Positions 1 through 64,000 of a stretch of 64,000 bases of DNA are shown piece after piece. Made by a program: the position numbers and the translations under genes. Each line of letters opens with the position of its first letter. Positions within the stretch are counted from its first letter, which is position 1. Source of the stretch: Candidatus Multivorans sp. (GTDB lineage: Bacteria > Acidobacteriota > Thermoanaerobaculia > Multivoradales > Multivoraceae); contig OZ245033.1 of the NCBI GenBank assembly GCA_965224025.1, positions 2,528,001 to 2,592,000 of the forward strand, written 5' to 3'. Under the pieces are notes generated by a model, which was given only the letters and a program-made list of their open reading frames with translations, was not told the origin of the DNA and ran no database searches.

Positions 1-161
1 TGCTCGTAGCTCGGGAGCGTCCGCGGCCGGTCCTCCGCGTCCGAGTCACCGGCCTGGGTTCTCGCGAGAGGGAGGCGCTGAGCGTGCATGTCGAGTCGGG
101 TCCGTTCGGATGGGGTCCTTGCGGAACCTGTCAACGACATTGACACAGCGGGGTTCAGGAT

Positions 162-1160
162 TTACTGAGTGGTCTCTGCAGTCTCGTTGTCGGGCTTGTT
201 GATCCAGACGGCCCGGGGCAGTGGCGTGTGCATCGGTTGGCCGCCGACGAATCGTTCGGGTGAGCTCTCCCAGGCGGCGCTCAGCGTGCGTTGGCGCTGC
301 TCGATGACGGCTTGCGCCCGGCCGTAGTGGACGGTCTGGGGAGTCAGCATGGCGATGCCGGCATGGCGGTGTTCGGTGTTGTACCAGGGGAAGAAGGACC
401 TGCAGTAGTCGGTCGCGGCGTCCTGGCAGTTGAAGCGGCTGGGGAAGTCGGGGTGGTACTTGAGGGTCTTGAACTGTGCTTCGGAGTAGGGGTTGTCGTC
501 GCTGACCCGCGGTCGGCCCAGGGAGCGGTTCACGCCGAGGCGGGCGAGCAGTTGGGCGGTGCCCTGGCTGGTCATGGGGGCGCCTCGATCGGAATGCAGG
601 GTCAGGACATGGGGCTTGACGCCGTGCTTGAGGCGGGTCTCCTCGATGAGCCTTTGGGCGAGCGCGGAGTTCTCGCGGTCGGCGACCATCCAGCCGACCG
701 CGTAGCGGCTGAAGAGGTCGAGCAGGACGTAGAGGTAGTAGTAGGTCCAGGTCTGCGGTCCGAGCAGCCTGGTGATGTCCCACGACCAGACCTGGTTGGG
801 CGCGACAGCGACCAACTCCGGCTTGGCGTACGACGGATGGACGCGCTGATTGCGGCGGTCCCTCACGGGGTGGTTCGCTTCGAGGATGCGGTACATCGTG
901 CGCTCCGAGCACAGGTAGCGGCCCTCGTCGAGCAGGGTGGCCACCACTTCTCCCGGCGAACGATCGACGAAACGCGGCGACGCAAGCGTGGCCTCGACCC
1001 GTTTCCGCTCGATCTGGCTCAGTGCCCGGGCAGGCGTGGGGCGGGGCTGCCGTCGCCCGGGAGCGGGCCTCGCACGACGATAGAAGGTCGATCGCGACAC
1101 GCCCAGCGCCCGGCACGCCGGCGCGATGCCGACCTGCCGGGCCAGGGACCTTGCCGCCAT
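162..1160 (-). CDS. IS3-family transposase OrfB (integrase core, DDE)
   Basis: Motifs PNQVWSWDIT, LHSDRG and DDNPYSEAQFKTLKY. The ATG at 1160 overlaps the orfA stop. Confidence 0.9.
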   Translation of the reverse strand: MAARSLARQVGIAPACRALGVSRSTFYRRARPAPGRRQPRPTPARALSQIERKRVEATLASPRFVDRSPGEVVATLLDEGRYLCSERTMYRILEANHPVRDRRNQRVHPSYAKPELVAVAPNQVWSWDITRLLGPQTWTYYYLYVLLDLFSRYAVGWMVADRENSALAQRLIEETRLKHGVKPHVLTLHSDRGAPMTSQGTAQLLARLGVNRSLGRPRVSDDNPYSEAQFKTLKYHPDFPSRFNCQDAATDYCRSFFPWYNTEHRHAGIAMLTPQTVHYGRAQAVIEQRQRTLSAAWESSPERFVGGQPMHTPLPRAVWINKPDNETAETTQ

Positions 1161-1645
1161 CAGCAGTCCTTCCCGTCTTCGAGGCTGAATCCCAGCAGCC
1201 CTGCAACTTTTCCCTGGACGTCCAGGATCGTGTGCGCGGCGGCGACTTCCCTCTCGAGCCGCTTGACCTTCGCTTCCAGCCGCTTCACCTTCGGCATCAG
1301 AGGGTTGGCCTCGACAGGCTTGCGGCCCCGCTTCTTCGGCCTCAGACCGGAAAGCGCGCCCTCGCGCCGCGCCTTGCGCCAGTTGGCCAGATGGGAGCTG
1401 TACAGACCCTCTCGCCGCAACAGCCGACCCACCTCGCCGCGGTGGGTGCATCGATCCGCTTCCTCCAGAATCCGCAGCCGGTACTCCGCCGCGAACTGCC
1501 GTCGGGTCGGCTTCGCTACGACCTCCGGGTCGGGAACGCCCCCCGCGGACGCCGCGCCGGCCGCGGGGGCCTCGTCGCTACGCTCCTCAACCCCCGCGGC
1601 CGGGAGCTCCGAGCCGCCGCCAAACCTCTGCTCTCGTCTTGACAT
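1160..1645 (-). CDS. IS3-family transposase OrfA (HTH)
   Basis: Motifs RRQFAAEYRLRIL and LLRREGLYSSHLANWRK. An AAGGAGG RBS precedes the ATG at 1645. A G-GGA-AAA slippery heptamer lies at 1208-1214. Confidence 0.88.
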   Translation of the reverse strand: MSRREQRFGGGSELPAAGVEERSDEAPAAGAASAGGVPDPEVVAKPTRRQFAAEYRLRILEEADRCTHRGEVGRLLRREGLYSSHLANWRKARREGALSGLRPKKRGRKPVEANPLMPKVKRLEAKVKRLEREVAAAHTILDVQGKVAGLLGFSLEDGKDC

Positions 1646-2570
1646 TGATCCTCCTTGCCAACGCGTGCCCTCCACTATTCAACGGGATGCCCGCTGTGTC
1701 ACGTACGTTGGCAGAGAGGGTTGGCCGCTTCGCCTCGTCGGTCGCGGCTCGGAAGTCACCTTTGAGGCCGACGACGTTCCGCCGGGGGAGATGACATTGA
1801 TCGCTGCCGTTCCCTTTACCGGCCGCCTCCAGCGCCAATTGATCAATGTCGCGTCCGAGGGCGTTACCAGCGTGGGGATTGAGTTCAAGGACTTGGACAG
1901 CCGGATTGAAGGGGCGGTGACGGTCGACGGGAGGCCGCGGGCGGGAGAACCGGTCTTCGTGCTGAACGAGCGTCGCGGAGACGCGTGGGCCGTGAGGACG
2001 GATCAGCTCGGGCGTTTCGTGATCCAGGGTGTTGCGGCCGGCGATGAGATCGCCGTGGTCACGGTCGGTGAACGCAGGACCGTCCGGGTGGACGGGGAGC
2101 GCCTTGGTTTTTCCGCCCGCAGCGCCTCGCTGCGCGGGCGACTGGTTCTGACAGACAGCGCCTTTCCGGCCGCTGGCATGTTGGTCTTGGCGGTGCCGGT
2201 TCACACGTCGGCCGCCGCGGCGCGGCACGTCGGTCAGGCGGCGACGACCTACAGCGCCGAGGATGGATCTTTCTTCCTTGAGGGTCTGTTCGCAACCCGC
2301 TACCAAGTGCTCGTCCGCAGTCTGTCCGGTGGGCAGACCTTGGGTGCGATGGAAGTCGATCTTGACGCCGGCCCAGCGGATGTGACTCTAGCTGTTCGGC
2401 TTCCGCAGTGACCCGGCGTGGGCGCCGGCCGCGACGCTCGGCAAGCCGGAGCCGAACAGGGCTGGGCGGCAAACCGTTTCGGACCGCGGTCGCAGACAGT
2501 GGGCGTTGGGTCACATGGCGGAGGTCGACGGCGACGGTTTGGCCCTGATGCCGTTCGCCTAACCGTAGTT

Positions 2571-3568
<998 letters not shown>

Positions 3569-3572
<4 letters not shown>

Positions 3573-4924
3573 GAGGCCTTCACTCCCGGAACCGCGGCGG
3601 GCGGGACGGCGACCGGTTCGCTGACGGGGACTGCGTCGGCGCGGCCGAGCGAGGAGTACCTGAGTCCGGCCGCTGCCACCCGCTCGGGCTCGTAGAGATT
3701 GCGCAGATCGACGACCCGCGGTTCGCGCAGCAACTGCCTGAGACGGTCGAACTCGAGCGCGCGGAACTGGTTCCACTCGGTGAGGATGACCAGCAGGTCG
3801 GCGCCCTCGGCGGCCTCGTACTGGTCGCCGCAGTACACGGCCTCGGGGCGGATGCGGCGGGCCTTTTCCATCGCGGCCGGGTCGTAGACGCGGACATCGG
3901 CGCCGCGGGCGAGCAGTCGATCAAGCACGAACAGGGCCGGCGATTCGCGGATGTCGTCGGTGTCGGGCTTGAAGGACAGCCCGAGCAGCGCCACCGTCTT
4001 GCCCCTGGGATCGCCGAGCACGGACTCGATCTTGGCGAGCATCCGTTCCTGGACCCGGCGATTGACGTGGAGCGTCGCCTCGACGATTTCGGCGCGGGCG
4101 CCGGCGTCACGCGCCATGGAAACCATGGCCCGCGTGTCCTTGGGAAAGCAGGAGCCGCCGAAGCCAGGCCCCGGGCGCAGGAACAGAGGTCCTATCCGCT
4201 TGTCGAGGCCCATGCCGTGGGCCACGACCTGGACGTCGGCAGAGGTCAGCTCGCACAGCTCCGCGACTTCGTTGATGAAGGAGATGCGGGTGGCGAGGAA
4301 GCTGTTCGAGGCGTACTTGATCATCTCCGCGGTCTCGACGTCGGTGACCACGATGGGCACGCCGCGGGCGCGCAGCGGTGAGTAGATATCGAGCATGATG
4401 TCGGTGGCGCGCTGATCGCGGCTGCCGATGACGAGGCGGTCCGGGCGCATGAAGTCCTCGATCGCGGAGCCCTCGCGCAGGAACTCGGGGTTGCTGACCA
4501 CGGAGAAGGTGCGGCCGTAGCCGATGATCTCCTCGATCATGCGGCCGGTGCCCACGGGCACCGTGCTCTTGGTGACGATCGCCTTGTAGCCGTTGAGTCG
4601 CCCGCTGATCGCCTGGGCCACTTCGCGCACGTAGCGGAGATCCGAGGAGCCGTCCTCGCGCGGCGGCGTGCCGACGGCGATGAACACGGCCGCCGCGGCT
4701 TCGAGCGCGGGCCCCAGCTCGGTCGTGAAGCTCAGTCGCCCGGCTTCCTCGTTCTTCGCCGCCAGGGTCGCCAGACCGGGTTCGTAGATCGGAATCCGGC
4801 CCGCCTGCAACTGGGCGATCTTCGCCTCGTCCTGGTCGACGCAGACGACATCCATGCCGAAGTCGGCCAGGCACGCGCCCGTGACCAAGCCGACGTAGCC
4901 GGAACCGACGACGCAGATTCTCAC
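3569..4924 (-). CDS. ugd: UDP-glucose 6-dehydrogenase
   Basis: Motifs [26 protein letters not shown] and [11 protein letters not shown]. Confidence 0.95.
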
Positions 4925-5018
4925 CTGCGCTGTTATATAACAGCGAGCGGAAGGCGTCGCTTCCCGCGCTGGGTTGCGGTGCGTACAGAGGACATTTCCG
5001 AAGAGTCAGGGTGAGTCG

Positions 5019-5255
5019 ATGAAGCGTGGACGACGGCTGAGCAACGCGATAGCAACCCGGAAGTCGGTGATCACCGCGCCGCGCAGCTTCTCGAAGGTGC
5101 AGCGGAACGAGCCGTGCCCGTGCGGCAGCGGCAGGAAGTACAAGGACTGCCACTTCGCCGAGGGCGAGGCCTTCCTGCGCAAGCTGGAACGCCGGCGCTT
5201 CAAGGAGCAGCAGAAGGCGGACGGTACGCCCTGGTACGTGCGCTGGCTGACCTGA
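5019..5255 (+). CDS. Small SEC-C metal-binding motif protein
   Basis: Contains the SEC-C motif [17 protein letters not shown]. Confidence 0.8.
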
Positions 5256-5259
5256 TCCG

Positions 5260-6168
5260 TCAGACCGGCGTCGGCGCCGCCCCCGCGTCGACCCCGGCGT
5301 CGTGGTCCTGCTTCGCCTTCAGCAGTTGCGGCATGATCAGATCGATCTCGCGATTGTTCCACATGCCTTCCTTGCTGAACTTCCGGATCACCTTGGGCTG
5401 CTGCATGATGCCGATCCAGCCGCGCATCACGTCGATGATCTGAGCGGTCATCTCCTGGCCGGCGTCCGAGGCCAGCCAGGCGCACACGGGGGCGATCTGG
5501 TTGGGGCTCTGCTCGGGAGCGTTCTCGTCGACCTGCATGCCGCGCGAGGCGCGCAGCTCGGCCGTCATGCGGGTCGTGGCGCCGGGGGAGATCGTGTTCA
5601 CGGTGCAACCGTATTTGGCCAGTTCCAGCGCCAGCACCCGGGAGAGACCGGCGATTCCGGCCTTGGCGGCGGCGTAGTTCGACTGTCCGAAGTTGCCGTA
5701 CAGGCCCGAGACGGAGGAGAAATTGATGATCCGGCAGCCCGTCCGGTTCGTCCCACGGATGTAGTTGGCGAACGGCCGGCTGCAGCAGTAGTGGCCCTTC
5801 AGATGGACATCGAGCACCGCGTCCCAGTCCGCCTCTTCCAGATTGAAGATCGTCCGGTCGCGGAGGATGCCCGCGTTGTTGACCAGTATGTCCAGGGCGC
5901 CGAACGAGTCGATGGCGGTCTTGAAGATGTTCTGCCCACCCTCGACCGTGGCTACCGAGTCGTAGTTCGGCGCCGCCGAGCCGCCGGCGCTGCGGATCTC
6001 CTCGACGACCTGGTCGGCGATGCGTGAACCGCCGGTGCCGTCGGTGGCGCCGCCGAGGTCGTTGACCACCACGTTCGCGCCTTCCTCCGCGAACTTGAGC
6101 GCGATGCCCTTGCCGATGCCGCGTCCGGCGCCGGTGACGATTGCGGTCCTGCCCTCGAGGATTCCCAT
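5260..6168 (-). CDS. SDR oxidoreductase (MFE-2-like 3-hydroxyacyl-CoA dehydrogenase / 3-oxoacyl reductase)
   Basis: Motifs TGAGRGIG, VVVNDLG, NNAGILRD and YAAAK. Confidence 0.9.
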   Translation of the reverse strand: MGILEGRTAIVTGAGRGIGKGIALKFAEEGANVVVNDLGGATDGTGGSRIADQVVEEIRSAGGSAAPNYDSVATVEGGQNIFKTAIDSFGALDILVNNAGILRDRTIFNLEEADWDAVLDVHLKGHYCCSRPFANYIRGTNRTGCRIINFSSVSGLYGNFGQSNYAAAKAGIAGLSRVLALELAKYGCTVNTISPGATTRMTAELRASRGMQVDENAPEQSPNQIAPVCAWLASDAGQEMTAQIIDVMRGWIGIMQQPKVIRKFSKEGMWNNREIDLIMPQLLKAKQDHDAGVDAGAAPTPV

Positions 6169-6187
6169 GATCTTGCTATCTCCGTCG

Positions 6188-6211
6188 GTTGTCGTTGTCG
6201 TTGTCGTTGTC
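6188..6211. repeat. (GTTGTC)4 simple tandem repeat
   Basis: Four perfect hexamer copies just upstream of the RBS of the SDR gene. Confidence 0.85.
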
Positions 6212-6255
6212 GGGGGCGTACTGTACCGCCCCTTTCGGCGGCTCGTCGCGGACGC

Positions 6256-6564
6256 TCAGGCGACGACCGCGAGGCCCTGGCTCACCGCTTCCTCGCCCTC
6301 CGCGTTCAGCACCCGGAAGGCGATCTGCCGGCCGCCGTCCGCTTCGCCGCCGAGGAGGTGGCGGCCTCTGCCGTTGCTGACCACCGGCCACTCCAGGGAT
6401 ACGCAGTAGGAGGGCGGCGCCGCGATGCCTCCACCGCGAGCGTCGTCGAACACGGACTCGCAGGTGTCGCCGATGCCGGCGGCGTAGGCGAGCGCGTCGC
6501 GCACGGTGATCAGGCGTTCATGGGGCGGCAGGTCGCTGCCGGCCGCGGCGGTGGAGATCGGCAT
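6256..6564 (-). pseudogene. MaoC/hydratase-2-like hotdog dehydratase, apparently internally deleted
   Basis: The N-terminus (RDALAYAAGIGD...AAPPSYCVSLEWP) is joined directly to a C-terminal-like strand (IAFRVLNAEGEEAVSQG). At only 102 aa it lacks the central hydratase motif. Confidence 0.55.
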
Positions 6565-6592
6565 CGTGGGTGCTCCGGTCCGTCGGGACGGG

Positions 6593-7210
6593 TCAGTCGG
6601 TGGCGCCGCCGAGGCGCCGTTCGAGATCCTGGAGACGGTTCTTCAACTCGTCGAGTTCCGCCCGGGCGGCGCCGCCGCCGTCTTCTTGCTGCGTTGCGGC
6701 AGGGGCACTCGGTTCGGGCGCGGTCGGCTTTGCCGACCGCGCCGGTTCCTCGCTGCCGCCGGTGTTCCGCCCGGCGCCGAACACGCCCTCCACCTGGCGG
6801 CTCATCTGCGCCTGCATCTGCTCGGCGATGGCGCGTGGATCCCAGAGCCGCATCCAGGATGGATCGGGTGCGAAGGGATTCCTGCTCACCGTCTCCCGCA
6901 CGCGCTCGTAAACCTCGCCGGCGCTCTTGAGGTACCACTGGAAGAAATCGCGGCCGGCCTGGTCGCGGGCCCGCACCAGGTCGCGCAGGAACTCCAGCGG
7001 CGGCCCCCTCTCAGGGTCCTTGGCGCCGTCGACGATGATCTGAGTGAGCACGTGGCGGGTCACGTCCTCGCCCGTCTTCGAGTCGACGACCTGGATGTCC
7101 TCGCCGCTCCGCACCATCTCGGCGACGCCGTCGAGGTTCACGTAGTGGCTGTTGCGGGTGTCGTAGAGCCGCCGGTTCTCGTACTTCTTGATGACGATTG
7201 GCGAGGTCAT
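6593..7210 (-). CDS. phaR: Polyhydroxyalkanoate synthesis regulator PhaR
   Basis: Motif IKKYENRRLYDT...YVNL...VVDSKTGEDVTRHVLTQII. Confidence 0.9.
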   Translation of the reverse strand: MTSPIVIKKYENRRLYDTRNSHYVNLDGVAEMVRSGEDIQVVDSKTGEDVTRHVLTQIIVDGAKDPERGPPLEFLRDLVRARDQAGRDFFQWYLKSAGEVYERVRETVSRNPFAPDPSWMRLWDPRAIAEQMQAQMSRQVEGVFGAGRNTGGSEEPARSAKPTAPEPSAPAATQQEDGGGAARAELDELKNRLQDLERRLGGATD

Positions 7211-7277
7211 CTAAGGGGGTTGGCTCATTCGACGAGAGCGGAGGTCATTTCGTGCTGGGTCGCTCATTGCTCGGGGG

Positions 7278-7324
7278 TTGACACAGCGCAGCATAACGTG
7301 CAGGATTCATGCTGCACTGCACAA
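7278..7324. promoter_or_regulatory. Putative PhaR operator / divergent promoter
   Basis: Inverted pair CAGCGCAGCAT (7284-7294) and ATGCTGCACTG (7309-7319), matching 10/11. TGCACTGCACAA lies at 7313-7324 and TTGACA at 7278-7283. PhaR boxes are known to be TGC-rich. Confidence 0.55.
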
Positions 7325-7440
7325 GAAGGGCGCTGTCGATGGACGCCACCGTCGTCGGTGCATACTTCGAAACAGGCCAGACGAGCCGAAACCACATGGA
7401 CGAATCCGAACCAAGGATCGTACCACTCAGGAGACTTCAG

Positions 7441-7779
7441 ATGACGACCAGTACAGCAACCAGCACGACGAAAAGCCCCATGCAGCCCTGGCGTGGAACG
7501 ATGATCGACGCCAACCGCCGGGTGCTCGACTTCCAGAAGCGGGCGTTCGACACCAGCTTCGACATGGTGGCCAGGATGCAGGAGCGCCAGGAAGAGGCGG
7601 TCGGCAACTGGGTTGAGAACGCAGACCGGATTCCGGCAGAGGCCAAGAGCCTGGTGCGGGAGTGGACCCGGCTGTTCCAGGACAGCCGCAACGCCTACCG
7701 CGCCGCGGTGGAGACCAGCTTCGGTCTCGCCAACAGCTACCTCGACTCGCTCGCGCCGCAGGCGACCGAAGAGTCGTAG
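7441..7779 (+). CDS. Phasin-like granule-associated protein
   Basis: Small helical protein with an AGGAG RBS, located between phaR and phaE/phaC. Confidence 0.6.
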   Translation: MTTSTATSTTKSPMQPWRGTMIDANRRVLDFQKRAFDTSFDMVARMQERQEEAVGNWVENADRIPAEAKSLVREWTRLFQDSRNAYRAAVETSFGLANSYLDSLAPQATEES

Positions 7780-7903
7780 TCGGCCAGCGGGGATCGGCTC
7801 GTTCAGCGCCGGCTCCAGGCGGCGGCCACGACGTCGCCTGGAGCCGGCCGCTCCGGGCCGCTCCAGATCGCAGACGGACTAGACTTGGGACACCGCTCCC
7901 GCC

Positions 7904-8413
7904 ATGGCCGACGACCGCCGCACCGCCAAGCCCACGAATCCGCCGCCCGATCCCTTCGCCATGTGGCGGGAGTGGGTCACGAAGTCCGAGCAGCAGATGA
8001 ACCAGGTGTTCAACCAGATGATGGGGACGGAGGAGTTCGCCCGCGCCTCGGGGAGCTGGGTCGAGGCGATGACGATGTTCCAGCAGACGATGAACGAGAA
8101 CGCCCAGCGTTACTTCCAGATGGCGGGCGTGCCGACGCGGACGGACGTCAGCGAGCTCGCCGAGCGGCTGACGGCGGTGGAGGAGCGGCTGCAACGGATC
8201 GAGGCGCTGCTGGCCGAAGCGGTGGGACGCAAGCAGGGACGGAACCAGGCGGTCCAGCCGGCACGGACGCGCCGTCCACCGTCCGAACGCCGTCCGCCTT
8301 CCGAACAGAGGGCGGCGGAGCAGCCTGAACCGCGGACGGCCGCCGAGTTGGTCGATGCCGTGCCAGCCGGTTCGGATGCGGCGTCCGCCGGGACAGGGGC
8401 GGCGCCGAAATGA
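7904..8413 (+). CDS. PhaE/PhaR-subunit-like partner of class III/IV PHA synthase
   Basis: Motif DPFAMWREW...GVPTRTDVSELAERLTAVEERL. Its stop overlaps the phaC start. Confidence 0.7.
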   Translation: MADDRRTAKPTNPPPDPFAMWREWVTKSEQQMNQVFNQMMGTEEFARASGSWVEAMTMFQQTMNENAQRYFQMAGVPTRTDVSELAERLTAVEERLQRIEALLAEAVGRKQGRNQAVQPARTRRPPSERRPPSEQRAAEQPEPRTAAELVDAVPAGSDAASAGTGAAPK

Positions 8414-9564
8414 CGACCGCGACGGCCACGTCTGCGGCCGCGTCGACGCCGAGGCAGCAGCCGGACCGATCGGCGAACCGCACCGTCCTCGACATGGCCG
8501 GCGTCGCCGAGAGCGTTCGCCGCGAGATGGAGCGCGCGTTCCGCCGCGGCGTCAAGGGACTGCAGTACGTCTCGACCGGCGATCCGGGCGTCGGGTTGAC
8601 GCCGAAGGACATCGTCCACAGCCGCGGCACCCTGCGTCTCTACCACTACCGAGCCCGCGTCGACGAGGTCTACCGGACGCCGATCCTGCTGGTCATGTCC
8701 CTGATCAGCAAGCCGTACATTCTCGACCTTGCGCCGGGCCAGAGCCTGATCGAGTTCCTGCTCGACCGCGGCTTCGACGTCTACATGATCGACTGGGGCG
8801 CGCCCAGGCCGGAAGACAAGCGGCTCCGGCTCGAGGACTACGTGCTCGACTTCATCCCGGAGTGCGTCGAAACCGTTCATGAGCGCAGCGGCGAGCCCGA
8901 CGTGTCGATGGTCGGCTACTGCATGGGCGGGCTGCTGGCGGCGCTCTACGCGGCTCTTCATCCCGACGCGGCGTCGGGCGGCCGGCTCCGCAACCTGGCC
9001 TGCTTCACCACGCCGGTCAACTACGACGGCATGGGCCTGTTCAGGACCTGGACCGACCCGGCCCACTTCGATGTCGACCGGATCGTCGACCGGCTGGGCA
9101 ACGTGCCGCCGCAACTGCTCTACGCCTCGTTCAACGCGCTGCGGCCGGCCTCCCAGGTCGCGGGCCGGGTGCGGCTCTGGGACAACATGTGGAACGACGA
9201 GTTCGTGACCTCCTACCGCCGGCTCCAGCGCTGGGCGGCGGATCAGATCCACTTCCCGGGCGAGTGCTTCCGCCAGACCACGAAGGAGCTGCAGCAGCAG
9301 AATCTCCTGTTGAAGGGCGAGTTCCAGCTCGGCGGCCGGGTGGTCGACCTGTCGAACATTCGCGTCCCCTTCATCCACGTGGTGGCGGAGCACGATCACA
9401 TCGTGCCGTACGAAGCGGCGCGCGACCTGGTGGGAATGGTCGGCGCCGAGGACAGGGAGGAGATCATGCTCAAGGGCGGACACGTCAGCCTGGTCGCGGG
9501 CGCCAACGCGGTGCGCCGCCTGTGGCCGCGGCTTGAGGAGTGGTTGGCCGAACGGTCGGTGTAA
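8410..9564 (+). CDS. phaC: Class III-type PHA synthase PhaC
   Basis: Motifs PYILDLAPGQS, lipase box GYCMGG, DHIVP and GGHVSL; about 384 aa. Confidence 0.9.
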   Translation: MTTATATSAAASTPRQQPDRSANRTVLDMAGVAESVRREMERAFRRGVKGLQYVSTGDPGVGLTPKDIVHSRGTLRLYHYRARVDEVYRTPILLVMSLISKPYILDLAPGQSLIEFLLDRGFDVYMIDWGAPRPEDKRLRLEDYVLDFIPECVETVHERSGEPDVSMVGYCMGGLLAALYAALHPDAASGGRLRNLACFTTPVNYDGMGLFRTWTDPAHFDVDRIVDRLGNVPPQLLYASFNALRPASQVAGRVRLWDNMWNDEFVTSYRRLQRWAADQIHFPGECFRQTTKELQQQNLLLKGEFQLGGRVVDLSNIRVPFIHVVAEHDHIVPYEAARDLVGMVGAEDREEIMLKGGHVSLVAGANAVRRLWPRLEEWLAERSV

Positions 9565-9580
9565 GCGTCGGCCTCCTACC

Positions 9581-9606
9581 TGGGAACGCGGGCGTCTCGC
9601 CCGCAT
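9581..9606. repeat. REP-like GC palindrome (copy 1)
   Basis: GCGGGC-GTCTC-GCCCGC downstream of phaC. Related copies occur at 52144, 55065 and 62949. Confidence 0.65.
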
Positions 9607-9884
9607 CGGGCTCGGCGGCCGCGGCTGGCGTGACATCTGAGGACTACGAAGGGAGGTCCACGGGATGACTGAACAGAAGCGTTATGGCTGAACCGAAGAA
9701 TGGGGGCGGAGCCAATCCCGTTTCCATCTCGCACACCGGTCGCGGCTGACGCCACGGACGAACTGGGCGCGCCGGGCTGCCCGGAAACCCACTGGATGCG
9801 CCGGCCTTCCGGCCGGCATCCGGCGCGCTACGATCCCGGTTCTGAAACCATCAGTGGGTTGCTGAACGCCCGGGAGAACCAGCC

Positions 9885-11423
9885 ATGCGAGACAACGTCG
9901 GACTGACACTGACCAAGCGCGCCTCTCTGTCGCCCGACATGGAGGGCTTCATCGACGTGGAGACGGAGCGCCGTTTTACGTTCACGGAGTGGAACCTGCG
10001 CTCGAACCGCACCGCCAACGCGCTGCGGGAACTGGGCGTGGGCAAGGGCGACCGGGTGGCGCTGCTGTTGATGAACAGCGTCGAGTACATGGAGACCTTC
10101 TTCGCGGTCGCCAAGATCGGCGCCGTCTGCGTGCCGCTGAACTGGCGGCTGACGCCTGAGGAGCTCTCGTTCATCATCCGTGACGCCGGCGCCGAGACCC
10201 TGGTCTTCGGCGACGAGTTCCAGGCTCAGGTCCTGGACCTGATCGCGCGCGGCGGCGGCGAGAACGGCACCAGGGTCAACAGGTGGGTCCACGTGGGTCC
10301 GGACGAGCAGCGGCCGGACGGCTGCCTCTCGTACCTGGATGCCACCTCGGCGGCGAGCGACGCCGAGCCCGAGATCGGGGCCCAGGACGACGACCTGCTC
10401 TACATCATGTACACCTCGGGGACGACGGGGCTGCCGAAGGGCGCCGTCCACACCCACGAGTCGGCGCTGTGGGCCGCTCTGACCATCATGGCCAGCGCCG
10501 ACACCCGCTACGGCGACCGCTACCTCGTCTCGTTGCCGCTCTTCCACGTCGGCGCCCTGACCCCGGCCACCGGCAACGTCCACCGCGGCAGCACCAGCAT
10601 CGTGATGCGGGCGTTCGATCCGGTGAAGACCTGGCAGTTGATCGACGAAGAGAACGTCAACGTCATGCTCAAGGTGCCGGCGATGCTCAACTTCATGCTC
10701 CAGGTGTACGACCCCGAGCGCTGCAAGCACGAGCGGCTGCGCTGGTGCATGAGCGGCGCGGCGCCGGTGCCGGTCAACCTGATCGAGGCGTACGAGAAGC
10801 TGGGCATCGAGATCCACCAGGTCTACGGCCTGACCGAGACCTGCGGCCCGGCCTGCCTGATCTCGCCCGAGGATGCGATCCGAAAGGCCGGATCGACGGG
10901 CAAAGCCTTCTTCCATACCTCCGTGCGCGTCGTCGACGGCGACGGCAACGACTGCGGCCCCGGTGAGGCGGGCGAGGTCGTCGTCGCCGGCCGCCACCTG
11001 ATGAAGGAGTACTGGAACCGGCCCGAGGCCACCGCCGAGGCGATCAAGGACGGCTGGCTCTACACCGGCGACGGCGCCGTGATGGACGAAGACGGCTTCG
11101 TCTACATCCAGGACCGGCTGAAGGACATGATCATCTCCGGCGGCGAGAACGTCTATCCCGCCGAGCTCGAAGAGGTCATCGGCCGCCACCCCAAGGTGCT
11201 CGAAGTCGGCGTCATCGGCCGCGAGAGCGAGAAGTGGGGCGAATCCCCGGTCGCCATCGTCGTCCGCTCCGACGAGAGCCTCGAAGGCCAGGAGGTCCTC
11301 GACTTCTGCCAGGACAAGCTGGCCCGCTTCAAGCAGCCGGTGGCCGTCCACTTCATCGACCAGTTGCCGCGGAACCCGTCGGGGAAGATCCTGAAGCGGC
11401 TGTTGAGGGAGCAGTTCAACTAA
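9885..11423 (+). CDS. Long-chain fatty-acid--CoA ligase
   Basis: Motifs YTSGTTGLPKG, YGLTE, GWLYTGD and PSGKILK. Confidence 0.92.
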   Translation: MRDNVGLTLTKRASLSPDMEGFIDVETERRFTFTEWNLRSNRTANALRELGVGKGDRVALLLMNSVEYMETFFAVAKIGAVCVPLNWRLTPEELSFIIRDAGAETLVFGDEFQAQVLDLIARGGGENGTRVNRWVHVGPDEQRPDGCLSYLDATSAASDAEPEIGAQDDDLLYIMYTSGTTGLPKGAVHTHESALWAALTIMASADTRYGDRYLVSLPLFHVGALTPATGNVHRGSTSIVMRAFDPVKTWQLIDEENVNVMLKVPAMLNFMLQVYDPERCKHERLRWCMSGAAPVPVNLIEAYEKLGIEIHQVYGLTETCGPACLISPEDAIRKAGSTGKAFFHTSVRVVDGDGNDCGPGEAGEVVVAGRHLMKEYWNRPEATAEAIKDGWLYTGDGAVMDEDGFVYIQDRLKDMIISGGENVYPAELEEVIGRHPKVLEVGVIGRESEKWGESPVAIVVRSDESLEGQEVLDFCQDKLARFKQPVAVHFIDQLPRNPSGKILKRLLREQFN

Positions 11424-11557
11424 GAGGGTGTCAGGGAGGCGGTACCGGTTGTCTGGGTGCACGCCGACCTTTCGCCCTGCAATCGGCGAGCCCCGCAGCG
11501 GCGTGCGCCAGTGTTGCACAGACGCCGTCTTCAGTAACCGACCCCCAAGCCCCATCC

Positions 11558-11935
11558 ATGCGCTACCGCGAGGAGCTTCCGCGAGGCTGTCCGCCCGATG
11601 ACGCCGAGGAGGTTGGGGAACCTCGCTTGATGTTTCGGCTCGCTCGGACGATCCCGCCGACCGAAGCTGACTTCAGGTCCCAGAGAGCCGAGAAGCCGGA
11701 TCAGGTATTTTCGGGCGTGAGCGAGTGTCAGGCCCGCGGATTGTCGATCCATGGGGATCGTGCCGATTCCGAGCAGGTGCTGAAACTACCGAAGATGAGA
11801 GGACGCCGCGTCTGTAGACTGTCGTTGACGGCCGGAGCGGGTCGCGTTCAGCAGACCGGGATGCGTTCCCACCACGCTTGGTGGCCCTTCGCCGACTACG
11901 ACGTCCTGGCTTGTTGTGACGGTGACGTCCAATGA
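11558..11935 (+). CDS. Small hypothetical protein (CPP...FR...GLS...HxxWW), possible ADP-ribosyltransferase-like fold
   Basis: 125-aa ORF from the ATG at 11558, with its stop overlapping the next start (ATGA). The fold assignment is inference only. Confidence 0.6.
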   Translation: MRYREELPRGCPPDDAEEVGEPRLMFRLARTIPPTEADFRSQRAEKPDQVFSGVSECQARGLSIHGDRADSEQVLKLPKMRGRRVCRLSLTAGAGRVQQTGMRSHHAWWPFADYDVLACCDGDVQ

Positions 11936-13077
11936 GAAGCATCACCCACAAGGCGACCCTGTTCTGGTACGACGGCCCGCAGGTGTTCGAGGCACGCGAT
12001 GCTATCGGCGGCCACTACGTGGGCGTAGCTGTGGAAGAACCGCCCGGCGTGAGCCGCCATCTCGTGGTGGGTGTACCGCCGGCGAGGCTGCGCCGGCTCC
12101 GAGCCGGTGCTCTCGATCTGCGGGCCTGCCTGGTGGAGGCCGGCGCCGAGGAGTGGCATTTGACGCCTGCCGAGGCCGATTTGGCGGAGCCGCTTCCGCT
12201 CGACGTCCAAGCAGGGTCCCTTGAGGAGACGGGCTTGTTGCCGGACGAAGGCTTCTTTCTGCATCCTGATCCTTCGGATGAGTCGATGCTCGTCGAATCT
12301 CGGGCACGCAACAGGCTGGTGATGGAATTGGCGGCTGAGCCCCCGGAAGCTGCCGCGGAACATCGCATTCGACTCGACACCTACCTTGAGATCCTCGGCG
12401 AAGTCCAAACCCTGGTCAGGCACGCCTACAGGTCGGCGTGGCGAGAGTTGTCCAAGGGCTATCGCAGCATGCTGGAGCAGGACACGGGCCCCATGCTGGA
12501 TGTTGTCGTACCAGCTTCTGGCGGCTCGTTTCGGGTGCTTCTCGAAGCCACTCAGACGCCGAATCTGATCGGAGAGAGCGAACTCGTCCGTGCACTCCGA
12601 CGCGTTGATGCGCTGTTCGAGCGGGTGGCAGAACCCGACAGGGCAACTGCTACAGCGCGGGAGCACAGAGGCCATCTCGCGGGCTCTTACCTGAGGCTCC
12701 TGCGCGTTCTGGCAGAGCGAGACACCAGCTTGCGGTACTCGTGGGCGGAGCCATCTGCAGTCGGTGCCTCGCGCCGCTCCGTGACGGCGGCCGAGGCTGA
12801 ACGACTCGTTCAGGTCCTCTCAGGCGTGTCGAACCTGAGCACCGAGTCCGTCACATTGGAAGGTGAGTTCGAGAAGTTCAATCGCGCTTCGGGTCTGTGG
12901 GGTCTGTTCACGGAGCACGGCAAAGTCCAAGGCAAGATCCGTGACGGCGGCCCGAGCCTGGACGGCCTGGAAGTCGGTGGTCGCTACAGGTTTGCTTGCA
13001 TCGAGGAAATAGACCAAGTGGAAGGTACCGGCCGGGAGAGCCGTACGCTGTACTTGACAGGTCACGACCCCGCCTGA
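11932..13077 (+). CDS. Hypothetical protein with a DUF6575-like N-terminus
   Basis: N-terminal LFWYDGPQVF motif; 381 aa; translationally coupled to the upstream small gene. Confidence 0.65.
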   Translation: MRSITHKATLFWYDGPQVFEARDAIGGHYVGVAVEEPPGVSRHLVVGVPPARLRRLRAGALDLRACLVEAGAEEWHLTPAEADLAEPLPLDVQAGSLEETGLLPDEGFFLHPDPSDESMLVESRARNRLVMELAAEPPEAAAEHRIRLDTYLEILGEVQTLVRHAYRSAWRELSKGYRSMLEQDTGPMLDVVVPASGGSFRVLLEATQTPNLIGESELVRALRRVDALFERVAEPDRATATAREHRGHLAGSYLRLLRVLAERDTSLRYSWAEPSAVGASRRSVTAAEAERLVQVLSGVSNLSTESVTLEGEFEKFNRASGLWGLFTEHGKVQGKIRDGGPSLDGLEVGGRYRFACIEEIDQVEGTGRESRTLYLTGHDPA

Positions 13078-13167
13078 ACTTGCCGGTCGGGAGACTGAAC
13101 CGCTGGGCGGCAGTACGGTGTTCCGCTACGGCGGAAGAGCGGCCTTGGGCCCGTAGCCGTTCTGGTT

Positions 13168-14747
13168 TCAGCCGCGGTCCAGCACTTCTCCCAGCGATCG
13201 TGGTTTCGGGCCGCCGAGACCAGCCTCGGTGGGCTCATCCAGCTTCGGCAGGTACTCCGGCGGCCGGAACAGCGGATTGCCCGGCGACCAAAGCTCCACG
13301 CTTTCGGCGTGTTGCTCGTAGTACGCCGGGTTGGTCGTGATCCGAAGTGCTTCGCTCATGCCGGGCGCCAACAGGGTGTACTCGCGGTTGCCGGCGTCCA
13401 GGTAGCTGACGTCGAAGCCCGGCGGCATCAGGTCAGGGCGTCCGAGCACCCGCTCCAGGTCCAGCATGGTCATCGGGGGTTCGGGCCGCGCAGGGAGTTC
13501 CAGTTCTTCATCGAGGACGGCGTCGAGGTCGAATCCGCCGGTTTCGGTTTCGTCGATTCGGCTGCGCATTCGGTCCGCGAGGTTCGATGTGCCTTGGTCG
13601 GCTGTCGCGGTGCCGCGGCCCGCGAGGACTTCTTGGGTGATCGTGCGCGGCAGTTCGGCGAGGATGGGCTGCAGGCGGCCGACGACGGTCTCGAAGAGGT
13701 CGATGCGCTCCTGGAGGGCCCGGTAGACGTCGGCTTCGACGGTGTCCTCGTAGTGCAGGTTGACGATGCGGATCGTGGGGCTCTGCTGGCCCAGGCGGTC
13801 GATGCGGCCGATACGCTGCTCGACCCGCATCGGGTTCCACGGCATGTCATAGTTGACGATGGCGCCGCAGAACTGGAAGTTCAGCCCCTCCGCGGCGGCG
13901 TCGGTGCAGAGCAGGACCTCCGCGTCGCCGGCGCGGAAGCGCCTCTTGACCTCGTCGCGCTTGATAACCCGCCAGCCGCCGTCGGCGGTCGGGGCCTCGC
14001 CGCCGCGGCCCGAGTAGCACATCGGCTTAGGCCCACCGCGGTCGGTGCCGAGCGCCTCGCGTAGGAAGTCCATCGTGTCCGTGTACTGAGTGAAGACCAT
14101 GACCTGCGCGTAGCCGCTGTCGCGCAGGTGGCTCAGTTCCGCCTTCAACGTTGCCAACTTGCTGTCGGGCGGTAAGCGCCGGGTCTGCTCCAGCAGGTTC
14201 TGGATGTCGGCGCCCTCTTCCGCAGCGAGGGCCTGCCGCTCCTTTTCGGCCAACTCGTCGACGTCCCAGTTCTCGCCCCGGAGCTCGTCTTCGAAGGCCT
14301 CCTCGTCCAGGTCGGTCCGGCGTACCGCGCCGGAATCGCCGATCGCGGCCAGTCGGTCCTGGAGCGTGTTCGCGAGCGCCCGGAAGCTGCTGGCCAGCCG
14401 CCGGCGACCATCCAGGCCAACAGTTCGAGCGCCTCGGCCTCGTCGGCGACCGGTTCGAGCGTCATGGCGCCTAGACGCCGGTCGACCATGTTTCGCAGGC
14501 TCTCGCCCCGCTCGATTGCCTCGATCTCGGGTGGATCGAGCGTGCAGCCGACGAGCAGCCTCATGCGTCCGGCGTTGCGAACCAGCCCCTCGATGCCGCG
14601 CGCCGCCAGGGTCAGCGCGCCGGCCTTGAAGTACCCGGTCAGCCGGTCGTAGCGCTCCGCGTCCTCCAAGGCCGGGACGTAGAAGACCCGCACCAGATCC
14701 CCGTCTTCCGGCGTGTACTTGAGGTGCCAGGAATGGTCGCTCAGCAT
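13168..14747 (-). pseudogene. PLD-like/SNF2 helicase of a restriction-like system, internally deleted
   Basis: The N-terminus (FYVPAL...YDRLTGYF...LLAWMVA, 14747 to about 14405) is joined out of frame to the helicase C-terminal half (RRLASSF, VFTQYTDT, TDAAAEGLNFQ, YDMPWNPMRVEQRIGRIDR). The Walker A/DExH half is missing. Confidence 0.85.
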
Positions 14748-14769
14748 CGGTGGAGGCCCGGCTCGGGGA

Positions 14770-17734
14770 TCAGGTCGCCTCGGCCAAGCGCAATGCGAGC
14801 TGTTCCGGCTCGTCGATCCGGTCTGCGAAGGCGAATCGGCGGAGGTTGTAGAGGGCCTCGAAGTCGTTGCTGGACGCGGCAATTTCGCCCTTAAGCGCGA
14901 CGCCGGTGAATGTTGTCGACACCGGGAGAACCTCGAGCACGGCTTCGAACGCGGCCAAGAAGAGCGGATCCTCGTCGACCTGAGCCCGCGCGAGCAGGTC
15001 GCGCGCCTCCTCCAGCGACCGGCTGCGGGCCGTGTGGGCCGCGTGATGGAGAGCGTCGATCATTCCCAGGGCGCCGTCCGCTGGTCCCAGGGCACCGCGC
15101 GCCGCCCCGGCGCTCGCTGTCCCAGAGTTGAACGTTGGCGCTCTTCTTCAGCGCCAGACGGCCGACGATCTCGCGGTCGAGGTCGGCACCCGTGGCGCGA
15201 GCCAGCCTCAACGCCTCGTCGAAGGAGAACACAGGCGCCTTGAAGGCATCCCAGGCCAGGACGAAGAAGGCGGTAGCCGGGTCGAGGTCGACATTGGCCT
15301 TGAGGTGGGTCAGTTGCTCCAACCGCCAGCGCTTCACTTCGCGGCGCGCCACGTCAAGAGCGTCCTCGGGCGTGACGGCATAGGGGTCGGGCTCTTCCAG
15401 CAGGAGCGCTGTCTGATGGCCTCTCCTCTTCGCGCTGGCCGGCAGTTCCCGGGGCGTACCGCGCCGGAGCGGCCAATGGCGGGAGAACTGCTCCAACGCC
15501 GGCCCGAAGCACGCGAGGTACAGGTCCACGCCGCCGATGCCGGCCTCCTGGAAGTCACCGACGCGGGCACGAACCGCTTTGGCGACTTCCGGTTCCACGT
15601 CTTCCCAGTACGTGGTCGAATCCCGGAGTTCGGCCGCGTTGCGGTCGTCGGGCGGGCGGCAGACGAGGAAGATCGTGCTCTTGGCGGCTGCCTTGTCCTT
15701 GATGTGCAGGCTGCCGGCCGCCTCCGTGTTGATCGGCCAGGACGCCGTGATCCGGAAGCCGGCCGTCATCAGGCCCGTGGTCAGTGCATCCCAGGCGCCG
15801 GTGGCCTTGTGGGTGAACATCAGGGTCATGATGCCGTCAGGCTTCAGCACCCGGCGGCATTCCCGGAAGATCGCCGCCATGCGTTCCTGGTAGTCGCGGC
15901 CGGCGAGCGCCCGAGCGCCCTTCTTGCCCTGAAACCGAGCCGGATTGGCGACCGCTTCGTTCTCCTTGTCGGTCAATTGGCGCCGGCAGAGCTCCGGGAA
16001 CACGTGGCCGGCCGTGCGCTTGAGCCAGACGTAGAAGAAGTCGGACAGCTCGGCGTACATCACGTTGTCGTAGTAGGGCGGGTCCATGACGACGTCGTCG
16101 ACGGAGGCGTCGTCGATGTGGTCGAGGCTGTCGCCGGGTTTGCAGGTGATGGTGATTGGCGGCGGGCCGGGCCGGTTGGTGTCGCCGTCGTGTGCGTCGC
16201 GGAGCAGGGGGCCTTCGTTCGGAGTGGCGTTGGGGTTGACCAGGGCGACGAGTTCCTTGACGCACTTCGCGGTCTGTTTGGTCGCCCAGTCGTAGCCGAC
16301 GCCGGCGATCAGCGGCGCCATCTCGGCGTGGGACCAGCAGAACGCGAAGTAATGACGATTGAACGTATTGGCCATGACCTCGCGGGTTGGCATCCACACC
16401 GACATGCGGGAGTTGTAGTTCAACAGCTTGTCCAGCGCCAACGCCAGGTGCCCGTAGGCAGCCTTGCGCACTTCGTCCAGTTCGCCCGCGGACCGATCAG
16501 CTTCTAGCAGCTCCCGGAAGACCTCGACGCTCGTGCCGTGGCAGAGCAGTTGGCGGGGCGAGAACAGGTCGCGCCAGAGCGGCATCCCGTACTGGATCGG
16601 GCGCGTGTCATTGCCGTCTTTCGGGAAGCGCTCGCTCGGCACGATGTCGAACGCCTCCCATTCCGGCATCTTTGCGACGAGGCGTTCGGCAATCTCGGCC
16701 GAGTTGTCGTCCTCGGGCCGCGGTGCCCGATAGCCGCGCAACCACTTCTCCCGGAGCTTCCCGGTCTTCGTCCGCGTTTCGACCCGACGCTTGTAGACCA
16801 CCGTGTAGAGCTGTTCGCCCATCCGGCCGGCCTGCGCCTGCGCCTTGATTTCGTCGCCGTCGATCACTCGGCCTCAGTCGCTGAAGGTGCACGTTCCGTC
16901 GTCGCGCGCGACCGTGCCCGCAGACTGTTCGTCGGCTGACTCCACGATCTCGAACGAGCACACCCGGCCCGCGGTTCCGGGGCCGCCGGCGACTTCGGGC
17001 CGCAGCCGAACGCCGGTTCCGCCGGGCGCGAGCCGCCAGTTCGGCGACAGCGGCACGAGGCCATCGCAGTAGGGGCAAGAGACGGTTCGGGACCAGAGAT
17101 ATGTGAGGTCCACTTGTTCAGGAAGGTCACGCTGTGCGAACAGGTCGGACAACCTCGCTTCGAGTTCCCTTCGCCAACGCCGCGCCAAGCCCTGGAACAA
17201 GATTCCGATGCCTGCGGGCCAGTTCGTCGGCCACTCGACCGTCGCCTTCATGACCAGGGCGGCCACAGGGTTCAGGTCGTTGGCAAGACCCGGAAGGCCG
17301 AGTCGAGCCGTTTCAAACGGGATGCTTCCGCCGCCGGCGGTGGGGTCGAGCACGACCGGACCGTCAGATGTCGCAGAGCGGTACGACTCGAACCACTCGA
17401 CGTCGGCCGGAGCGGGAACGTACTTGAAGGCGCGGTCGTAGCCGTAGGGATCCTTGACACGAATGCCCGTTCTCCGGGCGTTGTCGATCTTCGACCTCGC
17501 CTCGACCGGGTCGCCGTGAATCCCAAGTACATGAAGGAACCGCTCCCGGTCCGCGTCTTCCGGCAGCACTGAAGCGAGGACCGCTGCCCGCGAAGCGACG
17601 AGCGGCCGCCGTGCCCACCACACATGCAGATAGTAGGTAGGGGGTAGCGCGGTCATCGACCTGCGCTCGCGGGCGGACTCCTCGCCCAACTCAGCAATCG
17701 GCAGCCAACGTTCGATCAGGCGCGGGTCGGACAT
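14770..17734 (-). pseudogene. DUF1156-domain adenine DNA methyltransferase, disrupted
   Basis: Motifs LHVWWARRPL, DPTAGGGSIPFE and [21 protein letters not shown]. There is an in-frame TGA at 16874-16876 and a frameshift near 15100. Confidence 0.88.
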
Positions 17735-17773
17735 CGTTCAGACTCACTCCTTGGGAGACGCAGCGAGTATCTT

Positions 17774-18064
17774 CTAGATCAAGGGGCCGAAGTAGCTGCG
17801 GCCCGTTGTGAAGAAGGGCGCCAAGTTGCCTGCTTCGTCTGGACTGAGCCCGGTTCGGAACCATACGTCCAACTCGTGTTCCTCGTCTGCCTGCGCCGAG
17901 AGCTCGACGAGCCCAGACCATTGCCGGCCGCGCGCTTGTTTGAGGCGTTCCGCGTTCAGGTTCGGGATCTCGATGGTGCGGGTCAAATAGGTCGGCTCGA
18001 AGTCCGCCTCCCGGCAAACGACCTCGTCGGGCCGAATGCTCTCGTCCTCGAGACGACTTCTCAT
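17774..18064 (-). CDS. Hypothetical protein
   Basis: 96-aa ORF whose start overlaps the DUF4411 stop, inside the operon. No recognisable motif. Confidence 0.45.
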   Translation of the reverse strand: MRSRLEDESIRPDEVVCREADFEPTYLTRTIEIPNLNAERLKQARGRQWSGLVELSAQADEEHELDVWFRTGLSPDEAGNLAPFFTTGRSYFGPLI

Positions 18065-18555
18065 CGCTGTCGCCAGTCAGTCCGGAAGTCTAGGCGGCGC
18101 AGCAGTTCGTACGTATCAATGCAAGGGACTCCCAGGTCGGCGCAGACATCCGGAATGTGGCGGTTCGCCCGCTGCCTCTTCGGCTTGCTCCGTTCCATGG
18201 TCACGACGGTCACTTGTCCGGGCAGCGCGACTCCGTACGCGACGATGAACGGGTCGGCCTTGAGTTTCTCCAGTTCGTCCTCGGCCAGATCGGTAGCGTA
18301 GCCGACTTCCACGGCGCGGCTCACGGGACCGGCCTCCAACTCCGTTTCTTCCAGAAGAACAGGCTTGTGCTCCTTGACCCACTTGACGAGCTGGCCCTTG
18401 CCATCCTTGACCTCCTCGAACGCCTCAACTGGCACCTTGAGAAGACCCTACGCGGCCAGATGGAGCAGCCACTCCCAGAACTCGGGTACACGGTCGATTG
18501 GGTAGTAGTCGCGGTCCGCGTCGATCAGGACGTTCGAGTCCAGGAGATAGCGCAA
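18061..18555 (-). pseudogene. DUF4411-family PIN-like protein with a premature stop
   Basis: Reads MRYLLDSNVLIDA..YYPIDRVPEFWEWL...ADPFIVAY...VVTME...IPDVC, with an in-frame TAG at 18448-18450. Confidence 0.8.
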
Positions 18556-18570
18556 GTGCAGGCGCCCGGG

Positions 18571-19740
18571 TTAGCCGCTGAGCATCTCGCCCACTTGGGT
18601 GGGCTTCACGCCTAGGACCAGGGCGGCACGGGTTGTCGGCAGGTCGCCGGCGAAATGCGCGTTTCTTACAGCGTCCACCAGGGCCCTGCCGGCGCGATGG
18701 CGCCGTACCGTGTAGAAGTTGGGGCCACCGTCGATGGCTCGGACCGCTTCTCTTCGTTCCTCTCTCCGGCCGAGCCATTGGGTACGGAAGGCGGAGATCA
18801 GCCCCCTGTACTCTTGCGGCTCGATCTGATTCGATCGAAACAGGCGGTATGCCACCAGGGCGCGGCTCACGTTGTGGGCCCTGGCCGTTGTGCCAATAGC
18901 GCTTGCAAACTCTTCGCGTTCGAGACGACTCAGTTCCAGCGCCGTCAGGGCCTTCTCGGGAAGCAGGTGCGTGCTGGCAACGTCGTTGCAGAACTGCTCC
19001 ACGCGATTGCCGGCTCTGGTGCCGCTGATCCCGGTGTGGCCCAGGAACACGTGCACAAGCTCATGCACCAGCGTGAACGACCACGCCGCTCGGGCGTCGT
19101 TGTCATTGATCACTATGAATGGGGCGAGTCGATCGGCCAAGGCAAAGCCGCGGAACGTCTCCGTGTCGATGGCTGTCTGGTAGCTGCCCAGGTCGCCCTT
19201 CAGCAGGACGAACACGCCCGCTTCGTGGACTGACTCCCGCAGCCTCTCGAAGGCCTGAGTCGGGTTGGCGGCTTGCCTCGCGTGAGAGGGGCCGAGGACC
19301 TGGCGTGCGAGTTCAAGCGCGGCAGAGCGCCCATCGTTCAGTGTCAGGGAGCCAACGAAGGGAACTTCGGGAGCCTCTTCTTCGACCAGGATGTCGCGCA
19401 GAATGCTCTGGCGCGCCAGGACCTGACGAACAAGAACCTGAACCCTGGCGTCGTCGCTCGGAGCCCGGACGCCTGAAAGACTGCGAAAGTCCGTTCCGCG
19501 GTCGCCTCGTTTCGGTGGCTTCGAGAGATAGAAAGCGACCAACGGACGCCGATACTGCCTTGCCATTCGGACCAGCATTGGTCGGGTAGGTTCCCGAGCG
19601 CCGGATTCGAGTTCCTGCAGACGTTCGACCGGCGTCTTGCCGTAGGCGGCATTGAGCGAGAGCTTGGCGACGGCCTCTTCCATCGACAGGCCGGCACTGT
19701 CGCGCGCCCAGGAGAGGATGTCAGGGTTTACAGCAGGCAT
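18571..19740 (-). CDS. XRE-HTH plus ImmA/IrrE metallopeptidase protein
   Basis: HTH start VNPDILSWARDSAGLS, a DFR linker and the HExxH motif FTLVHELVH. Classic partner of DUF4411. Confidence 0.9.
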   Translation of the reverse strand: MPAVNPDILSWARDSAGLSMEEAVAKLSLNAAYGKTPVERLQELESGAREPTRPMLVRMARQYRRPLVAFYLSKPPKRGDRGTDFRSLSGVRAPSDDARVQVLVRQVLARQSILRDILVEEEAPEVPFVGSLTLNDGRSAALELARQVLGPSHARQAANPTQAFERLRESVHEAGVFVLLKGDLGSYQTAIDTETFRGFALADRLAPFIVINDNDARAAWSFTLVHELVHVFLGHTGISGTRAGNRVEQFCNDVASTHLLPEKALTALELSRLEREEFASAIGTTARAHNVSRALVAYRLFRSNQIEPQEYRGLISAFRTQWLGRREERREAVRAIDGGPNFYTVRRHRAGRALVDAVRNAHFAGDLPTTRAALVLGVKPTQVGEMLSG

Positions 19741-19783
19741 GGTTGGCTTAGACCTAACGAGAACGTTGCCCCGGGCGTAGCAC

Positions 19784-20275
19784 TCACCGCCCCGGCTCCG
19801 TCAACAACAACCGCAACGCCGCCAGCACCCGTCTCGGCCTCTGCCGGTGCATCGCCATGCCGAGCCAGTAGGCCGCCTCCTCGCGGTCCATTCGTTCGAT
19901 GCCTTCGGCTACGGCGCGCATCCGGTCCCGGCTCCGCATCGGGGCCAACGTGCGAAACAGGAGGCCGAGATGGAGCGCCAGATCCTCGGTCAAAGCGAGG
20001 CCGTGCTTTACGTCCCTGGCGGGGCGAGTGAGTTTCACGCCTGCTTTGGCGAGACGTTTCAGCACGCGGTGCTCGACGAGTTCGAGGTTGCGGCCCCTGA
20101 GGCCGGCGACGCGGGCAGGCGCCGTGATCTGGGGCGACGCCGCCGCGGGCAGTTGCCAGATCTCGTAGTTCGCCATGGCCGAGCCGAGCGGACGGATTCG
20201 CAATTCGTAGCGGAGTGCCGCGCGGGCCGTGTCGATGTGCCTGAGCTTCGCGGTGCGTTGCGGGTGCGGCGTCAT
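19784..20275 (-). CDS. Small conserved accessory protein of DUF499 systems (in the position of DUF3780)
   Basis: Motif EEAAYWLGMAMHRQRPRRVLAALRLLL. Its start overlaps the DUF499 stop. Confidence 0.7.
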   Translation of the reverse strand: MTPHPQRTAKLRHIDTARAALRYELRIRPLGSAMANYEIWQLPAAASPQITAPARVAGLRGRNLELVEHRVLKRLAKAGVKLTRPARDVKHGLALTEDLALHLGLLFRTLAPMRSRDRMRAVAEGIERMDREEAAYWLGMAMHRQRPRRVLAALRLLLTEPGR

Positions 20276-23200
20276 GGCTGTTCCTCGGGGGTGGGCGACG
20301 GTGTGTCTTCCGGGGCAGAGGCTTCGGGTCGCGCGACGGCGGAGGCCGAAACATGGGCGGCGCCGCTAGCGAAGCGGGTCAGTTGTTCGGCCAGTTCCTC
20401 GGGGGCGTCGCCGTTCATCGTCAGGCCATCGGTGAAGTCGAGCGTGAACGTCGCTTGGATGTTGGAAGCGGCGGCCCCCCGGAACTGCGGTTCGAGGAAT
20501 TCCCGGACCGGCTGTGCGTCGGACGGTGGGCCTCTAAACTCCTCCAGCAGGAAGTGGCCCCCGCCGCGCGTCTCATAGCCGCCTTCCAACCGCACTGTCT
20601 TCGCGGCGCCAGCGACTGCGTTCACCGCGTTCACCATGGGGAAGGCGTCGCGCGACTCGAACATCTGGATGGCCAGCGCGTCGAGCGCTTCTACGTTACG
20701 GTCGCGCGCCTGCTCCCAGAGCTTCGTCAGCGCCTCGCGGAACGGTCCTTCGGCAGCGAACTCGGCCTTTCCTGGAGTGGCGTGAGGCGACGTGGGTGGA
20801 GTCGTGTCATCGCTGGGGCGCTCTCGGATCTCGCTGGAGGTCTTGCTCTCCTTGTCCTCCCTGGTGGGTCGGGGCCAGATCGACTCGTTTCTGGCATAGG
20901 CCATGGTGAAGATCATTGACTGTTCGTCGATCTCGATCGTCGGCGCCGGATCGCCGGGACCGAAGAGCAATTCTCCGCGCTGGTAGACGTACTCGCCAAG
21001 CTCCACTCCCCGGCGAATTCCCCGCACGAACACGTCGTTTCCCGAGAGCATGGGAAGTCCCGGATCGCGCCGGAACTCGTCGCGCAGAGCGCCGGTCGAG
21101 ATCTGCCCCTTCTTGAGCGGCGTGCGGTCGCGAACAAAGGCGGCAGAGTCGGGCTGGTCCTCGGACAGTCGCAGCTTGCCGAGGTCACGCAGGGCGCGCA
21201 CGACTTGCTGCTGGCCCGCGCCGGGCCGGTCGGAGGAGGAGTGCATGTCGACCGCGGAGTGCGCGAGGTCGACGTGCCGGCTTCCGATCCGGTTCCTCGA
21301 GGGGTAGAAGATGTGCCGGTAGGCCTGCTGGATGGCGATTGCGAGTTCCTGTTCGGAGCGCTTCTCCTGCTCGCGAACCTGGTTCTGTTGATGCTCGGCT
21401 AGTTCGGCGAGGCGTTCCGGCTTCTTCATCTCGCGCAGCGCCAGCCTTCGCCTGCTGCGGTCCTGCATGTTGGACTTGCGGGCGTCTTCCGGGGCCACGA
21501 AGACGAGGTGATTGCGCAGCGACCGCAACGCGGCGCTTTGCGCCCCCTTGCGCGAGTAGATGCGTTCGATGAGATCGGGAACTTCCTCGACCGCCGGACC
21601 GACGGCTACCCCATCGTAGGAGAGCACGACGAGCTTTGGCCGCCCGTCGCCGACCTCGTCCGGCACGTCGAAGGGTCCGCCGGGGAAGGTGACTGCGTCG
21701 AAGACCGTGCCCGAGAAGATCTGGCGGATGCGGTCGTTCAGTTCGACGCGCGCCTCGCCGCTGTCGACGTGCTGCTCCTCCCGCCGGATGATCTGGCTCA
21801 GATTCGCCTCTGCCAGGAAGCGCAGGGGGGCGGCTGGCCGGTCGTCGAGGTAGGCCGATTCGGCCACGAACTTCTTGCGGGCTTCCTCGACGAAGCTGAT
21901 GTCGAGAGCCGGGCCGAGCATCGAGTAGCGCAGTTGGTCGGGCGCCAGCCCCTTCAGTGGTTCGTTGAACGCCAACGTATGCATGAAGATCGTCGCGCCG
22001 CATACTCGGCGTACGGCGGCATGGCGCGATGGTGCGTGGCGTCGATCTCCTGGGCCAGCGACCTTTTGTCACCGGGTCCCGTGATGTCGTTGGCAATCGC
22101 CGGGGCGTAGGCATCCTGACCGAGGCGCGTGAGGATCTCCTGACGGATCGGCTCGTGCCCCGGATCGATGTGGTGCAGGTGGATTGCGGTGGCGTCGCCG
22201 GGCCGCTCTTCCCACAACTGACCAACGGTGCGCGCAAGCAGACGCAGCATGCCGCGCACGCGCTGGAACGTGGCGAGCGTGGCCGTCTTGCCGGTCAGCG
22301 TCTCCAGGACTTCTGGATGCAGGGGATAGCTGGCGCGGAAAGCGCTCGCCGTCTCGGAGTGGTTGGCCCAAGCGGGAAGCGAGTCGCCGTGGGCGGCCCA
22401 GAGCTCGCGGTAGGCATCGACGACTTCGGTGCCTCCTCCTGCATCATCGATGCTCTCGAACAGGCGCCGCCGGAGCACCTGGGTGGTCTCGTCGTCCGCG
22501 GTTGGGTTCAGCAGCGTCGCCTTGCGGGCTGAGACGCTCTCCGCCTCCGCCATCTGGTCGGCGATGAAGCGGTTTTCCTCGCTGTAGGCATCGGGCGCGC
22601 CGCTGTCCCCCTTGCCGATCGCCAGCGTGTAGACGAGTACCGCGTTCGGCGCGTCTTCGATCGCTTTGAACAGCGACGTCAGGAAGGCGGTCAACTGGTC
22701 CTGCGCGTCGTCGAGCCGGCGGACCTTGCGCAGGTAGACGGAGAGTTCGTCGAGCAGAATGAGGGTCGGCTCGCCGCCGAACAGCTCCTGAAGCGTCCCG
22801 GCACCGGGCGCCACCCGCATCCGGTCGCTGTTGCGTACGCGCTCGTAGCCGGTGGCGCCGGCGAGCGCGTAGGCGATCTCGCCCCACGGCGTGTAGGCCA
22901 GAATGCCGTCGCCGAGCGCTCGTCCGTTGGCGGGGTCGGCGTTCTCACCGTCGAACGCGGCGACGCGCACCGGGCCTTCGGGCAGGAGGGACCGGTCGAG
23001 GAACTCGGCAGAGTTGGCAACGCCTCGCATTCCCCGGGCTGCGTGGACCAGCGCGATGAGGCCGTGGGTCTTGCCGCCCCCGTAGGACGTGTCGAGGCGG
23101 AAGATGGCCGCTGCTTCGCCGCCCGCACCGCTGAGTCGCCGGCAGACGTTGTCGAGCAGATTCCGCAGGCCGCGGGTGGGGTAGGTGTTGGCGAAGAACT

Positions 23201-23339
23201 GTGCAGGGTCGATGTAGGCCGGACTACCAGCGCCGCTGACGACCGAGGCGAGATCGGCGGCGAAGTCGGCGTCGGCCACCGCTCCGCGGAGGATGTCCTC
23301 GCGTGGTCGGCAGGTCTCGAAGATCGTCGGGATTGCCAT
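20272..23339 (-). pseudogene. DUF499 AAA+ ATPase, frameshifted near 21985
   Basis: Motifs CRPREDIL, FFANTYPT, Walker A YGGGKTH, Walker B ILLDEL, SYPLHPE and TFQRVRGMLRLLA. It continues in another frame as 21984-20272. Confidence 0.88.
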
Positions 23340-23358
23340 CTCGGCGGAAGGATAGCGT

Positions 23359-24426
23359 CTACAGCGCGGCGTCGTCGGTGAGGCGAGCGGGGTTGTAGGG
23401 CAGGGCCGGCCGGTCCAGGAACTGGGCTGCCGCCTCGTCGCCAAGGGCATCGAGAGCCGCTTCCGCAGCCAACGGCAGGTCGGCGGCGGCTCTGCGCCAG
23501 TCGTCGAGTTCGATGGGCTTGGCGTTCGTCGGAGGCTCGATCCGAACGAGCCTGTCTGCGCCAATGAGCAACCCGGCTTGGCCGTTGGCGTTCTGGGCCT
23601 GGAGGTCCATGGCGGCCAGAATGAGGTCCGACCATAGGAGCTTTCCACCCAACCGGATCTTCCAGTTGCCAACCCGCCGACGGGCAGCTCCGCATCCCAA
23701 GCCGAGGATGCGGACTTGGTCGCGAGAGATGTCGAAGCACGACAGCGCTTCGGTCAGCGCGACCATGGTCGGGTTGTTGGCCCAGACGCCTCCGTCGACC
23801 AGTACATAACCGCTGCCGTCGCGGAGCGGCTGGAAGAACGTAGGCGCCGCCGAAGTCGCCTCACCGACCGCGACCATCCCCTTCGCGCCGTCTAGGTGGT
23901 AGTCGGAATGGTGGGGCGTCTTGTAGACGAAGACCTCGCCATGCAGCCCTTCCATGGCGGGCACACAGAGTCGTGCGCAGGACTGACCTAGTCGTAGACC
24001 GCCGAACGACTCCTCCAGGAGACGGCTCAGGGCAGCACGGTCGTAGCGGTAGCGAACCAGGCCCGTGGCGCCGCGCAAGAGCGCTCCGAGGCGGCCAGAA
24101 CGCGTCGGTGGGAACACCTCGCCGCCGCGGTCGATGTAGAGGTCTCGAAGTCGCGCAGCGGGCAGGCCGGCCCCGAGGCCCAGCGCGATGATCCCTCCGG
24201 TTGACGTACCCGCGATCAGGTCGAAGTAGCGGGTGATCGGCTCGCCCCCCAGGTACCGCTCTTCAAGACCGGCCAGGAAGGCAGCCGGGAAGATCCCCCT
24301 GATGCCGCCGCCGTCGATGGAGAGCACGCGGAACTCGCGGTCTGCGGGCCATGGCAGCCGTTTGCGCCGCCGCCTGATCGCTCCCGCGGACCGCGGGGGT
24401 GGTTCATTGTTCCGGGAGGCGTTCAG
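23359..24426 (-). CDS. CBASS patatin-like phospholipase effector (CapV-like)
   Basis: LSIDGGGIRG, GTSTG and DGG motifs are intact. The frame is open up to a CTG at 24426 preceded by a GAGGA RBS; the start position is uncertain. Confidence 0.88.
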   Translation of the reverse strand: MNASRNNEPPPRSAGAIRRRRKRLPWPADREFRVLSIDGGGIRGIFPAAFLAGLEERYLGGEPITRYFDLIAGTSTGGIIALGLGAGLPAARLRDLYIDRGGEVFPPTRSGRLGALLRGATGLVRYRYDRAALSRLLEESFGGLRLGQSCARLCVPAMEGLHGEVFVYKTPHHSDYHLDGAKGMVAVGEATSAAPTFFQPLRDGSGYVLVDGGVWANNPTMVALTEALSCFDISRDQVRILGLGCGAARRRVGNWKIRLGGKLLWSDLILAAMDLQAQNANGQAGLLIGADRLVRIEPPTNAKPIELDDWRRAAADLPLAAEAALDALGDEAAAQFLDRPALPYNPARLTDDAAL

Positions 24427-24469
24427 AGTGCTTCCTCAGGGCACGGCGGCTGCTTCAGTCGCGTTCCGG

Positions 24470-24877
24470 TCAGATGCCGGTCCTGAGCCAGAACTCGTAG
24501 CGCCAGAGCCACTCAGCGGTCCAAGGCACGATCGTGTCGGCGATCGAGAGTCCGGGGTGCCACTCGTCGCCGGCGAGGTCGTGGAGGCACAGGAGTGGCA
24601 GGTACGGCGTGTGCTCGTTCACGTACACATGCGGGATCGGTTGATCCGGTTGCGCCGAACGACGGTGAAGGAGAGGCGCCGTCACACGCACTTCGGGCAT
24701 GGCGTGACGGACTGGGCTCCTGCGATGCAACCGGTGGAGGATCTCGACTTTGTAGGGCCGGCCGTCTGGCTTGAGCTTCCCTTCCCAGTGGATTCTGGTC
24801 TTGGTTCTATCCAGGACGTTGAAGTTGCTCCAGCGCCGTCGCATGCGGTGCTGTTGCTCGTAGGTCGACAGGGTCAT
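24470..24877 (-). CDS. CBASS E2-like ubiquitin-conjugating protein (short type II)
   Basis: Reads WEGKLKP...PHVY...LCLH...EW...IADTIVPW..EWL..YEFW..TG. The stop falls where homologues usually have Trp (TGxW), so the C-terminus may be clipped. Confidence 0.78.
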   Translation of the reverse strand: MTLSTYEQQHRMRRRWSNFNVLDRTKTRIHWEGKLKPDGRPYKVEILHRLHRRSPVRHAMPEVRVTAPLLHRRSAQPDQPIPHVYVNEHTPYLPLLCLHDLAGDEWHPGLSIADTIVPWTAEWLWRYEFWLRTGI

Positions 24878-26124
24878 AGTCCGTCCTCCCCGTCGCCGTG
24901 AAAGGTGTGGCGGGGCACGGTTCTACGGGCGGTATGTACTGCGGCCGCGGTGCCTGCGATCACGCCCCCGGTCGAGGTCACGCGTACGGGCCCTCGTGGG
25001 ATTGCCTTGAGGTGGGGCTCGATCGCCTTGAGGGCTGGGGCTTCGCCGAACAGGCCGGCCAGGATTCCCCTGATCTCATCGATGTTGGAGCTTCGTTGGA
25101 GCGCTAGCAGGTCGGCGACGAGGTTCCTCGAGTCAGTGATGAACGTCGCCTGCGCGTCCAGGTTTCCTGGCCAGCGATCCGTCAGTATGTCGGCAGGGCA
25201 CACCGGGTTCGCGACGTGGAGAAGTCGGCCACCCGTGTTCAAGTGCTCGAACTCGGCAAGGAGAGTTTGTGCCAGTTGAAGCAGAACGTGCAGCAGGCTT
25301 GGGCCACTCACTACTGCCTCAGCGGCGGCGTCGGCGACGAGCTTCGACAGCACGACAGACGGAGGTCGGCGACCGGTCCGCTTGTCGTACCTGACGTTGC
25401 GGCAACGCTTCAATAGCTGGAGTGCCACGACCACCCGGGGCTTCCAGTCCACTGGTATCGGTGGCGGTACCGGCTCAGCAGCCAGGATTCTCTCGTAGGC
25501 TTCGGCGCGACCCGTGAACCACCGGGAGAAGTCGCGATCGTCCGGCATCCGCATCTTGAACCACTCGGCGAAACCGTACGGGTTGGCGATCAGACTCTTA
25601 CCGGCATCGAATTGGCGCTTCGACTCGTGCTCGAAGATCCAGCTTTGCCGGGGAGGTGTTCCGGCTTGGAGGATCGCTGGTGTCAGGTCGACGTGCATGC
25701 CGTCGCCGTAGCTGACCGTCACGCAGCGACTTCGGCGGCGCGTACGTCCGAAGTAACGCGAGCCCGGTTCGCCGCGAACGGCCCTGAACAAGGCGTCCAG
25801 GACGTCGCAGGGTGCGGTTGCGGCCGGCAGGCCTAGCTGGGTCACCGCGTCGATGTCGAACTCGTCGTTGGTGACGCGGGAATTGATCGTCGCCCCGATC
25901 CTCATCGATCCCTGTGCGTAGGTCGTCTGTACGAGGCCATGCAGGGGACTGCCGTGGCGCTGGATCCACTGATCCAGTGTCTCGTACCTCTCGGTGGCTA
26001 GGCGATGCTGGGTTGGGCTGAGCTGGATCCGAATCGCGATGTCGGCAAGGAGTTCGTCTACCATGCTTGATCCGGCTCCACGGCTGGTGACGTCTGTCCG
26101 AGTAGGCTTCGTGTAGTCGTTCAT
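24874..26124 (-). CDS. CD-NTase (cGAS/DncV-like cyclic oligonucleotide synthase, SMODS)
   Basis: Motifs YAQGS, EFDID, HVDLTP and ANPYGFAEWF, with C-terminal HTFHG-DGEDGL. Lies next to E2 and patatin genes. Confidence 0.9.
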   Translation of the reverse strand: MNDYTKPTRTDVTSRGAGSSMVDELLADIAIRIQLSPTQHRLATERYETLDQWIQRHGSPLHGLVQTTYAQGSMRIGATINSRVTNDEFDIDAVTQLGLPAATAPCDVLDALFRAVRGEPGSRYFGRTRRRSRCVTVSYGDGMHVDLTPAILQAGTPPRQSWIFEHESKRQFDAGKSLIANPYGFAEWFKMRMPDDRDFSRWFTGRAEAYERILAAEPVPPPIPVDWKPRVVVALQLLKRCRNVRYDKRTGRRPPSVVLSKLVADAAAEAVVSGPSLLHVLLQLAQTLLAEFEHLNTGGRLLHVANPVCPADILTDRWPGNLDAQATFITDSRNLVADLLALQRSSNIDEIRGILAGLFGEAPALKAIEPHLKAIPRGPVRVTSTGGVIAGTAAAVHTARRTVPRHTFHGDGEDGL

Positions 26125-26176
26125 CGATGTGATCTCCGGCCAGGTCCTGGATCGCGACGCGCGGGTCCTCCACGCG

Positions 26177-26246
26177 GGAAGTGTACGTCGTCAAGTTTAC
26201 AAAGGTATCGCATGATACGCGATTTGACAACCCGTGCTACACTTCC
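26177..26246. promoter_or_regulatory. Nested dyad operator / divergent promoter between CBASS and the HTH-IrrE gene
   Basis: GGAAGTGTA-N19-GTATC-GCAT-GATAC-N19-TACACTTCC, with both arm pairs centred at 26211.5. The outer arms give a TACACT (-10-like) hexamer on each strand. Confidence 0.65.
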
Positions 26247-26388
26247 TAAGTCAGGACGAAGTAGCGGCGAGGAAGATCTCGATCTCGACGAGAGGCATAA
26301 GTCGTTGCCGATCAGCACTTTGCGGCCTATACATGTGTCGTCTGTCTGGCTTGTTCACGCTTGCGGTCCGGCCTGAGGAAGACGATCC

Positions 26389-27471
26389 GTGATCGGAGCG
26401 CGCCTGAAGCTGGCCCGCACGAGAGCGGGCCTGTCCCTGCGCGGTCTGGAGGAGCACATGGGCAGGCTCGTCACTGCGCAGGCGATCGGCAAGTACGAGC
26501 GCGGCGAGTCGTCACCTCGGCCCCATGTGCTGGAGGCTCTGGCCCGCGCCCTCGACGTTACGGTGGACTACCTGTTTGAGGAGGACTCGCTACAGATCTC
26601 CGCGATCGAGTTTCGACGCAAGGGGCGCTTGGGGAAGCGCCAGTTCGCGAGAATCGAGGCCCAGGCCGTGGACGCGCTCGAGCGCTACCTCGCCGTTGAA
26701 GACGTTCTGGGCATCCCGAATCCGCGTTGGAAGGCGCCGTTTGGCGCGATCGCTGGGTTAGGTGCGCCTTCCGAGGCAGAGAAGGTTGCTGAGCGTGTAC
26801 GCGACTGCTGGTGCCTGGGTGACGGCCCCATCCGCAGCATGGTTGGCTTGGTCGAAGACAATGGGGTTCGGGTCCTCGCCTTGGACTTTGGCGGCGGCAG
26901 GCTGGATGGCTTCATGGCTGCTGCGCGACGTGCTGACGGAGAGGAGCTCTCGGTCATCGTGGTAAACGAGAGGAAGAAGGACGGCGAACGCCGCCGGTTC
27001 ACGGTGGCGCACGAACTGCACCATTTACTGCTGGGCGGCGGAGAGGACAGGAAGGCGGAGCAAGCGGCCCACCGCTTCGCCGGCGTACTCCTGATGCCGG
27101 AAGCGGCATTGCGGGACCGGCTCGGCACGCGGCGTACCTCCGTGGCCTGGGAGGAGCTCATTACTCTTAAGCGCCTGTTCGGCGTAAGCCTGCAAGCGCT
27201 CACGTTTCGCTGTCGAGAGTTGGGGATCTTCAGCGTGGCGCTATCCCGGCAGCTCCATCGGGAGTTCTTGCGACGCGGTTGGAGCCGCCCGCCGTATGCC
27301 GAGCCGGAGGTGTCGAAGCCCGAAATTCCCAGCCGATTCCGGAATTTCTGCCTTCGCGCTCTTGCTGAAGGCCGCGTTGATGCGCTCAGGGCGGCGGAGC
27401 TTCTGGGAACATCAGTCGAGGCGCTGTACGGCCAGTCGGTCGATCAGCCTCTTCACACAGGCGGCGCCTGA
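26389..27471 (+). CDS. XRE-HTH plus ImmA/IrrE metallopeptidase regulator (CapH/CapP-like fusion)
   Basis: HTH IGARLKLARTRAGLSL...KYERG and HExxH motif RRRFTVAHELHH. Transcribed divergently from the CD-NTase. Confidence 0.88.
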   Translation: MIGARLKLARTRAGLSLRGLEEHMGRLVTAQAIGKYERGESSPRPHVLEALARALDVTVDYLFEEDSLQISAIEFRRKGRLGKRQFARIEAQAVDALERYLAVEDVLGIPNPRWKAPFGAIAGLGAPSEAEKVAERVRDCWCLGDGPIRSMVGLVEDNGVRVLALDFGGGRLDGFMAAARRADGEELSVIVVNERKKDGERRRFTVAHELHHLLLGGGEDRKAEQAAHRFAGVLLMPEAALRDRLGTRRTSVAWEELITLKRLFGVSLQALTFRCRELGIFSVALSRQLHREFLRRGWSRPPYAEPEVSKPEIPSRFRNFCLRALAEGRVDALRAAELLGTSVEALYGQSVDQPLHTGGA

Positions 27472-27530
27472 GAACTCGCCAACCTCCGACCACCGTAGTC
27501 GGTGCCGGTCGTCGCTGTCGCGGAAGTGCT

Positions 27531-27643
27531 GGCGTCTTCCGACAGTTGCTCGATTGTGCTGAGAACGCGGCGAAGTGGCCCTGATCGCCGATGCGCCGAA
27601 TGTCTCACTCGGCACCCTTGGACAGTAGGACCTTGATCGTCAG
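27531..27643 (-). pseudogene. RelE/ParE toxin remnant
   Basis: Reads (M)TIKVLLSKGAE*DIRRIGDQG / LRRVLSTIEQLSEDA. The start overlaps the antitoxin stop; there is a TGA at 27605-27607 and a frameshift. Confidence 0.55.
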
Positions 27644-27899
27644 ACTCCGAGATCGCGCTTCAAACGTCCGCAAGAGGAACGCCGCCGTTCGCTCTGTAGT
27701 CGGCCAGTGCGTCGAGGGCGTCGAGTAAATCCAGACGATCCTCGAGTGCTTCCAGCATCTCGAGATCGGAGGGCGGCACCAGCGCGGCCACGGTCTTGCC
27801 GCGTTTCTGGACGGCGATTCGCGTACCCGCGGAGTGGACCCAGCCTGTGATTCCAGTGACGTTCGCCTGAAGTTCGGCGATGGGGAGTGTGTTGTGCAT
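27640..27899 (-). pseudogene. Phd/YefM antitoxin with a frameshift near the C-terminus
   Basis: Motif RIAVQKRGKTVAALVPPSDLEMLEALED. The tail (LKRDLGV*) lies in a shifted frame. Confidence 0.7.
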
Positions 27900-28004
27900 G
27901 GCTACGGCCTCGCGCTGTCTCGGTCAGAGAATACGCCACTCCCTGGAACCGGGCCGAACGGTCCTGGGCTCGGCCGCAACGGATAGTGCCCGCTTGTGTG
28001 GCCC

Positions 28005-28230
28005 TCAGCCGCCTTGAGACGCCGGGAACCCCTCCAGGAACCAGTATTCCCCCTCGACCGCGCCGGCCTCCTCGCCGACCGCGCCGGCTTCAGGCGTCGC
28101 CATGTAGGCCTCCGCCCTCGCCCGGTCCTCGACACCGAGGATGAAGAACACCTCGTCCTCCTTGTCGGCCGAGCGCCAGACGTGCCTGACCGACAATCCG
28201 GCGGCCATTCCGGCGGCCTCCTGCTCGGTC
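28005..28230 (-). pseudogene. Small alpha/beta protein, 5'-truncated by the IS remnant
   Basis: Reads RHVWRSADKEDEVFFILGVEDRARAEAYM. The upstream sequence is replaced by an IS3 orfA fragment. Confidence 0.5.
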
Positions 28231-28438
28231 TCGCCAGCACTTCCAGGTCGGGAACCGCCCCGGCGGGCGCCGCGCCGGCCGGGGGGGCCTCGTCGCTACG
28301 CTCCTCAACCCCCGCGGCCGGGAGCTCCGAGCCGCCGCCAAACCTCTGCTCTCGTCTTGCCATCCATCCTCCTTGCCAACGCGTGCCCTCCACTATTCAA
28401 CGGGATGCCCGCTGTGTCACCTACGTTGGCAGAGAGGG
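28231..28438 (-). mobile_element. Truncated copy (left end plus start of orfA) of the IS at 122-1720
   Basis: Near-identical to about 1513-1720, including the IR and the terminal GAGAGGG. Confidence 0.9.
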
Positions 28439-28474
28439 CAGCGAGGAATGAGTCTACGGTCTCCATACGCTCGG

Positions 28475-29358
28475 CTAGTCCTCCCGCTCGACCCACCAGC
28501 CCCTGGTTCCGGGCACGAACGCGGTAACGCCTGACGGTCCGAGTTCGACGCCGCGCATGCGCTTGCTGAAGCCCCAGGTGGTGCTGTAGTTCCACAGGAA
28601 CAGGGCCGGCTGGTCGGCCTGGACCTGGGCCTGGAGTTCGCGCAGCAGTTCGGCGCGGCGTTCGCGGTCGAGTTCGACGCGGGAGCGGTCGAACAACTCG
28701 TCGACCTTGGGGTTGCTGTAGCTGTCGTAGTTGCGGCCGTTTTCGATCGCTTCGCTGTGGAAGAAGTTGCGCCAGATGTCGGGGTCGGCGAAGACCTGGT
28801 AGGTGTCGACGCGGGCGATCATCTCGTGCTGGATCAGCCGCGGCGAGCGGCTGGCGTTCTCCTGGATCTCGGTGTCGAAGGAGACGCCGATGCGGCGCAG
28901 GTCGTCGCGGTAGATGTCGACCATGCGGCGGGCGTCGACGAAGGACTGCGGCAGGTTCATCATGAAGTGGAACCGCACCTGCTCGCCGTCGGTCTCCTTG
29001 TAGCGCCAGCCGTCGTCCGGGTTCGTCAGCCAGCCGGCTTCGTCCAGTACCGCGGCCGTCTTGTCCAGGTCGTACTCGAGCGGCTCGACATTCGTATTGT
29101 GGCTCCAATGACTCGGCGGGAACATGCCGTTCGAGCGTGTGTAGACGTTCCAGCTCACCTGCCTCAGCACGCGCTCGGCGTCGTAGGCGTGAGCCATCGC
29201 GCGCCGCACCCGGACGTCGCCGAAGAAGGGGTTGTTCCCGCCCTGTTGCCAGCCGATGTAGGCCTGCATCCAGCGCGGCCCCCCGGGCTGGCGGGGTTGC
29301 CCAGGCAACCCGTCAGCGCCAGGGCGGCGAGCGCGGCGACGCCCAGCCGAGCGATCAT
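28475..29358 (-). pseudogene. Peptide ABC transporter substrate-binding lipoprotein, internally deleted
   Basis: The lipoprotein signal MIARLGVAALAALALTGC is joined out of frame near 29280 to the SBP_bac_5 C-terminal part (FGDVRVRRAMAHA, YSNPKVDEL). Confidence 0.8.
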
Positions 29359-30887
29359 TGGCACTCGGCGCCTCCCGCTCCGTTGAGCCGGACCGCGCGG
29401 CCGCAGAACTCTTCCTCGCACATTTCGCGCAGCGTTTCCCGGTCCTCGACGTTGGCCCACGTCCGGCGTCCGTCGGGCAGCCGGCAGGCCAGGTGGGCGA
29501 CGGTGGGCTCGAAGCTCGGAGCCTCCCTCTCGCCGTAGACAGACCGGTACGACGTGGACTTCGCGCTGCCGCCGCCGAACATGACGGTGTACGACTCGAT
29601 TTCGGTCCGTCCCGCGTAGTCGGTCACCGCTTCACGTTTGGGTAGCGCGTGGACCTCGGCGGTCAGGTCCTCGTGCCGGTACGGCTCGACCGGTTCGTCT
29701 GTTCCATAGACACCGAAGGAGTGCTTGGTCAGCATGCCGCCGTTCGCGGTGACCAGCGCCCGGCCGCCGTCCTTTTGGCGGAGCAGTTCCGCCGTGCGGG
29801 CGATCGAGTGCATCACGTAGCTGTTGAGCGGGCCGCCGCCGAACGTCAGGCCGCCGGTGACGGTGAGCGGACGCTCCGGGTCCAGGCCGAGCTCGCTGGC
29901 GGCCACCTGTACGGAACTCGGGAAGCAACTGTAGACGTCGACGAAGTCGAGGTTCGGCACCTCGACGCCGGCCAGCTCCAGTGCCCGGTGTCCGCCGAGC
30001 CGGATGGCTGGGGACGAGTGGAGCGTGTCTCGCTCGGAGACGAAGTAGTGATCGACGGCGTCCGTACCGGAAAGCGGGAACACCATCTTCGAGGGCGGCA
30101 CGCCCAGCGCTCGTGCTGTTTCGAGCGAGCAGAGAACGAGCGCCGCCGCCATGTCCACGCGCATGTTCGCGTTCATGAGCTTCGTGTAGGGGTAGGTCAC
30201 GGCACGGTTGGCGGGCGACACGGTGCCGATGTCTCCGGCGGTCAACGGCTTCCTGATCCAGGCGTTGGGGTTGTCCTGCGCCACCCGGTTGAAGCCAGCC
30301 CAGAGTTCGGCGATGCGGGCGCGGTGATCGCTCACGGCTTCCTGGTTCTGGCGTCGCAGCGCGATCTCGAACAGCGAGTAGTACTGCACTGCCTGCTGGA
30401 TGCCGCGGTTCATCTCGATCTCGTGCCGCGTCCAGCGCGTGTCGCCGTAGCTCACGTCGGGCAGCTTCGATGGGTCGTCGTCCTGAAGCCAGTCCAGCTC
30501 CACGCCCATCTTTCCGGCCCGGCCCATCGTGCGGCCGCACTCGGCGGCGCAGAGCACGATTGCCTGGCGGCGCCCGCTCTGGATGTCAAGGGCGCTCTGG
30601 TTGAAGACCGTCTGCACCTGGTTGCCGCCGACCACGGAAAGGCCGGTCTCGGCGTTGCCGAGTTCAAGTGCCTCGATCACCGCCAGGGCCGGATTCCGGT
30701 AGCCCCAGACACCCTTCATCGCCCGCACAGAGTCGATCCGAGCGGGCAGGGCGAGGGTCTCGGCGTCATCGATCGCGCTTTGCACCGCTTCGATCATCAG
30801 TTCGATCGGCGCGCGTGCCTCCTCCGGCTCGTCAGAGCGCTGGAGCATCTGAGCGATACCGATCAGAACGGGAGTGCGTTGACTCAT
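29355..30887 (-). CDS. Acetyl-CoA acetyltransferase-like (thiolase-fold) protein
   Basis: Motifs RTPVLIG, YPYTKLMNAN, DVYSCFP and LTVTGGLTFGGGP. Confidence 0.85.
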   Translation of the reverse strand: MSQRTPVLIGIAQMLQRSDEPEEARAPIELMIEAVQSAIDDAETLALPARIDSVRAMKGVWGYRNPALAVIEALELGNAETGLSVVGGNQVQTVFNQSALDIQSGRRQAIVLCAAECGRTMGRAGKMGVELDWLQDDDPSKLPDVSYGDTRWTRHEIEMNRGIQQAVQYYSLFEIALRRQNQEAVSDHRARIAELWAGFNRVAQDNPNAWIRKPLTAGDIGTVSPANRAVTYPYTKLMNANMRVDMAAALVLCSLETARALGVPPSKMVFPLSGTDAVDHYFVSERDTLHSSPAIRLGGHRALELAGVEVPNLDFVDVYSCFPSSVQVAASELGLDPERPLTVTGGLTFGGGPLNSYVMHSIARTAELLRQKDGGRALVTANGGMLTKHSFGVYGTDEPVEPYRHEDLTAEVHALPKREAVTDYAGRTEIESYTVMFGGGSAKSTSYRSVYGEREAPSFEPTVAHLACRLPDGRRTWANVEDRETLREMCEEEFCGRAVRLNGAGGAECQ

Positions 30888-31023
30888 CGTATGCTTGCCC
30901 TTCAGGGCTGGTGGGACGCTGTCGAGTGGGGAAGCGCGAGCGGCGAGTGTAGCTTGCCGGGTTGTCCGGCGCCGCTCCTGAGCGCTGCGCTAACGTAGCC
31001 GCGTTCGGCGCCGGCCCCAGCAG

Positions 31024-32766
31024 ATGCTCACCAAGCTCACGATCCGCAACTTCAAGCGCTTCGAGGAGGTCGAGATCGAGCTGGGCAACCCGGTGGTCCT
31101 GATCGGTCCGAACAACTCGGGCAAGACCTCGGCGATGCAGGCCCTGGCGCTCTGGGACATCGGTCTCCGGCGCTGGAGGGAGAAGCGATCGGGCGGCAGC
31201 GCTCCGGAGAAGCGCCCCGGCGTGACCGTGAACCGGCGCGACCTGGTGGCGATCCCGGTTCCGAACGCCAACCTGCTGTGGCGGGAACTCCACACCCGGC
31301 ACGTGCGCCTTGTGGATGGCCGGCAGCGCACGGACAACATCTGCATCGACGTACTGGTCGAAGGAACGACCGGCGGGGAGGCGTGGCGGTGCGGCCTGGA
31401 GTTCGACTACGCGAACCAGGAGTCCTTCTACTGCAGGCCGCTGCGCCTCGGCACGGATGGTCCGGTGAAGCGGATGCCGATACCGGAGCAGGCCATGGTC
31501 GTCGACGTGGCCTACCTGCCGCCGATGTCGGGCCTGGCCTCGGCCGAGACGCGGCTCGATCCCGGTACGGTGAACGTGCGCATCGGCGAGGGGCGCACCG
31601 GCGAGGTGCTGCGCAACCTCTGCTTCCGCATTCACGAGCAGGATACGGCGTCCTGGGATCGGATGGCGGAGCGGATCGAGCGGCTCTTCGGCGTCGAACT
31701 CGACCCGCCCGTGTACGTCGAGGAGCGCGGCGAGATCTCGATGCGGTACCGCGAGCGGAGAATCTGGCTCGATCTCTCGTCGAGTGGCCGCGGCCTGCAG
31801 CAGACGCTGCTGATCCTGGCCTACATGTACATGCATCCCGGCGCCGTCCTCCTGCTCGACGAGCCGGACGCGCACCTGGAGATCCTCCGCCAGCGCGAGG
31901 TGTACTCCCTGATCCGGGAGGTCGCAGCGAAGAGCCACAGCCAGATCGTCGTGGCCAGTCACTCCGAGGTGCTGCTCGGCGAGGCGGCCGGGACGGACAC
32001 CGTGATCGCGTTCGTGGGCAGGCCGCACCGGATCGACGACGGCGGCAGCCAGGTCGCCAAGGCGCTGACCCGGATCGGCTTCAACCAGTACCTGCAGGCC
32101 GAACTGACCGGCTGGGTGCTCTATCTCGAGGGATCGACGGACCTGGCGATCCTCAAGGCGTTCGCGAACCGGTTGGGGCACGAGGGCGCGATGAAGGCGC
32201 TCGACCGGCCCTTCGTTCAGTACGTCGGTGACCGGCTCTCGACCGCCGAGCGGCACTTCCACGGGCTTCGGGAAGCGTCGCCGCGGCTTCGGGGCGTCGC
32301 CCTGCTCGATGACCTCCCGGAGAAGGCGCCGACGGACGACGGTCTGGAGCGTCTGGCCTGGAGCAAGCGGGAAATCGAGAACTACCTGTGCTCGCGGTCG
32401 GCTCTTGGGGCGTACGCCGCCGACTGCGCCCGGCAGGAGGCGTCGGGTCCGTTGTTCGAAGAGTCGGAGGCGGACCGGCACGTCGACGCGATGCGGGAGT
32501 CGGTGGTGGAGGTGGAGAAGGCTCTTGGCCATCTCGACCGGCCCGACCCGTGGAGCGCGGAGACAAAGGCCAGCGTGGACTTTCTCGGACCGCTGTTCGA
32601 GACCTACGCCGCCAAGCTAGGCCAGCCCAACCTGATGGCGAAGACGAACTTCCACCGGCTGGCCGAGTTCGTGCCGCGGGAGGAGATCGATCCCGAGGTG
32701 TTGGAGAAGCTCGACGCGATCGCCCGCGTGGCTGAGGCCGCCGAGGCCGCGCGCGAAGAGTCGTGA
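31024..32766 (+). CDS. OLD-like ATP-dependent nuclease (ABC/AAA ATPase plus TOPRIM)
   Basis: ATPase motifs IRNFKRF, GPNNSGKT, LLLDEPDAHL and ASHS. TOPRIM-like motifs LYLEGSTD, LLDD and REIENYL. Confidence 0.8.
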   Translation: MLTKLTIRNFKRFEEVEIELGNPVVLIGPNNSGKTSAMQALALWDIGLRRWREKRSGGSAPEKRPGVTVNRRDLVAIPVPNANLLWRELHTRHVRLVDGRQRTDNICIDVLVEGTTGGEAWRCGLEFDYANQESFYCRPLRLGTDGPVKRMPIPEQAMVVDVAYLPPMSGLASAETRLDPGTVNVRIGEGRTGEVLRNLCFRIHEQDTASWDRMAERIERLFGVELDPPVYVEERGEISMRYRERRIWLDLSSSGRGLQQTLLILAYMYMHPGAVLLLDEPDAHLEILRQREVYSLIREVAAKSHSQIVVASHSEVLLGEAAGTDTVIAFVGRPHRIDDGGSQVAKALTRIGFNQYLQAELTGWVLYLEGSTDLAILKAFANRLGHEGAMKALDRPFVQYVGDRLSTAERHFHGLREASPRLRGVALLDDLPEKAPTDDGLERLAWSKREIENYLCSRSALGAYAADCARQEASGPLFEESEADRHVDAMRESVVEVEKALGHLDRPDPWSAETKASVDFLGPLFETYAAKLGQPNLMAKTNFHRLAEFVPREEIDPEVLEKLDAIARVAEAAEAAREES

Positions 32767-32800
32767 TGGGATGCCTGCGCGAAGGAGCGAGGTGGCTCTG

Positions 32801-33109
32801 ATGGTTGGCGGGCGGGCCGAGATTCCCTTCCTGGCGGCCGGGGCCGCGGTGCTCGTCGCCGCCGGCTTGATGGGTCTCTCCTGCACTGCTCCGGTGACCG
32901 TCCCGGCCGACGGCGATACCAGGACGCAGTCCGAGCAGCCGAACATCCTGTTCCTGTTCGCCGACGATCAGCGCGCCGACACGATCGGGGCCTGGGGCAA
33001 CGAGCTGATCGATACCCCGAACCTGGACCGCCTGGTGGCCGAAGGGTGGAGCTTTCGGCGCAACTACGTATTCCCTTGTGCATCAAGGTCCTTCAGCCAT
33101 CCCCGGTAG
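32801..33109 (+). pseudogene. Sulfatase N-terminal fragment
   Basis: Signal peptide, then PNILFLFADDQRADTIG...TPNLDRL. Homology ends near 33068, before an intact CxPxR motif. Confidence 0.8.
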
Positions 33110-34194
33110 GGGCGTTCCAGGCGCCGCTCGCGCTCGGAGGAGCGTGAAGGGTTGGCGCTCACTCCCCAAGATGCACCGAGCACTACGCCGATCACGCGCG
33201 ACCGAGCTGCCCGCGATACGCGATTTACGTCAACCTCCTTCCGTCGGCGAAGAAATGTGTTGCCCACGTAATTCCCCGTCACTCGCGTAAAGGGAGCAGT
33301 GCGTCCCAAGAAATCTGGTGTAGCCTGCTGTTCCGGCCTCAGGGCGAAGCTCCTCCGCGGCGCGCTTGAGTGCGCGGGCCGGCGCAATTCCATGCGTCTC
33401 CGTCGCGCGTCCGATGCCGTGGCAGTGCATGGCGTGCATGGCGCGAGGCCCGCGGCGGCAGCCGCGCCCGCCGGGCCGGTCTTTCGCGTCACTCGACGAC
33501 CCGGGCGTCGGCGCACCGGAAGTTGAGTCCGCTCGTTGAACTCGACTCCGACGGCCGCAATAGGAGAAGACATCGTGACCACGTTCCTCGGAGCCGGCGC
33601 AGTAATGCTGTTACTGTACAGTCCTATTGTTGTATTTGGTCAACAACCAGAGCCACTGCAGTACCGCGATGGAAGTCGAACAATCAAGCTCACACTATCC
33701 GCGGATCTGGTATTCGACGTCCGATCAAAGAACATCGTACCGGCAGAGTCAAGAGACGACGCGCCTCGCAAGTCGGCAAGTGCTTCGACTGCGGCAGATC
33801 CGGTTCTAGTGTAGTGTCTCCGACATGGGTTGACAGTTTCGGTTAAGTTCGTCAGTATTCCGTTCATGTGGGAACCAGCGGAACGACTTGACATCGAAGA
33901 GAGCGATCGAGCGCTTCTCAAGAAAGGCGCTTCAGGGTTGTGTGTGGGCATGAAGTGACTCCGGCGCGAGGTCGAGTCCGCCGAGATGGAAGTAGATGGC
34001 GAGCCGGAAGTGTGCTCGGTTTCGATAGCCGTGCGCTTTTCGCTTGATCTCCTGTATCTTCGCGTTGATGCCTTCGGCGCGGGCGTTGGAGACGGTGGAC
34101 ACGGCGGCGTTGATGACGGCATCCCAGTGGTTTGAGGTGGTCCCGGTCCTTTGGACAGTTTCGAGGCCGGGCTAAGGTGTACTCCATGTGTTGA

Positions 34195-35061
34195 TTACGC
34201 CGCAGCCGCCGTCGCCGGGGCTGTGGAAAACTCTCGATTCTGCGGAATGCCCATTAGTCCGCGGTGGGCTTCGGCAGGTGTCCTGCCGCCGAGCGCCGTG
34301 TGTGGCCGCTCCTCATTGTAGAAGGCGAGCCACCCATCGATCACCCGCCGCGCCTCGATGCCGTCGACGAGTTCGTTCAGGTAGACCGCCTCGTACTTCA
34401 GCGAGCGCCACAGGCGCTCGATGAAGATGTTGTCGAGGAAGCGACCCCGGCCGTCCATCGAGATCTTCACCGTCGCGTTCTCGAGAAGACCGGTGAAGTC
34501 GCCGCTCGTGAACTGGCTCCCCTGATCCGTGTTGAAGATGTCCGGCTTGCCGTACCGGTCGAGGGCTTCGGCGAAGGCCTCGACGCAGAACGATGCGTCC
34601 AGGCTGTTCGACAGCCGCCAGGACAACACCCGACGGCTCGCCCAGTCCATGACCGCCACCAGGTACAGGAACCCGCCGCGCACCGGAATGTACGTTATGT
34701 CCGAGCACCAGACTTGATCCGGACGCTCGATGGAAAGCCCCCTGAGCAGATAGGGATAGACCTTGTGCTCCGGGTGAGGCTTGCTGGTCCGCGGCGCCCG
34801 GTAGATCGCCGCGATACCCATCAACCGCATCAGACGCCGCACCCGGTGACGACCGACCCGAACGCCCTCTCGGCGAAGGTGGCGGACCATCTGACGCGAA
34901 CCGTAGAACGGGTACAGCAGGAACAGCTCGTCGATCCTGCGCATCAGGGCCAGCGTCTCGGCGCTCTCGCCCTTGGGCCGGTAGTACAGCGAGGAACGGC
35001 TGATCTCGAGCAGACGGCACTGCCGACTCAAGCTCACGTCACCCGTCTCCCGCTCGATCAT
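34195..35061 (-). CDS. IS3-family transposase OrfB
   Basis: Motifs WCSDITY, NTDQGSQFTS and DNIFIERLWRSLKYE. Confidence 0.92.
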   Translation of the reverse strand: MIERETGDVSLSRQCRLLEISRSSLYYRPKGESAETLALMRRIDELFLLYPFYGSRQMVRHLRREGVRVGRHRVRRLMRLMGIAAIYRAPRTSKPHPEHKVYPYLLRGLSIERPDQVWCSDITYIPVRGGFLYLVAVMDWASRRVLSWRLSNSLDASFCVEAFAEALDRYGKPDIFNTDQGSQFTSGDFTGLLENATVKISMDGRGRFLDNIFIERLWRSLKYEAVYLNELVDGIEARRVIDGWLAFYNEERPHTALGGRTPAEAHRGLMGIPQNREFSTAPATAAAA

Positions 35062-35081
35062 CCGCAGGCGCTCGGTCCGGC

Positions 35082-35363
35082 TCAGTGCCCGAGCCCCCTG
35101 GACAAGAAATCCCGCTCGATCGTCAGCTCCCCGATCTTCGCGTGCAGGTCCCTGATCTCCTCCTCGTGGTCCCGGCGCCGCTCCGGCCCGGCCGAGAAGG
35201 TCTCACTCATCCCCTCGATCGCCTTCCGCTTCCAACTGCTCACCTGATTCGGGTGAATCCGGTGCCGCGATGCGATCGCCGCGAGCGGCTTCTCCTCACG
35301 CAGCGCCTCAAGCGCCACCTTCGACTTGAAAGCCGCAGTGAACTTCCGACGCTTCCTCTTCAT
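35082..35363 (-). CDS. IS3-family transposase OrfA
   Basis: Motif RRKFTAAFKSKVALEAL...IHPNQVSSWK. Confidence 0.92.
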   Translation of the reverse strand: MKRKRRKFTAAFKSKVALEALREEKPLAAIASRHRIHPNQVSSWKRKAIEGMSETFSAGPERRRDHEEEIRDLHAKIGELTIERDFLSRGLGH

Positions 35364-37876
35364 CCTGGCTCCTCCTCTAGGTCGAGGAGTACACCTTAGC
35401 CACCTGTCCAGTTTTCCGGGACCACCTCAGTTCTTGATCATCTTCGCCACCTGCTTGATCGGTTCCAGGCGACTGCGGACGGCCCAGTTGTACCAGCGCT
35501 TCCACCGTCGCTCGGCCCAGCCGCGGCGCACGTAGCCCCACGAGGAGCGCGCCATCTCCTTGATCGCCCAAGCGCGAGCCACGCGAAGGTGACTCGCGCG
35601 AAGAGCAGCGAAACGCCGCTGCTGCAGGCGCGTCATTCGTCCACTCTTCATCAACCACAGGTAGCGGCTCCGCTTCAGACGCGAATCCCCCGCTTCGAGC
35701 AGCTCCCGCTGCTCAGCACGGCGAACCAGGTCCACGGCGTGGTTCAGGTGCGCGACGATGTGGAACCTGTCGTGCACGATGTCCGCATCCGTGTACTCCT
35801 CCACCGAGGAGATGTAGGCCGGCCACATGTCCATCGCCACCTGCTCGATACCCGCGCAGCTCTTCTCACCCAACTCCTGGAAGTAACCGTCGATGGCCGA
35901 CCGGCCGCGACCGTCGGCCACATGGGTCACCACCCCGCGTCCCAGATCGTTGACTACCGTCACGTACTCGTGGCGCTTCCGAAACGACGTCTCGTCCACG
36001 CCGATCAACCGAGGCGGCTTCATCTCTCGCCGTGCCAGACCCCGTTCCACGGCCCGCCGCTGAATCCCCGCCGCCTGATCCCAACTCAGACCCAGACGGC
36101 AAGCCACCGCATGCACGCTTGCCTCACGCAGCCACTCGACAGCCTCCGCTTCGAACAGCGCCGTGAACCGCGAACCCGAGTCCGCCCAAGGCACCTTCAA
36201 CTGGCGAATGCCGTGCTCGACGCAACGCACCCGAGGCACCTCCGCGTGAACCCGAGTCTGGTGCTGCATCGTGTCCAGGTGACGCCAACGGCGATGCCTC
36301 TTGTCGTAGCCCGGACACGGCAAACCGCACTCCGGACAGCGAGTCTCTCCACAATGCTCGACGTGGATCTCCACCGTGCCGCCAACCACCGGACCCCGGC
36401 GACGCGGATGCCGCTCGTCCATGCGAAGCACCACCTCCCGCACACCCCACGGCGGTTTGATCCCCAACAGCCTCTCGAACGTCTTGGCACTCTTCATCCC
36501 GCCAGTCTAAGGCCGATCGGCAGCCTCTCTAGCAGCTCCGTCCCCACACAACAGCCTGAAGACCCTCAAGAAATGGGTAGAGGCGCCGACGACGCCACAA
36601 CGCACGGTCCGGCGTAGCCGGATCGTGCTCGCTGCGGCGGAGGGCACGGCCAATCGGGCGATCGCGGCGAAACTCGGAGTTTCGCGGCCCACGGTGCTGC
36701 TGTGGCGTCGTCGGTTCGCGGAGGACGGGCCTTCGGGGCTGACCAGGGATCGTCCCCGCGGTTGCGGAAAGCCGCCGCTCTCGGAGTCGGTCGTGCGTAA
36801 AGTGATCGAAGCGACGCTGCACGAGAAGCCGCCCGGTCAGACCCACTGGAGCGTGCGTTCGATGGCTCGGGCCCAGGGCATCAGTCCGGCGGCGGTCCAG
36901 CGCATCTGGGCGGCGCACGGGCTGAAGCCCCATCTGGTCAGGACGTTCAAGCTGAGTAACGACCCCAGGTTCGTGGAAAAGCTGCGGGACGTTGTGGGCC
37001 TGTACCGGAATCCGCCCGAGAATGCGCTTGTGCCGTGCGTGGACGAGAAGAGCCAGATCCAGGCTCTGGACCGGACCCAGCCAGGTTTGCCGCTCAAGCG
37101 CGGCCGCGCGGGAACGATGACCCACGACTACAAGCGCAACGGGACGACGACGTTGTTCGCTGCGCTGAACGTGTTGGAGGGCACGGTGATCGCGGAGTGC
37201 ATGGGCCGGCAGCGCCACCAGGAGTTTCTCCGTTTCCTCAAGCGTCTCGACCGTGAGATCCCAAAGCACCTCGACCTGCACCTGATCCTGGACAACTACC
37301 AGACCCACAAACACGCCGCCGTGCGCGCATGGCTGGAGCGAAAGCCTCGCTTCCACCTCCATTTCATTCCCACTTCGTCGCCCTGGCTTAACCTGGTCGA
37401 ACGCTGGCTGGGCGGTCTGACCACGAAGGCGATCCGGCGCGGTGCATTCCAGAGCGTCAACGACCTCGTAAAGACCATCTACGACTATGTGGACCACAGC
37501 AACGAAAACTCCCGGCCGTTCGTCTGGACGGCCACCGCCGACAGCATCGTCGCAAAGGTTACACGTGGTAAAGCCATGTTGGAGACACCACATTAGATAC
37601 GGATATCCCAGTCTTTGTCACTGACGTTGGCCAGCGCCTGGTTCCGGTTGGCGGCGTCATCTTAGTTCTTCACGGTTCATGGACTATCGAAGACTGCGAG
37701 TCCTTTCTGGACTGGCATGGTCTTAGTGACGATGCAGAGTTCATGATAGGCCTGCCGAACTACTACGCGATTGACACGCAACCGGGTGTAGCCGCCATCG
37801 ACCTTGCAAACAAACTAGCGGCGGCTGACGGCGTTGTGTTGTCGGTTCCGAACTTCTGGAAGGAGGTTAAGGAACG

Positions 37877-38860
37877 ATGAGAGATGCACGAGGTACATGC
37901 TTCAAGGGCTCCAAGCGAGCGAGGATACTTGGGATCCTATGCATTCTAACGCCATCGAGTCTGACTGGTCAAAATGTTCCAGATCGTCCAAGCAGGGCTC
38001 TTGTCGATTCGGGATCCACGTCGATGAGCCTGTCTGTAAGTTGGACCGAGCCGACCGGTCAACCTACGTCATACGATGTAAGGTATCGGTTGGAATACGC
38101 GTCTAGTTCCAGCTATACTGATGGGCCTCAAGATGTAGCCACCACTTCCACTACGATCACGGGCCTCACAACGAACACGGCCTACATGGTTCAGGTAAGA
38201 GCATCCAATGCTAATGGCGATAGTCCATGGTCGGGAGATAGTGTAGGTTACACTGGCGCAACCGTAAAGGTTAGCAATAGCGGTGAAACCAATGCCGCCG
38301 ATAAGACTTTGAACTACCCTAATTCCTATAACCCAAGATTCGCTACTGGATTCACTCCGGGTCCTGGAACCTGGACCATTACCGCTGTCGAGTTAGAGTT
38401 GAAGCAGTGTCCTGAGAGTGTCAGTTGGCTTCAAGTCAAGATCTGGGACGAGGACGCCCTCTCCGACGGTAATCCGGGGGTTCAACTCTACGCTAGTCTC
38501 GATAACCCCGTCTGCGAGGTTGGGTATGTGAAGTATGTGGTCCCGGCGCCTCCCGTCAATGCCGTGAGCGCATTCTCTGGAGGGTCGAAATATTTTGTTG
38601 GCTTGTTTATCCGTGCCGGTACGGCGATCAAGCTTGGAGTTACTGAGGGAGATGGCGAGGATGGCGCTTCTGCTACTGGTTGGGTTATCGACAATACAGG
38701 TATTGCTCGTGATTCGAATGCCGTTTGGAGTGCGGATGATTCGAGTCTGAAGCTCAAGATCTGGGCCATTCCCTACAGCGCTCCACCCGCGCCAAACTTG
38801 CCTCCAGTGTTTACTGAAACAGGTCTTGTGACGCGATCGGTAGCGGAGAATACTGCCTCT
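37877..38860 (+). pseudogene. Secreted fibronectin type III protein, truncated at the start of a cadherin-like repeat
   Basis: Fn3 motifs SVSWTEP, YDVRYR and ITGLTTNTAYMVQVRASNANGDSPWS. Ends at NLPPVF...TRSVAENT. The ORF to 39112 only reads through an antisense fragment. Confidence 0.7.
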
Positions 38861-38914
38861 TTCGAGTTGCGAGTGGGTAGGGCGCGGGCGAGTGCAGATG
38901 CTGCGGGGGTGATG

Positions 38915-39220
38915 AGCGAGAGTTCCTTGGCTCTGCCCGGACCGATGGCCCGGGACAGCCGCGCGGAGAGACCCCAGCCGGAGAGCAGGCCGACGCGGGC
39001 GTGGGTGTCCGCGAAGCGCGCCTCCGGGGTTGCGATCAGCAGGTCGCAGGACAGGGCGATCTCGAAGCCGCCGGTCACGGCGATGCCGTTGATCGCGCCG
39101 ATCACCGGTTGACGGAGCGAGCGGAGCAGTTTCGGCGGGTCGGCGATGGCCTTGCGCTTTCGGTTCGGATCGCTCATCTCCTTCAGGTCGAGGCCGGCGC
39201 GGAGGGCGCGGCCGGCGCCG
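38915..39220 (-). pseudogene. Enoyl-CoA hydratase internal fragment
   Basis: Reads GAGRA..AGLDLKE...PVIGAINGIAVTGGFEIALSCDLLIA...FADTHARVG. Both ends are missing. Confidence 0.8.
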
Positions 39221-39349
39221 CTCCGACTCGTCATCCCCGCGCAGATCCTCGATCGTGTGGGCGAGCAGGTCTCTCCTTCTTCGTGGAACGGGTGGGGAAT
39301 CTTACGGCACGCGGTAACCTCTCGACAGACCTGTGCGAGGGAGGCAGCG

Positions 39350-41132
39350 ATGCGACGGAGACTCGTTGACGCGGAGGATCTGGCCCTTGACCGGCGGACT
39401 CTGCTGGCAGTAGCCGCCGGCGGCGCGGCGCTGGCGATGGGCTGCCGGCCGGGAACCGAGGCGGCTGAAACCACGCCCGCCGCTGTCGGCGGCTGGACGC
39501 CGCCGACCGACGAAGAACGGCGAGCCCTGGTGTCGACGGCGCACCTCGGTCCCAAGCGGGCGGTCCGGAGCGCGAACGGCCTGGCCATCTGCACCCACCC
39601 GCTCGCTGCCTCGGCGGCCGCCGACATGATCGCTCTGGGCGGCAACGCCTGCGACGGGGTGCTTGCGGCCAGCATCGCGCAGGCGGTGGTCGAGCCGCAC
39701 ATGACGACCCTTTCGGGCTGTCTCTCGATGCTCTACTACGACGCGGCTTCCGGCGAGTACAGCTACGTCAACGGGATGATGGCGGCGCCGCGGGCGGTGC
39801 CGGATGTGCGGAACATGGACGTGGCCGAGTTCGGGGCCCTGATGGCGAAGACGGACGGCACGCTCTGCTTCGTGCCCGGCTTCTGGGGCGGCTTCGAGGC
39901 CGGGCACGACCGCCACGGCCTGCTGCCGCGGGCCACCGTGATGGCGTCGGCGATCCACTACGCCCGCCGCGGCTTCGAGATCCACCCCTTCCTGTGGGGC
40001 GAGATGTTCGTCGAGTCGTCGGTGCTGGGCCGGGAGCCCTTCAGCCGGGAGATCTACTTTCGCGGCAGCACGCTCCGCGACATTGGCGACACCCTGGTCC
40101 AAAGCGCGCTCGCGGACACCCTGGAGCGCCTGGTGTCCGAGGGCGGCGACCACTTCTACCGGGGCGAGTTCGGCCGCCGCTACGCCGAGACGGTACAGGC
40201 TGAGGGCGGCCTGATCACCGCCGAGGACATGGCGTCCTACGAGGCGTTCTGGGACGAGCCGGTTCACGGCACGTACCGCGACTACGGCGTCGTGGGTTCG
40301 CCGGCGCCGGACTTCGGCGGTCAGGCGCTGGTCGAGATCATGAACATGGTCGAGCTGCTGGACCTCCAGAAGCTGGGGCCGGCGTTCGAGTCCGGCGAGA
40401 CGACCTTCAAGATGATGCAGATCGTCGGCCGGGTGTACGCCGACGCGGTCGGCGGCCGTTTTCGACGGCACGCTGCCCGAAGTCGAGCGGGCGATTTCGA
40501 AGGACTACGCGGCGGAACGGTTCGCCTCGCTCGAGGGCAAGCCGGCCAGCCCCAACGACCGGTACGCGGCAGTGAGAGCGATCCCGCCCCCGCCGGGCTC
40601 GAACCACGTCACCGTGGTCGACGCCGAGGGCAACGTCGCCACCGTGCTGCACTCGGTCATGTCGATGCCGTTCAGAACCGGCCTCTACGTCGACGGCGTC
40701 TACGCCTGCGCTTCCGGGGTCCACCTCGGGTCCGGTCCGGTCGAGCCGGGGGCAAGGGCGCACGCGCGCATCTGCCCGAACATGTTCACGCGGGACGGCC
40801 GCCCCGTGCTCGCGTCCGGGTCGCCGAGCGTGTCGCTGACCGAGAACATCGTCCAGAACTCGGTCAACCTGCTGGACTTCGGCCTCGACCTCGAGACCTC
40901 GGTCCACAAGCCGCGGTTCGGCGGCTCGTCGATGAACGTCCCCGGGGCGCTGATGGTGGAGGCCGATCTGCCTGGGGAACCGGGTCGCCTGCTGCGTGAA
41001 GCCGGCGCGACCGTAGACGTGGTGAACCCCTGGAACTGGCTGTGCGGTTCGTTCGAGGGGGTTCTGATCGACGAGGACGGCGCCGTGGCCTGCGGTGACC
41101 CGCGGCGCACGGCGCAGGCGGCAGCCGTTTGA
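39350..41132 (+). pseudogene. Gamma-glutamyltransferase-family Ntn hydrolase (Tat lipoprotein), frameshifted near 40460
   Basis: Signal RRTLL...MGC, then GGNACDG, VVEPHM and FYRGE. The small subunit (NHVTVVDAEGN...GDPRR) lies in another frame. Confidence 0.8.
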
Positions 41133-41920
41133 GAACCCCGGTGCTGCGGCTGGCGCCGGCGCTGGCGCTGGCGCTGGCGGCAGCAGGAGCCTTCGGCGGC
41201 GAGACGACGGTGGCGGTGGCGGCCAACGCGGCGGAGGCGATCGAGACGCTCGCCGCCGAGTTCGAGCGGGAGAGCGGCCACCAGGTGACGGTGACGGTCG
41301 GCTCGACCGGCAAGCTCTACGCGCAGATTCTTCACGGCGCGCCCTTCGATCAGTTTCTCGCGGCGGACCAGGAGCGGCCCCGGCTGCTGGTGGAGCAGGG
41401 ACTCGCGGTCGAGGACTCGCGCCAGACCTATGCGGTCGGTCGGTTGGTGCTGTGGAGTTCCGATCGGACGGTAGAGGCTTCCGCCGAGACGCTGCGCGCA
41501 GGCTCGTTTCGCCGGCTAGCACTCGCCAACCCGGACCTCGCGCCCTACGGGGCCGCCGCCCGGGACACCCTGCGCGAACTCGGTCTGTGGGACGAGTTGC
41601 GGCCGAAGATCGTCGTCGGCGAGAACGTCGGCCATACCTTCGCCATGATCGCCTCTGGTAACGCCGAGTTCGGTTTCGTTGCGCTCGCGTCCGTGCTCAA
41701 TCCGCGGGATGGTTATGCGGGGAGTTTCTGGGAGGTTCCGGCGGATCTCCACACGCCGATCCGCCAGGACGCGGTCCTTCTGGAGCGCGGCAAGGGCAAC
41801 GCGGCCGCACGCGACTTCCACGTCTTTCTGAGCAGTCCGAGGGCGCTACGGACGATCGAGTCGTTCGGCTTCCTCCTCGACAGGAGAGCTGGACCGTTCG
41901 ACGACGTTCGCCCAAGGTGA
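41129..41920 (+). CDS. modA: Molybdate ABC transporter substrate-binding protein
   Basis: Motifs GSTGKLYAQI..GAPFD.FLAAD, ANPDLAPYG and GENV. Confidence 0.93.
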   Translation: MRTPVLRLAPALALALAAAGAFGGETTVAVAANAAEAIETLAAEFERESGHQVTVTVGSTGKLYAQILHGAPFDQFLAADQERPRLLVEQGLAVEDSRQTYAVGRLVLWSSDRTVEASAETLRAGSFRRLALANPDLAPYGAAARDTLRELGLWDELRPKIVVGENVGHTFAMIASGNAEFGFVALASVLNPRDGYAGSFWEVPADLHTPIRQDAVLLERGKGNAAARDFHVFLSSPRALRTIESFGFLLDRRAGPFDDVRPR

Positions 41921-42120
41921 TCCTCCCGTTCGGTGTGGGCGAGTGCGGGACGGCCAGTGCGATTCTGGGGGGCTCGTGGGCCCGAGAATCGGGAAACGGA
42001 GTCAGCAGAGCCGTCGGCTGGACGTGCCCGGATGAAGCTAGGGCTTGCAGCAGCCAGCCCTGTCCGGGGCTATCCGCCGGTGTGGTCCGTGTGCGCGGAG
42101 CGTCGCACCCGGAGCAGTAA

Positions 42121-43068
42121 CTACGGTCCGGTGCTTGTGCTTTCCGGAGCTTTCTGAACGGCAAGGTTCTTCGCCCAGAGTTGGCCGGTACTGCTCAGTA
42201 CCGACTTGAGGGCCGGACCTTGGTCGTACAAGATCGTGGACAGGTGATAGAGCGTCAGGGCCTCGTCTTGGAGGGACTGGTCCTCTTCGAGGTCAACTAC
42301 TGTCAGGTCTTGATCCCTTGCTTCATCCCGGTCGATGCGCCGCCCGTGGCTTCGGTGTTGCAGCCCGCCGAAGTACTCGGCAGCGCTGCCAGCGAGTTCC
42401 GACGCATCGGGACGGCCCGCAAACATGTACCGTTGGAGCCATCCTTGGACGAGATCCTGGCCGTAGGCCAAGGCTTGCCGTGCCTCCTCGAGCAGCGCGG
42501 GTCCGAAGGAACGTAGTACGGGCGCCCACGCGTGGGCAAGCAGCGGATTCCCCGTGATTTCGCGCTTCGCTTCGTTGAACTGCGCCACGATGGAATGCGC
42601 GGAGAAGGCGCGGTCGGCGACGATGAGCTGCGGATCGGTAGGGCCCAACTGGCTCTGTCGCCCCATGATCACGCGGTCGCAGCCAAGCGCGATCATCGTT
42701 CCGGCCGACATTGCATAGGTGGGTATCAGGACATCGATCTGGCCGAACTTGCTGCGAAGGTAGCCAACGATTGTCTGGGCCGCCTCGGCCAAGCCGCCCG
42801 GGGTATGCAGGATCAACAGGAGCCCCTTCGAGAAATCACAGCCGTGAACGCCGGCCATGAATCCGTTGATGTCCTCCCGGTTGATCGCCGTGAACAGTCC
42901 CGGGACCTCCGGCTTCTGGAGGAACGCGGAGGAGTAGTAGAGCACGTTGCGGTCACAGTGCTCCGCAATCCGCCGCGCCGACGCCCGGGACCTTTCGGTG
43001 ATGAAGCGACCTCTTTCCGCGACTGGAGTTCCGTTCAACTCATCCAGGAGGTCAGCCCACGTCGCCAT
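42121..43068 (-). CDS. SDH-family ClpP-like serine protease
   Basis: Motifs LILHTPGG, AMSAGTMIAL, LGPTDPQ and SHGRRI. Confidence 0.85.
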   Translation of the reverse strand: MATWADLLDELNGTPVAERGRFITERSRASARRIAEHCDRNVLYYSSAFLQKPEVPGLFTAINREDINGFMAGVHGCDFSKGLLLILHTPGGLAEAAQTIVGYLRSKFGQIDVLIPTYAMSAGTMIALGCDRVIMGRQSQLGPTDPQLIVADRAFSAHSIVAQFNEAKREITGNPLLAHAWAPVLRSFGPALLEEARQALAYGQDLVQGWLQRYMFAGRPDASELAGSAAEYFGGLQHRSHGRRIDRDEARDQDLTVVDLEEDQSLQDEALTLYHLSTILYDQGPALKSVLSSTGQLWAKNLAVQKAPESTSTGP

Positions 43069-43291
43069 CGGAACTCCCCGTCACCACGTAGCCGATGGGG
43101 TTGTCCCACGAGTATGCCGGCTGAATCTCTATTGCGGCCGTCATCGGTTCTGGCAGGTCGGCGAAGTCGGCCAGTCGCATGACATCCTCGTACTGCTGCC
43201 TTGCCTGCTCAAGGAGCCGGATGACCTCGGCGTCGCTCGGTTTCACCCGCGTCTCCGGGTCGGATCGGCGAGAGGAGGTTGGGTGCGTCAT
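43052..43291 (-). CDS. Small hypothetical protein overlapping the protease start
   Basis: 79-aa ORF with an amphipathic helix (AEVIRLLEQARQQYEDVMRL) and a 17-bp overlap with the protease gene. Confidence 0.5.
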   Translation of the reverse strand: MTHPTSSRRSDPETRVKPSDAEVIRLLEQARQQYEDVMRLADFADLPEPMTAAIEIQPAYSWDNPIGYVVTGSSDGDVG

Positions 43292-43677
43292 GGGGCCACT
43301 CTTTCCGGGGCACTTGTTTCCGGTGGTCCTGTGACCGCCAGATGGACGAGGTGTCGTTCGATTGCGGGTCACCGCCTTAGTCCTCGGCCGTCAAGGGGCG
43401 GGCCGTCGGTCTTGGGCTCTCCTGCTGCGCTCTTCCTGACACGGACAGCCTCCCTTTGGCCCGCGCCGTGCCAACTTAGGTGTCTGGAGTCTACGTCTAG
43501 TGTTGGTCGCTAGCAAGCGGACGAGCGACGGACGGGCACCTTCCGTGGACATCGGCTCGGTCGTGCCTTCTCCGGTGTGACAGCTGTGAGCGTGGGGCTC
43601 CGCTCGTGGGGACGAGGGGTTCGGGACGGAACCCTAGTCCGAAGTGCCGGCATGGGACTGCCTGCATGAGCCGGACA

Positions 43678-46313
43678 TCACGCGAGCGGGGTCCTCGCGC
43701 CAGTCTCACCCAACCCGTACAACCGACGCACCAGCCCCTCGAGTCCGCCTTCGAGATCCTCGACGTCCGCCGACGGGTCGCGCCGTCTTGCCGTCAGGAT
43801 CGCGTCGACGACGCGGACGACGGGCAGCTGCGCCTTCTCGCTGCAATCGGGAACGGGCAGCCTCTTCCAGTCGTTGGGGTAGAGGTGGATGTTGCTCCGT
43901 CGATTGGCGCGCAGGAACTCGCGGGCCACAGCGGAGTTCATGACACCGAGCAGGAACTTGACCGCGAAACGGGCGCTTGTCTCCTCGAGGTCTTCGCGCC
44001 GGGGCAGGTCCGGCCGGCGAGGCTTCTCGTCGCGATATCGCGTCTGACGCTTGATGGACCTGTTGCGAACTCCGCGCAAGCTGTGCCACGGTACGATCCC
44101 CACGGGTGCTCGGCGTCGGGAGTGTCGGACACGAGGTCGGCCAGTTGAAACGCTCCTGGTACCCGCTTCTCGTCAGCGTGCGCGACCAGCCCAACGCTGA
44201 CATAGCCGACTTCGTCGAGGGTCACCGTGGGCCGACTGAATCGATGCTCGATGGTGTCCTCAGGGAAGAAGGCCCGGTGCGTAAGCCTTCGTTGCTCGTC
44301 GGTCGTCAGGAGCTTGACGTTGCCAAACTCGCCGTGATGCACCCTGCGTTGAGGCTTGTTCTGGACGCCGTTGGTCTTCTGGAAGACGAACGTGACGTTC
44401 CTGACGGCGGCGTCGAAGATGCGGATGCGGCTCAGGAAGTCCAACCGCAGAATGCGTGCGTGCCGAAGAAACCACTCTTGTGACTTCTCCGCGTACTTGG
44501 CGTGGCAGTAGGCGTCGGAGACGATGAACGTGATGACGCCACCCTCCCTCAGCAACCGGAACCCCCGCTCGATGAAAGGGATGTACAGGTCCCACTTTTC
44601 CCACAGCGTCTCGTACCTGTCGCTGTCCACCACGCGCTGCCGCAGTTCTTGGTGAGCGGGGTCGGGGAAGTCCGCACGCACGTAGGGCGGATTCCCGATC
44701 ACCACATCGAAACCGTCCTTCACGCCAAACATCCACTCGGGGTCGAGCCAGTCGGCGCTGGCGTTCTGGTCGTACGGCCGCCATGCCGAGAGGGCGTTCG
44801 CCGCCGTTTCGCTCCATTCGTCCTCGATGAGCGCTTCGCGGAGTTCGCCTCTGAGCCTCTCGTCCTTCTTCCTCAACTCCCACTTGGCGCCGCGGTCGTG
44901 GGCGTCGAACCACTGCCGCCGAAGCCGCTTCAGCCGCTCTTCTAGCCGGCTGACCTCGGTGCTCCGTAGCTCGGCTTGAGCGGGGCGCTCCATACCCAGC
45001 AGCGAGTTCGCGGCAATGAAGTTGGTCTCGAGATTCGGCAGCGGATCCAGACCATAGTTGTTGGCGGGATCCGAGGTGGGTTGTTGCTCGACGATCAGAG
45101 AGATGAAGAAGCGCAGCTTGGTGATCTGGGTGGCCACGGGTTGGATGTCAACGCCGTGAATGACCCTCTGGATCAGGTAGAGCTTTCGCCCGAAGTCCCC
45201 GTAGCAGCGCTCCTCTGAGAAGGCGTGTTCGATCGCGCGAAGGGCGCTCCCGCGGGCCTGGGGATCCTCGATCGCCTCCGCTGCGTCCAACTGGCGCCTC
45301 TTCCACCGTTCGTTTTGCGGGTCGACCTTTCCGAGCTCGGTGTTGAGCGTCGCGAAGAAGAGGTTCTGGAGCACGGCCCGGTAGTAGTCGGTGCGTTCGG
45401 GACCGTGGTTCGTCAGAGTCGCCTCCGCGAAACGCTCGCGGAAGAGTTCGCCGGGCACTAGCCATTTCTCCTTGAGGAACCAGATGAACAGCAGCCGTGT
45501 GATCATTCGGATCACGTGCCGTTCGGCGTTGCCTGCACCCGCGCCGTCGTCCGGGAAGGAGCAGTCGTCTACTGCGCATTCGAACCATCGGTACAGGCGC
45601 TTGTAGAAGCGTCTGTTGAGTTCCTCGGTATCGAGTACCTGCTGCCACGCGCGGTGAAGTTCGTCAAAGTTGGAGTTCGCCGGCGCGAGCTCAGCAAGCG
45701 CGAGTTCGCTCGGGATTCGAACGTGCGCGCTGTGGGGGGCGTCCACGCGGATGTCCTTGATGAGCGTCGCCTTCGTGAGCACGTCGCGGTCGAAGTCGCG
45801 TTTGTGGGCCCTCCGGTGAATCACCGCCAACGTAAGCGCGGTGGTGCCGTCGTCCCTGCGGTAGCGGAAGAAGACGATGACGGGCATCCTGAACAGTCGG
45901 TTTACGCCCCGCACCATCGAGGCCAGCCGGAAGCGGGCATGGTCCCCGTCCCTGAGCTCTACGGCCATGAAGAGGAACGACTTGATCCGGCTCTCGTCGA
46001 AGTGTGTGAACTGGTTCTCGAACAGGTGCCCCTGGATTCTGGAGGCCAACTCGTCTTCGCCATACTGGAACACGATCTCAACACGCTTCCAGGTGTCGAG
46101 AATCAGGCTCCGCTGCCTCTCCGCCATCGTCTGCTCGCTGTGGCGGACGAATTGGTCGAGGAAGTCCCTGGGGTTTTCGGGTCCGGTTCCGAGGGTGCGT
46201 TCGCTCTCGTAGCCGAGGCACTTCAGCAGGGCTGCTGCCCGCTCTCCGAGCGGGCCGTCTTCGAACGCGCGAACTGCATCTTCGACCCGTTCGCGAAGGG
46301 CGTCGGTGCTCAC
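43678..46313 (-). pseudogene. Type IIG (Eco57I-like) restriction-modification enzyme, internally deleted and frameshifted
   Basis: Motifs TRLLFIWFLKEK, IHGVDIQP, LPNLE and VIGNPPYVR. Motif I (DPxxGSG) is absent at the LFFATLNTE-LGKVDP junction. The TaqI_C-like tail lies in another frame (44103-43678). Confidence 0.85.
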
Positions 46314-48623
46314 GTGCCCTCGTCGACGATCGCGAGCCAGGTCACGAGTTCGAAGTCCCGACTGCTTGAAGGACGCTCCGAGCGCCTTGACACCATCGCT
46401 TCACGACTCTTGGCGAGTGCCGCCCGTTCACTCCGCCGAAATCGACCCACGATGTCCCGAAGGGCCGCCCCGAGGATCTGCTCGTACTTCGCCATCTCGC
46501 TCCCGTGACCAGTCTTGCGGTCGAAGATGTCCACGAGTTCGGAGAGCACTTCAATTCGGCCACGCGCGACAGCGCTGAACAGCGTCAGCACTTGCTTCGC
46601 CTGCCGGAACGAGTAACGCACCGTTCCGTCGTCGCGCGCGTAGACCAGGAAGTACGGGTGGAGGCGATTCGGTGTGCGTTCCGCGCCGGCGTTTCGCTGC
46701 CTGAGGCAGAAGATCGCGCCCGGTTGGATCCGAGAGGACACGTCGGCTGACTCGGCCGTGAGTGGTCGTGTCGGCGACACCGCCACGATCCCCAGCGGCG
46801 CTTTCTCCAGCGCCTCTCGATTGGCCTGCAAGTACGCGAGCAGGTCGGCCAGGAAGTCGTCGAGGGTGAAGTCGCTCATCGAAATCCCGTCGTCCACCTC
46901 TTCCAGGTCGAGAGCTTCCTCCCCTCATCCGTCGCAACTGGCGGTCGCGGAATCCGAGGTCGTATTGGGCGGCCGTCGTCAACGCCTCGCTCGGTTCCAC
47001 ATCATCGGCGGCCAGCAGGTCGTCCTGCCCGGTGGCCGCCGCGTCTACGAGCGCCATTCGAGCCTCTACCCGGTTCTCGGGGAAGCCTCCGATCTCCGCC
47101 TCGGCTTCCGGGTAGGCCCGGCGCACGTGGGAGCGCGAACGGGCGATGGTGACCCCGTCGAGAAGGGCGAGGAAGTCTGCTCCCAGCCGCTCCAGCAGCG
47201 CTGCCTTGTCTCTGACGCTGCCCCGTGCGCATTCCTTCTCCCACTCCTGGAACTCCCGCTGGGCCAGCCTGAACACGGTCTGAACGTCGCCGATGCCGAG
47301 CGATTCCCGGAAGGCGTCCTGTTGCTTCTCCGTCATCAGGTAGATCTGGTTGCGGAGGTCGCGGAGGCTCGTGTTGACGGGAGTTGCCGAGAGCATGAGC
47401 ACCTTGGTCCGCGCTCCTTCTTTCAGCACTTCCTCCAGCAGCCGGTTGTAGCGGCTGCGGGCGACGAGATTGCCGTCTTCGTCCTTTCTGTCCCGCCCCT
47501 CGTTGCGGAAGTTGTGGGACTCGTCAATCACGATCAGATCGAACCCGCTCCAGTTGAAGTTCGCCAGGTTGACGTGCCCGGACTCGCCTCTGGTGCGGCT
47601 CAGGTCCGTGTGGGCGAGGACCGTGTAGCCCAGGCGGTCGTCGGCCAGAGGGTTGCCCGCCTGTCCGGCCCACGAGGCGTACCGGATCCAGTTCTGCTCG
47701 AGCTTCTTCGGGCAGAGAACCAGGACCTTCGCGCTGCGATCCTCAAAGAACTTGATGACGGCAAGTGCCGTCCAGGTCTTCCCGAGCCCTACGCTGTCGG
47801 CGATGATACAGCCGTTGTGGCGCATGAGCCGGTTGATGGCGCTCACGGCGCCGTCCCTCTGGAACTGAAAGAGGGCCTTCCAGACCCGCGTGTCGTACAG
47901 GTGGACATCGCGGATCAGGCCCTCGCGCTCGGCGTGCTCCGCCAGCCTGTCCCCGAGCGCGTGGAAGAGCGTCTTATAGTAGACGAACTCGGGAGGGTAG
48001 TCCCTGCCCAGTCGTGCGAGCGCGCCCAGGACTTCCTGTTTCGCGTCGCGGGTCAGCTCGTGGTCGTTCCAGAGTGCGTCGAACCAGGCCAGGAGGGGTT
48101 CGCGGTCGGCTTCGCGGTGGAGTTCGAGGTTGAGTTCGATGTTCGGATTCACACCGAGGCCGAGACCGCCCCGCGTGAAGTTCGAGCTGCCGAGAACCGC
48201 AGCGTTGTCCCCTGCCCCCCGGGCCACATGGTAGAGCTTCCCATGCAGGAAGTTGCTTCTCTCGACGCTACGGATGTCGACCTTCCTCTGGATCCAGTTG
48301 GCGCAGGCTCGCGCCAGCGGCTTTTGGGCGAGTGCCTGCTTCAGTTCGATGCCCCCGTCGTTGGTGAGCCTGAACGCCTTCTCTCCGGCCTTGGAGGGGT
48401 CCACCGCCCCGACCCCGCGGGGCTCGCCATACAGGAAGCGCATCCGCTCGATGGCGTCGAGCCGTGCCCGTAGATCGCCGTATGCGTATATGGTGAAGTA
48501 GGCCGAGACGACGGAAAGTCGAGATCCGGGATCGATCTGCTCGCGGAGGAAGCCGCCCACTTTGCGGGACTGGTTGTCGATGATCGCGTTTGTGGGTGCG
48601 GTGTTGGGGTGGCGAGGCTTCAT
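46310..48623 (-). pseudogene. PLD-SNF2 helicase partner of the RM enzyme, internally deleted
   Basis: Motifs SAYF, LHGKLY, GSSNFT, ADSVGLGKT, IDESHNFRN and LSATP. The helicase C domain is missing at the IGGFPE-NRVEARM junction (about 47075), and there is a frameshift near 46920. Confidence 0.85.
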
Positions 48624-48905
48624 GGGTGTGTGGACTCGGCCGATTCTCGGAGGAGCTTCGGCGGGAACTGCGGACGTCGGGATACCTAGGTGCGGACGAG
48701 TCGCCGTCGAACTCTAGCCCCAGGTCAAGCCTTGTTGACGTAGTGTCGGCTCCCTCTCTCCTCCTTGCTGCTTCCGGGAGGAGTGTGACGTTACAGTGTC
48801 ACTTCTACGTCCTCGACACGGACTTAGGTGAAGCATGAGTGAAGTACCCGAGGCAGGCGGGTGCGGTCAGCACAGCCGCATGAACGAAACCTGAGTACGA
48901 GCACA

Positions 48906-49583
48906 ATGGACCTTCCCGAACTCGGCCCGCTCTGGCTCAGCCTGCAGCTTGCGGCCGCGGCGACCGCGGTGCTGGTCTTGCTCGGTACGCCGCTCGCCTG
49001 GTGGCTGGCCCGCACCCGTTCGCGGATCAAGCCGGTGATCGAGGCGGTGACCGCCCTGCCCCTGGTCCTGCCGCCGACGGTGCTCGGCTTCTACCTGCTG
49101 CTGCTGATGAGCCCGCGGTCGTGGCTGGGCGGGCTGTGGGTCGAGGTCACGGACACGACGCTGACGTTCTCGTTCACGGGCCTGGTGATTGCTTCGGTCG
49201 TCTACTCGCTGCCGTTCATGGTCCAACCGCTGCAGGCCGCGTTCGAGTCCTTGGGGAGGGGACCCCTGGAGGCAGCGGCCTCCCTTCGCGCCTCGCCCCT
49301 CGATGCCTTCCTGACCGTTGCCGTGCCGCTCTCGCTTCGGGGCTTTCTGACCGCGGCGGTGCTGACCTTCGCGCACACGATCGGCGAGTTCGGAGTCGTG
49401 TTGATGGTGGGCGGCAGCATCCCCGGCAAGACGCGGGTCATTTCGATCGCCATCTACGAACACGTCGAGACCCTGCGGTACGCGGAGGCGCACACGCTCG
49501 CGGTCGGTCTGCTCCTGTTCGCGTTCGCCGTGCTGGTGTTCGTCTACGTCTTCAACCGGAGGCTCCCGGTCCATGTCGCCTGA
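48906..49583 (+). CDS. modB: Molybdate ABC transporter permease
   Basis: Motifs LPLVLPPTVLGFYLL and FAHTIGEFGVVLMVGG. Confidence 0.95.
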   Translation: MDLPELGPLWLSLQLAAAATAVLVLLGTPLAWWLARTRSRIKPVIEAVTALPLVLPPTVLGFYLLLLMSPRSWLGGLWVEVTDTTLTFSFTGLVIASVVYSLPFMVQPLQAAFESLGRGPLEAAASLRASPLDAFLTVAVPLSLRGFLTAAVLTFAHTIGEFGVVLMVGGSIPGKTRVISIAIYEHVETLRYAEAHTLAVGLLLFAFAVLVFVYVFNRRLPVHVA

Positions 49584-50697
49584 CCGCAGCGAGAGCGCCC
49601 TGGAACTGGACGTGCGGGTCGGCTTCGCCGGCTTCGACCTCGAAGTTGACCAGGCGATCCCGGCCGCCGGCGTCACCGCCGTCTTCGGTCCGTCGGGCAG
49701 CGGCAAGACGACCCTGCTGCGGGCCGTGCTGGGCTTGGAGCCTGGCGCGACGGGACGCATCGCATTGGGCGGCGAGGCCTGGCTCGACAGCGAGCGCGGC
49801 GTGCTGACCCCGCCGCACCGCCGTCCTGTCGGCTGTACCTTCCAGGACGGCCGGCTGTTCCCGCACCTCGATGTTGCCGGCAACCTCAGCTACGCGGACC
49901 GGCGGAGCGCGCCGGCGTCCGGAGCTGCGACGGCGATCGCGCGCGACGATGTCGTAGACGCGCTGGACCTCGAACCGCTCCTCGACCGGCGCCCCCACAC
50001 GCTGTCGGGCGGCGAGCGGCAGCGAGCCGCCCTTGGTCGGGCGCTGCTCAGTCGCCCGCGTCTGCTGCTGCTCGACGAGCCCCTGTCGGCGCTCGACCGG
50101 CGCCGCAAAGCGGAGATCATGCCGTATCTCCTGGCGCTGCATCCGCGCTTCGGCATTCCGACCCTCTACGTCAGTCACGCGGTCGACGAGGTGGCCCTGC
50201 TGGCGGACCGCATCCTGGTGCTCGCCGAGGGCCGGGTGCAGGCGTTCGGCGGTACGGTCGAGGTGCTCGAGCAGCTCGACCTGGCGCCGCTCACAGAGCG
50301 CTTCCAGGCCGCGTCGGTGCTGGAGGCCCGGGTCGGCGCCCACGATGACGAGTACCGCCTGACCTGGCTCGACCTGGACGGCCAGCGGCTCAGCGTGCCG
50401 CGAATCGAATACCTCGCCGTCGGCGAGTCGGCGCGGTTGCTGGTGCGCTCGCGGGACGTGTCGCTCGCCACCGAACGCCCGTCGCCCACCAGCATCCGCA
50501 ACGTGTTGTCGGGCGTCCTCGTGGCGCTCCACCAGGACGAGTCGACCGCATTCGCGGAGGCGACGATCGATCTGGGGTCTCATCGGCTGCGGGCTCGGAT
50601 CACACGGGCGTCGGCAGCCGAACTCGGCCTCGAGGTCGGCTCGCCGGTGTTCGCGCTGCTCAAGAGCGTGAGCCTGGACACGCGCGCCGGTCGCTAG
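49573..50697 (+). CDS. modC: Molybdate ABC transporter ATP-binding protein
   Basis: Motifs GPSGSGKTT, LSGGERQR and LLLDEP, with a TOBE C-terminus (SIRNVL...LLKSV). Confidence 0.95.
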   Translation: MSPDRSESALELDVRVGFAGFDLEVDQAIPAAGVTAVFGPSGSGKTTLLRAVLGLEPGATGRIALGGEAWLDSERGVLTPPHRRPVGCTFQDGRLFPHLDVAGNLSYADRRSAPASGAATAIARDDVVDALDLEPLLDRRPHTLSGGERQRAALGRALLSRPRLLLLDEPLSALDRRRKAEIMPYLLALHPRFGIPTLYVSHAVDEVALLADRILVLAEGRVQAFGGTVEVLEQLDLAPLTERFQAASVLEARVGAHDDEYRLTWLDLDGQRLSVPRIEYLAVGESARLLVRSRDVSLATERPSPTSIRNVLSGVLVALHQDESTAFAEATIDLGSHRLRARITRASAAELGLEVGSPVFALLKSVSLDTRAGR

Positions 50698-50829
50698 CGG
50701 ACGTGCCGGCCCAATGCGAGCCTTCGAAGGCGGACCCAATGCTCGCGAACGACAGCGTGAAGGCGGCCCTGTTCTGCAACCGTCCCGTCGTCGCGGCGAG
50801 GGTGCTTCCACCCCGCCCGGGTGTCCAGG

Positions 50830-50955
50830 CTGCTTGCCACGAAAGGAGTGAATGGCGAACGTGCGGTCGCGCGGAAGCAGCCGCGGTAACAGCCTGCTCG
50901 GAAACGCTTCCATCGAGGGCTCTTCGACCAGGAACTCCAAGTGGCGAACCGTCAC
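50830..50955 (-). pseudogene. DUF4276-like (TOPRIM) N-terminal fragment
   Basis: Reads HLEFLVEEPSMEAF...FAIHSFRGKQ. Its start overlaps the stop of the upstream AAA gene. Confidence 0.65.

Positions 50956-64000: not shown

Follow-up and report, generated by a model that had tools for sequence, protein, structure and literature searches.

In CBASS, infection leads a CD-NTase to make a cyclic nucleotide, which activates an effector and results in abortive infection, while an E2 protein modifies or primes the cyclase. Control of such a system by CapH/CapP is described in one report (bioRxiv 10.1101/2022.04.27.489752): in E. coli MS115-1, cleavage of the repressor is stimulated by ssDNA and leads to de-repression, and 15 systems carry a fused capH-capP. 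Type-2 BR (PMC12839542) and Gao_RL systems, to which Hma is related (PMC8565338 and PMC11232893), share a four-part gene order with the locus described here. A standalone DUF3780 occurs in 98% of Type-2 BR taxa, and the word CBASS is absent from the main text of the same paper (PMC12839542). Insertions, Septu included, are reported for 66.5% of hma systems (PMC11232893), and an association of Hma with Septu is given in PMC8565338. An HTH-DUF955 gene upstream of DUF4411 is described in PMC5499597.

The locus lies in a 64,000-nucleotide stretch of DNA, hereafter the window, and is a chromosomal defence island in which separate modules stand head to tail on a single strand. Three are distinguished: a CBASS, a DUF499-centred system, and a TA-like pair with a Septu relic. 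The genes, and the spacer between patatin and DUF499, are as follows.

24874..26124, minus strand, CD-NTase (oligonucleotide cyclase), 416 aa, intact; PADLOC Cyclase PDLC00800 3.5e-128, Pfam SMODS
24470..24877, minus strand, E2-only Cap2-like protein, 135 aa; PADLOC E2 PDLC00877 5.1e-38
23359..24426, minus strand, patatin-like phospholipase effector; PADLOC PDLC00757 2.4e-103, Pfam Patatin 5e-22
23340..23358, minus strand, patatin/DUF499 spacer ACGCTATCCTTCCGCCGAG (coding strand), 19 nt, nearly invariant in five genomes
20272..23339, minus strand, DUF499 AAA+ ATPase (HmaC / BR ATPase) pseudogene; Pfam DUF499 2.9e-28
19784..20275, minus strand, DUF7680 small protein, 163 aa, intact; Pfam DUF7680 3.5e-43
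18571..19740, minus strand, second HTH + M78 peptidase protein, 389 aa, intact; Pfam Peptidase_M78 5.5e-12, PADLOC RmrA 2.8e-12
18061..18555, minus strand, DUF4411 (PIN-like) gene; Pfam DUF4411 8.5e-19, profile positions 44-158 only
17774..18064, minus strand, 96-aa ORF, relic of the Septu PtuB C-terminus; PADLOC PtuB PDLC00349 1.9e-11, profile 155-247 of 260
14770..17734, minus strand, DUF1156 N6-methyltransferase (HmaB-like) pseudogene; Pfam DUF1156 2.7e-15, PADLOC HmaB 1.2e-22 and 3.2e-47
13168..14747, minus strand, HKD(PLD)-Snf2 helicase remnant; Helicase_C 4.9e-19

As an earlier note on this DNA had described, the ten ORFs all run in one direction on the minus strand, from 26124 to 13168, and overlap or lie 15-43 bp apart; the ORF check reproduces these spacings. 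Overlaps of 4 nt join CD-NTase to E2, DUF499 to the small DUF7680 gene, and DUF4411 to the 96-aa ORF, while the gaps are 19 nt (patatin/DUF499), 43 nt (DUF7680/HTH-IrrE), 15 nt (HTH-IrrE/DUF4411), 39 nt (96-aa ORF/methyltransferase) and 22 nt (methyltransferase/helicase). The E2/patatin gap measures 43 nt only with a CTG start at 24426, and 142 nt with the GTG at 24327. Profile searches bore out the gene labels proposed for CD-NTase, E2, patatin, DUF499, HTH-M78, DUF4411 and DUF1156, but not those of the small accessory, hypothetical and PLD-SNF2 genes. Four of the ten genes are broken (DUF499, DUF4411, methyltransferase and helicase), one further, the PtuB-like ORF, is a fragment, and only the CBASS and its regulator look functional from their sequences. 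The window is crowded with IS elements and other gene fragments; a gamma-glutamyltranspeptidase at 39113-41129 is frameshifted in appearance, as are other genes there.

In the terms of the CBASS classification, the tight CD-NTase/E2/patatin operon is a CBASS of Type II (short), and its effector is a patatin. Across 80 loci holding relatives of the CD-NTase, E2 is encoded in 77 and patatin in 67, the same trio being found in these 67. The cyclase has its GS...[DE]x[DE]...D catalytic residues: G72 S73, D90, D92 and D146 are invariant in an alignment of 36 homologues that includes the window protein. Among solved chains, 7ljn (1.8e-53) and CdnG 8hsb come closest to it. There is no room for an extra ORF among the three genes, and the E2 has neither an E1 nor a JAB partner. 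Two features set this trio apart from Type II short CBASS. The E2 lacks its last ~5-6 residues, kept in the relatives, through a TGG>TGA change (alignment with L001-L004, the four close relatives), and the patatin start is apparently non-canonical. The patatin translation shows the GTSTG and DGG motifs, and the canonical start, GTG 24327, yields 322 aa. L002 and L003 have no ATG, GTG or TTG 5' of the IDGGG motif, although the peptide encoded there is conserved, which suggests that translation starts at the CTG at 24426. By analogy with CBASS in general, infection would prompt the CdnG-like CD-NTase to produce a cyclic nucleotide, the activator of the patatin phospholipase; destruction of the membrane by the latter would constitute abortive infection, and the E2-only protein may modify or prime the cyclase.

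Upstream of the CBASS lie a divergent regulator and a putative control region.

26389..27471, plus strand, HTH (Xre-type) + IrrE/CapP-type M78 metallopeptidase fusion, 360 aa, divergent from CBASS
26125..26388, minus strand, CBASS/regulator intergenic region, a control region as read from the sequence
26225-26230, within this region, -35-like TTGTCA
26202-26207, within this region, -10-like TACCTT
26195-26201, within this region, operator-like heptamer TGTAAAC

Like CapH/CapP, the regulator combines an HTH repressor domain (Pfam HTH_3 2.9e-12) with an IrrE-like HExxH metallopeptidase (Peptidase_M78 2.8e-19), divergent and upstream of CBASS. The HExxH residues H208, E209 and H212 are invariant among 24 homologues, and the best PDB fold match of its AlphaFold model (pLDDT 83.7) is Thauera CapP 7t5t, with 181 aligned columns, followed by IrrE 3dte. 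Unlike CapH/CapP it is a single polypeptide, although fused forms are reported in bioRxiv 10.1101/2022.04.27.489752. Its PADLOC matches are RmrA (1.8e-49), capP (1e-16) and capH (2.4e-7): the whole protein fits the RmrA profiles of RosmerTA better than capP, but no toxin gene accompanies it. The capP match spans only positions 39-159 of 242, ~75 residues of the regulator lying beyond the peptidase domain; the C-terminal GAF part of CapP thus goes undetected. In 28 of the 80 loci the CD-NTase gene is preceded, at less than 700 nt, by a divergent homologue of this regulator. Of 29 homologous intergenic regions, 25 contain TGTAAAC or its complement GTTTACA, and in 11 of the 29 a GTTTACA-N23-TGTAAAC pair surrounds a TTGACA...TATAAT-like promoter. 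From these elements we infer promoter and operator roles within 26125..26388, and the HTH-M78 fusion is probably the repressor-protease of the CBASS promoter. The CBASS would then have a promoter of its own, probably repressed by the fusion at a TGTAAAC-type operator, and proteolysis triggered by DNA damage or ssDNA may, as in CapH/CapP, lift the repression.

The DUF499-centred module, a BREX-related and restriction-like system, has four core genes: those of the DUF499 ATPase, the small standalone protein, the DUF1156 N6-methyltransferase and a helicase whose homologues carry an N-terminal HKD nuclease. Unlike in Type-2 BR, three of these four core genes are pseudogenes in the window, and the system is predicted to be inactivated in this genome by at least five lesions. 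The DUF499 gene (PADLOC HmaC 3.3e-76 and 4.9e-17, DUF499 PDLC02192 5.4e-30) is split into frames of 461 and 570 aa by a 1-nt deletion near 21993, as observed by tblastn with the intact L003 protein and by nucleotide alignment. It is a single ORF in L002, L003 and L004, and has an in-frame stop at residue 711 in L001. Compared with the intact L003 gene, the methyltransferase, which also matches PADLOC DUF1156_MTase, is interrupted twice, by a TGC>TGA change at 16874-16876 and, near 15105, by one extra nucleotide in a G-run. The gene previously labelled PLD-SNF2 is a remnant. Its homologues P0121, P0124 and P0133 are 1063-1074 aa long with Pfam PLDc_2, SNF2-rel_dom and Helicase_C domains; it aligns to their residues 1-117 and 663-1074 only, its two frames meeting at 14397-14406. 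The ~545 deleted residues (~1.6 kb) include the SNF2 ATPase N-lobe, and Pfam detects no PLD domain in what is left.

The remaining core gene is intact but unlike its Type-2 BR counterpart. The earlier note had counted DUF3780 as part of the system; the small protein, standing in the position of DUF3780 in Type-2 BR, belongs to DUF7680, as do four homologues, and none of these proteins matches DUF3780 even at E<=10. A DUF7680 gene also comes after DUF499 in plasmid operons of Aminobacter, Sinorhizobium and Nostoc. On the Aminobacter and Sinorhizobium plasmids, DUF499, DUF7680, DUF1156 and SNF2 genes are joined by 4-nt overlaps, with unrelated upstream DNA and no CBASS; on the Nostoc plasmid these four genes are separated by short gaps, a VapBC pair stands ahead of the helicase gene, and CBASS is likewise missing upstream. 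The DUF499-centred system is thus normally a self-contained four-gene operon.

Foreign defence genes within the locus, Septu included, are a further resemblance to Type-2 BR and Hma. The HTH-IrrE, DUF4411 and PtuB-relic genes are inserted cargo in a known hotspot, not accessories of the restriction-like system. The contents of this slot, 3 kb downstream of the CBASS/DUF499 junction, have turned over at least three times: it holds NsnA/B/C and Septu PtuA in L001 and L002, an HTH-M78 gene and an intact DUF4411 in L003, and a HATPase_c protein, a 443-aa protein and a C5-methyltransferase (cytosine methylase) in L004. The second HTH-M78 gene has a counterpart in L003 only among the relatives. With its fused HTH-M78 gene directly upstream of DUF4411, the pair resembles the three-component TA-like HTH-DUF955(M78) + DUF4411 module (PMC5499597), and the 18571..19740 protein is the antitoxin/regulator half of an inserted TA-like module. 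It differs from this module and from RosmerTA in that DUF4411 carries a nonsense codon and the gene upstream of it matches RmrA weakly. The L003 DUF4411 protein aligns over residues 1-164 in one frame across the CAG>TAG codon at 18448-18450, a single lesion that is predicted to inactivate the toxin. The gene once called hypothetical matches only the C-terminal third of PtuB, and has no nucleotide counterpart in L003.

The junction between CBASS and DUF499 is conserved in all four close relatives, whose CD-NTases are 67-79% identical to that of the window and with which positions 26052-19783 are collinear at 77-81% nucleotide identity. The spacer and the 5' end of DUF499 are conserved in the five genomes, whereas the 3' end of patatin diverges; the spacer is absent from the plasmid DUF499 loci compared. 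All five genomes also share the upstream flank, consisting of a thiolase-like gene (79-83% identity), an SBP_bac_5 gene (90-92%) and a ~93-aa ORF. With 78-92% nucleotide identity this flank is no less similar than the island, which argues that the linkage is one inherited event and not a recurrent assembly. The SBP_bac_5 gene of the window is short by ~0.85-1.2 kb compared with the four relatives. The genes resemble one another in dS (about 0.37-1.06), and both arms have a dN/dS of 0.13-0.36 across the clade. DUF499 is found downstream of patatin in 4 of the 80 CBASS loci in all and in none of the 76 others; the positives share a chromosomal site, and the adjacency is not seen in independent lineages among these loci. 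The linkage of CD-NTase to DUF499 on which the earlier note had made its reading depend holds for the close homologues, but at one shared site. The neighbourhood upstream of close DUF499 relatives was examined on plasmids: CBASS is present in none of the three closest contexts, and the 74 DUF499 plasmid records listed, out of 142, have no overlap with the 37 plasmid records that match a CD-NTase.

From CBASS to DUF499 the genes share a strand, the gaps are short and no terminator intervenes, features that are necessary for an operon yet insufficient. A scan of 15 kb found 5 terminator sites against 8.8 expected, none of them at any junction, in line with the earlier note; the RNA of the patatin/DUF499 junction forms no stable hairpin and folds no better than shuffled sequences (z = +1.09). 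A sigma-70-type consensus scan, perhaps unsuited to this phylum, was blank over all 15 kb and gave no sign of an internal promoter for DUF499. The CBASS and the DUF499 system may be co-transcribed, and read-through from CBASS into DUF499 is possible, but none of the observations requires it.

The earlier note went further and proposed a single co-regulated unit, with CBASS perhaps backing up or guarding the methylation-based arm should that arm be inhibited; the reading can be extended to failure of that arm. In concrete form, restriction-like cleavage would produce ssDNA, activate the CapP-like peptidase and de-repress a shared promoter, and the CapH/CapP paper (bioRxiv 10.1101/2022.04.27.489752) does suggest a second line of defence in cooperation with restriction systems. 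The conserved junction and spacer, the missing terminator and hairpin, and the purifying selection on both arms are compatible with such a unit, and survival of the junction despite turnover of the nearby slot could reflect selection for keeping both together. A second, independent juxtaposition occurs in L013, an unrelated alphaproteobacterial MAG, where a DUF1156/DUF499 system adjoins an HTH-CBASS module in reverse order with an HTH gene between. The five genomes with their one site, on the other hand, amount to one evolutionary event, the CBASS has its own divergent regulator, and the close plasmid DUF499 systems start their own operons. In 61 other loci of this CBASS clade, the next gene after patatin gives a PADLOC match (E<=1e-8) in 21, and 12 of these 21 encode components of Type I or Type IIG restriction-modification systems. 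Such proximity would suit a joint unit, but all 12 lie on the opposite strand and, being convergent, share no transcript with CBASS, as in an ordinary defence island. It would, moreover, be hazardous to place a methyltransferase that protects the host under a promoter that is repressed and damage-inducible. Neither arm seems to need the other, since the window keeps a CBASS beside a dead restriction-like arm and the L001 DUF499 is interrupted. The backup role found no support, no two-tier function can operate in the window given the predicted inactivation of the methylation-based arm, and we regard the co-regulated operon as unlikely.

A second rival reading takes the breaks for assembly or sequencing errors and gives the organism a working CBASS and BR pair. 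Two lesions are indeed 1-nt indels, and these two, one of which falls in a GGG/GGGG run, could have arisen in assembly. The closest relatives are themselves MAGs, L001 among them with its DUF499 stop, other window genes such as the gamma-glutamyltranspeptidase look frameshifted, and the broken genes keep a low dN/dS, so that any decay is recent. Three substitutions to stop, in E2, DUF4411 and the methyltransferase, are nevertheless atypical of indel errors, the helicase and the SBP_bac_5 flank gene have lost long segments, and the IS elements and gene fragments are expected of a decaying region. An intact restriction-like arm is accordingly very unlikely.

An intact, self-regulated CBASS beside a decayed BREX-related system is therefore the reading that we consider likely as a whole. 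The junction would have arisen once, in the ancestor of the five related genomes, and have been passed on by vertical descent since. The systems at this locus are neighbours by inheritance and do not amount to a proven two-tier defence machine. It is quite unlikely that, within a single acidobacterial family, an HTH-CapP-like fusion that senses DNA damage or ssDNA controls one long CBASS and DUF499 transcript with a selected 19-nt linker, a hard-wired two-tier operon of which the window holds a recently decayed copy. Were there such a single transcript, DNA cutting by the restriction-like arm would feed forward and induce the abortive-infection arm.

All genes of the locus lie on the minus strand, from 26124 to 13168, in a window of ~66% G+C, and are preceded by a divergent regulator gene.

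Genes of the CBASS and DUF499 modules and of the insertion slot (coordinates in the window)
26389-27471, upstream of CBASS and divergent: HTH + IrrE-type peptidase fusion, 360 aa
24874-26124, minus: CD-NTase (PADLOC Cyclase, 3.5e-128)
24470-24877, minus: E2-only protein (profile search, 5.1e-38)
23359-24327 or 23359-24426, minus: patatin phospholipase (profile search, 2.4e-103)
20272-23339, minus: DUF499 ATPase, in two frames (HmaC, 3.3e-76)
19784-20275, minus: DUF7680 protein (profile search, 3.5e-43)
18571-19740, minus: HTH + M78 peptidase (Pfam Peptidase_M78, 5.5e-12)
18061-18555, minus: DUF4411 (Pfam DUF4411, 8.5e-19)
17774-18064, minus: 96-aa ORF, matching the C-terminal third of Septu PtuB only
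14770-17734, minus: DUF1156 methyltransferase, in three pieces (Pfam DUF1156; PADLOC HmaB)
13168-14747, minus: helicase remnant (Helicase_C, 4.9e-19)

Neighbouring genes overlap by 4 nt or are separated by 15-43 nt, with 19 nt between patatin and DUF499, in agreement with the earlier note. A terminator scan returned zero terminator-like sites at any junction, and the RNA of the patatin/DUF499 junction exhibits no extra structure as compared to shuffled sequence (z = +1.09). The tight, co-directional and terminator-free gene run described in the earlier note is therefore real, but several of its gene labels needed correction: the small protein is DUF7680 and not DUF3780, the 96-aa ORF is a PtuB relic, and Pfam detects no PLD domain in the helicase remnant. 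A sigma-70 consensus scan of positions 12500-27500 yielded zero sites, a result that is uninformative for this phylum and lends no support to a single promoter. The TATCCT within the 19-nt spacer was considered as the -10 element of a leaderless DUF499 mRNA; a conserved -35 is absent, the start codon is GTG in four of four relatives, and the element is not claimed. As to the patatin, the genes of L002 and L003 (two of the closest loci, see below) have no ATG, GTG or TTG upstream of the IDGGG motif. Since ~30 upstream codons (24327-24470 in the window) are nevertheless conserved as protein, a CTG or another non-canonical start is suggested, with CTG 24426 as the window candidate. Convergent with the helicase remnant lies a plus-strand ORF of 381 aa (11932-13077); its only match is DUF6575, below threshold (1.6e-4), and PADLOC gives none.

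Mapping of the window onto intact relatives showed that several genes are broken. The DUF499 gene has lost 1 nt near 21993, DUF4411 has acquired a nonsense codon (CAG>TAG, 18448-18450), and the methyltransferase combines a TGC>TGA change at 16874-16876 with one extra nucleotide in a G-run near 15105. Relative to homologues of ~1060 aa, the helicase retains residues 1-117 and 663-1074, ~1.6 kb being gone, the SNF2 ATPase lobe included. In the E2 gene, TGG>TGA costs the last few residues; relatives match the CBASS genes and the regulator over their full length. Sequencing error cannot account for all of these lesions, because they include three substitutions and a large deletion. The restriction-like arm of the window is a string of pseudogenes, and a dN/dS still at 0.13-0.21 between the broken genes and their relatives indicates that their decay is recent. 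To note, the L001 DUF499 gene (12744-15809) carries an in-frame stop at residue 711, a second, independent interruption within the clade.

A protein search with the CD-NTase returned 17 clusters at 68-81% identity, the next step down being at ~50%. An alignment of 36 homologues served to scan a genome collection, giving 80 of 125 confirmed loci (L numbers), with which the window proteins were compared by tblastn. The E2 is found in 77 of the 80 and the patatin in 67; the upstream HTH-IrrE protein occurs in 34, and is divergent and less than 700 nt away in 28. DUF499 follows the patatin immediately in L001-L004 only, where the CD-NTase is 67-79% identical to that of the window; these are MAGs recorded as Acidobacteria, Thermoanaerobaculia or Candidatus Multivorans/Multivoraceae. 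In the 76 other loci, tblastn found no DUF499 downstream of the patatin. The alphaproteobacterial MAG L013 has a DUF499 gene upstream, with a distant DUF1156 methyltransferase and an AAA_21 ATPase, followed by a divergent HTH gene, CBASS and an integrase.

The linkage of close CD-NTase homologues to DUF499 holds in four of four closest loci. The segment 26052-19783, spanning CBASS, DUF499 and DUF7680, runs collinear with its counterparts in L001-L004, with which it shares 77-81% nucleotide identity. The regulator-side flank is common to the five genomes, with a thiolase-like gene (79-83%), an SBP_bac_5 gene (90-92%) and a ~93-aa ORF, and dS is alike for the CBASS genes and those on the DUF499 side. 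Together, flank, collinearity and dS indicate one locus at one chromosomal site that diverged as a unit in the five genomes, which makes the four-of-four agreement a single juxtaposition. Shared ancestry appears to explain this conserved, lineage-specific linkage. In the five-genome alignment, the 19-nt spacer is almost invariant and the patatin end variable; the L004 patatin lacks its stop codon, and its frame reads on for ~40 nt into DUF499. No copy of the spacer precedes the plasmid DUF499 genes compared.

Matching clusters between protein searches was not counted as evidence, since each cluster is listed with its longest contig alone and the match is thus indirect. By this measure, five DUF499 clusters (longest contigs of 7018, 15254, 177673, 231245 and 3701229 bases) and four helicase clusters (16392, 177673, 231245 and 3701229) match close CD-NTase clusters, a fifth helicase cluster (4889901) matching the L003 contig; two close DUF499 clusters on contigs above 1 Mb (4202391 and 1566876) match none. 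Within this DUF499 subfamily, the N-terminal half is highly conserved, more than 100 clusters of homologous proteins (P0254-P0360) on many contigs being 74-79% identical to the window copy; CD-NTase identity, by contrast, falls to ~50% beyond the close clade. Within the flank, the ~93-104-aa ORF (28008-28295, minus) separates the SBP gene from the regulator gene in each of the five genomes, at 83-89% nucleotide identity, with counterparts at 8328-8609 in L001 and 8347-8661 in L003, high third-position G+C and no family match. The SBP_bac_5 gene (28475-29623) is ~0.85-1.2 kb shorter than in L001-L004, with a break at 29289/29290.

What follows the patatin elsewhere was surveyed in 61 loci, leaving aside L001-L004 (looked at separately), 13 loci without a patatin match and two with too little downstream DNA. 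The ORFs retained were the longest plus-strand one starting within 400 nt and the longest minus-strand one starting within 1200 nt, a crude procedure whose counts are lower bounds. At least 21 of these neighbours have a PADLOC match at E<=1e-8; at least 12 of them are parts of Type I or Type IIG restriction-modification systems, all convergent, the others being Mokosh-like, PDC-M02B, TIR-TM and SoFic. This CBASS clade therefore resides in defence islands, often next to restriction systems and in many arrangements, of which the DUF499 neighbour is one.

The closest plasmid homologues of DUF499 (54-61% identical) are from Aminobacter, Sinorhizobium and Nostoc. In these three contexts the operon is a compact DUF499-DUF7680-DUF1156-SNF2, with unrelated upstream DNA and no CBASS; a VapBC pair precedes the helicase on the Nostoc plasmid. 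By accession, 74 DUF499 plasmid records (the best of 142) and 37 CD-NTase-matching ones do not overlap. Between DUF7680 and the methyltransferase, the chromosomal loci possess a slot of changing content: NsnA-NsnB-NsnC and Septu PtuA in L001 and L002; HTH-M78 and an intact DUF4411 in L003; a HATPase_c protein, a 443-aa protein and a C5-methyltransferase in L004; HTH-M78, the broken DUF4411 and the PtuB relic in the window. These contents fit insertions described in four papers: it was a link to Septu that led to the discovery of Hma (PMC8565338), insertions, with Septu, PARIS and GmrSD-like genes among them, are present in 66.5% of hma loci (PMC11232893), DUF499-centred 'BR' systems embed backup effectors (PMC12839542), and DUF4411 is preceded by HTH-DUF955 genes (PMC5499597). 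By architecture, the nearest system is the Type-2 BR system as presented in PMC12839542, whose small protein is DUF3780, whereas the window has DUF7680. Sequence searches with DUF7680 found neither a relative of known structure nor a DUF3780 match, and DUF7680 is the small partner within this DUF499 subfamily.

The CBASS regulator combines an Xre-type HTH with an invariant HExxH. The top match of its model (pLDDT 83.7) is Thauera CapP (7t5t), followed by IrrE/PprI, and the N-terminal part finds its matches in phage repressors and DdrO. Of 29 intergenic regions, 25 contain the heptamer TGTAAAC or its complement, and 11 of the 29 display a GTTTACA-N23-TGTAAAC pair around a TTGACA...TATAAT-like promoter facing CBASS. 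The window has a single TGTAAAC (26195-26201) directly 3' of a candidate promoter, TTGTCA-17 nt-TACCTT. In this CBASS clade, TGTAAAC, often as the spaced pair, is thus a widely conserved candidate operator of the HTH-IrrE regulators. It was preferred to the palindrome ATCGCGTATCATGCGAT (26209-26225), rejected because it is absent from L001-L004. Loci from several phyla with the heptamer between the HTH-IrrE gene and CBASS are L001, L003, L005-L007, L010, L012, L015, L018, L023, L024, L027, L029, L041, L048, L055, L056 and L079. Together with the CapH/CapP mechanism and 15 fused systems reported in bioRxiv 10.1101/2022.04.27.489752, the regulator and motif suggest that the CBASS promoter would be repressed and damage-inducible.

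Further features surround the locus. A second defence remnant (43681-48713, minus) comprises an Eco57I/Type IIG-like methyltransferase (43941-46400) and the N-terminal half of an HKD + Snf2 helicase (46554-48713; PADLOC C3a139, 7.8e-51); small extra frames suggest that it is frameshifted. A lone 580-aa ABC/OLD-family ATPase (31024-32766, plus; AAA_15 and AAA_21) matches NsnB, AriA and GajA weakly, with no recognisable partner gene and a short sulfatase-like fragment on its 3' side. The window begins with an IS3-family element (165-1678); together with a transposase cluster (34195-37596: IS3, truncated ISL3, IS630-type), it likewise suggests that the region is rearranging. Outside the island, a frameshift splits a gamma-glutamyltranspeptidase gene (39113-41129), whose two overlapping frames cover Pfam profile positions 2-269 and 288-511.

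The earlier note read the locus as a single two-tier operon with CBASS as a possible backup or guard. The two modules are each found alone elsewhere, and in other genomes each has a separate upstream control region; the locus is a composite defence island. Co-transcription of CBASS with the DUF499 system is possible; no evidence points to a guard relation between CBASS and the restriction-like arm. The locus mainly illustrates known points: defence systems accumulate in islands, DUF499/Hma-type systems are insertion hotspots, and arms decay fast. If the junction is a true operon, it would represent a natural transcriptional coupling of restriction-like and abortive-infection systems and a means of testing the coordination of layered immunity.
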